Source: Ruditapes philippinarum (Eukaryota). From it: 64,000 nt of DNA. The stretch is taken from the NCBI RefSeq assembly GCF_026571515.1, contig NW_026864528.1, positions 1 to 64,000 on the forward strand, written 5' to 3'. Shown in pieces: positions 1 to 64,000 of the stretch. Within the stretch, counting starts at the first letter, position 1. Each line of letters opens with the position of its first letter. The notes below the pieces were generated by a model, which searched no databases, was not told the DNA's origin, and saw nothing but the letters and a program-made list of their open reading frames with translations. The position numbers were made by a program, and so were the translations under genes.

Positions 1-680
1 TTTTCCCTTTTTATTTTACGTTTGATATTCAATACTCTCTTTTGCTGTAAAGCGGTCTTGCTAAAAACATATCCGCTATACGTTCCAAGCCTTTCTTGTT
101 CTGTTTCTTGCCTTTATGCGATATCCTTCTTAAGATTTTCGTCAGTTGGGTGTATTGCGGCGTATTCGATATCAATTTCATCTAGATCTTGTTTGACACG
201 TTCAGCTTTAGACTGTAAACAGTTGCTTGTATGTCGACCTAAATCTTCGTCTTTTCTCTTTATTTTACGTTGATATTCAATACTCTCTTTGCTGTAAAGC
301 GGTCTTGCTAAAAACATATCCGCTATACGTTCAAGTCTTTCTTGTTCTGTTTCTTGCCTTTTCGCGTTATCCTTCTTAAGAGTTTCATCAGTCGGGTGTA
401 CTGCAGCGTATCCGATGTCAGTTAGTTCTAGATCTTGTTTATCACTCTCAGCTTTACTTTCGTCGTTTCTCTTCATTTTACGTTGATATTCAATACACTC
501 CTTGCTGTAAAGCGGTCTTGCTAAAAACATATCCGCTATACGTTCAAGTCTTTCCTTCTCTGTTTCATCTCTTTCAGTGATATTTTTTCTGAAATTGTCG
601 TCTGCATTTTCTGCCAATGGACGAATCTTTGCATATTCTATATCAACCATTACTAGATCTTGTTGATCTTTTTCAGCCAT
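1..680 (-). pseudogene. Repeat protein copy A, truncated or disabled, runs off window start
   Basis: Paralogue of copy B. The third repeat has AAA>TAA at 114-116 and then a 1-nt insertion near 86 (GAA AGG CTT GGA ACG versus GAA AGA CTT GAA CGT), although repeat homology continues to base 1. Confidence 0.6.
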
Positions 681-1529
681 TTTAGGCTGTGAAGAGCTTG
701 TTGCCAACCGTCAATGTTTGGCCAGCTCCGCTCTATGATTGCCGTCACTATGTGACGTCTTGACGTTCTTCCTTCTGTGACGTTATTAATTACGTCATGA
801 ACTTGTTGGTTAACGTTTGTTTTATTAATATCACTATTTGAAAGGGCTCTACCGAGATGAAAAATCTTAAGACAAAATTCGTTTTTTACAAAGATTAAGT
901 GAAGCACTTACAATGGAAAAATCTGCAAAGAATAATATTAAAATATACTCAGAATTAAATTGAAAAAAAGCCTTCTTTTGTGCAATTCTTAGCCCGATTT
1001 TAGCAAAGCTTTACAACGCAGTGAGAAATGATCTAAATAATTAACAAACGTTATTGGTTTATACCTACAGATCCAAATCTCGGAAAAAATATTTCCAGTC
1101 CCAGCATGTCATAAAACCTCAGTAAAGTCCCTTTTAAAAAGGACTCAACTGAGTTTTTTTTTTTGCATTATGGAACTTGGAATATTTTTCGAGATTAATG
1201 CTCCATTTGATGGTGATCTAGACCAAAAACTTGTGTGCAAAATGACATATTGTTCGCTCACTCTGCTTTTTATTTTTATTTTTATCAGAAAAAAATATTC
1301 TTATTGTGCAAAATGATCCAAAATTGAAAAGCATTGCAACGCTTTTCACTCAGATGGGGTTAAGAAAAGGCCTATAATACGATTTTCAATTTAATCTCAG
1401 TATATTTCTTAATTATCTTTCGCATACATTTCTATTATTATTGCCCCAGCTGATCAACGTAGGAAATTCAAATTTCAAGTTTTTAAGCGTAGGACCTTAG
1501 TGGAGTTTAAGTTTATTACACATTTTGTT

Positions 1530-1695
1530 AGGCTGTGTATTAAATCACATCGACAAAGTTCATATGGCGACTTAGCGCGGAAGACCTTGTGTGTTTTTAT
1601 TTCCATGCATTATTCAGGCGCGAACGGGTAGAACTGCCAGTCAGCTGAAATTATGCTTGTCGGATAGTTTCTTCCCAAATAAGAATGCAAAGTAT
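1530..1695 (-). mobile_element. SINE fragment (duplicate at ~24090-24275)
   Basis: catatggcgact and body motifs in reverse orientation. Confidence 0.6.
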
Positions 1696-2390
1696 AAAGT
1701 CGGAAAAAACACACACTACATTCAATTAAAACAAATACATGTATTTTACAACATATGCAAAGTCTAAAGTAAAAGAAAAACTTGTACTTACGGTTTATAA
1801 AAGTCTACAATGAAGAAAATAAAATTACTGCTGCATACTACAAGTAAAATTTATACAGTATTCTATTCTGTTCAATTCTAGTATATACAATACATTGTTG
1901 TAAGGGTCAAATGCCATATTAACGTTTCAGGTATATCATAAACATAAGCGATAAAACATATTGCCTTTATTAACTAATTCAATAATAAGTAAAAGAAACT
2001 TACATGGCGGTGCAACGTCTTGATGCGTTTCACTGTTAATTGTATCATACGCAGGCGGTGGTTCGAGATTTGCGACAGCAGACGGACTTTGTTCTCCTGG
2101 TTGCGCCGTCCCATCACTCGTACAGGTATCTTAAAAAAATAGAAGTTTTATGAACTCTTAGACAATCAATAATATATAAGAACATATTTTGACAGATTTT
2201 CCCAAATCCCTTAAAAGTCTCGTCATTCCGTTTTTAGACATTACTCAACCCTTCGTGATACTGTAAAGTGTAGAAGTTGTGTGAAAAAAAGAAGATGAAA
2301 ACACAAAGAGAGGCTGTTGAAACTTCAACTTTCATAAAATGACCCTATGAAAATAGTCCATGTTAGAAATTAGTTTAAAAGGGTAATTTT

Positions 2391-2612
2391 AGGTCTCTTT
2401 GGTATGGTGGCTACAGTTATTGACTTCAAGTCACTTGTCCCTTACCACTCTGGGTTCGAATCTCGTAAGGGTTTTTTTATTTGAGAAAACCATTCAGCTA
2501 GCTTATGGAAGACCGGAGGGTAATTAATCAGATTCTGCACGGGCATTAAATAAAGCACGGGAGACAAAGCTGCAACGCCGCCATATGACATGCAAAGTGT
2601 TGGTAACGTAAA
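2391..2612 (+). mobile_element. tRNA-derived SINE, degraded
   Basis: gggttcgaatc, cagctagcttatgga and cgccatatgac. Confidence 0.7.
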
Positions 2613-3484
2613 GCCATTGTTTGAATTCGTATCAGCTGATTTATTATTTTAGAACAATTCAAGTGACGCATATCCTGTACAGCAGGCTAAGAATAATTAT
2701 GAATCTGAACAAATACTAATAAATGTTGTACTCTAACCCTTAACTTGCACGAACCAAGGTTTTATACTGTTGACCGACTAACTTTATAACTCTTGATATC
2801 CCTAAATTGATAATGGAGAGTTCCAAAAATTAAAGCAGAACGAATCCATTACATAAAATAAGGTGGGTAAACTTTAAAATTGGAGATGTTTTATATATTT
2901 TACTGGATAATGAGTCAAACGCCGGAAGTTCAAAAAATAGAATAATTATACATGTACAACAATCTTCATATTCGTCTGCCTCATAAAGATTGGCGGGATT
3001 TTCTTTATAAAATATGGGTTTACACTGTCTGAACATGTTCTTATAAATCAAATTCTATAGATAGTTTCCGATAATCGCAGCGATTTTTACATTTGCCAAA
3101 AGAGGCAGCCATATTTTGTTCAATATTCTATTGAATACAATTGACAAAATATCTTAAAATCAATATTAACTGTTGATATGATAGAATTATTAGAGATTTT
3201 TTATCTTATCCTAATATTTAAAATATGATATAATCCCTAATGCTAAAGTTAAGCATATAAAATATTGTGAATGACCCTCAAAATGGCGACCATGTGTTCA
3301 AATGTTTAATTACTTTTACTACTTGTAGTATTTATTAAATCAAGAAGAATATTTAAAGAAACGCATCTGTTAGTTAATTCATCAGCAAATAATTGTAATA
3401 CCTCTTTCACGTAAGAGCTTCTGCAGTTTTAAGAAGTCCTCATCAACATTACTTTCCATATCGAACTAGAGTTAGGTCTGTGTT

Positions 3485-3785
3485 TACACCCTTGTGTTAC
3501 TGCGTTAACGGAGTTACTTCTCTTACACTGCGTTTTCTGGAGTTCCTTCCCTTACACTGCGTTATAGAAGTTTCTGCACTGCGTTATCAAAATTCCTTCC
3601 ACTACACTGCGTTATCAGAGTTTCTTCCCATCAATCTACGCAGTCAATCTCTTTCCTTCCACTACGTTATCCTTAATGTGTGTAATCGGAATTGCTTTCC
3701 TTTCTCTACGTTGTACACCAGCGTTATCTCAGAGTTTCTTCCCCTTTCACTGCGTTATCGGAATTTCTTCCCCTTACGCTACTTT
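3485..3785. repeat. Degenerate ~28-bp minisatellite (second copy ~25865-26165)
   Basis: Repeated ttcttcccttacactgcgttatc-like core. Confidence 0.75.
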
Positions 3786-6700
3786 TATTGATAATCTGAG
3801 AAATACAATTTTTAACTATGTGAAGATCAATCAATATAAGCTAATATTCATACAATATCGTGCCTATTATTTTATATATAAAAAGTATGCTACAAAATAA
3901 GTAACAACAGCTACGCCCCTGATACGTAATCCAATAAATGGATACACTACAGTTGCACGTCTAGATATCACATTACAGTACTTTTACTATGTACTTTTAC
4001 TTCAATCTTCTGCTCATGTATATATAGGTATAATATAATGTATCTTAATTAATAGAATCGCTGAAGCAATACAGATATGTAGGCTACTTTATGTTATCTA
4101 CTTTAGGCAACGATTAACATTGCCAAAAAAACACCTACGAAATAATCTACTTACAAAACAAAAATAATCCCAAATAATTCATAAGTTATCACACACAGCA
4201 CTAAAATAGTATGCTTTGAACGCCCATATCGGACATTATGTTGTGTTATTCTAAACACAGATCTATATGCAACATCAAGCATTCAACACAGCGCTGTGCA
4301 CACATACACAGGTTATCTGTTTCTCGAGAAATATCAACTATGTAATATGCACTGTTGTTTTTTCTTACAGTTTAAAAGGAGAATTATTTCAATGTGCGTC
4401 AAAATTTCATGCGCAATTTCGTCAATTTGCATAATTGAATTAATTAAGAAAATCAAAATTTAATTTCATATGTTAACAAGTATTAATTGTTCACATACAG
4501 AAATTTCATCGTATATAATTATATATACATTCTTAATCGGAAACATTGTATATTGGGTATAATTGAAAAGATAATATTTACAAATTAAAAACAAAAAAAA
4601 AGAATGAAATGTATAATGTTATAAGACTTTATTCACGAAAGATTGTTCACTAAATAGTAGAGCATCAGTAGTAATTTGCCGTTAACATAGAACATGCTCA
4701 TCAATTTATTATAACGCGGGCTATATTATACTTTACCTGTATAATCTCTTTCATCTACATGTATGTGAACGCTCCAGTATGCCGCGTTTTACAAAGGTCA
4801 AATACGCTATCGAATGTTCGGAAAAAATAAAACACTGTAAAATGAAAATGCGAAGTGCATAATAAAATATAGTAACCCATCAAGGTTTGGATATTTATTT
4901 ACGTTGTTTTTAAGTGAAGTTTTGACCAATAACACATTCTGTTACACCAGTAAATTTAAGTTCTCATACCCTCTCATTTGCGGAAGATTGCGACCACCTC
5001 CAATCCGCGCCTGTAAACAAAAATTACTCGTTCTTAAATTGTTTACATTACATGCACACATACAAAATGAAATTAAAGTATGTAGAGTTTTCTTACCTTG
5101 ATTTGAGAATAAAACCACCTGCGCAGTATATTCACTAACGTTTAGTTTAGTTGTTAAGCGAAATGGTGAAATATGAAATTATACTCTTCACTGCGACTTA
5201 ATGCATACAACGTTTAATTAATTAGCAATAAGTGAGGTATTTTGACTTTACGGCGAATGATCAATGGCCACACGTATTTACTTCCGTTCTAATTACATTT
5301 AATAAAGTACATTTAAACAGAATCGATGATGTATGTACGATCAAAGTCCGGTTTGCTCAGTACTAAAACAATACTCTGTCTTACTACACACTATTTATGG
5401 AAAACTATGAACTGTCCATTTTGCAGATGAAGGTCAAAGGCTGTTACGTGACCTCACTGTCACTTAGGATTTAGGGAGTTTACTATAGAAAACGTGAAAA
5501 AATATAAAAACTTAATAATGTAAATAAAACAGTCTTATTTAGTATAAAATATTATCTGAACTTTACATAATTAATTGAATATTACTTCATATTTTCTACA
5601 AATTTTACGGATTTTTTTTACTATTCTTTAAAATAAAGAACCAAAGTTTAGTAATTCCTCCCTTTATCTCGCAATATATGAAATCCGTGTATCCGGTTGA
5701 TTCAGATTCTGACGTTTATCCGTTTAAACGGTTCCGGTCGGTTTTTAGCCAAAATACACTTTGCCTATACATGGTATATGTGTTTTTTTATATCTATATA
5801 TAAAGTTGCCTAGATATGCCAAACAAAGTTCGGTTTAACACGATATTTTATAAACTGGTTATTCGTATAGTTGTTAGTTTTATTTATGAGTTGTTTAGTT
5901 TTTGAAGCTGAAGCCTTCCAGCTGGCTTACGAAAGCTGAAGATGTGTATTAAACAGAATAATTATTTCAAATTGTTTTGTTATTACAGTTTCTATGTTCC
6001 TTTGATTTAATTGTTGTGCTCTTTGAAACTTGTTTGACGGAGATTTAGTATTGTATTATATGTATTCGTAACGTAATTCTGTTCGGTGCAATTTCTTTTT
6101 CCAGTTTGCATGCACATGTATAAACTAGTGTGTCCGTTATGTCTGTACTTTATCTAGTTTCAGTTCTTTCTGTTAGTCTGTTTTACGTCTATTGTTACAT
6201 CTACTTGTAGTCTGTCCATTCCTATTTCTATTTTGTCTATTTTTCTGTACGAAATCTGCTGTGGTCATAGTATTATTTTTACAATAGGTTTATCTCTTAG
6301 ATTTGGTTTGCTAAATTGCTAATCATGGTCATGCAACTACATAGTTAGGTGAAGAAGCAGGCGCTTGTTTTGGTTGAGTCTATTATGTTTTGTTTAGGGG
6401 GTTGAGTTGTCATACACAAATTTACAATTTATATGCATTTATTTTTTTCCAATGATTGTTATTATCTTAAATGCTTCTGGGATTGTTGTTTCATCAATTC
6501 ATTTGTAAATAAGATTGTTATATGTCTATTAACGAAATAATTTTAATGAACACGAAATTAGTTCACACCTACATGTGTATTGGTAACGTTATGGTTTAAG
6601 CCAATGAAAACACGTCAATATTATTATACTCAGGCAGAGAAAAAGTGTGCAAAGAGTAAATCGATAATCTTTATGTAGCCAGCAAACTTTGAATTGCAAG

Positions 6701-7389
6701 TATTTTTTCATATCTTTTCGGCGAGGATTCGTATCGTAAAATGGCTGCCATTTACAGTATCAAGTGATTATCCCAAGCACCACCGCGACTTAGCGCGGGA
6801 ATTTTAATTATAGCTAACCTCGGCGCGTATACCTTTTTCATATTTTATTGTAATAAATATTTACAAACTGCGTATTTCGGGTTTTTTTTATCAATATATA
6901 ACCAATAATGATGTTAATATGAATAAATAATCATATCTCAAATCTTTGACTATGATTTACAATGAAATTCTACCTTAAGTGTATTAAAAAGGTTTTTAAT
7001 TTCCTGTAATTTTATTTTGTGATTATGCTTCAAAGCAGTCAATTGACTGTGAATTTTCTTTTCATATTTTGATTTCCTTAAAATCATTTTTCTCATCTGA
7101 AGGTATGCAACTTTAATATGGTGATACATTAATTACATTCCATGAAAATGTTTAAAGATATAAAACATCTTGTGACATGTTTGTTCATTTTACATTACAC
7201 CTTTAATTCAGCAAACATAAAGTCTTCACAAAAAGTAGTATGCAATCGTACCTATATTACATACGAATGTATGTAATATTTTTCTTGTTTACGTCATATA
7301 TATGTACAGAATCCGTTTGGTGCAAATCTGTTTCAATTGCTTCTTGTATGACATTTCTGTTAAGACCGTCCTTATTTATATGTGTACTT

Positions 7390-8770
7390 CAGTGTGCTTC
7401 CGTTAAGTATGTCCATGTATGTGTTTTTTTTTTCTGTGTATTTCCGTTAATAATGTGTGGTTCCGTTTAGTTTGTTCATGTATGTGTATTTCTGTGTATA
7501 TCCGTTTAGTATGTGCATGTATGTTTATTTCTGTGTATCCCCGTTAAGTCTGTATCTATGTATGTGTATGTGAATTTCTGTTAAGTCTGTATGTATGTGT
7601 TTGTGTAATACCGTTAAGTCTGTATGTATGTGTCTGTGTATTTCCGTTAAGTCTGACTGCGTATGTCTGTCCATGTATGTGTTGTATGTGTATTTTTCAT
7701 GTATTTGTATTTCCGTTAAGTCTGTCTGTATGTGTATGTTTGTGCATTTCCGTTTAGTCTGTCTGTATGTGTATGTCTGTGTATTTCCGTTTAGTATGTA
7801 TGTGTATGTCTGTCCATGTTTGTGTTGTATGTGTATTTTTTCATGTATGTGTATATCCGTTAAGTCTGTCTGTATGTATGTATGTGTATTTCCGTTAAGT
7901 CTGTCTGTATGTGTATGTGAACGTGTATTTCCGTTAAGTCTGTATGTATGTGTCTGTGTATTTCCGTTAAGCCTGACTGTGTATGTATGTCCATGTATGT
8001 GTTGTATGTGTATTTTTCATGTCTGTGTATTTCCGTTAAGTCTGTCTGTATGTGTACGTGTATTCCCGTTTAGTCTGTATGTATGTGTCTGTGTATTTCC
8101 GTTAAGTCTGACTGTGTATGTATGTCCATGTATGTGTTGTATGTGTATTTTTTCATGTATGTGTATATCCGTTAAGTCTGTCTGTATGTGTATGAATGTG
8201 AAGTTCCGTTAAGTCTGTCTGTATGTGTATGTGTATTTCTGGAAAGTATGTCTGTATTTGTATGTCTGTCCATGTATGTGCATGTATGTGTAGTTCCGTT
8301 AAGTCTGTCTGTATGTGTATGTAGGTTTATGTCTGTTAAGGGTGTCTGTATGTGTCTGTGTCTTTCCATTAAGTCTGTATGTTTGTGTATGCATGTTCAT
8401 GTATGCATGTGTCTTTCCGTTAAGTCTGTATGTTTGTGTATGCATGTTCATGTATGTATGTGTATTTCCGTTAAGTCTGTGTGTATGTGTGTATGCATGT
8501 CGATGTATTTGTACGTCTGTGTATTTTCGTTAAGTGTGTCAATGTCTGTGTATTTCCGTTAAGTTTGTCAATGTATGTGTACGTTTGTGTTTTTCCGTTA
8601 AGTACGGCCCTATTTGTGTATGTGTATGTCCATGTCTGTGTATTTCCGCTAAGTATGTATATGTATGTGTATGTATGTGTATTTCCGTTAAGTTTGTCCA
8701 TGTATGCGTATGTCTAAGTATTTTGTCTCTCCTAAGCTTAAGTCTGTTCATGTATGTGTATGTCTGTGTG
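7390..8770. repeat. GTAT/GTCT-rich satellite with core gtatttccgttaagtct
   Basis: Dozens of tandem variants; the source of the spurious Cys/Val/Met-rich ORFs. Confidence 0.9.
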
Positions 8771-8845
8771 TTTTCGTCTAACATTACTTGCGGTATGTAT
8801 TATTTGTATGTTCTTATCCGTTCAGTCTCTAGTCATTTAGTATGT

Positions 8846-8921
8846 GGAGTAGCGGGGGATCGACCTTGCGACCCCTTGAATCGTAGACAGTCAGTGTTAC
8901 CACTGCACCACAGCGCCCGCT
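8846..8921 (-). mobile_element. tRNA-like (Pol III box) head adjoining the satellite
   Basis: Minus strand shows A-box TGGTGCAGTGG and B-box-like GGTCGATCC; the acceptor stem does not pair. Confidence 0.5.
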
Positions 8922-10940
8922 CTGATTTATAACTGTTTTGGAAACTCCTATATACATTATCTCTTCAATGGCTTAGAGTTTTGCAATTAAATTTTAACAC
9001 CTTAATCCTGGTGGCCAACCCACGTGCATTTTGGGAATATCGTAAAGATCATCACTTGATACAGGTAATCGTTTACTTTTGTTGTTACTTGATAATTTTT
9101 CTGTAAAAAAAGCTTAACTTTATCAGAAGGCGGTGTAATCCCTTAACTACTTTTGTAGAATTTTCCTGATGTAGTGATTTAGTGAACGTGATTTATTTTT
9201 TAGAACCACTATTGTGTCATAAATGACAAACACATGTACTTAAATTGTCTCAGATCTCTATATTAAAGCAATTAACAGGTCAATATGCAGGTAATGAAAC
9301 GTGTAGGATCCTATTAGAAACTTGTCTCGGAATATGATGTAAAATTACTTTTTAATAAGTATTTCGAAATCGTACATCACATGACGTATGCACTATATCT
9401 CAAGAGATCTATATTGTAAAAATTTTTGGAATTGCAGACGACACATACTATTTCGGACTTAATGGACGTATGACATCAAGGGAGCTAATTTAAGATACAA
9501 TAAGATACAAAATACAGATTCCTATACAAAACATTAACTTTATTTATAGCAAAAACTGTATAGCAAAAACATTCAGATATTATCACTGACAAATATGCTG
9601 AGATAAATGATAAGACGTTTGTTTTATTTCATAGCCTCCACATTATACATCATCATGTACATCATACAAAAGTTACATCATACAAAATAAGAAAATATAC
9701 GAAACAATTGTACAACAGCAAATTGAGAATTTTCAAATAATTTATTTAAGCAAAAGGTAAAAAATCTAAGGCATATTTTATGTATCAATTTCATACTCTT
9801 GTATGGTAACATAATTATGATATGCTTAATTCTGTAGAGGCATTTACTCAACTGATATACCAACAATGCTCACTTTCTCTGTCCGTACACCTCAAGTCAC
9901 GTGAGTAAAATTACCTGTATAACATTTCAATAATGCAAGATAATCCATCTACAGTAAACTCCTCTTAAAAAGAAATCGTTTATATGGATATACCTCCTAT
10001 ATCGATATACCGCCTATGTCGATGCTGTTGCCGCGGTCCTGACTCAGTCTGTCTTACAAGCCAAAAACAACAATATGACAATGGTACTAGGAACTTTAAG
10101 GCTATACTTGATAAAGGCATTAAGGCAGAATGAAAAATGTACAACATAATTATCTGCCCTTGAATTTGCAAATTTCAGTGATGTCAAAGGAAGTTAACTT
10201 ACATAAAGGTTTTGCATACCTTACTTTTTCTTCTGGTTACTTTTTTACTTTATCCATTGTCACAATACAAAATTTCGTTCCATTAAACGTTTTTGTTACA
10301 TTTTTTTTTCAACGTCAAATGACTGAAAATTCATTAAAAATATACCATTTTGTAAAGAAAATTGGCTTAGGTTTAAAGTGGATTGGTCTACAATGGGAAT
10401 ATTTTCCAAAATTATTTCAAATACAAATAAAAACAATAGAATTGTGTCATTTGGATATTCTTATGAAACAATTATTCGGGGGGAAAAAGGTTGACAAAGG
10501 TCTTAGGTCCTATGAAATTTTGTATGATGAATATTAATATTTTGTTCTAGAACATTTTATTAATTGCTATATAGATATAATTATGTTGTGTTGGCTTATA
10601 TATCTCACACTTGTCAATAACATTTATGAATAATTTTACGTGGTTTGTTATTATGTCCGTTACTAAAAGCTATTAACGACTATTAAAGCCTTAAAGTATC
10701 ATACATTGTTGTCAATTTTATTGCGCTTTTGTCCTACGCAGAATGCGCATGCGCGAAATGCAACATTGGTTGCTATGGAAGAATCGTATTGTAAAAAGGT
10801 CTATTGATGACATTTCATTATTATAGGCCATTCACTTGAAAAGAAGAACAATAAAAAAAATACCCTAAAGCAGTTTTTTTTAAATTTTTCAGTCCCACGA
10901 AAGGAAGTCAGCTACATGTAAAATGTACATGAAAAACAAA

Positions 10941-11177
10941 TGAGCCGTGTCATGACAAAACCAACATATTGGGTTAGCGACCAGCATGGATCCAGACCAG
11001 CCTGCGCATCCGCGCAGTCTGATCAGGATCCATGCTGTTCGCTATCAGTTTCCCTACTTGTAATAGGGTTTGTAAGCGAACAGCATGGATCCTGATCAGA
11101 CTGCGCGGATGCGCAGGCTGGTCTGGATCCATGCTGGTCGCAAACACATTATGTTGGTTTTGTCGTGACGCGGCTCA
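10941..11177. mobile_element. Palindromic ~240-bp MITE (TGAGCCG...CGGCTCA)
   Basis: About 100-bp inverted arms containing cagcatggatccagaccagcctgcgcatccgcgcagtctgatcaggatc; four copies in the window. Confidence 0.88.
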
Positions 11178-11386
11178 AATTTTTGATCATCCTACGAGAA
11201 ACTGTGAATTACCTGTCCTTCAGATATTAAAGAAATTTTCAAATTCAAGGGCAGATAACTAGAAATTAATTTCTGTAAAAAAAAACCTTGTAATACATGT
11301 ATATACCTTTGAACTCATATTTCACCAAAGCGTTTCATTTTGTCTTCATACATTGCTTTCATAAGAAAGCCAAAATTCGAATGTTT

Positions 11387-14300
11387 TCAATTTTTATCAC
11401 TTTTATCTGAAAACATTGCCCAAATAAAAAGTACTATCATAAGCACCAGAAAAATCCAATCAAGCGTGACCATGGCAAATGCAAATTTGATAATTACTGT
11501 GTCACAAGTTCCATAAGAACAATTTTCTGTTATTGTGTCGGTACACGGTCTGAAGTCTTCTGCCATCACAGTGCTATAAGTAGGGTACACCCATACCGAA
11601 CCTATAAAATATTTAGGTAAAACAATTTAAATCGGGTAAACCCATATCGAACCTATAATAATAGTGTAACAATACAATTAAAGTAATGTAGACCCATACC
11701 GAACCTATAATAATAGTTCAAAAATACAATTAAAGTAAGATAGATCCATACCGAACCAATAATAATAGTTAAACAGTACAATTAAAGTAAGGTAGACCCA
11801 TACCGAACCTATAATAATACATTGTAATTAAATAATACAATTCAAGTAAGGTAGACCCTTACCGAACCTATAATTATAGTTAAATAATACAATGAAAGTA
11901 AGGTAGACTCATAATAGTTAAACAATACAATTAAAGAAAGGTACACCCATACCGAACCTTTAATTATAGTTAAACTATACAATTAAAGTAAGGTAGACCC
12001 ATACCAAACCTATAATAATAGTTAAAAATACAATTAAAGTAAGGTAGACCCATACCAAACCAATAATAAAAGTTAAACAATACAATTAAAGTAAGGTAGA
12101 CCCATACCAAACCTATAATAATAGTTTAAAATACAATTTAAGTAAGGTTGACCCATATCGAATCTTATAATAGTCTAACAATTAAACTGATGGGTTAAAG
12201 GATGATAACGATGAACATAGAATAGATGGACAATATAAATATAGTGATTGTTTAACTGTTTCCACGCCATGCCTATAGAAATAGTTAAACTATTCCGATA
12301 CCGCACCTATTCCGCACCTATTTTCCAGTACCGATTCTATTTTCCCATTCCGAACCTAATTTCCCAAACCGAACCTATCTTCCCATATCGAACCTAATTT
12401 CCCATACCGAACCTAATTTCCCATACCGAACATATTTTCCCATACCGAACCTAATATCCCATACCGAACCTATTTTCCCATACCGAACCTATTTTCCCAT
12501 ACCGAACCTATTTTCCCATACCGAACCTAATTTCCCATACCCGAACCTATTTTTCCCATACCGAACCTTATTTCCCATACCGAACCTATTTTTCCATACC
12601 GAACCTAATTTCCCATACCGAACCTGATTTCCCATACCGAACCTATTTTCCCATACCGAATCTAATTTCTCATACCGAACCTATTTTCCCATACCGAACC
12701 TTATTTCCCATACCGAACCTATTTTTTCCATACCGAACCTAATTTCCCATACCGAAACCTGATTTCCCATACCGAACCTATTTTCCCATACCGAATCTAA
12801 TTTCTCATACCGAACCTATTTTCCCATACCGAACCTTATTTCTCATACCGAACCTATTTTTCCATACCGAACCTAATTTCCCATACCGAACCTGATTTCC
12901 AATACCGAACCTATTTTCCCATACCGAACCTAATTTCTCATACCGAACCTATTTTCCCATACCGAATCTAATTTCTCATACCGAACCTATTTTCCCATAC
13001 CGAACCTTATTTCTCATACCGAACCTATTTTTCCATACCGAACCTAATTTCCCATACCGAACCTGATTTCCCATACCGAACCTATTTTCCCATACCGAAC
13101 CTAATTTCCCATACTGAACCTATTTTAATACCGAGTTTATAATGTTCATACCATACGGCGATACCAATAATAAAAGTTAAGCTATTCCAATGCCGAATCT
13201 ATTATGGTTATTTAATCTGTCTTATATTGTAATTTAATTATTATTATCTATAATAATAATAGTTAAACAATTTCTCATTCACACTCTTTGGCGCATTTAT
13301 CATTCACACACTCACAAAAAAGAAAAAATTGTTGCAAAAAACAAAACAAAACAAAACAAAAACAAACAGCTAAATTTTCGTTAAAAAACACAATTTTCTC
13401 GAGCCAGCAGTTTAAACAACATTTGTCTGATTTCTTTGCCGATTCGATTTTGTACTAGTTTTGTACTTAAGCCCCAGTCACATTACAGCTTACGACCACA
13501 AAAGACCAGTTGACGATCACCAGTGACCACTTAAAAACATCTTAAGACGGTCATCGGTGATCTTCGATAGTCGCAGGTTATCTTATTTAGGTCCCACAAC
13601 CAATTTCAGTCGTAGAGAGGTTTTTGAGCTTGCACAAAAACCTCTCTGCGATCAAACAGGTTGCTAAAACCCCAGTCACACTAGAGCTTACGATTACTTG
13701 CGACCACCGGCGACTTGTAAAACTGACGATCATCAGCGATTGTCTGCGACCGAAACCATTTTTGCACAGATAAATTTACTTTTGCGAGTATCGTAAGACA
13801 AGTCATCATTGACAATCGCACGACAGGTCATAAGTAAACGTACGATGGTCTCAAGATCGCCTGGGATTACTTACGACTACCCGTGACATAACATGCGATC
13901 ACCTACAACTTGTCGTACGACCATTACACGATTACTAAAGACTACTTAAGATTATCAATGACTAGTGGCAATTTGTAAAGACTGTCGTAAGATTGTCGCA
14001 CTTCCGAACGACCATCGTGCGACAGCCTTAAGACCTTATAAGATCACTAGCGACCTGTTTGATCGCAAGGAGGTTTTTTGTGCAAGCTCAAAAACCTCTC
14101 TACGACTGAAAATTGGTCGTGGGACCTAAATAAGATAACCTGCGACTGTCAAAGATCATCGATGACCGTCGTAAGGCGTTTTAAAGATTGTCCGCGACCA
14201 GAGGTCACTGGTGATCGTGAACTGGTCTTCACTGGTCGTAAGCTCTAATGTGACTGGGGCTTTAGTGATCTTATATAAGGTCTAAGGGTGTCGCACGATC

Positions 14301-17300
14301 GTCGCTCGAAAGTGCGACAATCGTACGACAGTCTATAAATTGCCACTAGTCACTGATAATCTTGAGTAGTCTTTAGTAATCATGTGATGGTCGTATGACA
14401 AGTTGTAGGTGATCGCATAACAGGTCACGGTTAGTCGTAAGTAATCCCAGGCAATCTTGAGACCATCGCACGTTTCCTGATGACCCGTTGTGCGATTGTT
14501 AATGATGAAGTAAATTTATCTGTTCAAAGAAGGATTGGGCGCAGACAATCGCCGATGATCGTCGGTTTTAATTACACTTCGCCGGTAGTCGCAAGTAATC
14601 GTAAGCTCTAGTGTGACTGGGGTTTTACACAATATAAGGCCCAAAGCCCTAACCCAAGCAAGACTTTCCTGTGGCATGGTCACAAAATAAATGATCAGAA
14701 ATAAAATAATACATACCGCATATAAGCCAGGCAAGACAAAATAAGAATCCAGCGATTGACCAGCATATCTGCCATAAAGAGCAGTCACTGCTATCATCAC
14801 CTCCGCAGATAAGTTTTGTGAAATATAGCGGTGCAAGCCCGCTCACAATGAGGTAAATTGGGATCATAAATCGGATATCACAGTCGTGTAGATATGACGA
14901 TCCTGATTAAATAGATAAAATGATATCGATAAAATAAAAAGAGTTCCGCCGAGGCGTAGCAAACGGTGTTCCGTTAGGACCAGCGCGTTTTCTCGCGAAA
15001 CAGGACAGTACGATGGTGACAGTGCGACTGTACGATGGTGACTACGACAGTACGATGGCGAAGCACAACAATTCAATCAGTCGACAGGAAGGCGACAGTA
15101 CGATGGTGACAATACGACAGTACTGTCACCATCGTTCTGTCGTGTTTCTCCATCGTACTGTCATAATGTCACCATCGTACTGTCGTACTGCCACCATCGT
15201 ACTGTCATTTTTTGGCGCTTTCCCTTCTAAGAGAAAACGCGCTGGTCCTAACGGAACACCGTAATAGCAATATACGCCCGATGACAAATGTACAAGAAGG
15301 TATGATGGCCAATATGTGCCTCGCAGAACGAAGCAAATTTACTGTTGTAAATTGCTTATATTATGACTTTTCCATCAAATGCAAAAGAAAATGTACATTA
15401 TAATTATTTCTAGGTAACAAGTTAACATATAATATAATTGAATAGTTTGCCTTGATTTAATTTTGAATAAAAATCAATTAAATCAACGTTGCAATTGGTT
15501 GATTGCAGATTTTTTTTTAATTTGATCAGTGTTATACTTGCATGCCAAATATAAATACAGTGAAATGAAATCCAAAGCAATAATTTCATAATTTACTCAA
15601 AAAAGAGACATTACTCTTCCAAAAATGAGTTGATTTCAATAAAAATCGAATACAACTTGTGTTGTGATATAACACAATCACAATCCTACCAAAGTTATAC
15701 TGCGGAAACCACTTAAAATTGCTTATAAAGGGGAATTACTCTATTAATATTAATTTGATTGCATTGACTTGTGTTGCGATTTATATGCCAAATATAAGCA
15801 CAATCACTGAAATCCTTCAAAAGTTGTTATACGGAAACCAATAATTTTACTTAAAGTTTCTTTCAAATTGGCATTACTCTATCAATAATGAGTTGATTGC
15901 AACGAAAGTCGAGCTTTACTTGTGTTGTGATTGTACATACTTATATGCCAAATATAAACAAAAGTTATTCTTGAAGGATAACCAATACTTTCACAAAATG
16001 GACATTAGTCTATCAATAATGAGTTGATTGCAGCCAAAATCGATCTTGGCCGGAGTTAATATTTAACGTCCTTGCATGCCAAAATATAAATCTTTCAAAA
16101 ATTATGCTGCACAAAACAATTGTCTACGCACATTTTGACTGATGGACAACGCCATACCACAATACGCCCCGAAGGCCTTGAACATTTTAATTATTAATCC
16201 TACTTCCAGAACAAATTGTAAAATAATTAAAAGATAATGTAATAATTTACTTTAAAGGGACGTCCGTGGTCAAGTGGTTAAGGCCGTTGGCTTCAAAGCA
16301 CTTACCTCTCTCCAATCTGGGTTCGAATCCCGCTAGGGACTTCAGATATTTTAGTGCAACTAGCATTCCGACCATCAGTGGTTCTACTCAGGTGAATGTT
16401 TGTCACTGAAATAATGCACAAAAGGGCTCCTGTGGTATTCCTCTATCAGTAATGCTGAAATGTCGCCATTGACCATCACAGTGTTCGTGCGACGTAAACT
16501 CCATCCAAAAAAATAATTAAATATAGATCTACAATAGTTCAATAAATTATATAACAAAACTATAATTAAATACTGAATTAATTATTTAAAAAATCGCCAG
16601 TTTTTTAAAGCATCAGTCGAACTTAATAAAAATAATGTTGAATATTAATATACTAGTTTTTTCTTATATCTTAGTTTACTGTAATGATATTTATACCCAT
16701 GGCAATTTTAGCTATGCTAAGTCCAGCAATTGCTACTCCAATCAGACAAAATGATGCTGTAAAAGAAGAGAAATTTACAATAAAATATGTTACACTACAA
16801 CCTCTGCTGAACAATACCCTTAGGAGACACAAGTATCTCTAAAGAGGTTAAAATGTTTTTGAAGTCTTACTTTTGAAATTAAAGCGGCCTTCAGATTTTA
16901 TTTTCTGTTGGAAAATACTTCTGTGTTGTTTCAAACTAAGTACAGTTGACTCTCGGTAACTCGAAATCCAAGGGACTGGGCATTTTACTTCGAGAGAAAC
17001 GGAATTCGAGTAACATGGATCTGCCGCAATTACATGTATATACATGTGCCTGGTTGAATGTGCAAAGAAGTAGGTTTGTTATTGTTGATAGTGGCAATGC
17101 TGCAATATCCTACCGTTAAAATGACGATAAATCACTTACAACTACAAATTATAAATGAAAAAATATATTTTTCAAAATTTAATACATGTATATTAATAAT
17201 GAAACATAAACACAATCATTCGTAGCAATGACATAAATGCAAGTTTGTCAGTATTCATTTGTAAAGCACATGATTCTATTAAGCACCCATGTCAATTCAT

Positions 17301-19666
17301 TACAATAAAAGCACAATAACACGATTATTTCAACAATAATTTATCTTATATTTGAAGCGAATTGATCATCGGACGAAAACGAAAGTAGCAACTATCGTGT
17401 ATCGGAAGTACATATTATTGTATGTAATATGGCAGAACATTAATTATGCACATGTCATTTACGTTGCTAACACACATTAAGTCCTGAAAACGATTAAAGC
17501 CACTTTTTGCGATGTGTTAATAATAAATAATGAAAGGCAATTAAAAATTACTATGAAACGTGTGAACCACAAGTGACAACATCTCACTTTGATGTCGCTG
17601 ACCTTTGATCAGTCGGCTGTTTTCACACTTCGACTAAGTGAAATGAAAATATGTTGGACTTTAATTGACGGGACCGAATTTTCTTTTCGACTAAACAGGA
17701 GTCTCGGTAAGTCAAAATTTGACCTAAGCGGAGTTAAAATACAAAGATTAAGAAGGAATTTTGAGGGGACTTTAGAAATTCTTCGACTAACGCGGAATTT
17801 TGAGTAAAGCGAGTTTGACTTATTGAGAGTCAACTGTATTTCAGTAATTTTATCATGGAAAAGTGCATCATATCATTAGTAAGCCTTCTTCAAAATAGCG
17901 TCCAAAGATCTATTTATAACGCGTCAGTGACGTTTGTTCCTATAAATAGTTCCTAAAAATAGAAGATCGGGAAACGGATCGTTGCTTTACTAATATAAAT
18001 ATAGAGACCGGACCAGTGGATTAGATGTTTCGTTTGATTTTACAATTATATAAAACGATTGATCTAAAAGTAACATATTTAACCTATAGAAAAGCTGAAG
18101 GCCGATTTAACATATCTATACTGTTGTTGGATAGAGGTTATTTCTAAATAGAGGGCTCGAGAGGTATTGTCACTGACATAAAGGCTTAAACATTGAAACA
18201 AAGAATTCATCATTCGGATTATAATCGAGATTATTAACAGTTAAAGGCACATTATGCCCCAGAAACCAATACATATTTCATTCATTAGAAAGGTAAAACG
18301 TGACTTATGTAACGAATTAATTATGGTTAAAGAACATGTTATATGCCTATAGCACTGAATGTGAAAGTATTCTTAATATAACAGTAGCAAAATGTAATCA
18401 TAGTAGTATTTTGGCTGCCACACAAATTACTGTACTAATTATCAAAAGACAACAGAAGCAAAAGATGGTTCAGATAATTAGATAATGAGTAACTTTTTGG
18501 AAATTACAACATGGCACTAAAGACAAAAATCTTATGAGAAATAAATCTTTAAATATCTCTTGAAGCATAATGGGTCTTTAAGTGTATAAATATACTGGAA
18601 AGCAGGTTGTGCTAGGGAAATCTAATTCTTAAAAAGTACTAGTTTCCCTAAATAGTGCAAACACTATGAACTTCTTAAAATATGGAATCAAACAAATTAT
18701 CTTCGCTAAAATACAAAATTACTTACATACTAAAAAGCAAGACATTGCATCAAGGTCTTCATCTGTATCTGTTTTTTTCTCGTCAACTGCTGTCCCAACC
18801 TTTGTTATAAATTAATACGTCAATAAATTAGTAAGTGCGCATGCGCAAACAAGCGGCGAAGAATAAAAATATAAGCTATTATAAATGTAAATGTTTTAAG
18901 AAATTCGCAGATAAGCGATGTATTCGAAACACAATAAAAATATTGATGTAAATAAAATAAAATGGAAACTTTAACATTAAAGGCAATTTAACCATCAGAC
19001 ACGAATATACATTTACTTCTTTAGAAAGCACAAACATGAAATTATTTATATATTGGTTTGAGAGCATGTTAGATGCTTGTAACCTGAAGGAAAATTCGAT
19101 AAACGTGTTATAAAAGTAGCAAAATGTAAACAAAGTAGTATTTTTACTTCCATACATATTTCTAAGTTACTGTAACTGTACTAATTGCCAAAAAAAAAAG
19201 ATGAAAAAGATGGTTCAGGTAACTGGCCAATAAATAATATTATTGAAAGTATAAAAGTACACCAAAAATAAAAACTTAAAAAAAAAAAAAGCATTTCTGA
19301 GACATAAAGGGCCTTTAAGATACTATTGATATGATATCAAAAATATGTATATGAGCCGCGCCATGACAAGACAAACATAATGCGTTTGCGACCAGCATGG
19401 ATCCAGACCAGCCTGTGTGATCAGGATTTACAAACCCTGTAACAAGTAGAGAAGCTGATAGCAAGCAGCATGGATCCTGATCAGACTGTGCGGATGCGCA
19501 GGCTGGTCTGGATCCATGCTGGTCGAAAACGCATTATGTTGGTTTTGTCATGGCGCAGCTCATATACATCAAACTGCTTACTGTTTTTTCTGATGGTGGC
19601 ACAAGTACGTCTGCTGCCCCAGGGTTTGGTTCCGGTGGCAGAACATCAATATTTGTTTGATCCTCC
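11387..19666 (-). CDS. TMEM272-like multi-pass membrane protein; exons (19582..19666 tentative), 18727..18799, 16697..16756, 14717..14902, 11387..11601; 5' end unresolved
   Basis: Phase-compatible GT-AG splicing gives ..DAMSCFLVSSFCLIGVAIAGLSIAKIAMGSSYLHDCDIRFMIPIYLIVSG..WLICGSVWVYPTY..CDTVIIKFAFAMVTLDWIFLVL.. The motifs G..YLHDC...IPIYLIVSG, W.I.GSVWVY and C....FAF resemble the TMEM272 family, with four hydrophobic segments. Confidence 0.8.
11590..12165. repeat. ~52-bp minisatellite derived from the TMEM272-like intron/exon junction, about 11-12 units
   Basis: Unit cccataccgaacctataataatagttaaacaatacaattaaagtaaggtaga; the first unit is the real exon boundary. Confidence 0.9.
12340..13125. 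repeat. 19-bp minisatellite, about 40 units, with higher-order structure
   Basis: Unit ataccgaacctattttccc. The 'ctga' variant recurs at 12624, 12759, 12892 and 13063. Confidence 0.92.
13470..14624. mobile_element. MITE (A[A/G]CCCCAGTCAC termini) with an inverted same-family copy nested at 13667-14262
   Basis: Four TIRs. The outer halves are reverse complements of the inner element's halves. TTA flanks the outer copy and TA flanks the inner one. Confidence 0.85.
14963..15262. mobile_element. MITE with ~30-bp TIRs (ACGGTGTTCCGTTAGGACCAGCGCG)
   Basis: Perfect TIRs, internal acagtacgatggtg repeats, and tagcaa on both flanks. Confidence 0.85.
16257..16510 (+). mobile_element. tRNA-derived SINE
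   Basis: A and B boxes; colinear with the 50336 copy. Confidence 0.75.
16943..17836. mobile_element. Tc1/mariner-pogo-type non-autonomous element
   Basis: TA|CAGTTGACTCTC ... GAGAGTCAACTG|TA; a homologous empty site is visible near 48195. Confidence 0.85.
18245..18577. mobile_element. TTAA-flanked non-autonomous element (Kolobok-like), family AGGC.CATTATG
   Basis: TTAA|AGGCACATTATG...CATAATGGGTCT|TTAA; a related fragment lies at ~19000-19318. Confidence 0.7.
19352..19562. mobile_element. Palindromic MITE, same family
   Basis: Same termini, with an internal deletion. Confidence 0.85.
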
Positions 19667-21230
19667 CTATAATCCACAAATAATGTACAACCGTTATCAG
19701 AAGGATAATAGGATTATTATACACATGTATATGTTTACAACAGAATGTCCGAAATTTGAAGCAAAACAAGTAACATGCGGCATGAGCCCGGCCTGTCACA
19801 GTAAAAAAACGATACGCTGATAGCCTTTGGCTAATTAATACCCATTGTGGTAATTTGAACAGCTTTTTTACATACTTCCACATGACCAGTGTCAAGCATT
19901 TGGCCTTACATTGTTTCTGCGGAAGTTTCGACTGGCATTTATTTTTCCGTAACGTTAGGGGATTTAACAATAGTTCACGCCGTTTTCGGACAATGCTTGT
20001 ACATTTCATCTATCGCCTTCTATCAACAAAAAAATGCAAGATTTCAGAATTACTGAGCACACTTTCTTACGCGCATCAATGAATCGGAAATTCTCGGATG
20101 AAATATATCCAATTTTAAAAGTGAATCAATACAATATGAAATGAAAAGCAGCTTTGAAAAACTCACTGCTGTGAGCGTGACCGTGTATGATATCAAAATT
20201 GGAGGTGGCGATCCCAGGTCCCAACTAACCAGTCTTTTCGGAATGTAACATTATGAACGATATAGTGACAATGAACCTCTGGTGGTTTTTGACCGACGTA
20301 CATTAAATTGCCCTCCATGGCCAAGGAGTTATGGTAATTGACTCAAAATCACCGGAAGGGACGTAAGATTCTTTTATTATAAGAGCTTTGTAGCATACAG
20401 AAGATCGGTGATTCTTGAAATAATACACAGAGGGACACCAGTTTTAAACAGTCTGATAGTCGCAACATGACCTTTACCTTGTCGATGTGACATACACCAC
20501 CTCCATTCACTTACCGCAGAAGTCAGATATGTAGATATAATCAAAGTTCCGAAGGCACTACAGTTCGGACTGGCATTGTTTTTTTCCATAACGTTAGGGG
20601 ATTGAACCAACAGTTCACACCGTATTCAAACAAATCTAGTACATTTCATTTATCGTCTTCTATTTGCCAATTCGCAAACAAAATGCAATTGACCCTTATC
20701 GTGCCTGCCGATATGTCATCCCCTCCCCCGTCCCCCTAACAATCGATCAAAAATGTAAATAAATAAAGAACACAAGAGTGATGGAAAGAAAACAATTTTT
20801 ATCTGTAAAAGTGTTTGCTATGAAAAGCGGAAGAAAGAGGATTTCAAGGAATTGTGTCTGTTTTAAAGCCAGAACTGGTGAAACCACTATTACTAATTTA
20901 AAAGGTTTGACCGTTACTACTGAATGTACATGTTTAATTATTTTGTATCACATGACAAGCAATATACATGTGTGATCATGTGAAACGAATTCGAGAATTT
21001 CCAACATTTCTAGCATTGATATTTTTTACTGTCACTAACGACTTTACATATTTTTATCTCAAGTTTATTTTACATTTTTGTATCAAGTCTTCAACATATT
21101 AATCCACATGCTGTGAGTTAAAGTCGGTCAGAAACATTTCTAATTGAAAGCTATTCTTTTGACGCCGTCAGTCTCCCAGGCGTCAATAACAAGTCCAATA
21201 TTGGCTGTGTCGTCTGCTTCATAAAATTTG

Positions 21231-22694
21231 CTAAAATTTTCCTTTCTTCTTCAGCCTTTTCTCTTTTTTCTTTAAGGATCGTTTCTCCAACCAAGCTCTG
21301 ATGAACCCGAAGCAGCCCGGATGTTGCCCGCGTTTCTTCATGTCGTCTGCAGGTTTACACTCAATGAATGCTTCCATCGGCTGCTGTACCTTGCTTGATT
21401 TGGTGGCGTTCTGTTTCTGCACAGTCTATTGCCAAAAGAAAACATAAATGGCAAATTTTAGATTTGTTGTACAATTAAAAAGAATAGAAATTTCCATTAA
21501 AATAAATATTAAAATTAAGAAACATTGTATATGTATTTTGATTTTATGTCAAATAAATGCATTATAGTTTATTTCTGATATTTTTGGATTCTTTCACCCG
21601 CAAACAAATGAAATATGTTGGAATTTAAAATTCCAAAATAGTTCATTTGTTTGCGGGTGAAAGAATCCAAAAATATTTTCGGCAAGTCACCTTACAAATT
21701 TAATCTTGCAATTAATCAATTAACCAGATGGACTAAACTTAATGCTTATATGTGTTTTAGGCGACGGGAAACTTGCAACTTAAATATTGTAGCAAAATGT
21801 TAATTTATAAAAAATGATCCGACATTGTCTTTTTCAATCTTTAAAGTTAAAACAATTAAAGCAATATAAAAATTATATTGACATGTTTTATCAGTTTTAA
21901 TATGATCGGACAGAAAACATATTGTTGAAACTTACCCTTTTCTTATTCTTCTTCATCGCCTTTTTAGTGGTCACCTCATCGTCACTCTTCGTTATTCTAA
22001 CATTTGCATCTTTACATTTATCTCCGACATTGGCTGGCCTGGCTAAAAACATGTCTGCTATTCTATGAAGCCTTTCTGATTCTGTTTCTTGCCTTTTAGG
22101 ATTATCCTTCTCAAGATTTTCGTCAGTTGGGTGTATTGCAGCGTATTCGATGTCAATTACTACTAGATCCTGTTTATCACTCCCAGCTTTAGACTGAAAA
22201 CAGTTCCTTGTAGGTAGATCTGCACTTTCGTCTTTTCTCTTTATTTTACGCTGATAGTCAATACTCTCTTTGCTGTAAAGCGGTCTTGCTAAAAACATAT
22301 CTGCTATACGTTCAAGTCTTTCCTTCTCTGTTTCTTGCCTTTTAGGATTATCCTTTTTAAGATTTTCGTCAGTTGAATGTATTGCAGCGTATTCGAAGTC
22401 AATTACTTCTAGATCTTGTTTGACACTCTCAGATTTAGGTTGCAAACAACTGCTTGTAAGTTGCTCTACACTTTCGTCTTTTCTCTTCATTTTACGTTGA
22501 TAGTCAATACTCTCTTTGCTGTAAAGCGGTCTAGCTAAAAACATATCCGCTATACGTTCAAGTCTTTCCTTCTCTGTTTCATGTCTTTCCGTGATATCTT
22601 TTCTGAAATTGTCGTCTGCATTTTCTGCCAATGGATGTATCTTTGTGTATTCTATATCAACCAGTACTAGATCTTGATAATCCTTTCCAGCCAT
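21231..22694 (-). CDS. Uncharacterised repeat protein, copy B; join(21936..22694, 21231..21425), about 317 aa
   Basis: ATG in aaaATGg context at 22694. Three repeats of KQDLxxIDIEYAAIHPTDENLKKDNPKRQETEKERLERIADMFLARP. Phase-0 donor AGG|GTAAGT at 21936 joins in frame to acceptor caatag|ACT at 21425. Basic C-terminus (..RSLKKKEKRLKKKGKF*). AATAAA on the minus strand near 21064. Confidence 0.75.
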
Positions 22695-23491
22695 TTTAGG
22701 CTGTGAGGAGCTTGTTGCCAACCGCCAATGTTTGGCCAGCTCCGCTCTATGATTGCCGTCACTATGTGACGTCTTGACGTTGTTCCTACTGTGACGTTAT
22801 TAATTACGTCATGAACCTTGGTTGGTTAACGTTTGTTTTATTAATATCACTATCTTAAACCACTGAGATGGAAAAGCTTAAAACAAAACTCGTTTTACAA
22901 AGATAAAGTGAAGCACTTTAAATGGAAAATTCTGCAAAAAATAATATTAAATTATACTCAGAATTTAATTTAAAAAAGTCTTTTTTGTGAAATTCTTAGC
23001 TCGAGTTTAGCAAAGCTTTCATTTGTGTGTCAAATTGCACAATAAAAATTAATATACTAGAAAAACGTTGTGAGAGAATGATCTAAATATTTACAAATGT
23101 TATAGGTTTATACCTACATATCTCGGAAAAAAAATATTTCCAGTCCCAGCATGTCAAGAAACCTCAGAAAAGTCCCTTTTAAAGGGACTTTTCTGAGGGT
23201 TTTTTTTTTGCATTATGGGACTGGAAAATTCTTTCGAGATTAATGCTCCATTTGATGCAGATCTAGACCAATAAATTGTGTGCAAAATGACAGATTGTTC
23301 GCTCACTCAGGTTTATTTTTTGTTGGTTTTTTTTGTTGTTGTTTTGTTTTTTTAGAAAAAAATATTCTTATTGTGCAAAATAACCCAAAATTGAAAAGCA
23401 TTGCAACGCTTTATACTCAAATCGGATTATTTGATTTAATCTGAGTATATTTCTTAATTATCTTTGAAATTCGCAAATATTATAATTTTAA

Positions 23492-23998
23492 AGGGATATT
23501 CAGGCAAAATAATGACAAAAAAAATAAAATGATCTTAAGTTCTCAAATCACGCTAAAATGACTTTTCTTGAAGTTACAGCATGTATTTCTGTTTAAATTC
23601 TAAATATTTTGGGTTTGAAGCGTACATATATCTATATATGTTGAACAAATTTAGACGCCAATAGAATCACCAAATAGTTTTAAAACAAGTCAGGTGACTT
23701 GAACAAACCCTTGAAGTTACAATAACAAATATTGTGGATATTGTATGATTGAAACAAGCCTAAGTCATTCATTTGACATGTTCAATAACGTTTCCAGAGT
23801 TCACTTTGACAACTATTGTGAAATGCTAGCGCTCTAACCTGACCCACGCGGGTCAAGTTAGGAAACCACCATTTTATTCTTTATATGGAGAAAAGTTTCG
23901 TTCCTTTGACTGTCTAATATATTTATTTTGAAGGCATTTACAAAATAATGAATGAAAACTTCAAAAATAAGGAATGAAAATTTTGCCTGTGTTTCCCT
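23492..23998. mobile_element. TTAA element (AGGGATATTCAGGCAAAA), present in duplicate B only
   Basis: Imperfect TIRs, TTAA on both sides, and absent from the homologous site near 1435. Confidence 0.78.
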
Positions 23999-26900
23999 TT
24001 AAGTACCTCAGGTGATATACGTAGGAAATTCAAATTTTATTTTTTTTAAGCTTAGGAGTTCCTTTAAAGTCTAGTACACATTTCATTTCGCTGTGTATTT
24101 AATCACATCGACGAAGTTCATATGGCGACTTAACAACTTCACTGGTTGAGAAAGGTCTCGCGTGTCTTTCTTTCCATGTATTATTTCAGGCGCGAACGGG
24201 TAGAACTGCCAGTCAGCTGAAAATATGCTAGCCGGATAGTTACTTCCCTAGTAAGAATGCAAAGTCAAAAGTCAGTGACTTTTATCCGGTAAAAAAAACC
24301 TACATTTACAAAATGCATGTATTTACAAGGTATGCAAAAAACCTGTATAGTTAAAATTTTCTTTCCTATTGATTTTTCCTTTTAGCTTTTTTTTTGTTTG
24401 GAAAACGGATAACTTAAATTAACTAAAATTTTTATTTATATTTTAAACAATTTAAAATTAATTTAAATAAAATTTAAAACCTGTAATACATTGTTCTTTT
24501 ACGGTTAGTAAAAGCTTTTTAACCCAATATAATTAAGGGAAAATTAACTTGGGTAATATTTTTTTTTTTGTTTATTTATTCATACCCCTTTTGCTAAGAT
24601 TCAAAAGCAAGCGGGTTTGTTTCCCGGTTTTGCATCATAGACCGGATCTTAAAAAAATAAATTTCATTTTTGCTCAAAATAATAAGACATATTTTGACAG
24701 ATTTTCCCAAACTAAAAGTTTAATTTCCTTACATTATATTCGTTAAGGGAAATTTAAATTGTTGAAAAAGGTAAAAAACAAGAACCGTTAATTCAATTTC
24801 ATAATCCCTTTTAATTCCCTTTAAAAATTGTTTAAAAGGAGTAATAATTCTTTTTTGGCTATTTTTTGAATTTAAATATTTCCCACACTTTTTTTCGAAA
24901 TTTTGTAACGTTTTTTATTTGAGAAATTCGGTAGTTTGGGAACGGGGGATTAACAATTCGCACATTAATTATCACCGGAACAAAGTGAAAGGTTTTGAAA
25001 AAAGGTGGAAAAAAAAAGCCCTTGTTTAATTTATCACTTTAAGATTTTTAAAAATTCCCTAGAATATTTAAAAAGGTAAATAAATTTGGTTGCAAATTCT
25101 AATTAAAATTTTTCCTTAAACCAATTGGCCCAGGGTTTTTTCTTTTGGACCATCATTTCTTATGATACCAGTAAAAAAGTTCAAAAATTAAAAAAACGAA
25201 CCTACAAAAAGGTGGGAACTTTTTAAAAATTGGGGATGTTCAAATTTTATTGGAAAAGGGAAAAACCGATTTAAAAAAAATTTAAAATTCAAGTACAATC
25301 CTTATACGCGGCTCAAAAAATTTGGGGGTTTCTATAAAATTATTTACTTTCGAACAGGTTTTATAACCAATTTAAGATATTTCCTAAATATGTTTTAATT
25401 TGCCAAAAAGAGCCAATTTTTTAAAAAATGGTAAACTTAAAAAATGTTTAAATATATTACTGGTTAAAATAAGAAAGTTAAAATTTATTACATTAAAAAA
25501 TTTATATTTTCTCTAATTGGCTTTTTTTAAAAAAAATATGTTTAAACCCTTTAAAATGTCAAATTTAAATTTTAATTTTTTTCCCATTGAGTTTTTTAAA
25601 AAGGAAAATATTTGCCCTTTTATTTAATTCAATTACAAATAAATTTTAAACTTTCACGTTGACTTTGATTTTAAATTTTTATCCTTACCTTTAAATTTGA
25701 ATAGGTTATCCCTTTAATTTAGTTATTGGTAAGTATCACCTGTGTTCAAATTTTCCCTTTTCTTTGATTTTCGGGTTTAAAAATTCCTTTGAATAAAAAT
25801 GCGATATCAGATTTTTCTTTTCCGTAACTTTCTTTTAGTTTATCCTTACTTTTAATGGGTTTGTCTGTGTTTTACCCTGGTTACTAGGTTCTTCCCCTTC
25901 AAATGCGTTTCTGGAGTTCTTCCCTTGCACTCTTATGAATTTCTGCACTGCGTTTCAAAATTCCTTCCCTACACTGCTTATCAGAGTTTTTTCCCTCAAT
26001 CTACGCAGGGCAATCTCCCTTTCCCCTTCCACTCGTTATCCCCTTAAAGTGTTTTTAAACCGGGAATTCCTTTCCCTTTTTCTACTTTACACCCCGCGTT
26101 AAACCAGAGTTTTTTTCCCCCTTTTAAATGCCGTTTTTCCCAAATTTTTTTCCCCTTACGCATTTTTTTGATAAAACTGAGAAATAAATTTTTAAACTTG
26201 TGAAGATCAATCCAAAATAAAACTTTTAAAATTCATACATATCGTGCCCAAATTTTTTTTTATATTTAAAAAATTGTACAAAATAAGTCAAAAGCTACCC
26301 CCTGATACGTAATCCCAAAAAAATGGATACCTACATTTCACGTCTAGGGTATAAATTACATACTTATCTATGTACTTTTATTCAATCTTCTGTCCCGTAT
26401 GTATAGGTTTGAAAAAGTATTTTAAAATTTAAAAGAATCCCCTGAAGCAATATAGTATGTTATGTTTTTACTTTATTAAAAAAACAAAGATAAAACATTG
26501 CCCAAAAAAACCCACGAAATGATCTACTTACAAAACAAAAAAAAAAACCCAAAAATTTTAGTTTTCACACACCAGCCCCTAAAAAAAGTATGCTTGAAAA
26601 GCCTATATCGGAATTATGTTTTTTGTTATTTCCAAAAACCCCAAACTATATGCAAAATTTAAGCATTAAACAGCGCTGTGCACAATTCACGGTTATTGTT
26701 TCTCGAGAAAAAATTTAAAATTTTGTAATTTTTGCCCTGTTGTTTTTTTTACAGTTTAAAAGGAGAATTATTTTAATGGCTCAAAATTTCATGCGCAAAA
26801 TTTTTCAAATTTATAATTGAATTAATTAAGAAAAACAAAAAATTTTTAAATTTTATATTTTAAAAAAAGTATTAATTGTTCAATACAGAAAATTTCATCG

Positions 26901-29900
26901 TATATAATTATATATTTTTATTTTAATGGGGAAACATTTTATATTGGGTATATTGAAAAGTAATATTTTTCAAATAAAAAAAAAAAAAAAGAATGAATGT
27001 ATAATGTTATTAAAAACTTTATTCACGAAAATTGTTTACCAAAAAAGCCGAGCATCAGTTATTTAATTTTCCGTTACATAGGAAAATGCTCATTTAATTT
27101 TTTTAACCCCGGGGTTTATTATAAATTTTCCCGTTTTTAAACTCTTTTTATCCCACAAAGTATGTGAAAAGCTCCCGTTGCCCCGTTTTAAAAGGTCTTC
27201 CGTTATGAATGGGAAAAAATAAAACACTGGAAAATGAAATTTCGAAGTTTTTTAAATGAAGGTGCATAAAAGAAAATTGTAACCCCTCAAGGTTTGGATA
27301 AAATTTAATTTTATGCTGTTTTTTTAAATTGGGAAGTTTTGAAAAATAACACCTTTTTGTTTTTCAACCAGTAATTTTTAATTTTTTTCATCCCTCTCAT
27401 TTTTCGGAAAAAATTGGGGACCACCCAATTTCCCCCGCCTGTAAAATTTAAAATTTTTTACAAATTTCATGAAAAAAATACTAAAATTTAAAAATAAAGA
27501 AAGTAGATTTTCTTACCTTGATTTGAAAATAAACCACCTGCGCCCGTTTTATTTACTAACGTTTTTGTTTTTGTTGTTAACCCAAAAAAGTGAAAAAATT
27601 TAAAATTAAAACTCTTTCACTGCGAAATTAAGCTAAAAAACGTTTAATTTTTAAATTAAACAATTTAAAGGGGGGTATTTTGACTTTACGGCGAATGATC
27701 AAAAGGGCCCTTTTTTACTTCCGTTTTTAAAATTTCATTTAATTAAAAGGGAATTTTAAAAATGTTTCCCTGATGTAAATTAAAGATAAATTTCCCGGGT
27801 TTTCTCAGTACTAAAAAAAATATACTTTTTCTTTTCTCCCCACTTTTATTAAGTTATTTTTCCGAAAAAATTAAACTTCCCTTTTTGCAGATGGAAAAGG
27901 GCAAAGGCTGCACGTGACCTCCCGGCACTTTGGGTTTTGGGGGTTTACATAGAAAACGTAAAAAATAATTTAAAAAATTAAGAAATTTTTTGTAAAAAAA
28001 ATATTAAACTGAACTTTACATAATTAAAATTTAAATATTACTTCATATTTTCTAAAAAATTTTAAAGGAATTTTTTTTAACTATTTTTTAAATAAAAAAA
28101 CCAAAAATTTTTGTAATTTTTTGATTTTTTGTATTTTCTGATCGGCCAAAAATCAGTAAAAAACCCTTTGCTAAACCCTCCACGGTTAACACAAAAATTT
28201 TTTTTAACAGACCTAACAAAAGCAAAGTAAATTTTTTCAAAATCCCGAACTGCTTAAAAAACCAGCAAATTTAAAAAAAAGAATAATTTTTAATGTAGGG
28301 GATTTAACGAATTTCCCGTGCATTTAAAAATAAGAGTAGTCAATAGAAAAAGAGGTTACAATCACAAAATTTTGGGGGGATAATACTTTTTTTCCCAATG
28401 AAAAAAGTTTTGGCTATTTCCGTAAAGCCCTTTAAACAATTTAAAAGCTAAATTTTTTGCTTGTCGATTACCCAAAACCCAAAAAGCGTAGTACAAAATA
28501 AATCTGAAATTTTCGAGTAGTGGAATATTTTACATGTTGTACTGTTTTGTCAGAAGATTTTCGCTAAATTTTTATCAGTGTTAAAAAAAAGGTTTAAAAG
28601 TGAACAAAATATCTTTGAAAAATTTCTAAAAAAATTAAAAAACACGAAATAAAAATTCTCAAATTGAAATTACAAAAGTATTTTGGTTTTTTTTCAAGCT
28701 AAAATACGTATTACTTCACCCTGGTGCCCGAGGTAGGGGCGTCGTTTTTGGGTTTTTAGAGGCCTAAAAGGTTTAAAAACCTAGTCCCAGGCAATTTTTT
28801 TTTTTTAAAAGTCTTTTTTTAAAGGAAAAATAAACCACGATATGCAAGGATAAAATGTTTGGGGTCATAAAAAATGAAAAAAAGATTTTTGATGGGAACT
28901 CGTAAAGGGAAAATTTCCCTATGTATCAAACTCAAAATGTTATAGACGCAAACGCTGGTAAGATTTTAAATTTTAGTAATAAAAATAAAATTTAAGGAAA
29001 ACACATACAGATAGCAGTATGAATTTTGATTTTAAAGATCAGAAAATAACCCCAAAAAAAAGGTTTTCAGCCCTTTTTATTATTTGTTTTTAAATCGTCA
29101 ACCCCAAACAAATATGGGAAAACGAAAATTTTAGACCTTAAAAGCTGTTAATTGCAAAAAGCCGAAAAAAAATCCGCTTTTTTTTTAAGCAGTTACTTTC
29201 CCCTTTAAAAGTAAAAACTTTAAAGGGCCCAAAAAATTTAGGGGGGATCAAAATCGTAAATATGGGGCACCCTGACAGGGGCATTAATTTTTAAGCAAAA
29301 AAAATTCCCAAAAGGTCGAAGGAAATTTTTTAAATTTTTTTTATTCTTTAAAATATAAAAGTTATAGTAAGCGCCATGAAATTTTTACAAAAGTGTTAAA
29401 AAAAGTTAGGGGTCGGGAAAAAAAAACAATAAACTTTTCTTTAAGGCCGTTTTGCATACAAATTCACCGTGGGCCGAAGGGGGTTTCGCCCCCTCTAAAA
29501 AAAGCCCAGAGGTTTTGGAGTTAAATCTTTAAGGCAATTTTTTTTTTTTAAATTTTTTAAGTCAAATATATTGGATTGAATATCAGTGTTGCAATTAGTC
29601 TTATAGCCAATCTACTACAATTAAAACGCTGGAAAGCATTGGTGGCACCATACAAAAACAAATTGTTTTATAATCTCACAACCTTCACATTTCTGACATT
29701 CTGAGACCCAAACAAATTCAGCGCCTTCTGTGCTCTGATTTTTACCTCCCTTTATTGGCAAATATATGAAATCCGTGTATCCGGTTGATTAGGGAAGTAT
29801 GACGTTTATCCGTTTAAACGGCTTCGGAAAAGACACTTTTTTATACATCATACATCATATACATGGTGCTTTTTATACATGGTCCATCATATACATATGT

Positions 29901-30399
29901 GCTTTTTATATCTATATATAAAGATGCCTATTAAACATTTTGAGATATGCCAGACAAAGTTCTGTTTTAACACGATATTTTATAAACTGGCAGTTCTAAG
30001 ATGTTTTTCGTTTAGTCGTTAGTTTTATATATTTGAGCTGCATGAGTGTATATAGTTTTATTTGAAGTGATAGATTGTTATGTGTATGAATAATTATTTC
30101 AAGTTGTTTTGTTTCATACAGTTCCTATGTCTCTTTGATTTATTTTCCTAACAGTTGTAGTCTTTGAAACTTGTTCGACGCAGATTTATTGTATATGTAT
30201 TCGTAACGTATTTCTGTTGTTCTTTTCGATGCAATTTCTTTTTCCGGTTTGCATGTACATGTAGTGTGTCCGTTATGTCTGTACTTTATATCTAGTTTTA
30301 GTTCCTATTTCCATTTTGTACGTGTAATTGTATATGTACAGAATCCGTTTGGTGCAAATCTCTTTCAATTGCTTCTTGTTTGGTCATTTCTGGCCCTCA

Positions 30400-31700
30400 T
30401 GTATGCGTATTTCTGTGTATTTCCGTTTAGTATGTGCATGTATGTTTATTTCTGTGTATCGCCGTTAAGTATGTCCATGTATGTGTATTTCCGTTAAGTT
30501 TGTCCATGTATGTGTATTTCCGTTAAGTTTGTCCATGTATGTGTATTTCCGTTAAGTCTGTATGTATGTGTCTGTGTATTTCCGTTAAGTTTGTCCATGT
30601 ATGTGTATGTCTGTGTATTTCTGTTAAGTCTGTCTGTATGTGTAAAGTCTGTCTGTATGTGTATGTCTGTCCATGTATGTGTATGAATGTGTATTTCCGT
30701 GAAGTCTGTCTGTATGTCTATGTATGTGTATTTCCGTTAAGTCTGTATGTATGTGTATGTGTATTTCCGTTAAGTCCCGTATGTATGGGGTTGGGGGTAT
30801 TTCCCTTTAGTCCCGAACTTTTATGTTTTGTCCAAAGTATGTGTTGGGATGTTTTTATTTTTATGTATGGGTAATCCCTTAAAATCTGTCTGTATGTAGT
30901 ATATTTTTCCCTTAAAATCCCGTCTGTATGTAAAAGTGTATTTTGTTAAAATGTCTGTATATTTTTGTATGTTTTATGATGTATATGTGATTTTTGGGGT
31001 TTAAATCTGTCTTTAAAGTGTTGTTTTGTTTTTCCGTTTAAATCCCGTCTTTTTATGTGTTGTGTTTCCATTAAGTATTCTGTATGTGGGATGTATGTCC
31101 ATTATGTGTTGGGAGGGGTATATCCCTTAAGTCTGTCCCGTATGGGGTAAAATTTTGTGTTTTTTTTGTTAAGTGTGTCTGTATGTGAATGTCCCCGTTT
31201 CCAAAAAATGTGTATTTTATTGGGATTTTTTGTTAAGTAAAGTCTTGTCCCGTCTTTTGTATGTGTTTGTCCCGGGGGGTGTGCCCTTTTGTGTCTGTGT
31301 TTTCCGTTAAGTTGTTAAAGTATGTGTGTATGCCCGTAAATGGTTTTTTGTTTCGCCTTTGGAAATTTTGTAAAGTATGTCAAAAGTATGTTTTTTTCCC
31401 TTAAGTTTGGTAAATTTTCCCCTAAAGGGAAAAATTTCCCCCAAAGTGTATGTTTGTGTATTTCCCTTTAAATTTGTCCCTGTATGGGGGCGTTTGGGGT
31501 TTTTTCCCTTTTAAATAAAGGCCCCGATTGTGGGATGTGTATGTCCATGTCTGGGGTATTTCCCTTAAGTATGTATGTTTCATGTGTATGTATGGGGTAT
31601 TCCGTTAAGTTTGGGCCCTGGGTTTCGTATGTTTTAAAATATTTTGGGGCTCTCCCAAGCTTAAAATCTGTTCAAAGTATGTGTTTTTGTCTGTGTTTTT
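30400..31700. repeat. Second copy of the gtatttccgttaagtct satellite
   Basis: Same core and flanks as 7390-8770; degraded after about 30780. Confidence 0.8.
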
Positions 31701-31981
31701 TTCGTCTAACATTATGCGGTATGTATTTATTTTATGTTCTTATCCCTTCCCTCTCTATTTATTTAAAATATGGGGGGAGTAACGGGGGATCGAACCCCTT
31801 TCGGGCCTTGAATGTAAAACGTAGTGTCCACTGACCCAGCGCCCCTCTGATTTTTTAAATTTTTTGGAAACCCCCTATATAATTTTTTTCAAAGGCCTTT
31901 GAGTTTTGCAAAATTAAATTTTAACACCTTAAAAACCCGGTGGGCCAACCCCCCGTGCATTTTTGGGGGTTTTCGTAAAGA

Positions 31982-34900
31982 TACGGAAAAAGTAAATTAG
32001 TGCCAGGTGTATGTTTTTTATAATCGAAATTTCGAGATACTACTCGAAATTTCGACTTACTTTTCTCGGAAAATTTTGAAATTCTAAACTCGAAAATTTT
32101 GAGTTACTAACCGAAATTTAGACTTAGAACTGAAATTTGATTATTCCCGAAATTTGACTTAAGGGAAGTTTGAAAATTTGAAATTACTTATTTTCCCAAA
32201 TTTAGAAATTAGTAAAATCGGAAAAACGAAATTATTAAAATTTTAAAAATTGGGAAATTTTTTTTAGATGGTAAAAGATATAGTAGGCAGTGCCTTTTAA
32301 CGATGGAGATGGAGAAACGGGGGCCTGGAAAAAAACTATTGAAATTTAAAATTAAAACTTTGTAATGGATGTACCACCCGAATAAAAAAAAACAAGGCTT
32401 CCTTTAATTTTTTACGTTAGGCGTTTTTTCAGAAAGTTTTTTTTGTATCCCATCTGTTTTGAACATATCTTTTTACTAATCATTTCTTCCTTTATTCCTT
32501 TAAAAAAAACGATTCCTTTTTTTTTACGTGTGGGAAAATCTGAGGAAAAAGGTTTTCGGGGGGGTGGCCAAAAAAGGGCGTGCTGAGGCCTTTGTCAAAA
32601 GGGTTTGGGCCCGACTATATTTTTGTAAAAACGGATGCCTTTTTTTTTTTGTTTCCCCAAAATATATATTTAAAAACAATATCACTTTTTTTTCAAAATT
32701 TTTAAACCAATATGAAAAAAAAATATTAGTAAAAATGAATTTGTTACAAAAAAAATTATTAGGGATAAAGAAATGTTTACAAAACTAACTGGCCTATACA
32801 CGCCCAATTTTAAAAAAATTTTCCCCAAAGATAAATTTCCCCGTTTACAATAGGGTGGGTTTTTTGGAAATTGTTGTTTTTTCCATTAAAGGGTTTTATG
32901 TGTGCTTAAAAAAACACCCGTTTTAAAACGGAAATGTGGAAAGTGGTTTTTTTCACCCCCCCCCCCTCCCCAAAAAAGGGAAAGGAAAATGTTTTAAATA
33001 AAGTGTAGAAATTTTACCCCCATAAAATTCTTCCCGGGGGTCTGTCAATGTGGGAACAAAGGGGAAACATTAAATTGGCCCGGTTGGGATGTTTTTTTTT
33101 AACTCGAAATTTCGAGTCCTAACTCGAAATTTTTGAAATTAAATAACTGAAAAATTTTTGATTTCTTTCTCGAAATTTCAGTTACAAAACCCAATTTGAA
33201 TTATTAACCGAAATTTCGAGTTTTCTTAAACTTTGAAATTTCGAGTAACTAACTTAAAATTTCGACTTACCCAAAATCGAAATTTCGAAATTACTAAAAT
33301 CGAAATTTCGACTTACTAATCGAAAAATTTTGACTTACTAAATCGAAATTTCGATTACTTTTCTGAAATTTCGACTTAGTAAATCGAAATTTTGAAATTA
33401 GTAACTCGAAATTTCGACTAAAATTGAAAAGACTTTCAATTTGGGTTTCCGGGGAAAGCAAAAGGGTTGAATTTCAAGAAAACTTTCTTTCGTGTGTAGC
33501 TTTTTTTGCACATTTGACAGAGGGGGCCTTTAAAAATTTAAAATTTTAAAAAGGAAACAATTTTTAATGGGCAAAAATTTTCCCCCACATATTTAACAAA
33601 ATCCTTCGCCCTTTTTTTTGGAGGGGGGGGGGGGGGGGGGGGTTTAAAAACACACTTTCCCCATTTCCGTGTTAACAGGGGGGTTTTTTTTCTTAACAAC
33701 ATACAACCATCAAAGTGGAGAAACAACAAAATCCCGAAAAAAACCCTATTGTTAATTTTGCAATATCATTTGTTTAAAAAAGTTTTTAAAAAGGCGTGTA
33801 TACGCCTTAGTCTGGGACGTTTTTTTTTGTTTCTAATTTAAAGTTTTTGTTTAAAATTAAATTTATTATTTTTTCTAAAAACTTTGATTCATATTGTTGA
33901 TAAAAGTTGAATTTAAAAATGAAAACTTGTTTTGTTTTTTATATAAAGTTGGGAAAAATATAAAAAAACATCCGATTTTACAAAAAAATATTTGTCAGTC
34001 CAAAAATTTTGACAAAAAGGGCCCCAAAACACGCCCTAATTTTGGGCCCCCCCCCGCGATACTTTCCTTTAGAAAGTCCCAACGTGAAGTATAAAAGATG
34101 TTTTTTTACAGGGATGGGGAAGATATGATTTGTGAAAAAAATGGGTTGAACAGGTGGGGTACAATACAGAGGGCTGAAAAAGCGCCTTTAACGTACAAAT
34201 TAAAGGGAAACTTTTTATTTTTTAAGGGGCGGGTGGGGGTACATGCCAAAATTTCTAAGTTTAAGTTAAATTTCAAAAAGTTTTTTTCCGGGGACCCGTT
34301 TTCCAATTCCTCGTTTCAAACAGCAGTCCCCAATATTTTTCCCTTTTACCATTTAACTAATAAAATTTTGGCCCATTCTTGAAATGTTAATAAAATCGAA
34401 AAATTTTGAGTTACCCAAGGGCGAAATTTCGAGATAAGTAACTCGAAAAATTTTGAGTTAGTATGTCGAAAATTTTTTATTTTGTAAGTCGGGAAATTGG
34501 GGGTTTTGTAATGAAATTTTGAGTTACTAAACGAAATTTCAGAAAAAAGAATCGAAAATTGGGGGTTTGTAAATCGAAAATTTGATTAATATAAATCGAA
34601 AAAAATTTTCGAAAAAATAATTTTGAGTTAGTATGTTTGGGAAAATTTCGAGTTAAAAAAAGAAATTGAAATTTCCGGGGTTTGTAAATCCAAAATTTCG
34701 AGTTAAGTAAAGGAAAAATTTTAGATAAGGGAATTGTTTCGAAATTTAATTTTCGAAATTTCCCAGTTTTAAAAAAAAATACACCTGGAAAAAATGTCTT
34801 TCCCTAAACAACAACTACACACGAAAAAAGTATCTTTAATTTCAATCCTTTTCCCTTTTAACGGCAACCAAAAAAAAATCGTGCCCGTGTAAGTGGTTAA

Positions 34901-35753
34901 TTTCTAGTTTAACCCCAAAAAATCGAAATTTTCCCAAATTAAATTTAAATTTGAAAAATTTGAAATTTGTATGCCCGGGAAAAATTGGTTAAATAAAAAA
35001 TTTTGAAAATTTTCAAATAAGTAATGAAATTTTCGAAAAAAAAGTAAAAAACGGGGAAAATTTTTGAGTTTAAAGGGGAATCGGAAATTTTTCGAGGGTT
35101 AAAAGAATAAATCGAAAAATTTCGAAGTTAGTAACCCGAAATTTTTGAAAAAAATAAGTTTGAATTTCGAGATAAAATTAAATTTGAAATTTGAAAATTA
35201 GTTTTAAGGTTTTTCGAAATTTCGAGAAAAAAAAAATTGGGAAAACAAAACAAAATTAAAAAACTTGAAAATTAAAATTTCTTTTTCCCAATCAGATATT
35301 AATATTTTTAAGACATATTTTTTATGTTGTAAAATTTGGGAGGGTTTTTAATTTTTTGTTTTTTTCCCCTAAAAAAAAATAAAAAAAAGAAACCAATGGG
35401 CCCCAAAAAAATGGTAAGCGTTAAAAAGAATATTTTACAAATTAAAGAAAACCCAAACCCGCAATTAAAAACATCTGGGCTAAGGGCCCCAAAAGGTTTG
35501 GGTTTTTTTGGGGTTTTTACTGTAAATTTTGAAATTTCGAGTTTGTAAAATTTTTAAATTTTTGAAAATAAATAACTCGAAAATTTTAAATTTTCTTATC
35601 TCGAAATTTCGAAAGTTATTAACTCGAGAAATTTAGAGTTACTAACTCGAAATTTCGAGTTATTATCTCGAAATTTCGAGTTAGTTACTCGAAATTTAAG
35701 TCGAAATTTAGAGTTAATAAAAAACATACACCTGGCACTAATGCTCTTCCGTA
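31982..35753. mobile_element. Foldback element(s) with TACGGAA..TTAGTGCCAGGTGTATG TIRs and arrays of palindromic ~21-bp CTCGAAATTTCGAG units
   Basis: Left TIR at 31982, clean right TIR at 35717-35753, and an internal inverted duplication (32926-32970 versus 33625-33670). The interior is low quality. Confidence 0.7.
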
Positions 35754-38405
35754 GTATCTACACTAATCAAAAAGTTATTATTAATTACTCAAACTTTACA
35801 TTCGGGCGTAAATTGTCCCGTCTTTGTGGTGCTCCTGTGATTAATTTTATTATATATTGCCTCTTTTATTTACGTTTGATCTTCTCTTTTATTTCCTTTT
35901 AATTATTTTATTTACTTTGACATGTTTCATCGGCCATGTTGCTGCAGCTTTTGTCAGGCGCGGATTTAAGGGTGAGCCCCTATCACTCTTTGTTAATCTG
36001 TTTTCTACAAAGTTTTTCAAACTTTTAAAACAATTAAAAACTGACGTATTCCATAGCTGTAATACGTTTTCTTGTGTTAAATTAACATGATTTTCAAAAG
36101 AGGGTAGATAAAAAAAATGGGGTGTTTAAAATGTTTTTAATTCCCAAAATGCATTAAAAGTTAAAATATCAAAACTTTCTGCGGGCATTTTTTTTCTTTT
36201 AAGGGGGAATTTCACATGACATCAAAAATAAGTATGATATCCTGTCACATTCAGTGCTTTCAGCACTTTGATTACAGACAAACCTCCTGAAGCCGACTTG
36301 ACTGTGGAACCTTACAGCCTCCACGTGTACATAAGATTGTTCTCCTGAGAAGAATCCCGCTCATGATAGCCTTAGAAAGTCCAAATGTTTTTTCTAGCAT
36401 AAGGTCTTTACTGGTAGTCGGCACGATAGGCTATGCAGCTTCCAGGTACTAAATGCAGCTTTCGCTGTCAAGTACGGAACTCAGACATGTCACATGTCAT
36501 GCCCTTAGAGGGTTAATTTTGAAGCACAAACTGGTAATATGTTTTAATTATGAGGTCACATCTAAATTATGGTCATAAATATGGAATATACGAAGCCAAA
36601 AGTAAGATTTCATTGCAAATATTTCTCTTACAGATTCACTTATTTTTTATAAATGTCTTTGCCATGCTCAATATCTTTTTCTGACATTGACTGTGGTTTT
36701 GTCCAAAGGCCGGCTCATTGTCTAAATGGCGCATATTCCTGGCAAAGAATGGTCTTAATTTCTCAAGAGAAATGATTCTCAAAGATAATCGGTCTATCTT
36801 GTCAACATCTGTTGATGTGTTATCACTTGTCTAACTGAATTTTCTTTGATATTTTTTTCGTATCTTTATAGTGATCATAGTTTGGGCAACCGGCATGCGA
36901 CAGTAAATAAAAGAAAAGAAGTAAAAAATCACAAAAGCTACTGTATTTTCGTGTTTCTTTTAATTGTCTTAGGACGATTATTCTTCTGTCTTGTTCCTAA
37001 CAGTTCAGGCGAAGTAACTCCTGAAAAACAATGTGTTGATTCGAGTAAGAATAATGTAAATGTCATAAAGATGGAGTTGAAGCTTCGCGCAATATAACAT
37101 GAAAAATAAAAAAGGTCCGAACAAAAATACGCGGGCCTATTTTCATGCGCGGACATATACTCGGTTCCAAAAGAAAGTGTGCACTTTTTAATGTTGAATA
37201 TTTAGAAAATTAGCAGACGTTTCTTTTCAAATTCTTGGGCATTGTTTAGTCCACTAAGTACAGACATAACACTCGATCAATATAAAACCCATCGGGTTAT
37301 ATTTCAGATGAGTCTAGGTTTAACCTTAGTCATCATGACGGTCGAATTCGAGTTTTTAGAAGAAGACAAAAACCGCCGAAAACAAAGGGCACACTTTTTT
37401 TTGGAACCTAGTATATATTCATGTGGTGGTATATTCATGTACTGCTATCTTAACCGGTTTTGACTGATATTTCCGGACATACGGACTGGTACATGCACAT
37501 AGGGACTTTGCTATTTTGGTCGAGATTATCAATTTGCAAAAGAAATATAATGATTTAATGCACTAGATGCTATAAACGCACGAGTAATGAGTTTTTGTGA
37601 AACCTTTACGGCTGTAATCGTGTGCGCCTGTCCAATTCTAAATAGGTTAATGAATGATGTATTGTTCTTTTTGTGAACGTTTATTCTTGATAAAATGTTA
37701 ACAGGTGAATTCACACTTGGATAGTTTCTTTTGGAGGAGAAAGGTGCGTAAATTATGATTGTGTCATCTTACTAAATTGTAAATAGTCAGTATTAAATGC
37801 GTCTGACGAATTTTCGTTTGTTGTGTTAATTCATTTATTTCTTGAAGGGGACGGGGTGAATAAGTCTTAGTATTAATATAGAATATGATAATAAATGTAA
37901 CCAAGTCATTGGGATCATGTGAATTAAATAATTATCAATTTTATTTTGAGAGGTACCACTCGATTTATTTGGTGATTATTCACAAAATTTAATCGAACAG
38001 GCTAGAATGATAAAACTAACGCTACTCTATTGCCAGTGTTAACGTTACCTTTTTAAATTCGAACTATATGCGGTAACTTAATAGGTTGCTCCAAAATTAT
38101 TTTAGATACTTTTATTAAAAAAAATAAGAATTACAATAATGTCATTGTTATTTAATATAAAACTTTTAATTTCCATTTTCAGTGTTTTTGAATGGTTTAC
38201 AAGTCATGAGAGTAAATAAACATGTAATGCTAAATTTACACAGAGAAGAATATATGACATAGATCTACATGTATATTTTTCTCAACATGTATACAAAATG
38301 AAGGTGTTGCGAAATTTTTAAATTCTAAAGATCATTGATTTCATCATAATATTATGTACATTATTTTGACTACATTTTGTTTTTTGCTAGAAAGCAAGTG
38401 TCATC

Positions 38406-41400
38406 ATGCGGAACTCTGACAGAATGAACGCTCCAGCTTCATTGGTAGCAGCCATCTTGTTCACGTGTATTCTTGGCGCATGCGCACAGACACGTGGTCG
38501 TCGCATTATCACGAGAATTCATTCCAATGAGCTCGTGATTCCTTTGCATCACAAGCAAAACGCCATCGACATGAAGACAGGAAAAGCATATGCTCCAAAT
38601 AGTAAATATGATTAATAATATATAATTTGTTTAAAACTGAAACTTTGAAACAGCCCATTCTAGGCTAAGTTAAGAGTATTAATTAAATCTTACTCAAACT
38701 TGTTTATACTGTCCGAGATTGCCGGTTGTCTGGTATATACTTGAGAATCAAGGGCTAATCATTTCCGGTTCTATCACAAATAAGCCTTAAGTATAATTAT
38801 GTTATTATTGAATGTATCATTAAAGGCCCATTAAATGGTGGTAGTATGCACCAGAAATGCTTTTATTTCAAATGTTTTTATTTTTGATGTACGTTAACAG
38901 TTTCAATAATGTTACTCATTGGCCAATTACCTAAATTTTCTTTTTCATCTGTTGCATTTTGGCAATTAGTACATTGACAGTAATTTAGTATTGTGTATGG
39001 AAGTAAAAATACTACTTTGTTTATGTTTTGCTAAATTTATGACAAGTTTGTCGATATTTCCTTCAGGCAACAAGCATCTAACATGCTCTAAAACCATTGT
39101 TTAAACGTAATAAATTTATGTTTGTCCTTTCTTAAGAAGTAAAAATTTATTCGTTTCTTAGGGATAATGTACCTTTAATTCTTCGTATATGAAATATCTA
39201 CTTTTGTTAATTTCAAGAATACACGTGACACGTGTTGTTAATAAAAAGACTGTTTTATGCACATACTAATAATAATATATATGTCAAACTTAGCAGTTCT
39301 CATAGTTTTGTTTACATTCCATTACCGAAAGGCCGAAACTGTTCAATCTTAAAATATCTATATTAGTTCGATTGCAAAACAAGTTCTTCCAACAGTTACT
39401 TATATAAATCCGAAACTACATGAGCTTTTCCCCCAAAAAAATTAAAAAAGGAATTATACATTGTGTACATGTATATGTATATATGTGTATACATTTCTGT
39501 TTTATTGTGTAAAGAAGCGTTATTTTATGCACATTATTCACGACATTTGACGTTTTAACGAGACACTGATTCATTTAAGGCTGTCACGATATAATGAAAA
39601 TATAATGTAGTTTTGAATACTGCAGTCATGTTTATATACATCCATATGCTTATATTCATTTAAACTTGAACTCTTAAAACAGTTTCGTATTTTACGACAT
39701 GGTTGAGTTGGTTTTAGATAACCTTTACCAGGCTAAATATCTTTATTTGGACGTGTCCATTAATCAAATATAAGGAATTATTTAAAATTAAGTATTGGTT
39801 GTGTAGCGAACAGTGCAGACCACGAAGAAGATATGTCAGTTAATATTTGTCTGCAATTGTCACATGGCTTGAATTTGTTGGCGACAGTAGCCTTAACGTT
39901 AATATGATGATTATGAAGACGACGACGATGATTATGATGATGAGGGTGATTATGGTGGTGATGGTGGTTGTTGTGATGATGATAATGATGATGATGATGC
40001 TGATGAAGGTGGTGGTGATTATGATTATAATGATGATGGTGATGATGATGATGATGGTGGTTGTTATAATGTTGATGATGTAGGTGANNNNNNNNNNNNN
40101 NNNNNNNNNNNNNNNNNNNNNNNNNNNNNNNNNNNNNNNNNNNNNNNNNNNNNNNNNNNNNNNNNNNNNNNNNNNNNNNNNNNNNNNNNNNNNNNNNNNN
40201 NNNNNNNNNNNNNNNNNNNNNNNNNNNNNNNNNNNNNNNNNNNNNNNNNNNNNNNNNNNNNNNNCGGTGGTGGTTGTGGTGGTGGTGATAAACTGGTAAC
40301 GAAACAACGATGACGATTTGAATGACAATAATGATGATCTAGATAATGTTAAATGTGATCATATTAATTCCAAAGATGACCGAGAAGATAATCATGATAC
40401 CGACCTTGATGATCAAGTTCATGGCATTCATGTTCTTGATCAGGACGATCATGGCATTGATCAAGATAATGGTAAATATTATGATTATGAAAATGCTTAA
40501 TTTAAGTAGACTTTTAACGACGATGGTTGTTTTTGATTTAAATGATTGTGGTATATTAAATTTTGCATTCGTAACGCTTATTGATACAGGTTGCGGAACA
40601 GGCTGTCCTCCGCAGTGGGTCGATGTTGTACACAGCATGGCTGGTCTCGTCCCGAATGTATCCGAACCCATGTGTGAGTTTGCCGACAAGTTTTCGCCAT
40701 GCTACCACGAGGGAGATGTCTGTCCTAAAAATCTTGTAGAATTCACGTGCTGTCCGTCCAGATGTATGCCTTCTGTAGACGCATGTTACCATGGCAACCC
40801 GCCGGAGTTTCTTTGTGTGCCTAAATCTATACAGCGTACGTATTGTTTGAATTACATGAATCGTGTCCGTCGCCATTTTGTCTAGATCTTAATGACTTTT
40901 GTTTCATTCCGGTTGTCAAAATTGTTATACAGACAAATTAGGTTCGTTTGATGTCGCTGTTAGTATGTCATGAATCATCTTTCAAAACTATCTCGATTGT
41001 TTACCTTGAGTCAGCATTCACGCGACGTTTGATTAACGTTGTTTATACGTTGGAACCAAGCGTAGGATTAAGTAGGAATTTAGAACAGTCAGTTACTGTT
41101 CCAAAGATTGTGATATTCAAAAGCTTAATATACGTATAGTTTGCGAGGCCAGGCTGCTGTTCTAGTTTCCTGGCTTGGTCAAACACATGTATAATGATGG
41201 AATAGGCAAACAAATAGTTCAATTTTAAGTTTAGCCGAAAATCTAGGCCATATGACATTTTTGCCATTTTATAGCTTTACTGGCGAAAGAAAAGGATTGT
41301 AGGCTAGTTTGAAAGCGTCCTCACATGTATGTATCCAATATGACTAAATATCAGATCGTTTTAGGTTATTTCTTGCGCGTAGCTAAATTAGGAGCTGATC

Positions 41401-41603
41401 TTAAACAGACTGGTATGTATCCAAAATTTCTGGTGGGTTTCAGATCTGCACAAGAGAAAAGCCTGTGATTTGAAGTAAAGAAGGCGGTGTCGGAAAATTA
41501 TTTTAATTACGTGTATGTTAATTTCGTTTTTTCTACAATTTCAGCATGGTTGGGGACAATCTTCCGACTCAACATCTGGGATCCAAATCAGCACTATCAG
41601 TGA
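38406..41603 (+). CDS. Secreted 10-cysteine protein, paralogue 1; join(38406..38601, 40590..40835, 41545..41603), 166 aa
   Basis: Signal-peptide-like MNAPASLVAAILFTCILGACAQ. All introns phase 1 (196+246+59=501 nt). Core CGTGCPPQW..MCEFA..C..C..FTCCPSRC..ACY..LCVPKSIQPW. AATAAA at 41686. Confidence 0.75.
39900..40500. repeat. (GAT/GGT)n trinucleotide tract containing an N gap at 40088-40263
   Basis: Read directly; lies in intron 1 of paralogue 1. Confidence 0.9.
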
Positions 41604-41974
41604 GCAAACGACACATAAAAAGCAAAACAACAAAATATCACATCATTTGTAATATTTGTATTCATTTGTTGTCTGTCTCGAGTTCAATAAAATGTGGGGA
41701 AAATGTTTAAATTTCTAAACTTTTATTATCTCAATTCCAACGCAGTGATCTCCCCTTTATTTTTCAAATTTTGATTTTTGATTTTCTTCCACTTTCATAG
41801 ACCCTTATTATTTCGGCAAAAGGATGTATACAATGAAAATTATTTTTTTTTGATCGAGTATTTAAATATGCTTTATATATATAAAGGACCAGCTGTGATG
41901 AAATCGACTTGTCGATATAAGTTGTAAAACCAAAAAAACCCTAAATACTGGAGTAAGCCCTTATTTTGTCTTCG

Positions 41975-42163
41975 ATGGCGACTTGATAACTTTACTGGTG
42001 GCAGACGGCCTCATGTGCCCTTCTGTGCATTTTTTCCGGCAAAGGATTTCGTGAGCAAGCTGGATGGGAAAATCTAAACTCCCTGGTAGAATTTGAACAC
42101 ACAGCAGTGAGGGGTAATTGGTTTGAAGTTAACTGCCTTAACTTCTCAGCTACGGACGCCCCT
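41975..42163 (-). mobile_element. SINE, degraded
   Basis: Reverse match to SINE head and body; a further fragment lies at ~42720-42790. Confidence 0.6.
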
Positions 42164-45100
42164 TTTCGTACGTGTGCACAACAAAGTCAACATATATATA
42201 CAACTCCATATCATGGCATGAAGTCGGATTCGACACCACAAAAAAAATGGGGAAAATCAACTTGGTCAACAAATCTGAAACTCTTTGTGATGCATGCATC
42301 TTCTTTCAATTGACTTGATTGACATTAATAGAAAGCAATAAATATAATCAAATCATAGCATAAAAATTGCGGAATCATACTAAAATAACTGAAGTAGTGC
42401 CATATATAATCACCTTATGTCAGAGGTCTATTGCGAAGTATAATAGCTGAGGAAATCAAATTGCCAGGCAAGTGGTCACACATAGGGCGAATTCAATTTT
42501 AATGCTTATTGGCGTTATTTTTTGTTGTTTTATTTTTCTCTTTTTTCTCTTTAGTTAAAGTTATGAACTTAAATGATCAATTAGACAGATCCAGCATTTT
42601 TTTGTCAATGTTAATTTAATGCATTGCGCCACGCCCTACAAACACCCGCTTTACCCACTTTATGATAACGGTGTAAAACGATCGATATGTGCCATAAAAA
42701 AGTTCACCTCCGAGTGAATCAAGGTTCCTTAAGCTACCTGGAAAGCTTCCCCACCTGAAAGAATCCGAAGTCTCCGACAAGGCGACGAGGAGTCAATAAC
42801 CTTACTACACAGCCGAAATCGCCCTAAAAGTTAAACACTTAGCTTCACATCGCCTACAAGTTCTGAGCCCATCTTCGGTTAACATAATTATGCAACTCTC
42901 ACAAACTTCTGCCCGGTCACAGTTGGGTTTGGTTCGAGATAGGACCGCATTGGCAAGTGTGTCAAATGCATTATACTTTAACATTTTGCAGATTGATGAC
43001 TCACAAAAAATATAAAGCACTCTATAAAGTACTTTTAAACCAATCCCTTCCCACCCGCCCCATCCCCAACCCCTAACCCCCCCCCCCCCTCGAAGAAAAA
43101 AATAAAATAATATAGATAAATACATAAGAGAAAATAAAAACATATTTATACATGAAACACTTTAGTTTGTATGGTATAATCATAACATTAATGAAATTTT
43201 CTTGTAATTGGGTTATTGTCATATATTTGTTCAAGAAGGGCACGAGCACTTTCACGTTTTAATGGTTTGTTTTATTGATGCATAAATGCAAGGTGATATC
43301 AATGTGATCGAGGTGATATCAATCATTACATTTGAGCTGCATTAATTATCTTATGATTAGACAAAATATTTGCATCCTATTCATCAACAGCTTGCAAAAA
43401 ATCGGCAGATTTCGCCAACTTCCGTAAAGACAGGTGTCGCCAAAATCTCGCCTTGACCTATAGACGATTACTGAATTTTAAAAGACACCGGAAGGACGAA
43501 ATAAATATAATTTCCATAATTAAGAAAAGGATATATCAATGTCATTTCACAGAATTTCGAATGTTCTGTTTTCCCTTCGTCCGGTGTTAAAGCAATTACT
43601 GAATACAAAACGATTCTATATCAAAGAATAAAAATGTCGGTTATACTTCACGTAATGCGACTTTGCAATATCAAGGCATGGCGTTAATGCACCACCATAC
43701 AAAGATTGGCGACATTTTCTGACTCATTGTATTTAAACAAAATAACAAAACATACAATACATATATATAAAACGTCTTTGCTACAAAGAATATTAATTAC
43801 AGGTTTGTATTTTATTGCTGTTTCCTGGAATAAATGTTGATATTAAATGCACCGCTAGATACGATTTATTTTTGTCATTTAGCTTCATTTTATGCATGTA
43901 CGTTCGTCTTCTGTCTTACCTTGTAGCTTGTTTGTTTAAACAACCCAATGTCATTGTCTTGCATTATTCGAACCCACAGTTTAAGGACCGAGAGATTCAT
44001 GATTTGCACATTTTAAGGACATTCGGCCATCGAAGCCCTTATGTCGAAATTTGTTTTAAAGTTGTAACACTATGTGGAGGCGTTTGCTTAATAGTTTTGG
44101 TGTGTGCCAATCTAACCCTGGTGTAAAAGGTTCGAGCTCGACCAGGTACGCCACTATGCTTCTTCGCGCGTGTCACCAGCTGTGGTGAGCTCACGAAGCG
44201 AACTTGAACTTGTTTTCACAATGAAACTTCATATAATGACAATTCCTTGTTTCTATGCTCGAATCTACAATTTCCGTTTCTTTATACATGTTATCGGTAC
44301 TTTAACAAATATATGTATTCTATGTAGCAACAATTTAGCGCGTATAAAACTGTCCTTATTTAGCATTCACATATAAATCTTACAAAAGTTATGCTTTCAA
44401 AGACATATAGTCATTTCATAACACTATACATTGTAGAATGACATCAACAACTTTTTCTGGAAGCAAATGCAATGTTTCCTTTCAAATTAGAAAACAGGCA
44501 TAATGAATACAAAAAAATACGTTATGTGAATGAAAAGGTCACAGTGTACCATGTGTAATTGGGGTTTTTTAGAATGCAAGACGTCGACACAAGGCCGCTA
44601 GCAAAGTGCCAAATTACCTTTAAACAAATCCGCGTGTTGTAGTCTTTTTGTTTACGTATTGTTGTTTTTTATTTATCAGTTTATTGTCTTTTAGTTAACG
44701 TATTGTCGTCTTCTCTTTAACGTGTTTTCGTCTGTTACGTTAACGACATTTGGCTTGTTATATAAGTTTTTACATCGCCTACTTTGTTGTTTCCAACACT
44801 GATTTTTATTACTTTGTTTTTTTTCCGTCCTATTTTATAACAGCGGCAATCCGTAAAACAAGGTAAAATTCACAATAAGACACAATACATATTACACCCA
44901 TCACCTTTAACGCTTGTAACTCATAAACAAAATTACTCAGTAACAGGTGTTTGAAATTGACGTTCCGCAGGACAACGTAATAACGTTTGTTTTTTAACGT
45001 TTGAAACAAATACATTCTTGTTCATGACTTAAGACGCGTCAAAATGCATATTGCAACACTTTAAATAGCTCTGATTATAATGTTTGAAGGTAAAAAGAAC

Positions 45101-46786
45101 ATTGGATCGTGAAGCCTCGGGCTGACAAATATGCTTTGAACATGACAGAATAGTCAATAAAAGTGACGTGTTTTACGACGGCTTTATTGTTATTAAAATA
45201 ATATACTTCTTCATAAACATGAAAGCTTATTGTATATTGTCTCATTGCGGTTTCTCTAGGTTTCCCAATTGAGGCTCTTCTTTAGTGTGACGCTTTGTTG
45301 TATGTATATTTGTATGTGGTCTATGTTTAACGAGGGTCCATCCGCCCATTCGCTGTCGAGTATGGACCCCAGACATGTCACCAGCCATGCCCTTAAAGAG
45401 TTATTTTTGAAGCATAAAGTGGTGATAATTTACCTCTATGCAATTTTAACGGAGTATTAGCCAAAGATATGAATTTTGAGCCAAAGTAAGTCACTGTACG
45501 GCGGTCAATGAGAACCTAAATGTACAGTAAAAATACAGAGACAATAATGAAAGGGGGTAGCCCTTAAAAGGGTCTGCCTTACAAGCCGCCATTCGTACTA
45601 GGGGCTAACACACCCAAGTTCACCATCCTCGTCGACTCTGACTACTTTGTAGGGCCACTCCCCTCGCCGTCAGTCAGGATACTGGCAGTTAACGTCATGC
45701 AAGCTAAGTTGTGACGTGCCGTATCTGTAGAAAACATACGAACTTGCCGTTTTTCACGTAGCATTGGTTCTTCAATAATCTGCTGATGCCCTGTGCCTTC
45801 TCAACGACGTCCACGTGTCGAGAGAAAGAGAAAAGTGTGACGCCTTATCTATAGATTATGACGCAAATAGCGGAATTCCGAGACGTATTGTAGTATGACA
45901 TATTACGTCGTTGTTTGAAATAGCTACTGAAGATTCTTACTGGTTTTGACCAATGATAAGTCTTATTTATAATAGTATTAAAACAATTTTTAATTTTGAA
46001 AATGACGCTTTTGTAAGCCATTATACAGTATTTACAACGTTATATCAGAAATAAAAAAAAATCGATCATGTTAAAAGTTTGTTACGTCAATAACTTTTAT
46101 CAAATCAAATTTATAAAGTAATCTCTCTTTCCGTAAATTTACGAATAATCGTCAATTATTATCAGCGGTGTAATTTTTTTTTATCCTTGCAACATTTTCG
46201 TTAAACTTCTGTAATAACCGGCGTTATTTGTATAAGACGTCAAATTCCAGGTATATGCACAAAACTGGCCTTGGTATAAAGCTATTTACTATCACGTGAT
46301 TGGTCTGGTATTCGATTTTAATATGCGAATTTATCGACTATGATATTTAATAAACAAGTTGGGTAATTCTTTTATTCATTCATATTTTCTAAAACGTCAA
46401 AGATGGCATTGAGCGTGAAGCAAACGATAAGTAAAAAGAAACAGAGTGCCTAAAGAAAGCTTTAAAAATCTTGCCGCCTCGGTTTAATTGATCTTGTTCA
46501 TGGACGGTGAAGATAAGTGCAAGCTCCCAACACCGACCAAAGCAGTTTATAACACTTATATAGTTTTTAATACACGACAACGGTGAAAATTTGAATTAAG
46601 ACACCGTCCGTCGATCTTGCGCTGACAAAACCACATAGCTAGACGGACGGGCCTCCAAGTTTACGACATTTATAATAAAGAGAGTGTAAGTGATAGGCAC
46701 AGGACGATTGTAATTGTTAAAGTGTGTTTATCATTGGTCATTATTACGCTGACAATACACTGACAATATCACACGCAGGATTATTC

Positions 46787-49700
46787 ATGGAGATCTCACT
46801 GAAATATTCACATTGGATAACTTTGTTATCGTTCGTTTGCTTGTGCGTCCGTCTGAGCGTTTGCCAAGCCCCGCCATCGCCTTCACAGAATTCACAGAAC
46901 AACTCTAACCAACCAAGTATGTATTTTGATTGATTTAAAGGCGCATTATGCCTCAGAAACAAATAAATTTTTTACATCTTTAGAAAGAGCAAACATGAAT
47001 TTTATAATGTTTAAATAATGGTTTTAGAGAATGTTAGATACTTGCTACCTGATGAAAGCAGCAATAAATGGGCAATAAGTTGTCATAAAAAAGAGCAAAA
47101 TGTAAACAAAGTGATATTTTGACTTTCATACAAAATACTTATTCACTATAATTGAAATTATTGTGAATGCAACATATCAAAAAGATTAAGTAATTGGCCA
47201 ATAAGTAATTTTTTGGATACTATAAAAGTACACCAACATTAAAAACATTTTAAGAAATAAAAACGAATGCATTTCTGATGCATAATGGGCCTTTAAAGAT
47301 AAAGAGGACGTGGAAAATATGCTCATATACAAGAACACTAAAAATATTTCTTTTACATTATTTCTCTACTGTGAGTTATACGTATAAAAAAATGTAAATC
47401 GTTGATCATAATGTACAGGAAGAATGAAAAAATGACTGTATGAGGACAGGTGTTTAAAGCTGCATGCCTCCAGATGAACCAGAATAATTTAAGACAATTA
47501 AAACTTTGGAAAGCTTACTAAGATTGTTTACGAATGGTAAAAAGATTCAAGATTCAAGAAATGATACCTTATATGCTATAAATAACTGATTTTGCAGCTT
47601 TTATCACCTTATTTCTTCTGCGTTACAAACGCAGGTAAGGATATTTATGCATATTTTTACCGCTTTTTGGTAATTTACGTGGATTGTAAATACAGTTTTC
47701 AATGTGTAAATTACTTTGTTTGTTCATTTCATAATATCTGTCTTTTAAATACATTTTCAAAATGTTCATGAAAAAAAGGATAAATGTGGCGGCGTGCTTT
47801 AAATGTTTGTTATTATCTTAAGACATTTTGTATTTTTGTTTTGTTGTTTTTAGGTGCTTGCGGAAACTGCAGGCCGGCTTGGATCACCCAATTAGATGGC
47901 TTTAAATCTATTATAATTGTGAGTAAATTTACACCTTCTATAAATAAAAAAACCAGCGAACAAAATATGCCACTGTCTGAAACGAATTTGTCTTGAAAGC
48001 TTGTGTTTGGCAGACAAAATTACGATAAAAAAAGTAGTCTGTAAGCCAAAAGTGGAGCCCAGTCTGACTGTGTGGATGTGCAGGCTGGTCGGACTCTATA
48101 CTGGTTGCAACAGATATTCCAGCACGGTACACGTTTAAAGCGGCACTCATCTTTCATTTTCTGTTGGAAAAACAATTCTGTGTTGTTTCAAACTAATTAT
48201 TTCGGTAATTTTATCATAGAAAATGTGCATCGTATCACTGTCAGCCTTCTTCAGACGCTACATGAGCCGCGTCACGACAAAACCAACATAGTGCGTATGC
48301 GAACAGCATGGATCCTGATCAGACTGCGCATCCGCACAGTCTGATCAGGATCCATGCTGTTTGCTATCCCTTTTTTACTTGCTATAGGGTTTGTAAGCGA
48401 ACAGCATTGATCCTGATCAGACTGCGCGGATGTGCAGGCTGGTCTAGATCCATGCTGGTCGAAAACCCATTATGTTGGTTTTGTCGTGACGCGGCTCACA
48501 TGTATTTATAACGAGTAAGTGCTTTATTTTGTATTTCCAGCTCCTAGCTGGAAATACAAAATATATGTATTCTGTATGGCACACAGCAGATATAGCAGAT
48601 AAATGTAAGTATTTTGTATGAAATACAAAATGTACGTATTTTGTATGGCAAACAAAATACCCCTAAAATCTTCTCTTTTATTATAGGTTCGGTATATATT
48701 GCCATCGCCATTTACTATGCATTGATAGACAGATATTTTAGTCTGAATAGTCAGTGTGCAGCATTTGTTAATTATATCTCTTTACAAAATTAAGTAACAC
48801 AATTCAAGAAATTAGACCTGTTGATGAAGACTGTTTGTGGGCTTATTTTTATTTCCTCAATTTCGCCTCTGTTAGAGTTTTTATTGAGTGTCAAGACAGT
48901 CAATGACCCTGATTTATTTGACCTATAAAAGGAGTAAAGGGAGACAACTATAGACTGTTTCTTAATAAACAAGGGAAGTAATACCCGCCTTCTTGAAAAT
49001 GTCATTCACATGATTTGTTTCTCTTTATTTAGCTGAGCAATAGAATGAAAAGTATCTGTAAATTTGCATTAGACAAAAACGTGGTGAATGTGTGTAGAAA
49101 TAACAACTGTAATCACATGGGTGGAGCAAATTTCTGTTGCTGTCCAATGGAAAAATTATCCTTAGTAAATGAGTGCTTCAGCAAGACTACAACAACCGCC
49201 TGTGTACCAAATGATATCAAACGTAAGTGAAATATATAGTTTATTTTATGTCAATTATTATATATTAACCTTCGTCAATTGTGTAATAGATGTGCATAGC
49301 TTTGACTTTGGAATAGGCAATTCAATGTTTAAGTGACTACAAAACTTGAGCTATTAATAGTATGGAACATGCTACGACTGCGCATGCGTACAGACTCGCC
49401 CGGAAGATAATGATTTAATTAAATTCAGTTGTCCAAATCAAAATTTTAGTTAGATTTTGTTTTAGAATAATTGCCAATGTATGATGAATTACTAAATTAT
49501 TAACTGACTGTTCTGGACAGTTATANNNNNNNNNNNNNNNNNNNNNNNNNNNNNNNNNNNNNNNNNNNNNNNNNNNNNNNNNNNNNNNNNNNNNNNNNNN
49601 NNNNNNNNNNNNNNNNNNNNNNNNNNNNNNNNNNNNNNNNNNNNNNNNNNNNNNNNNNNNNNNNNNNNNNNNNNNNNNNNNNNNNNNNCCAACATAATGG

Positions 49701-51211
49701 GTTTGCGCAGTCTGATCAGGATCCATGCTGTTCGCTTACCAACCCTATTACAAATAGAGAAACTGATAGCGAACAGCATGGATCCTGATCAGACTGCGCG
49801 GATGCGCAGGCTGGTCTGGATCCACGTTGGTCGCAAACGCACTATTTTGGTTTTTGTCATGACACGGCTCATATAACACTTAAGGAAAATAACCAGTATT
49901 GCAAAGCCTTAATCTCCACAGGACGCTATTGGTTTTAATCTCGGCTAATGCTTTTTGCTTCGTTCATTAAACAGAACTATCCAGCAAGCTACATGTAGCT
50001 CGCTCCATATCATTTTTATTTATTTATTTTTGTGGTTGGGGTTATCGCTATGCATATAACTGATTTCATAAAACAGGTAGCACGCATCAATGCATTTACA
50101 ATATGACATTATACACGTATGAGCACAACTATAGCTAGGTCTGGCTACTGACATTGAAAAAAAAATGGTTTTGCTCTTAAAAGTTCCGTATATTTCTCAA
50201 ACTGTTCGACTCGTAAACGCCGTTCTCCCACGCACTGATGTCCCCTTACAGGATAAGATATCTACCATCACAACATCTATTTTTAAAAAAAGTAAACACT
50301 TTTTTGTTAATGTTTCAAGACCGTAAGAAGTTAGAGGTGAACTTGTGGCCGAGTGGTTTAGGTCGTTACCTTCAAACCACTTGTCCTCACCGCTGTGGGT
50401 TCGAATCCCTCCAGGGAGTTTGGACTCTTTCGTGTGTGGAAGCTTTCCAGCTAGCTTACGGAACGGCGGTGGTTCTGCTAAACTGAAATAATGCACGAAA
50501 GGGCATCTTAGGTCTTCACCCACCAGTAAAGCTGGAACGTCGCCATATGACCTATACTGTGTCGTAAAACTCAATCAAATAAACGGACAAAACCGGGGAA
50601 AAATCTTAAGTACTAGACGCATTCTTAAAAGCTGTAGACTCTTTATATGATGAATGATAATACTTATAAAATGACACTTTTTATTAAATTTTACAGGTTG
50701 GCAAGATGGATTTCAACAGGCTTTCTTCGGTACGTGGATGCATTTTATTTACTCTGTTGGTTTAGTTTTGTTTTCATATTTTTTGTTTCGTATTTATACT
50801 CAAAAGAACACTGCATTCTAAATATTGTTTGTTAAAGGCATAGAAACGAATAAATTTTTGCTTCTTTAGAAAGGACAAACAAAAGTAAACGGACTAATTA
50901 AATGCAATGTTTGCCTTGTGTACCTCACACAGCAATGTCTTACTTGTAAAAGAGAGACTGTTCCAAGGGCATGTATAGCACATTACATTTAATAAAAGTA
51001 TGTAGTGTCCCATTAGTAGGTCAATAGATGTCCCTCCCACCAACACAGGAAAAAAATGACCACCATTAAAGTATATTGTCTTTTAGTAGTTAGTTTCCTC
51101 CATAGCATTACAAATTCTAATAAATATACATTTACCGTGTTTATGACGACAAGAGTTATTTCCCTTGTCAGCATTCACCTTGTAAATTCATTTGCAGACG
51201 ACTACGAATGA
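46787..51211 (+). CDS. Secreted 10-cysteine protein, paralogue 2; join(46787..46916, 47854..47918, 49033..49222, 50697..50729, 51198..51211)
   Basis: Signal-peptide-like MEISLKYSHWITLLSFVCLCVRLSVCQ. Phase-compatible GT-AG junctions. Core CGNCRPAW..ICKFA..C..C..FCCCP..ECF..ACVPNDIKRW aligns with paralogue 1. AATAAA at 51353. The last exon is the least certain. Confidence 0.72.
46939..47292. mobile_element. TTAA element, family AGGC.CATTATG
   Basis: TTAA|AGGCGCATTATGCCTCAGAAA...TTTCTGATGCATAATGGGCCT|TTAA. Confidence 0.78.
48263..48498. mobile_element. Palindromic MITE, same family
   Basis: Full-length match to 10941-11177. Confidence 0.88.
49526..49688. other. Assembly gap (N run)
   Basis: Run of N. 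Confidence 0.99.
49689..49871. mobile_element. Palindromic MITE, partial, abuts N gap
   Basis: Right arm matches the family. Confidence 0.8.
50336..50585 (+). mobile_element. tRNA-derived SINE, best-preserved copy
   Basis: A-box GTGGCCGAGTGG, B-box GGTTCGAATCC, body ccagctagcttacgga, 3' part aagctggaacgtcgccatatgacc, A-rich tail. Confidence 0.85.
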
Positions 51212-53054
51212 TGACAGCATTTCTATTACATAATGTGGGTCTGTCAATAGGGTTGTAAAATCTACATTTGTGTATCAATTAAAGATATACTATGAGCAAA
51301 TTTCTTATTAGAAAATATTGATAATAGCTATACACTGTCTTTGTAAAACTAAAATAAACATGTTTTATTACACATGAAGCAGATGTTTTTAAGACTCTAC
51401 TCACTGCAGCTGGTCACAATTTGAATATATAGTGTCAATTAAAAAACTGGTAGTTTTTTTTTTCAGAAAGAGCCAATTTTACTTGACCCATAGGGAACGC
51501 AGCTTCCCATACGTAGATTTTTCATTCTTTAATTCAAATTAGATATGCTCAGTAAGAATTTAATGATATACAATAAATTTCAATGATTAAAATAGTTTAC
51601 TTAATGATGAGCATAATATATCTTTAACAAACATAATTTGGGATTTAGGAATGAAACATTTTACCAATAAGTATCAATTACAATCACATACTGCATCCGG
51701 ATCAATGGAGGATGATTGTTAATATAGATCCATTATTAAGGTTGTCATTGCCCCCCCCCCCCCCCCCCTCTCGCATGAATCCAACAAACCTAAATTTCCG
51801 TAGTTGGTCAGTGTCAATGTGTATTATTAAAGTAAGATAATTTTTTTCTACCAGATGTATATTTTTGACTTTTCTGTTTTCCACTAAAGAAAGTATATTA
51901 TTTCCATCTTTTCGTTTCAGGTGGGCCTCAGAACGGTTGATTGGTTTTAAACATTCATCCTGGTCACCGGAAAGCTTTACCAAACCAAACGCCCAATGAC
52001 TTCAGTGATAATCTCCCTTTGCAAGATATGCTTACATACAATTTTTAATCGTCGCAATGCCGGACAGCTCTCTCGAGATAAAATGAAATATCTTCAACGT
52101 TAAGAAACATTATTTTGATTGAGCAATGAAAGGTTGTTGGCTTCTTGCTTATTTACACATCATTTACATATCATTAACATATCATTTGCATATAATTTTA
52201 CATTGTTAACATTTTTTACGCATTCATAGCGTAAAATAATATTTCTTAACTTGAATTCGTGCGACAAAATCGTTCTGTCTTTCTAGTAATTTGTATTATA
52301 TTATTGTTGTGTATGATGCTTTATGCAGGTTTTAATGCGAAATTACAATGTAATAAATAAAACCTTTGCTTAAATTTATAAAACCTTTGCTTAAATTTAT
52401 ATACCGATTTTCTGATTTTTATTTGTTTGGGTCGTCAGACCAAACAAATAATGGTAGCGAAATTTCAGACCCTGATGCTGTTAATTGCAAATGTCGAAAG
52501 TAGTCCGCTTTTTGAAGCGGTTACTTCCTTTTATATGTACACTAACGCCAAAAAATTCAGGGAGATCACTGCGTAAAGATGGTTAAATGACAGGCGCATT
52601 AATTTTCAAGCAAAATAGTTCCTGAATGGTCGAAGATTTCTAATATTGTTTTATTCTTTATAGATATTCGTGCATATAGTAAGCTCCATGATTATTTACA
52701 TCTGTGTTAAACGAAATAATAAGGGTTACTAACCCTAATTTAGAATAGTATGGTTTTCTTCATCGTAGGCGAAGGTTTTGCGCGCTCGATTAGGAAGCAA
52801 GAAGTCTGGAGTTCAAATCCCAGTTAAGGCAACTCATTTTTTTTTTCAAATTGTTTAAGTCAAATAAACATTGAATTGGATATCAGTGTTGCAATTAGTA
52901 TTATAGCCAATTTACTACAATTAAAACACTGGAAAGAATTGGTGGCACTATACAAAAACAAATTGGTTTATAATCTCACAACCTTCACCTTTCTGACATT
53001 CAAAGACCCAAACAAATTCAGTGCCTTCTGTGCTTTGATTATACATTTATATAA

Positions 53055-53832
53055 ACTAAGGAAAAAAGAACCATAATGAATTGATTAATATCGACCAAGT
53101 TCAAGTAATATCGGAAGAAACCCGAAGCCGCTTTCGCCTCCTTTTCAACGGTTTTCGTTTTACCTATTTCGCTTTCCCTTGTGACGTCATTGCAATGTTT
53201 AAAGAAAAATACCAATACCGGCTTTTGACTGCAAGTTAAATTATTACAATGTATCTATTTATTTGTACCGTCAATTTTTCTTTTCTCGTGTCAAACATGA
53301 CGGTCATGTTATTTTCGAAACAGACTGCACGAAATGAATATCCAATTAAATATATTTAAAAATACATGTTTAACGTATCTTAGTTTAGCGTCGCCAAGTG
53401 ACAAATTGCCTCGAAACTGTTTATGCACTATTTTATTTTATGCAATATCTTATTCGACAATGTATAGCGTTATCAAGACATTTAATGCTTTAAATTGCAT
53501 ACAATATAAATGTTAAAACGTCATCCTTTTGAACACGTCAAGGTGTTTCGGTTTTTGTTTCAGGGGAAAACGTTATCAAACTATAATTAAAGCGCCTATT
53601 TCAGCAGCGTTCCTTTGGTTTTAAAATCATTTTAAAGAATCTATTTAAATATTGAATTATCTAAGGCTAGTTACATTAACACTAGAAGACAGTTACACGC
53701 TATTCTAGCCGGTACTGTACCTAAACGTCGAAAGATGGTAGACCCGAGCAGACTTCACGACTTCAGGTTATTTCGATTTTCTCTAAAATTAAGTCGATAT
53801 TTACTAATTCATTAGGATTCGAAATCCTTAGT
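53055..53832. mobile_element. Old MITE-like element with imperfect ~70-bp TIRs
   Basis: actaagga..cc.taatgaatt..aatatcgac..ccgaag is mirrored at 53760-53832. Confidence 0.5.
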
Positions 53833-54047
53833 CGATTTTTTGATTTTTGTTTCTGATCTCCAGCCAAAATATATATTTCTGCGTTTCATTCTAGGGGGAA
53901 ATTTTGGTAAGGTACTATCGGGCTTTATTTAATGGGTAGGGATGCAACAATAAACCATAGACAAATATGAACAGGTTCATTCTTTCTAAATATTTGGTTG
54001 GCCCTGAAAAGGGCCGTTTTGGTCACTTCTGGTAGCAGAAAGTGAAT

Positions 54048-54533
54048 TTACTCGACCTCCATGTCGGTTTCATATTCTTCATCAGAATCCTCTATGTCGG
54101 AGTCACTGGAATACTCGTCGGTGTCAGGGTCCTCATAGTCCTGACTGTCGGCTGCGAAGAAGTTGTCACTAGCAGCTTCATCACTGATAACTTCCACGAT
54201 TTCGCCGAAAAGGTCTCGTCGGAGACTAACTATCTCGTATGCCTTTCGGTTTGCATATTCGTAAAACATGTTTCGGATTCCTTCTACTATTGCTAGGCGC
54301 AGGCGCAATTTGTACCGGAAGCTGCGATTCGTCTGCGTACGAGCTTGATGGTATCTGTAAAGAACGCCTTCCATTCGTCGATTCAACAGAACGATTTGGT
54401 CGCAGGCTCGTCGGAAATTATGCTGAGTGCGTCTTAAAATGATTCTCTTCGCCGTCATCACCTTGGCACGTGCAGGACTTGGTGTTCTAAACATGGTTTG
54501 TAGATAATGATTGGCAAAAATGAAACTTTGCAT
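54048..54533 (-). CDS. Intronless uncharacterised protein with Arg-rich helical N-half and Asp/Glu-rich tail, 161 aa (alternative start 54494)
   Basis: GC-richer open frame in AT-rich flanks. TATATAAA at 54645-54638 with an Inr-like TCACT about 30 nt downstream. AATAAA on the minus strand at 53924-53929. Confidence 0.75.
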   Translation of the reverse strand: MQSFIFANHYLQTMFRTPSPARAKVMTAKRIILRRTQHNFRRACDQIVLLNRRMEGVLYRYHQARTQTNRSFRYKLRLRLAIVEGIRNMFYEYANRKAYEIVSLRRDLFGEIVEVISDEAASDNFFAADSQDYEDPDTDEYSSDSDIEDSDEEYETDMEVE

Positions 54534-54637
54534 ATGAACGATCGAGGTAAATAGTATGAGAGCAATGTCAGAGCTTTTCGATGGTTATACCAAAGAAGAT
54601 CTCGGAATGCGAGTGACGATATTGGTAGTGGCTTCTG

Positions 54638-54645
54638 TTTATATA
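54638..54645 (-). promoter_or_regulatory. TATA box of the intronless gene
   Basis: TATATAAA about 105 nt upstream of the ATG, with an Inr-like motif at the expected spacing. Confidence 0.55.
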
Positions 54646-56600
54646 GGTGCGAGTTATCTGATTGCCTTAAAGGTAGAATAACACCCGCTACTTATCCAAT
54701 GTGATAACAAGATTTTCTATTGCGAAACTAAATTTGCCACATCCTTACAATTAACCATAATTTGGTGTGACCATTTTATGCTAATATTTGTTCTGCAGTT
54801 AACTACTTCCGATTTGCAGGTAATTGTTTCGCACATCTGATAATTGTCGTACACTTAGCTGAAATGGGGTCTTTTGTTATTCTAGATAGATTAGTGATAG
54901 TAGAAAATACATCCTATTAAAATAATGGTGGTTATAAACCAAATTACAATTAATAAATTAATGCAGACAAGAGTTCGGATTTATTTAAAAATAATTTTCA
55001 TTTGTATTATTTGTATTTGAATATCTTAATTTCTTCGCGTTTCTCTTATTTAGCAAAATGGAAAAGGATAATTTTAATCTATCAAAAATATTTTTTGTAT
55101 TTGAATTTATTTAAAACACGTTTCCATCTTCTTTTTATATTTAGCAAAAATGGAAATTTAGATATATCTTAAATAAATATAATTTGTTGTATTTTCTTTC
55201 ATTTTTTTCTTTAGTAAAAACAAAAATACAGTTATTAATAATTCGGAAAAGGTTAGTAAGCAAATTGATGAATAAATTATTACGACTTCGCTGAAATCTA
55301 TAACATCAAAAATAAAAATATATGTTAATATATCAAAAATTTAAACTTAAGAAATTTATCAAAAATTTGTTATATCAAAAACAAAATTAATATAATTATT
55401 TTTTTTAAGTAAGCCAATTCTTGAATAAATTAGTATGATTTTGCTGCAATTTATATAAAACATAAATGTATGAATTAAGAATTCCGCCATTGTTTATGAA
55501 AGAAGTAAGCAAGTATTTTGTTTAAGCATTCTTAACTTTTTCATTATTTTTACTTAACCATAAAAAGGGCTCCAAAGAGTTTTTTTTATCACGAAAAGAG
55601 TAGTATTTTTTTTAGATTTGTGCAACATTCGATTTAATTCTGAGCATATTTCTTTATTATCTTTTGCATATTTTTCGTTTTAAATACCCTAGTTGGGTTA
55701 TGTACTTATTTTATTTTGTTATTTACAAAAAGAAACAACAATAAAAAGATAAAAAACAAAAAACAATTACGAACAAAATTGTTGAATGATGATGATTGAT
55801 TGATACGATCATTCCCCTTAAAAAATGTATAATTCAATACAAGGATATTTTTAGCATGTGATTATTTTTTGTTCTTGTCGTTGTTGTTTAATTGCTTTTC
55901 GAGTTCTTTTGTTTGTTTTGTCTTTGAATTCAAGCAATTTAGGATATGCTCTTTCGTAAGATTACTTTATCCGCAAACTGTCTAGTAACCACGTGCAACA
56001 AGCAGAAATGGGATTTCCTGTGAACGGTGTTACACGGTGTTAACTCATATATATATCGTACATAGATATATACCACAAGTAAGCAATTATTTAAAATATA
56101 TGTCTAACTTATGATCAGTCAAATATAGCCCATTGTAATACAGATTCCTGAGGCTTATTTCAGTATTAAGCTATAAAATCCAGAGGAATAAAACTTAAGT
56201 TAATACAAAAGCAATGAAGCCTAATTTAACACAAACCAATGAAGCCAATTTTAACACACTTTTTTAAAGATAACGTTTAATCCCCTTTAAAATAAGACGA
56301 GTTGGCGTTTTATTGCAGTGTCTTTGTCACAAATACAAATGCAGAAACATCTGTTGAATAACATCACTAGAGCAGACGCACCTGTTCGGGGATAACGTTA
56401 CGTACCATCTTATTACAAGCTCAGGAATCGCGAATTCTAATTACAATTACTTACCACCGAAGTCCGGTGAAATGGTACTTTACACGTTGACGAAAAAGGT
56501 TGTTTCTCCATGAAGTGAATGTTATGAACTGATTTCTATATCCGTTGCAGAATATAAAAATATTAAATTACGTACAGTCTTCTGGGAAGACATAGAGGAT

Positions 56601-57034
56601 ATTTGTTTAGTGCAGTGTAAGATCGGAATATATTTCACCGAGTGAGCACCAAAAGGTATAGTTCACGAGTGGCGCAGCCACGAGTGAAATATGAACTTTT
56701 GGTGTTCACGAGGTGAAATATATTTCGATCTTACACTAAACTAAACAAATTTTCTTTTTATTACATGCTAAGAAACGTTTAAAAAGACATTTTATCCTAA
56801 TACTAAATGAAAAGCGCGCCAAATTCTAATACAACGTGACGTCATTTACGACGTCACGTCATTAAGCTGGTTTCCAGTACTGTGCACGCTGGTATTTCTC
56901 TGAGACAACGTAACGGGCTAAAATTCAAAACAGTGAAATTATCATATTGATAATTTCACTGTTTCAAACAGTGAAATTACCAGTTTATAAATCACTGATA
57001 TATTTCTATAATCCATCGAAAAGCATGTAATAAA
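56601..57034. mobile_element. Hairpin-rich interspersed repeat
   Basis: About 150-bp imperfect palindrome centred on cacgagtggcgcagccacgagtg, followed by a second inverted pair tttattacatgct/agcatgtaataaa. Confidence 0.55.
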
Positions 57035-57580
57035 TTTGAATTGTATGTTTTGATTGGCTAGGTTTTAACATGATTTTTTGTTGTTAGCTTTTTACTCTGG
57101 TTGCAAGTAATGGTATCCTGTTTTGTAATCTTGTATCGCAGAATATTGATTATTTTTCCTGAACCTTTGACACGTTTACACATGTAAGAAGCAGAAGAGA
57201 GTCCTTCAACCGGACACTCTGGTGAACGGTGTCACACGGTGATAACCACATTGTATTGTATGTACGCATATTACAAGTAAACAAACACATGATTTAACAT
57301 TGAAAAAGTATGTTAACAACCGTTTGATTAGGGCAATTGCGAAATCTTGCGTAGGAAAAAATGTTATATTATTTGTATTTTTCCTTATTATTTCACGAAA
57401 TTAGTATATATGTAATTTGTTGAAAATTATGACGTTAAAACGTTATGGTTTACAGTTCAAGGCTGTTTAAAGTACATATCTTTGATTGAGTAGTTCTGAA
57501 TATTTAAATTACAAAGGTAAATTAGGCCTCAGAAATTGTCTTTACTGTAGAAAGGGCGAAACATGTTTTTTTATCATTAA

Positions 57581-58087
57581 AGGCACATTTAGTCTTATTA
57601 AATAAATAAAAAATTCCTTCTGCAGAAAGAACAAACATGTATTTTGAAAAGTTGTAATAATTAGATTAAGAACATGTGACATGCTTATAACTTAAAAAAA
57701 ATAGTACTGGATGTACATAAAGGTAACAAAGTTACTGCAGTAGTTTGATTTCCATACAAAATACTTAAAGGCCCATTATTTTGATTTCCCTAAAACCTTT
57801 TATTTCTGTTATCTTGTTATGGTTTCCGAAACGTTACTCATTGTAACATACTCTAAGACCATTTTTAGTCCCTATAGTATCCCCTTTTTTAATAATAAAA
57901 AAGTATTCGTTTCTGAGGCGTAATGTGCCTTTAATCTCTATAACTGTACTCATTGCTAAAACACACACAAAAAAAAGCGAAAGATGTCCCAGCTATCTGG
58001 TCGATGAATATTTTTCCAAAACAGTACAGCAAAACTGAAAAGTTTTTGAAAATGAAAATGATAGTATTTATGAGGCGTGATGGGCCT
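57581..58087. mobile_element. TTAA element with an inverted same-family copy nested at 57769-57930
   Basis: Four TTAA-flanked termini in nested order. Confidence 0.7.
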
Positions 58088-59054
58088 TTAATAATGAATT
58101 AAGTGCATGTTGGATTCTAATCACGTTAAGAATATAGCGTTAAATGTGAATTAATTTGTCATAGAAGTAGCAAAACGTAAACAAAAATGGGGTATTTAGT
58201 CTTCTCAACAAAATAATGAATTACCATAACTTTACTAATAATTAATAGAAATAATGATAATAATAATAATAATTATGATAATAATAAGATTCAAAATACG
58301 TTTGGGTCTTAATTAGCATAAAAAAGTGTACGTACTTATGTTTTCATTATAAATATGATAGATGTATTTTAGATTGTACAATCTTCAAACCAAGGTGTCA
58401 CTTTCTGTTAACATACATTTAAAGGCTTTATGTGATGTACATTGTAAACAAGTTTACATTTCCAAGCACTACAACGTAAATAATACCGAACTATTAACTT
58501 TATATTTTCCCAAAATTATTGATCAGTAACCATATATTAATATATGGAAGGTCGTATTTTTGTGCTTTTTCAGCCAAATTTAAATTCTCAATTGTGGGTC
58601 ATTTTTCACAGTTAGTATAAACATTCTGAAGGAAAAAAAAAACAAAAACAAAACGGAATGGTCTGAAATTTTGATCACGAGTTAATTGTCTAGACCTGCA
58701 TCAAATGAACTATAGATCTTAAAAAATTATTTCCAGTTCCTTCCTTAAAAACAAAACCTCAGTGGAGTTCCTTTAATACATGGTACAAAGTAATAGATGA
58801 TTCAACAATATAGTCTATGGTCCTGGCAATCAGAACCTTGTTACCCCTGTATTCTGATAATATTCTTAAAATTTAGCTATACGTTATTTCGGTATTTTTC
58901 AAAATAAATTTCTCTTTGATTTTATTTAGATTTGTTTTTAAATCTTTAAACTACATGTATTATAACCTCGACCTTTGTATAAACAGCAAATTTCAAATAA
59001 AATATGTATAAAATGAAACCAGCTCTGATATTCCAGAATGTGTTGGATGTTTTT

Positions 59055-59275
59055 GTTGGGGTTTAAGTTGTACCAACACTGAAGGTCATATGGCGACATT
59101 CCAGCTTTTAATACTGGAGGCTGACCTCGGGTGTCCCTCCGTGTATTATTTCAGTCATCGTAAAACCGCCGACGTTTCGTAAGCTAACTGGGTTGTTGTC
59201 TAACAGGAAGACAATCCTAAGTTCCTGACGTGAGTCAAGCCAACAGCGGTGAGAGGCAACTGGTTTGAAGTCAAA
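59055..59275 (-). mobile_element. SINE, degraded
   Basis: ggtcatatggcgacattccagcttt and cgtaagctaactgg match in reverse. Confidence 0.7.
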
Positions 59276-60194
59276 AGGCAAAGGTAATATTAAGAATTTA
59301 TTATTAATAAGTAACTGAAGAAACCTATTTAATACAAAAGGGAAGCCCATTTTAACACAAAGAAATGAAGCCAATTTTAACATAATATGTCCATTTAAAA
59401 AAACATTTTAATGCAGAGTATAAAATCGCACATTTTATCACATTGTTTTTAAAGATATGTTTCATAAACATGAAGTTAAAACTACTTTAGTATTTTTTTC
59501 ACACAAATACTGACATATCTATTTGATAACATCGTCAGACTGGGCGCAACAGCCTGATGGTACTACAAATATAAACTTATTGAGTCCGATTCCCCACTTG
59601 GCCCGCAAAAACTATAAAAATTATAAAAGAATACGGATGAGACTTTAAAAATCGAACTCACGTGTAGTTCTGTGTGTTTCTCCTAGAATAGAGTTATTTC
59701 TGAACAGTATCGCCGTAGTAAAAAAAAATGAAAGAAAGAAAGTATATTTTGTTAATATTAGCAAAGAAAATTACCATTTTGATTCAAAGAAATGCCGTAT
59801 CCAGACCAACAGGCAGGATGAACTCACATTAACACGAAAACCACACACGCACACACAAGCACGAACGCGCGCGGTTTTCAAAAATGAAATCAGAGCGTTG
59901 TTTATTATTTTATTTTTATTGCAGCGTGTAATAAAAAGATGCTTGTCATCATCCACGGAAATACTTACGGACTATCCCTTTATGATGTTTCTTGTACCGC
60001 CATCATGATTATAAATGTTTTATTTCTTGAACTTGTTAGTACATACAAAACTATATTTACAACAAAATCTTAAATGCTTCAATCACAATGAGAATTTAAG
60101 ATAAATAAATAACAACCATTAAGTAGATCACGAAAAATTAACCCAAAAATAGTTTGATTACAAACTTCAGCAGTGTAATTGATGCGTCAAGCGA

Positions 60195-60469
60195 TTTCAT
60201 TGGTCGAATGGTTTTAGTAAAAACGCACCTGATTGGTTAATTAGGTAATTACCTCAACGCCGGACGAAAAAGGCGTCACGTACATTAATCAACTTCGCAC
60301 ATACTTCTGATATGACAATTGTTTTGCGCCCGGGACTAAATTTTCGCATTTTGTTGTTTATAAAACGACCTGTATCAACGGACACCAAGTCAAACTCTGA
60401 CTGACATACAAACATAAAACATTTGTTATAATTTTATTATATAATTAAGCTCACGGAAACTAGCAAAAG
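60195..60469 (+). promoter_or_regulatory. Promoter and non-coding first exon of the 62420 gene
   Basis: Two ATTGG (CCAAT) boxes near 60199 and 60232, TATAAAA at 60359, donor AAG|GTAAGT at 60469, and acceptor tttttttctag| at 62411. Confidence 0.55.
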
Positions 60470-60781
60470 GTAAGTAAAGTTTGAATTATTACGAAATATA
60501 ACATCATCTTAATAGTTGCGGTCACTTTCTTAAATGAAATGTTAATTTAGAATAAAAAAAATATTTAGATAAAACATGTTGTCTGCAAGAGCAATCAATT
60601 TATGGAAAAGAAAAATGCATGGTGCTTTTCATTTTTCTAAGTTTTAAAAAATACTATGTGCAAATGTTCAACAAATCTGTTAACAGTGTATGTACAATAC
60701 ATATTTTATTTCTATTTGGTCGTAAATTATGCAGTTAATATGACAAACAAATTACAGGTGTATAATTGAATTATATTTTAA

Positions 60782-61145
60782 AGGGACTCCACTGAGGTGT
60801 TTTGAAATGATGGGACTGGAAATATTTTCTTTCGAAATGTATGTAAAATTTGATGTAGGTCTGGGCCGATATCTTTTGTGCAAAATTTCAGATCATTGGC
60901 TAAAACCTTTTTTTTACAACATGATTATTTTAATAATGAAAAATTGTCTAAGACTGAAAATCATATAAACCCTTTTAGCTCAAGTCGAAAAAGGATGAGC
61001 ACAATAATACGTTTTTCCGTTTTATTTGAAGTACATTTCATTACAATGTTTTCCATTTCTTTCCGTTTAAAGTGCCCTAGTTGATCTATCTAGAAATTCA
61101 AAATTTATTGTTATTTTATGCTTTTCGAACCTCAGTGGAATTCCT
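60782..61145. mobile_element. TTAA element, family AGGGACTCCACTGAGG (relatives ~1000-1510, ~23000-24065, ~58560-58775)
   Basis: TTAA|AGGGACTCCACTGAGG...CCTCAGTGGAATTCCT|TTAA. Confidence 0.72.
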
Positions 61146-62419
61146 TTAAAGTATATATAGCTATATCTAGTTTTTTGAAGAAAAAAAAACTTAAATCACT
61201 GAGAAAATGTTGATTAATTTTAAAGTGATTTTATCGCGCGTGAAGCACATAAGATAGTTGGCAGTACTGGGGGTGGTAATCTGATTTCGTGATCATACAA
61301 TGATTGATCGATTATCATTTCCTTCAATGACGAATTTAATACAACTGACACGGTGACCGCAAACTCCAACACAAGAATTTATTAACGTCATTAGCGTTTT
61401 TAACGTAACCTTACCTTAAAATACCTCTGCTTCACCATTGGTCAACTTAAACTCGGTTATTTCATCATTATTCTATACAGATATAAAACATGTATGTGGC
61501 GATCTTAAAATAATTTTAGATCAAATGTTTCGCATAATACCTCTTAATTAAACCTCTTACATTTGTAAAAATTAAAATTTACAAAACAATGTAATTTTGT
61601 TCTTTACATACTAGTACATACTTTAATGATAAGAGAAGGTTCTGGATTTACGTAAATTCGTATTATTTTTCTAAAGTTTTTTAGTTTTCGCACTTTTTTA
61701 TCATCTATGTTAACTTTCTCTTCAGAATTTTCTGACTTTCAGAATTCGTTTAAGAAAGTTGTCTCTTATACAGTCTTATGTTTAACACTTACGTTATAAA
61801 AATCAGTTTTTTTCGTGACAGTTACAAACTTGTCTTATGTACAAATAGATAAAATAAAATTAAAGACCAGACATAAAATGAAACTTTAAGGCATTTTGGT
61901 TACAAAGTTTCGAACAACAGCAGAAATTTGAAAAATACTAAAATGTGATTGGACAAAAAATAATGTTGATCATTAATTTAAATTGAACATACATTGTATA
62001 TACATGCAGTGAAGAAATGTGGTTTTCTGCAAAAAGAAAAGCAAAGATGACATGTTGTTTTTGTTGATTTATCGCCACATGTATCATCAAACGACAAATT
62101 GGCGTACACATGATAAATTATACCGAAAGTTAAAACAACAGATTTTGACACATCTTTAGCCTGTGATAAAGTGCGATTGTTCATTTTATTTGAAAATCGC
62201 ATCTTCTCGGTCCTTTCCTAAAGGACTATCAATCGCAACTTCTCGGTTCTTTCCGTCAATTTCGGATAATGAATAATATATCTAGCCGAGATGTTTCGAT
62301 TGAAGGACTATCACTTTCGGCCTTTTCTGTGAGTCTTCGGATATGATTAATAGCCGAGGATGTTCCGATTGTTTTATTCTAACTATATTATTTTGCTCTC
62401 TTTTTTTCTAGAATTCAAG

Positions 62420-64000
62420 ATGAAGGCAAAACTGGTTGTCCTATGTATGTCACTGTTTGTAGGAGCAACATATGCACGTAAGTTAATATTCATTATTTCC
62501 TTAATAATAAACATGTACATGTATATATAACTCATGTGGAAAAGAAAGTGTGCGCTTGATTAGACAAAATGATATGTTTGTTCTTGGCCACAATCTCGCA
62601 AGGGGAGATATTGTCCATAAACAAAACAGCACAATATCTCATCGCGTAGTAAACTTAGTTGGACTCGTGCTTGATTACTTGAAAATTTGGTATAAATACA
62701 TACACGAGAAAAACAGTGAGAAATTTGGTATCAAAATTTGCAGAAATATATCAACCATACAATATATATCCCCGGCTATTAATCATATCCGAAGAGTAGA
62801 CTCACAGAAAAGCCGAAAGTTGCTACCCAAGTAATCTCGATTTCGGAGAGCGTGTCCTACCACTGGATCACTGCTTAAAACATTATGCGAGTCAGTCGCC
62901 ATCCATTTCCAAGCTATTAATGTAGGTTAGTCCTGCCCACGGGGTCATGTGATGTTATCTGCCAGTAGGGATTGGTGGCAAGATCTTACTCAAAAAGAAT
63001 ATACATGTAACATGAAAACGATACTGTAAGATGTGTAGAATGGAATAAAAAGCAAAATAAAAAAATCATATTTCATGTTAAGCTAAGCAGAAAAGAATTA
63101 GATTACAGTTATACATACATGTATTTCTTTTTCAAAAATTGCTATTCTTAAAAATCATATCTAATTTAATATTATTTCAAATAACTCGTGTAGTTGTCAT
63201 ACTGTGATTATGGAATTGTTCACTATTCATTATGACGTAAAAATAAATCAGAGCGACGTCCTATTGGGCATTTATTGTTAGTTTCACTACTGATTCTCAC
63301 ACTAGTACTAGTATCTATAATTTCGTCTTTCCTTTTCAGGATTAGGTAAAGATGCTTTACGAAAAGCACTAAATAGTGATCCATTCTTCTCAGCCCCACG
63401 CAATAGCCCTGTTCCATTCATGCAAAATAGGAACATCCGGTTACCACTGTCTGACGTGCCAATCCAAGCTACAAACGATCGCCCCTCAAACGCTCGTCTG
63501 CCGACGTTGGAAGCTAAAACCCGTGGTAATAGTGGCATCCCAGTCAAACCGGAAACACGAATTGTACCAGTTCCTGTCGGGAGACCTTCCCGAGCACAAG
63601 AAGTGAGGTTAGGGCAGATTAAACCAGCTAATGTCGTAAAAAGGCAAGAGGCGGTCTTCGCTTCTGCACCCGTTCAAGACACACAACCGAAAGTTAGTGC
63701 ATTGAAAAATACAGTAAACGACCGTCTGCTAAACAGTATGAGACCAGCAGCGACTGCCGCCTCTGCCGCCCAACAGAGGGCTGATAGCAAACAGGAATGC
63801 GCATTCATAGTTCCGGACTTCTTCTCGCCAAACCAAAATGTTATCAATTCCGAGCAGACTTGTCCAGCTTTCTTGATTCCAGGACCAACACTCAGTCCCG
63901 GGTTAGTCACTCTTCTGGTTCAACATTTCGCTAAAGTTGAAAATGTAAGCAATTCCCCGTTAGACGCTGTCAGGAGTAAAATCACGCAGTCCGATTTCGA
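62420..64000 (+). CDS. Secreted Pro/Arg/Val-rich protein, 3' partial; join(62420..62477, 63340..>64000)
   Basis: Signal exon MKAKLVVLCMSLFVGATYA with phase-1 C|GTAAGT. Acceptor ccttttcag| at 63340. About 220 stop-free codons to the window end (RLGKDALRKALNSDPFFSAPRNSPVPF..RIVPVPVGRPSR..QECAFIVPDFF..QTCPAFLIPGP..). Confidence 0.8.

What the first reader, a model, noticed from the sequence alone, without database searches (positions are those of the whole stretch)
38406..51211. Two hidden paralogues define an unrecognised secreted 10-cysteine family with a relocated cysteine
Neither protein is visible in the ORF track. After splicing they share signal peptide, linker, CG.(.)C.P.W, C.FA, C, C, F.CCP, C[YF] and CVP..I.|.W, with conserved phase-1 introns flanking the core. 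Both keep 10 core Cys, but paralogue 1 has FTCCPSRC and paralogue 2 has FCCCPMEK. One Cys moved while the even count was kept, which suggests disulfide rewiring (inference). I do not recognise the framework; there is only a loose likeness to the WAP CC..C pattern. Low identity outside the Cys positions is typical of defence or shell-matrix peptide families.
Basis: partly seen in the sequence, partly recalled or inferred. Interest (0 to 1): 0.72.

Follow-up and report, generated by a model that had tools for sequence, protein, structure and literature searches.

The report
Undescribed clam ten-cysteine secreted protein pair
Two neighbouring Manila clam genes encode an undescribed family of small secreted proteins; in one lineage a stabilising sulfur bridge seems to have moved both its anchor points, but what the proteins do is still unknown.

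Summary
Observation largely confirmed. Two spliced genes (A, 38406-41603; B, 46787-51940) encode secreted proteins with a homologous 10-Cys core. Both equal uncharacterised RefSeq models of Ruditapes philippinarum.

The pair has orthologues in Mercenaria, Mactra, Mya and Dreissena, so the duplication predates the Venerida-Myida split; low A/B identity reflects age. No Pfam family and no PDB match by sequence or fold was found. The 'WAP' label on two relatives is not supported.

CC-x3-C is the likely ancestral state (14 of 18 domains). CCC occurs only in the three Venerida B proteins, always with Cys1 also shifted, and one relative lacks Cys1 and Cys8 together. This points to one Cys1-Cys8 bridge moving both anchors, not global rewiring (inferred; no bond observed).

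All 5 B proteins end in Gly(-Arg), an amidation signal; 4 of 5 A proteins have an RxxR site. Zebra-mussel B is mantle-specific (tau 0.97). Best guess: a soluble, processed mantle-secretion effector, more likely defence than shell matrix or signalling. A real new domain family with unproven function.

The parts
38406..38601 (+). Gene A exon 1: signal peptide, RxxR site (residues 30-33), conserved type-A N-terminal extension; phase-1 donor
   Evidence: identical to XP_060567152.1
40590..40835 (+). Gene A exon 2: the whole 10-Cys core as one phase 1-1 exon (Cys spacing 3-22-8-6-8-0-3-6-9)
40592..40594 (+). Gene A Cys1, first full codon after the intron (ancestral position)
40763..40765 (+). Gene A Cys8 (the last C of CC-x3-C), inferred partner of Cys1
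   Evidence: position; pairing inferred
41545..41603 (+). Gene A exon 3: conserved Trp, predicted C-terminal helix, stop
46787..46916 (+). Gene B exon 1: signal peptide and Q/N/S/P spacer; phase-1 donor
   Evidence: identical to XP_060567151.1
47854..47918 (+). Gene B exon 2: Cys1 (47859-47861, one codon later than in A) and Cys2, first helix; phase-0 donor (an intron that A lacks)
49033..49222 (+). Gene B exon 3: the other eight Cys; gained Cys at 49135-49137 (CCC); Lys at the ancestral Cys8 column
50697..50729 (+). Gene B exon 4: conserved Trp and predicted C-terminal helix
51921..51940 (+).
51198..51211 (+).

Best explanation
A and B are the two old subfamilies of an undescribed clam protein family. 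Each is a secreted precursor with one roughly 80-residue, five-disulfide alpha/beta domain that was originally encoded by a single phase 1-1 exon. Shown: gene structure, homology, age of the duplication, Cys states, mantle-specific expression of zebra-mussel B. Inferred: Cys1 bonds to Cys8. In Venerida B that one bridge moved both anchors (Cys8 lost, new Cys just before the CC pair, Cys1 one residue later) while the fold was kept. A is trimmed at an RxxR site and B is C-terminally amidated. Function (inferred, weakest step): a soluble effector in mantle secretions (mucus or pallial fluid) that binds an extracellular target, most likely in surface defence such as inhibiting a protease or binding microbes. 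Confidence is about 0.9 for the family, 0.65 for the moved Cys1-Cys8 bridge and 0.4 for the defence role.
For: 17 hits at E<=0.001 among 1.84 billion representatives; the 14 new ones all carry the framework. A/B split 100/99 with the trait columns removed; Ruditapes A+B as a clade rejected, p-AU 2e-107. Of 18 domains, 14 have CC-x3-C with C1-x3-C2, 3 have CCC with C1-x2-C2, and 1 (P0007 domain 1) lacks exactly Cys1 and Cys8. Intron-to-Cys2 distance is unchanged, so Cys1 itself moved. Both AF2 models have core pLDDT of about 75-93 and the same order of helices and strands. Hydrophobic N-terminus in 11 of 11 checked. Terminal Gly or Gly-Arg in 5 of 5 B and 0 of 5 A; background 37 of 1134 window segments. 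RxxR in 4 of 5 A and 0 of 5 B. Dreissena B (DPMN_073795): mantle 4702, foot 204, gill 60, tau 0.972, SignalP 1-25 (PMC9210306 supplement); peptidase inhibitors are enriched among mantle-specific genes there. No family peptide seen by eye among 67 Mya truncata shell proteins.
Against: The covariation rests on about two independent events, and Cys1 is at the domain edge where loss is easy. In the free tree the three CCC proteins are not one clade (2 changes; single origin not rejected, p-AU 0.26), and Mactra B may be a third paralogue. The two AF2 models share alignment rows, so their agreement is not independent. Low copy number, long-lived orthology and near-neutral charge in 7 of 10 cores are unlike typical cationic, fast-expanding antimicrobial families (my knowledge). 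Expression is known for one orthologue in one species and three tissues; type A was not found in the held text, which is cut and lacks the gill list. No activity data exist.
Confidence: 0.45

Rival explanations
1. Matrix component: the domain is a binding module of the periostracum, siphon sheath or shell organic matrix, secreted by the mantle edge.
For: Mantle-specific expression. The unnamed relative P0007 has a signal peptide, about 320 residues of basic T/S/P/R-rich sequence and two tandem domains, an architecture common in matrix proteins (my knowledge). A nearby Dreissena locus, DPMN_073783, is also a mantle-specific secreted protein. Stable low copy number fits.
Against: Not seen among 67 Mya truncata shell proteins (by eye, different species), nor by six exact motifs in the Tridacna crocea shellome supplement (weak test). 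DPMN_073795 appeared only in the mantle-specific list, not in the mantle differential-expression list. No acidic or low-complexity tract in A or B cores. A conserved amidation signal is unusual for structural matrix proteins (my knowledge).
Confidence: 0.3
2. Signalling ligand or pheromone pair: processed and amidated proteins released by the mantle or siphon that act on a receptor, like the attractin or temptin class of molluscan cues.
For: Amidation Gly in 5 of 5 B and RxxR in 4 of 5 A. Low-copy orthology across two orders. Temptin-like genes are among the top mantle genes in Dreissena.
Against: No similarity to any Pfam ligand family. Orthologue identity outside Cys is modest, 29-52% among B proteins. 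No receptor evidence.
Confidence: 0.2
3. True rewiring: in CCC proteins several disulfide partners are permuted among the three adjacent Cys, changing the local fold.
For: Three adjacent Cys allow alternative pairings. The order of Cys along the chain has changed. Venerid B cores are more basic, +5 and +8, and Ruditapes B has a shorter C4-C5 loop.
Against: The other eight Cys columns are unchanged, and only Cys1 co-varies with Cys8. Predicted secondary structure keeps the same order.
Confidence: 0.25
4. A highly diverged WAP (four-disulfide core) derivative.
For: UniRef names two type-A relatives 'WAP domain-containing protein' (origin of the label unknown). The C-x6-C-x8-CC-x3-C part loosely recalls the WAP core (pattern recalled).
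Against: 0 of 16 members match Pfam WAP at E<=10. The family has 10 Cys, different spacing after CC-x3-C, and several predicted helices. The family profile finds 0 PDB sequences.
Confidence: 0.1

Closest known systems
WAP / four-disulfide core domain (elafin, SLPI, crustins; Pfam PF00095; features recalled)
   Same: Secreted, small, Cys-rich; CC-x3-C motif; predicted strand pair ending in C-x-P; automated label on two relatives.
   Different: 10 versus 8 Cys; two extra helical segments and a C-terminal helix; no HMM match; inferred Cys1-Cys8 order differs.
Bivalve cysteine-rich defence peptides (myticin, mytilin, macins, big defensins, CRP-I; recalled)
   Same: Signal peptide, fixed Cys framework, variable loops, pro-region or amidation signals.
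   Different: No sequence match; low copy number with orthologues across orders; mostly near-neutral charge.
Lustrin-A cysteine-rich repeats (abalone shell; PMC5850307, passages read)
   Same: Molluscan mantle-secreted Cys-rich module used in tandem.
   Different: The 'ten cysteine' hit there means ten Cys-rich domains, not a 10-Cys framework; no Pfam Lustrin match; A and B are single-domain.
Molluscan protein pheromones (attractin recalled; temptin-like genes in PMC9210306 section 31)
   Same: Small secreted disulfide proteins; temptin-like genes are mantle-specific in Dreissena.
   Different: No sequence or fold match found; different Cys pattern.

Membership tests
WAP four-disulfide core | Eight Cys ending CC-x3-C-x3/4-C (pattern recalled) | tested here: not met
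   17 of 18 domains have 10 Cys; after the CC pair the spacing is x3-C-x6-C-x7..12-C in the 14 ancestral-type domains
WAP four-disulfide core | Match to Pfam WAP HMM | tested here: not met
   0 of 16 members at E<=10 (HMMER filters drop most matches above about 0.1)
WAP four-disulfide core | WAP fold | tested here: inconclusive
WAP four-disulfide core | Disulfide connectivity 1-6, 2-7, 3-5, 4-8 (recalled) | not testable with these tools
   Model coordinates not available; only Cys1-Cys8 inferred from covariation
Described bivalve antimicrobial peptide families | Sequence match to a described family in Pfam | tested here: not met
   No match at cut-off; weakest row Diapausin E 8.9 in 1 of 16; families without a Pfam model are untested
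Described bivalve antimicrobial peptide families | Strongly cationic mature peptide | tested here: inconclusive
   Net charge -5 to +8; +5 and +8 only in venerid B; 0 to +2 in 7 of 10
Described bivalve antimicrobial peptide families | Antimicrobial activity or immune induction | not testable with these tools
   No assay or usable expression table found
Shell matrix proteins | Mantle-specific expression | tested here: met
   Dreissena B orthologue tau 0.972; one species, type B only
Shell matrix proteins | Detected in a shell proteome | tested here: inconclusive
   Not seen in Mya truncata peptides of 67 proteins or by motifs in the Tridacna crocea supplement; no Ruditapes shell proteome was checked
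Amidated secreted peptides (PAM substrates) | Signal peptide plus C-terminal Gly or Gly-basic | tested here: met
   5 of 5 type B; amidation itself not shown
Inhibitor cystine knot / insulin-like CC-x3-C frameworks | Six-Cys knot or A/B-chain spacing (recalled) | tested here: not met
   Spacings do not fit; no Pfam match

The most novel reading that the evidence does not exclude
A clam-specific pair of processed extracellular ligands (A cleaved at RxxR, B amidated) with a fold not yet in the PDB, released by the mantle or siphon as a signal or pheromone. In Venerida B a disulfide migrated at both ends in one step, giving a natural before-and-after pair for studying how disulfide frameworks evolve.
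Probability: 0.15. Interest if true: 0.72.

Novelty: new variant of a known kind. Interest (0 to 1): 0.42.

Why it matters
It defines a new disulfide-rich domain family, possibly with an unrecorded fold, in farmed and invasive clams (Manila clam, quahog, soft-shell clam, zebra mussel). It also gives a dated natural case of one disulfide moving both anchors while the Cys count is kept, with ancestral and derived orthologues ready for direct comparison. If the proteins act in mantle defence or signalling they would matter for clam disease and zebra-mussel biology. Lineage-restricted Cys-rich secreted families are common in bivalves, however, and no function is shown, which limits the surprise.

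Tried and rejected

A third paralogue in the window: the family HMM over 2935 six-frame segments hit only the three known core-bearing frames. A last word-index search with the 16-row alignment added nothing and missed most known members, so it is insensitive. The core-only tree was poorly resolved and did not join the two B groups; the full-length tree did.

Literature: accession and locus searches gave 0 papers. Topic searches listed no description of this family; these were seen as listings only. Mercenaria extrapallial-fluid tables (PMC8902148) gave no hit, but their visible column heads show no sequence field and the ID scheme was not checked, so this is uninformative; one file was too large to read. 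bioRxiv supplements and subscription papers, including any Manila clam shell proteome, were not seen. Contig collections of metagenomes and viruses were not searched, and genomic DNA around the relatives was not seen; tandem arrangement in other species rests on adjacent locus numbers and shared contig lengths.
Full report
VERDICT. The two genes are real and homologous, and they belong to an undescribed clam family. The Cys shift is real and is best read as one bridge moving. Function is not shown.

1. Observation. Reading 37500-52500 and splicing by coordinate gives gene A (38406-38601, 40590-40835, 41545-41603; 166 aa) and gene B (46787-46916, 47854-47918, 49033-49222, 50697-50729, plus a last exon). 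All junctions are GT-AG. Each core has 10 Cys. The A/B local score of 90 was reached by 0 of 2000 plain shuffles and 0 of 2000 shuffles with Cys fixed. Gene A is identical to RefSeq XP_060567152.1, LOC132725948, Ruditapes philippinarum. Gene B matches XP_060567151.1, LOC132725947, exactly so when the last exon is 51921-51940. I did not see RNA reads. Assembly gaps lie in introns of both genes (40088-40264, 49526-49688). A family HMM over 2935 six-frame segments found no third copy in the window.

2. The family. A profile of three sequences against 1.84 billion representatives gave 17 hits at E<=0.001, 14 of them new. Ten were looked up: 7 are named (Mactra 2, Mya 2, Dreissena 2, Mercenaria 1) and 3 unnamed; four more stayed unnamed. 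The four species looked up are Neoheterodontei, in Venerida or Myida; Mercenaria is a venerid by my knowledge. Unnamed records leave the range open. Full-length proteins split into A and B with support 100/99 after removing the Cys trait columns, and joining Ruditapes A with Ruditapes B is rejected (p-AU 2e-107). The duplication therefore predates the two orders. Locus numbers are adjacent or close in Mercenaria, Mactra and Dreissena, and the two Mya genes share a contig length. Ruditapes/Mercenaria identity is 63% for A and 49% for B; A/B is 19-32%. Profile-profile A versus B gives probability 98.9.

3. Gene structure. Both genes have phase-1 introns at C2-5 and C10+7 codons; B has an extra phase-0 intron in the core and another near the end. 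In A the domain is one 1-1 exon. Six unnamed single-frame records read through at about the same two places (inferred from their flanking residues), and P0007 carries two tandem domains behind a long basic region. The domain behaves as an exon module.

4. The moved cysteine. I compared 18 domains: 10 named, 6 unnamed single domains and 2 in P0007; isoforms and duplicates P0001, P0006, P0008, P0019, P0021-P0023 were left out. Fourteen have CC-x3-C and C1-x3-C2. Three (Ruditapes, Mercenaria and Mactra B) have CCC, no Cys8 and C1-x2-C2. One (P0007 domain 1) has 8 Cys and lacks Cys1 and Cys8. Because the intron-to-Cys2 distance is unchanged, Cys1 itself slid by one codon in B. Myida B and all A keep the common state, so CCC is most simply one gain in Venerida B. 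The free tree needs two changes, however, and a single clade is only not rejected (p-AU 0.26). Inference: Cys1 bonds to Cys8, and in Venerida B both anchors of that bond moved. This rests on about two independent events, and Cys1 is a terminal residue, so it is suggestive and not proven. Permuted pairings within CCC are not excluded.

6. Clues to function. All 11 full-length proteins checked have their most hydrophobic stretch at the N-terminus; SignalP was not available. All 5 B end in Gly or Gly-Arg, against 0 of 5 A and 37 of 1134 background segments; 4 of 5 A have RxxR before a conserved extension, against 0 of 5 B. By established knowledge these are amidation and convertase signals. In the zebra-mussel genome paper (PMC9210306: passages, section 31 and supplement searches), DPMN_073795 has the same letters as P0012 and is listed as mantle-specific: 4702 versus 204 in foot and 60 in gill, tau 0.972, secreted, hypothetical. 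It appeared in no other held list. Type A was not found, but the archive is cut and the gill list is missing. By eye, no family peptide is among the 67 Mya truncata shell proteins (PMC5854119 supplement parts 1-2). Six exact motifs were absent from the Tridacna crocea shellome supplement (PMC8217771, supplement search only). Both are weak negatives. Core charge ranges from -5 to +8.

7. Mechanism. Most likely a soluble, processed effector in mantle secretions that binds an extracellular target, defence-type (about 0.4). Rivals are a periostracum or matrix module (0.3) and a signalling ligand (0.2). Stable low-copy orthology argues against a classical fast-evolving antimicrobial family; amidation signals argue against a plain structural protein. 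No activity was tested.

8. Comparison with what is known. There is no Pfam match at cut-off in 16 members and no PDB sequence hit. UniRef calls two type-A relatives 'WAP domain-containing protein', but Cys number, spacing and the HMM test fail, so I do not file the family as WAP. A distant WAP-like sub-core is not excluded. Accession searches found 0 papers, and seven topic searches listed no description (listings only, plus passages of PMC5850307). Subscription papers were not searchable. WAP, antimicrobial-peptide and attractin features are recalled, not fetched.

9. Score. A new domain family of a familiar kind (lineage-restricted secreted Cys-rich mollusc proteins), with a neat and testable disulfide-migration case and an expression lead, but no function. 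Interest 0.42.

Noticed in passing
window 7-9049 versus 22036-31982: A segmental duplication offset by about 22 kb, 70-86% identical in blocks. It carries minus-strand frames (114-710, 21897-22796) with an internal repeated motif and a marginal Pfam Tau95 hit (E 1e-5, 25-27 bits versus cut-off 23.7), possibly compositional.
   Followed up: partly
window 14516-14906 (-): Exon-like hydrophobic, Cys-containing frames that resemble a small membrane-protein family (recalled as TMEM272-like; no Pfam hit), next to an inverted duplication 13465-14049 / 14048-14627.
   Followed up: no
window 48263-48498, 49705-49854, 10940-11180, 19349-19565: Copies of a palindromic element of about 240 bp (MITE-like), two of them in introns of gene B.
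   Followed up: no
window 39886-40340: GAT/GGT trinucleotide tract around an assembly gap in intron 1 of gene A; it gives spurious low-complexity ORFs.
   Followed up: no
protein P0007 (unnamed, 560 aa), residues 346-432 and 467-553: Secreted protein with a long basic T/S/P/R-rich region and two family domains, the first with only 8 Cys.
   Followed up: partly
PMC9210306 supplement, DPMN_073783: Another mantle-specific secreted hypothetical protein twelve locus numbers from the Dreissena B gene; possibly a mantle-secretome cluster.
   Followed up: no
protein P0001 (unnamed JGI record): A single-frame gene call that reads gene A's core exon together with flanking intron sequence; an annotation artefact of a near-identical clam sequence.
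   Followed up: no
window 54048-54584 (-) and 63308-63919 (-): Open frames of 178, 121 and 81 aa without Pfam hits; the first has an acidic tail.
   Followed up: no
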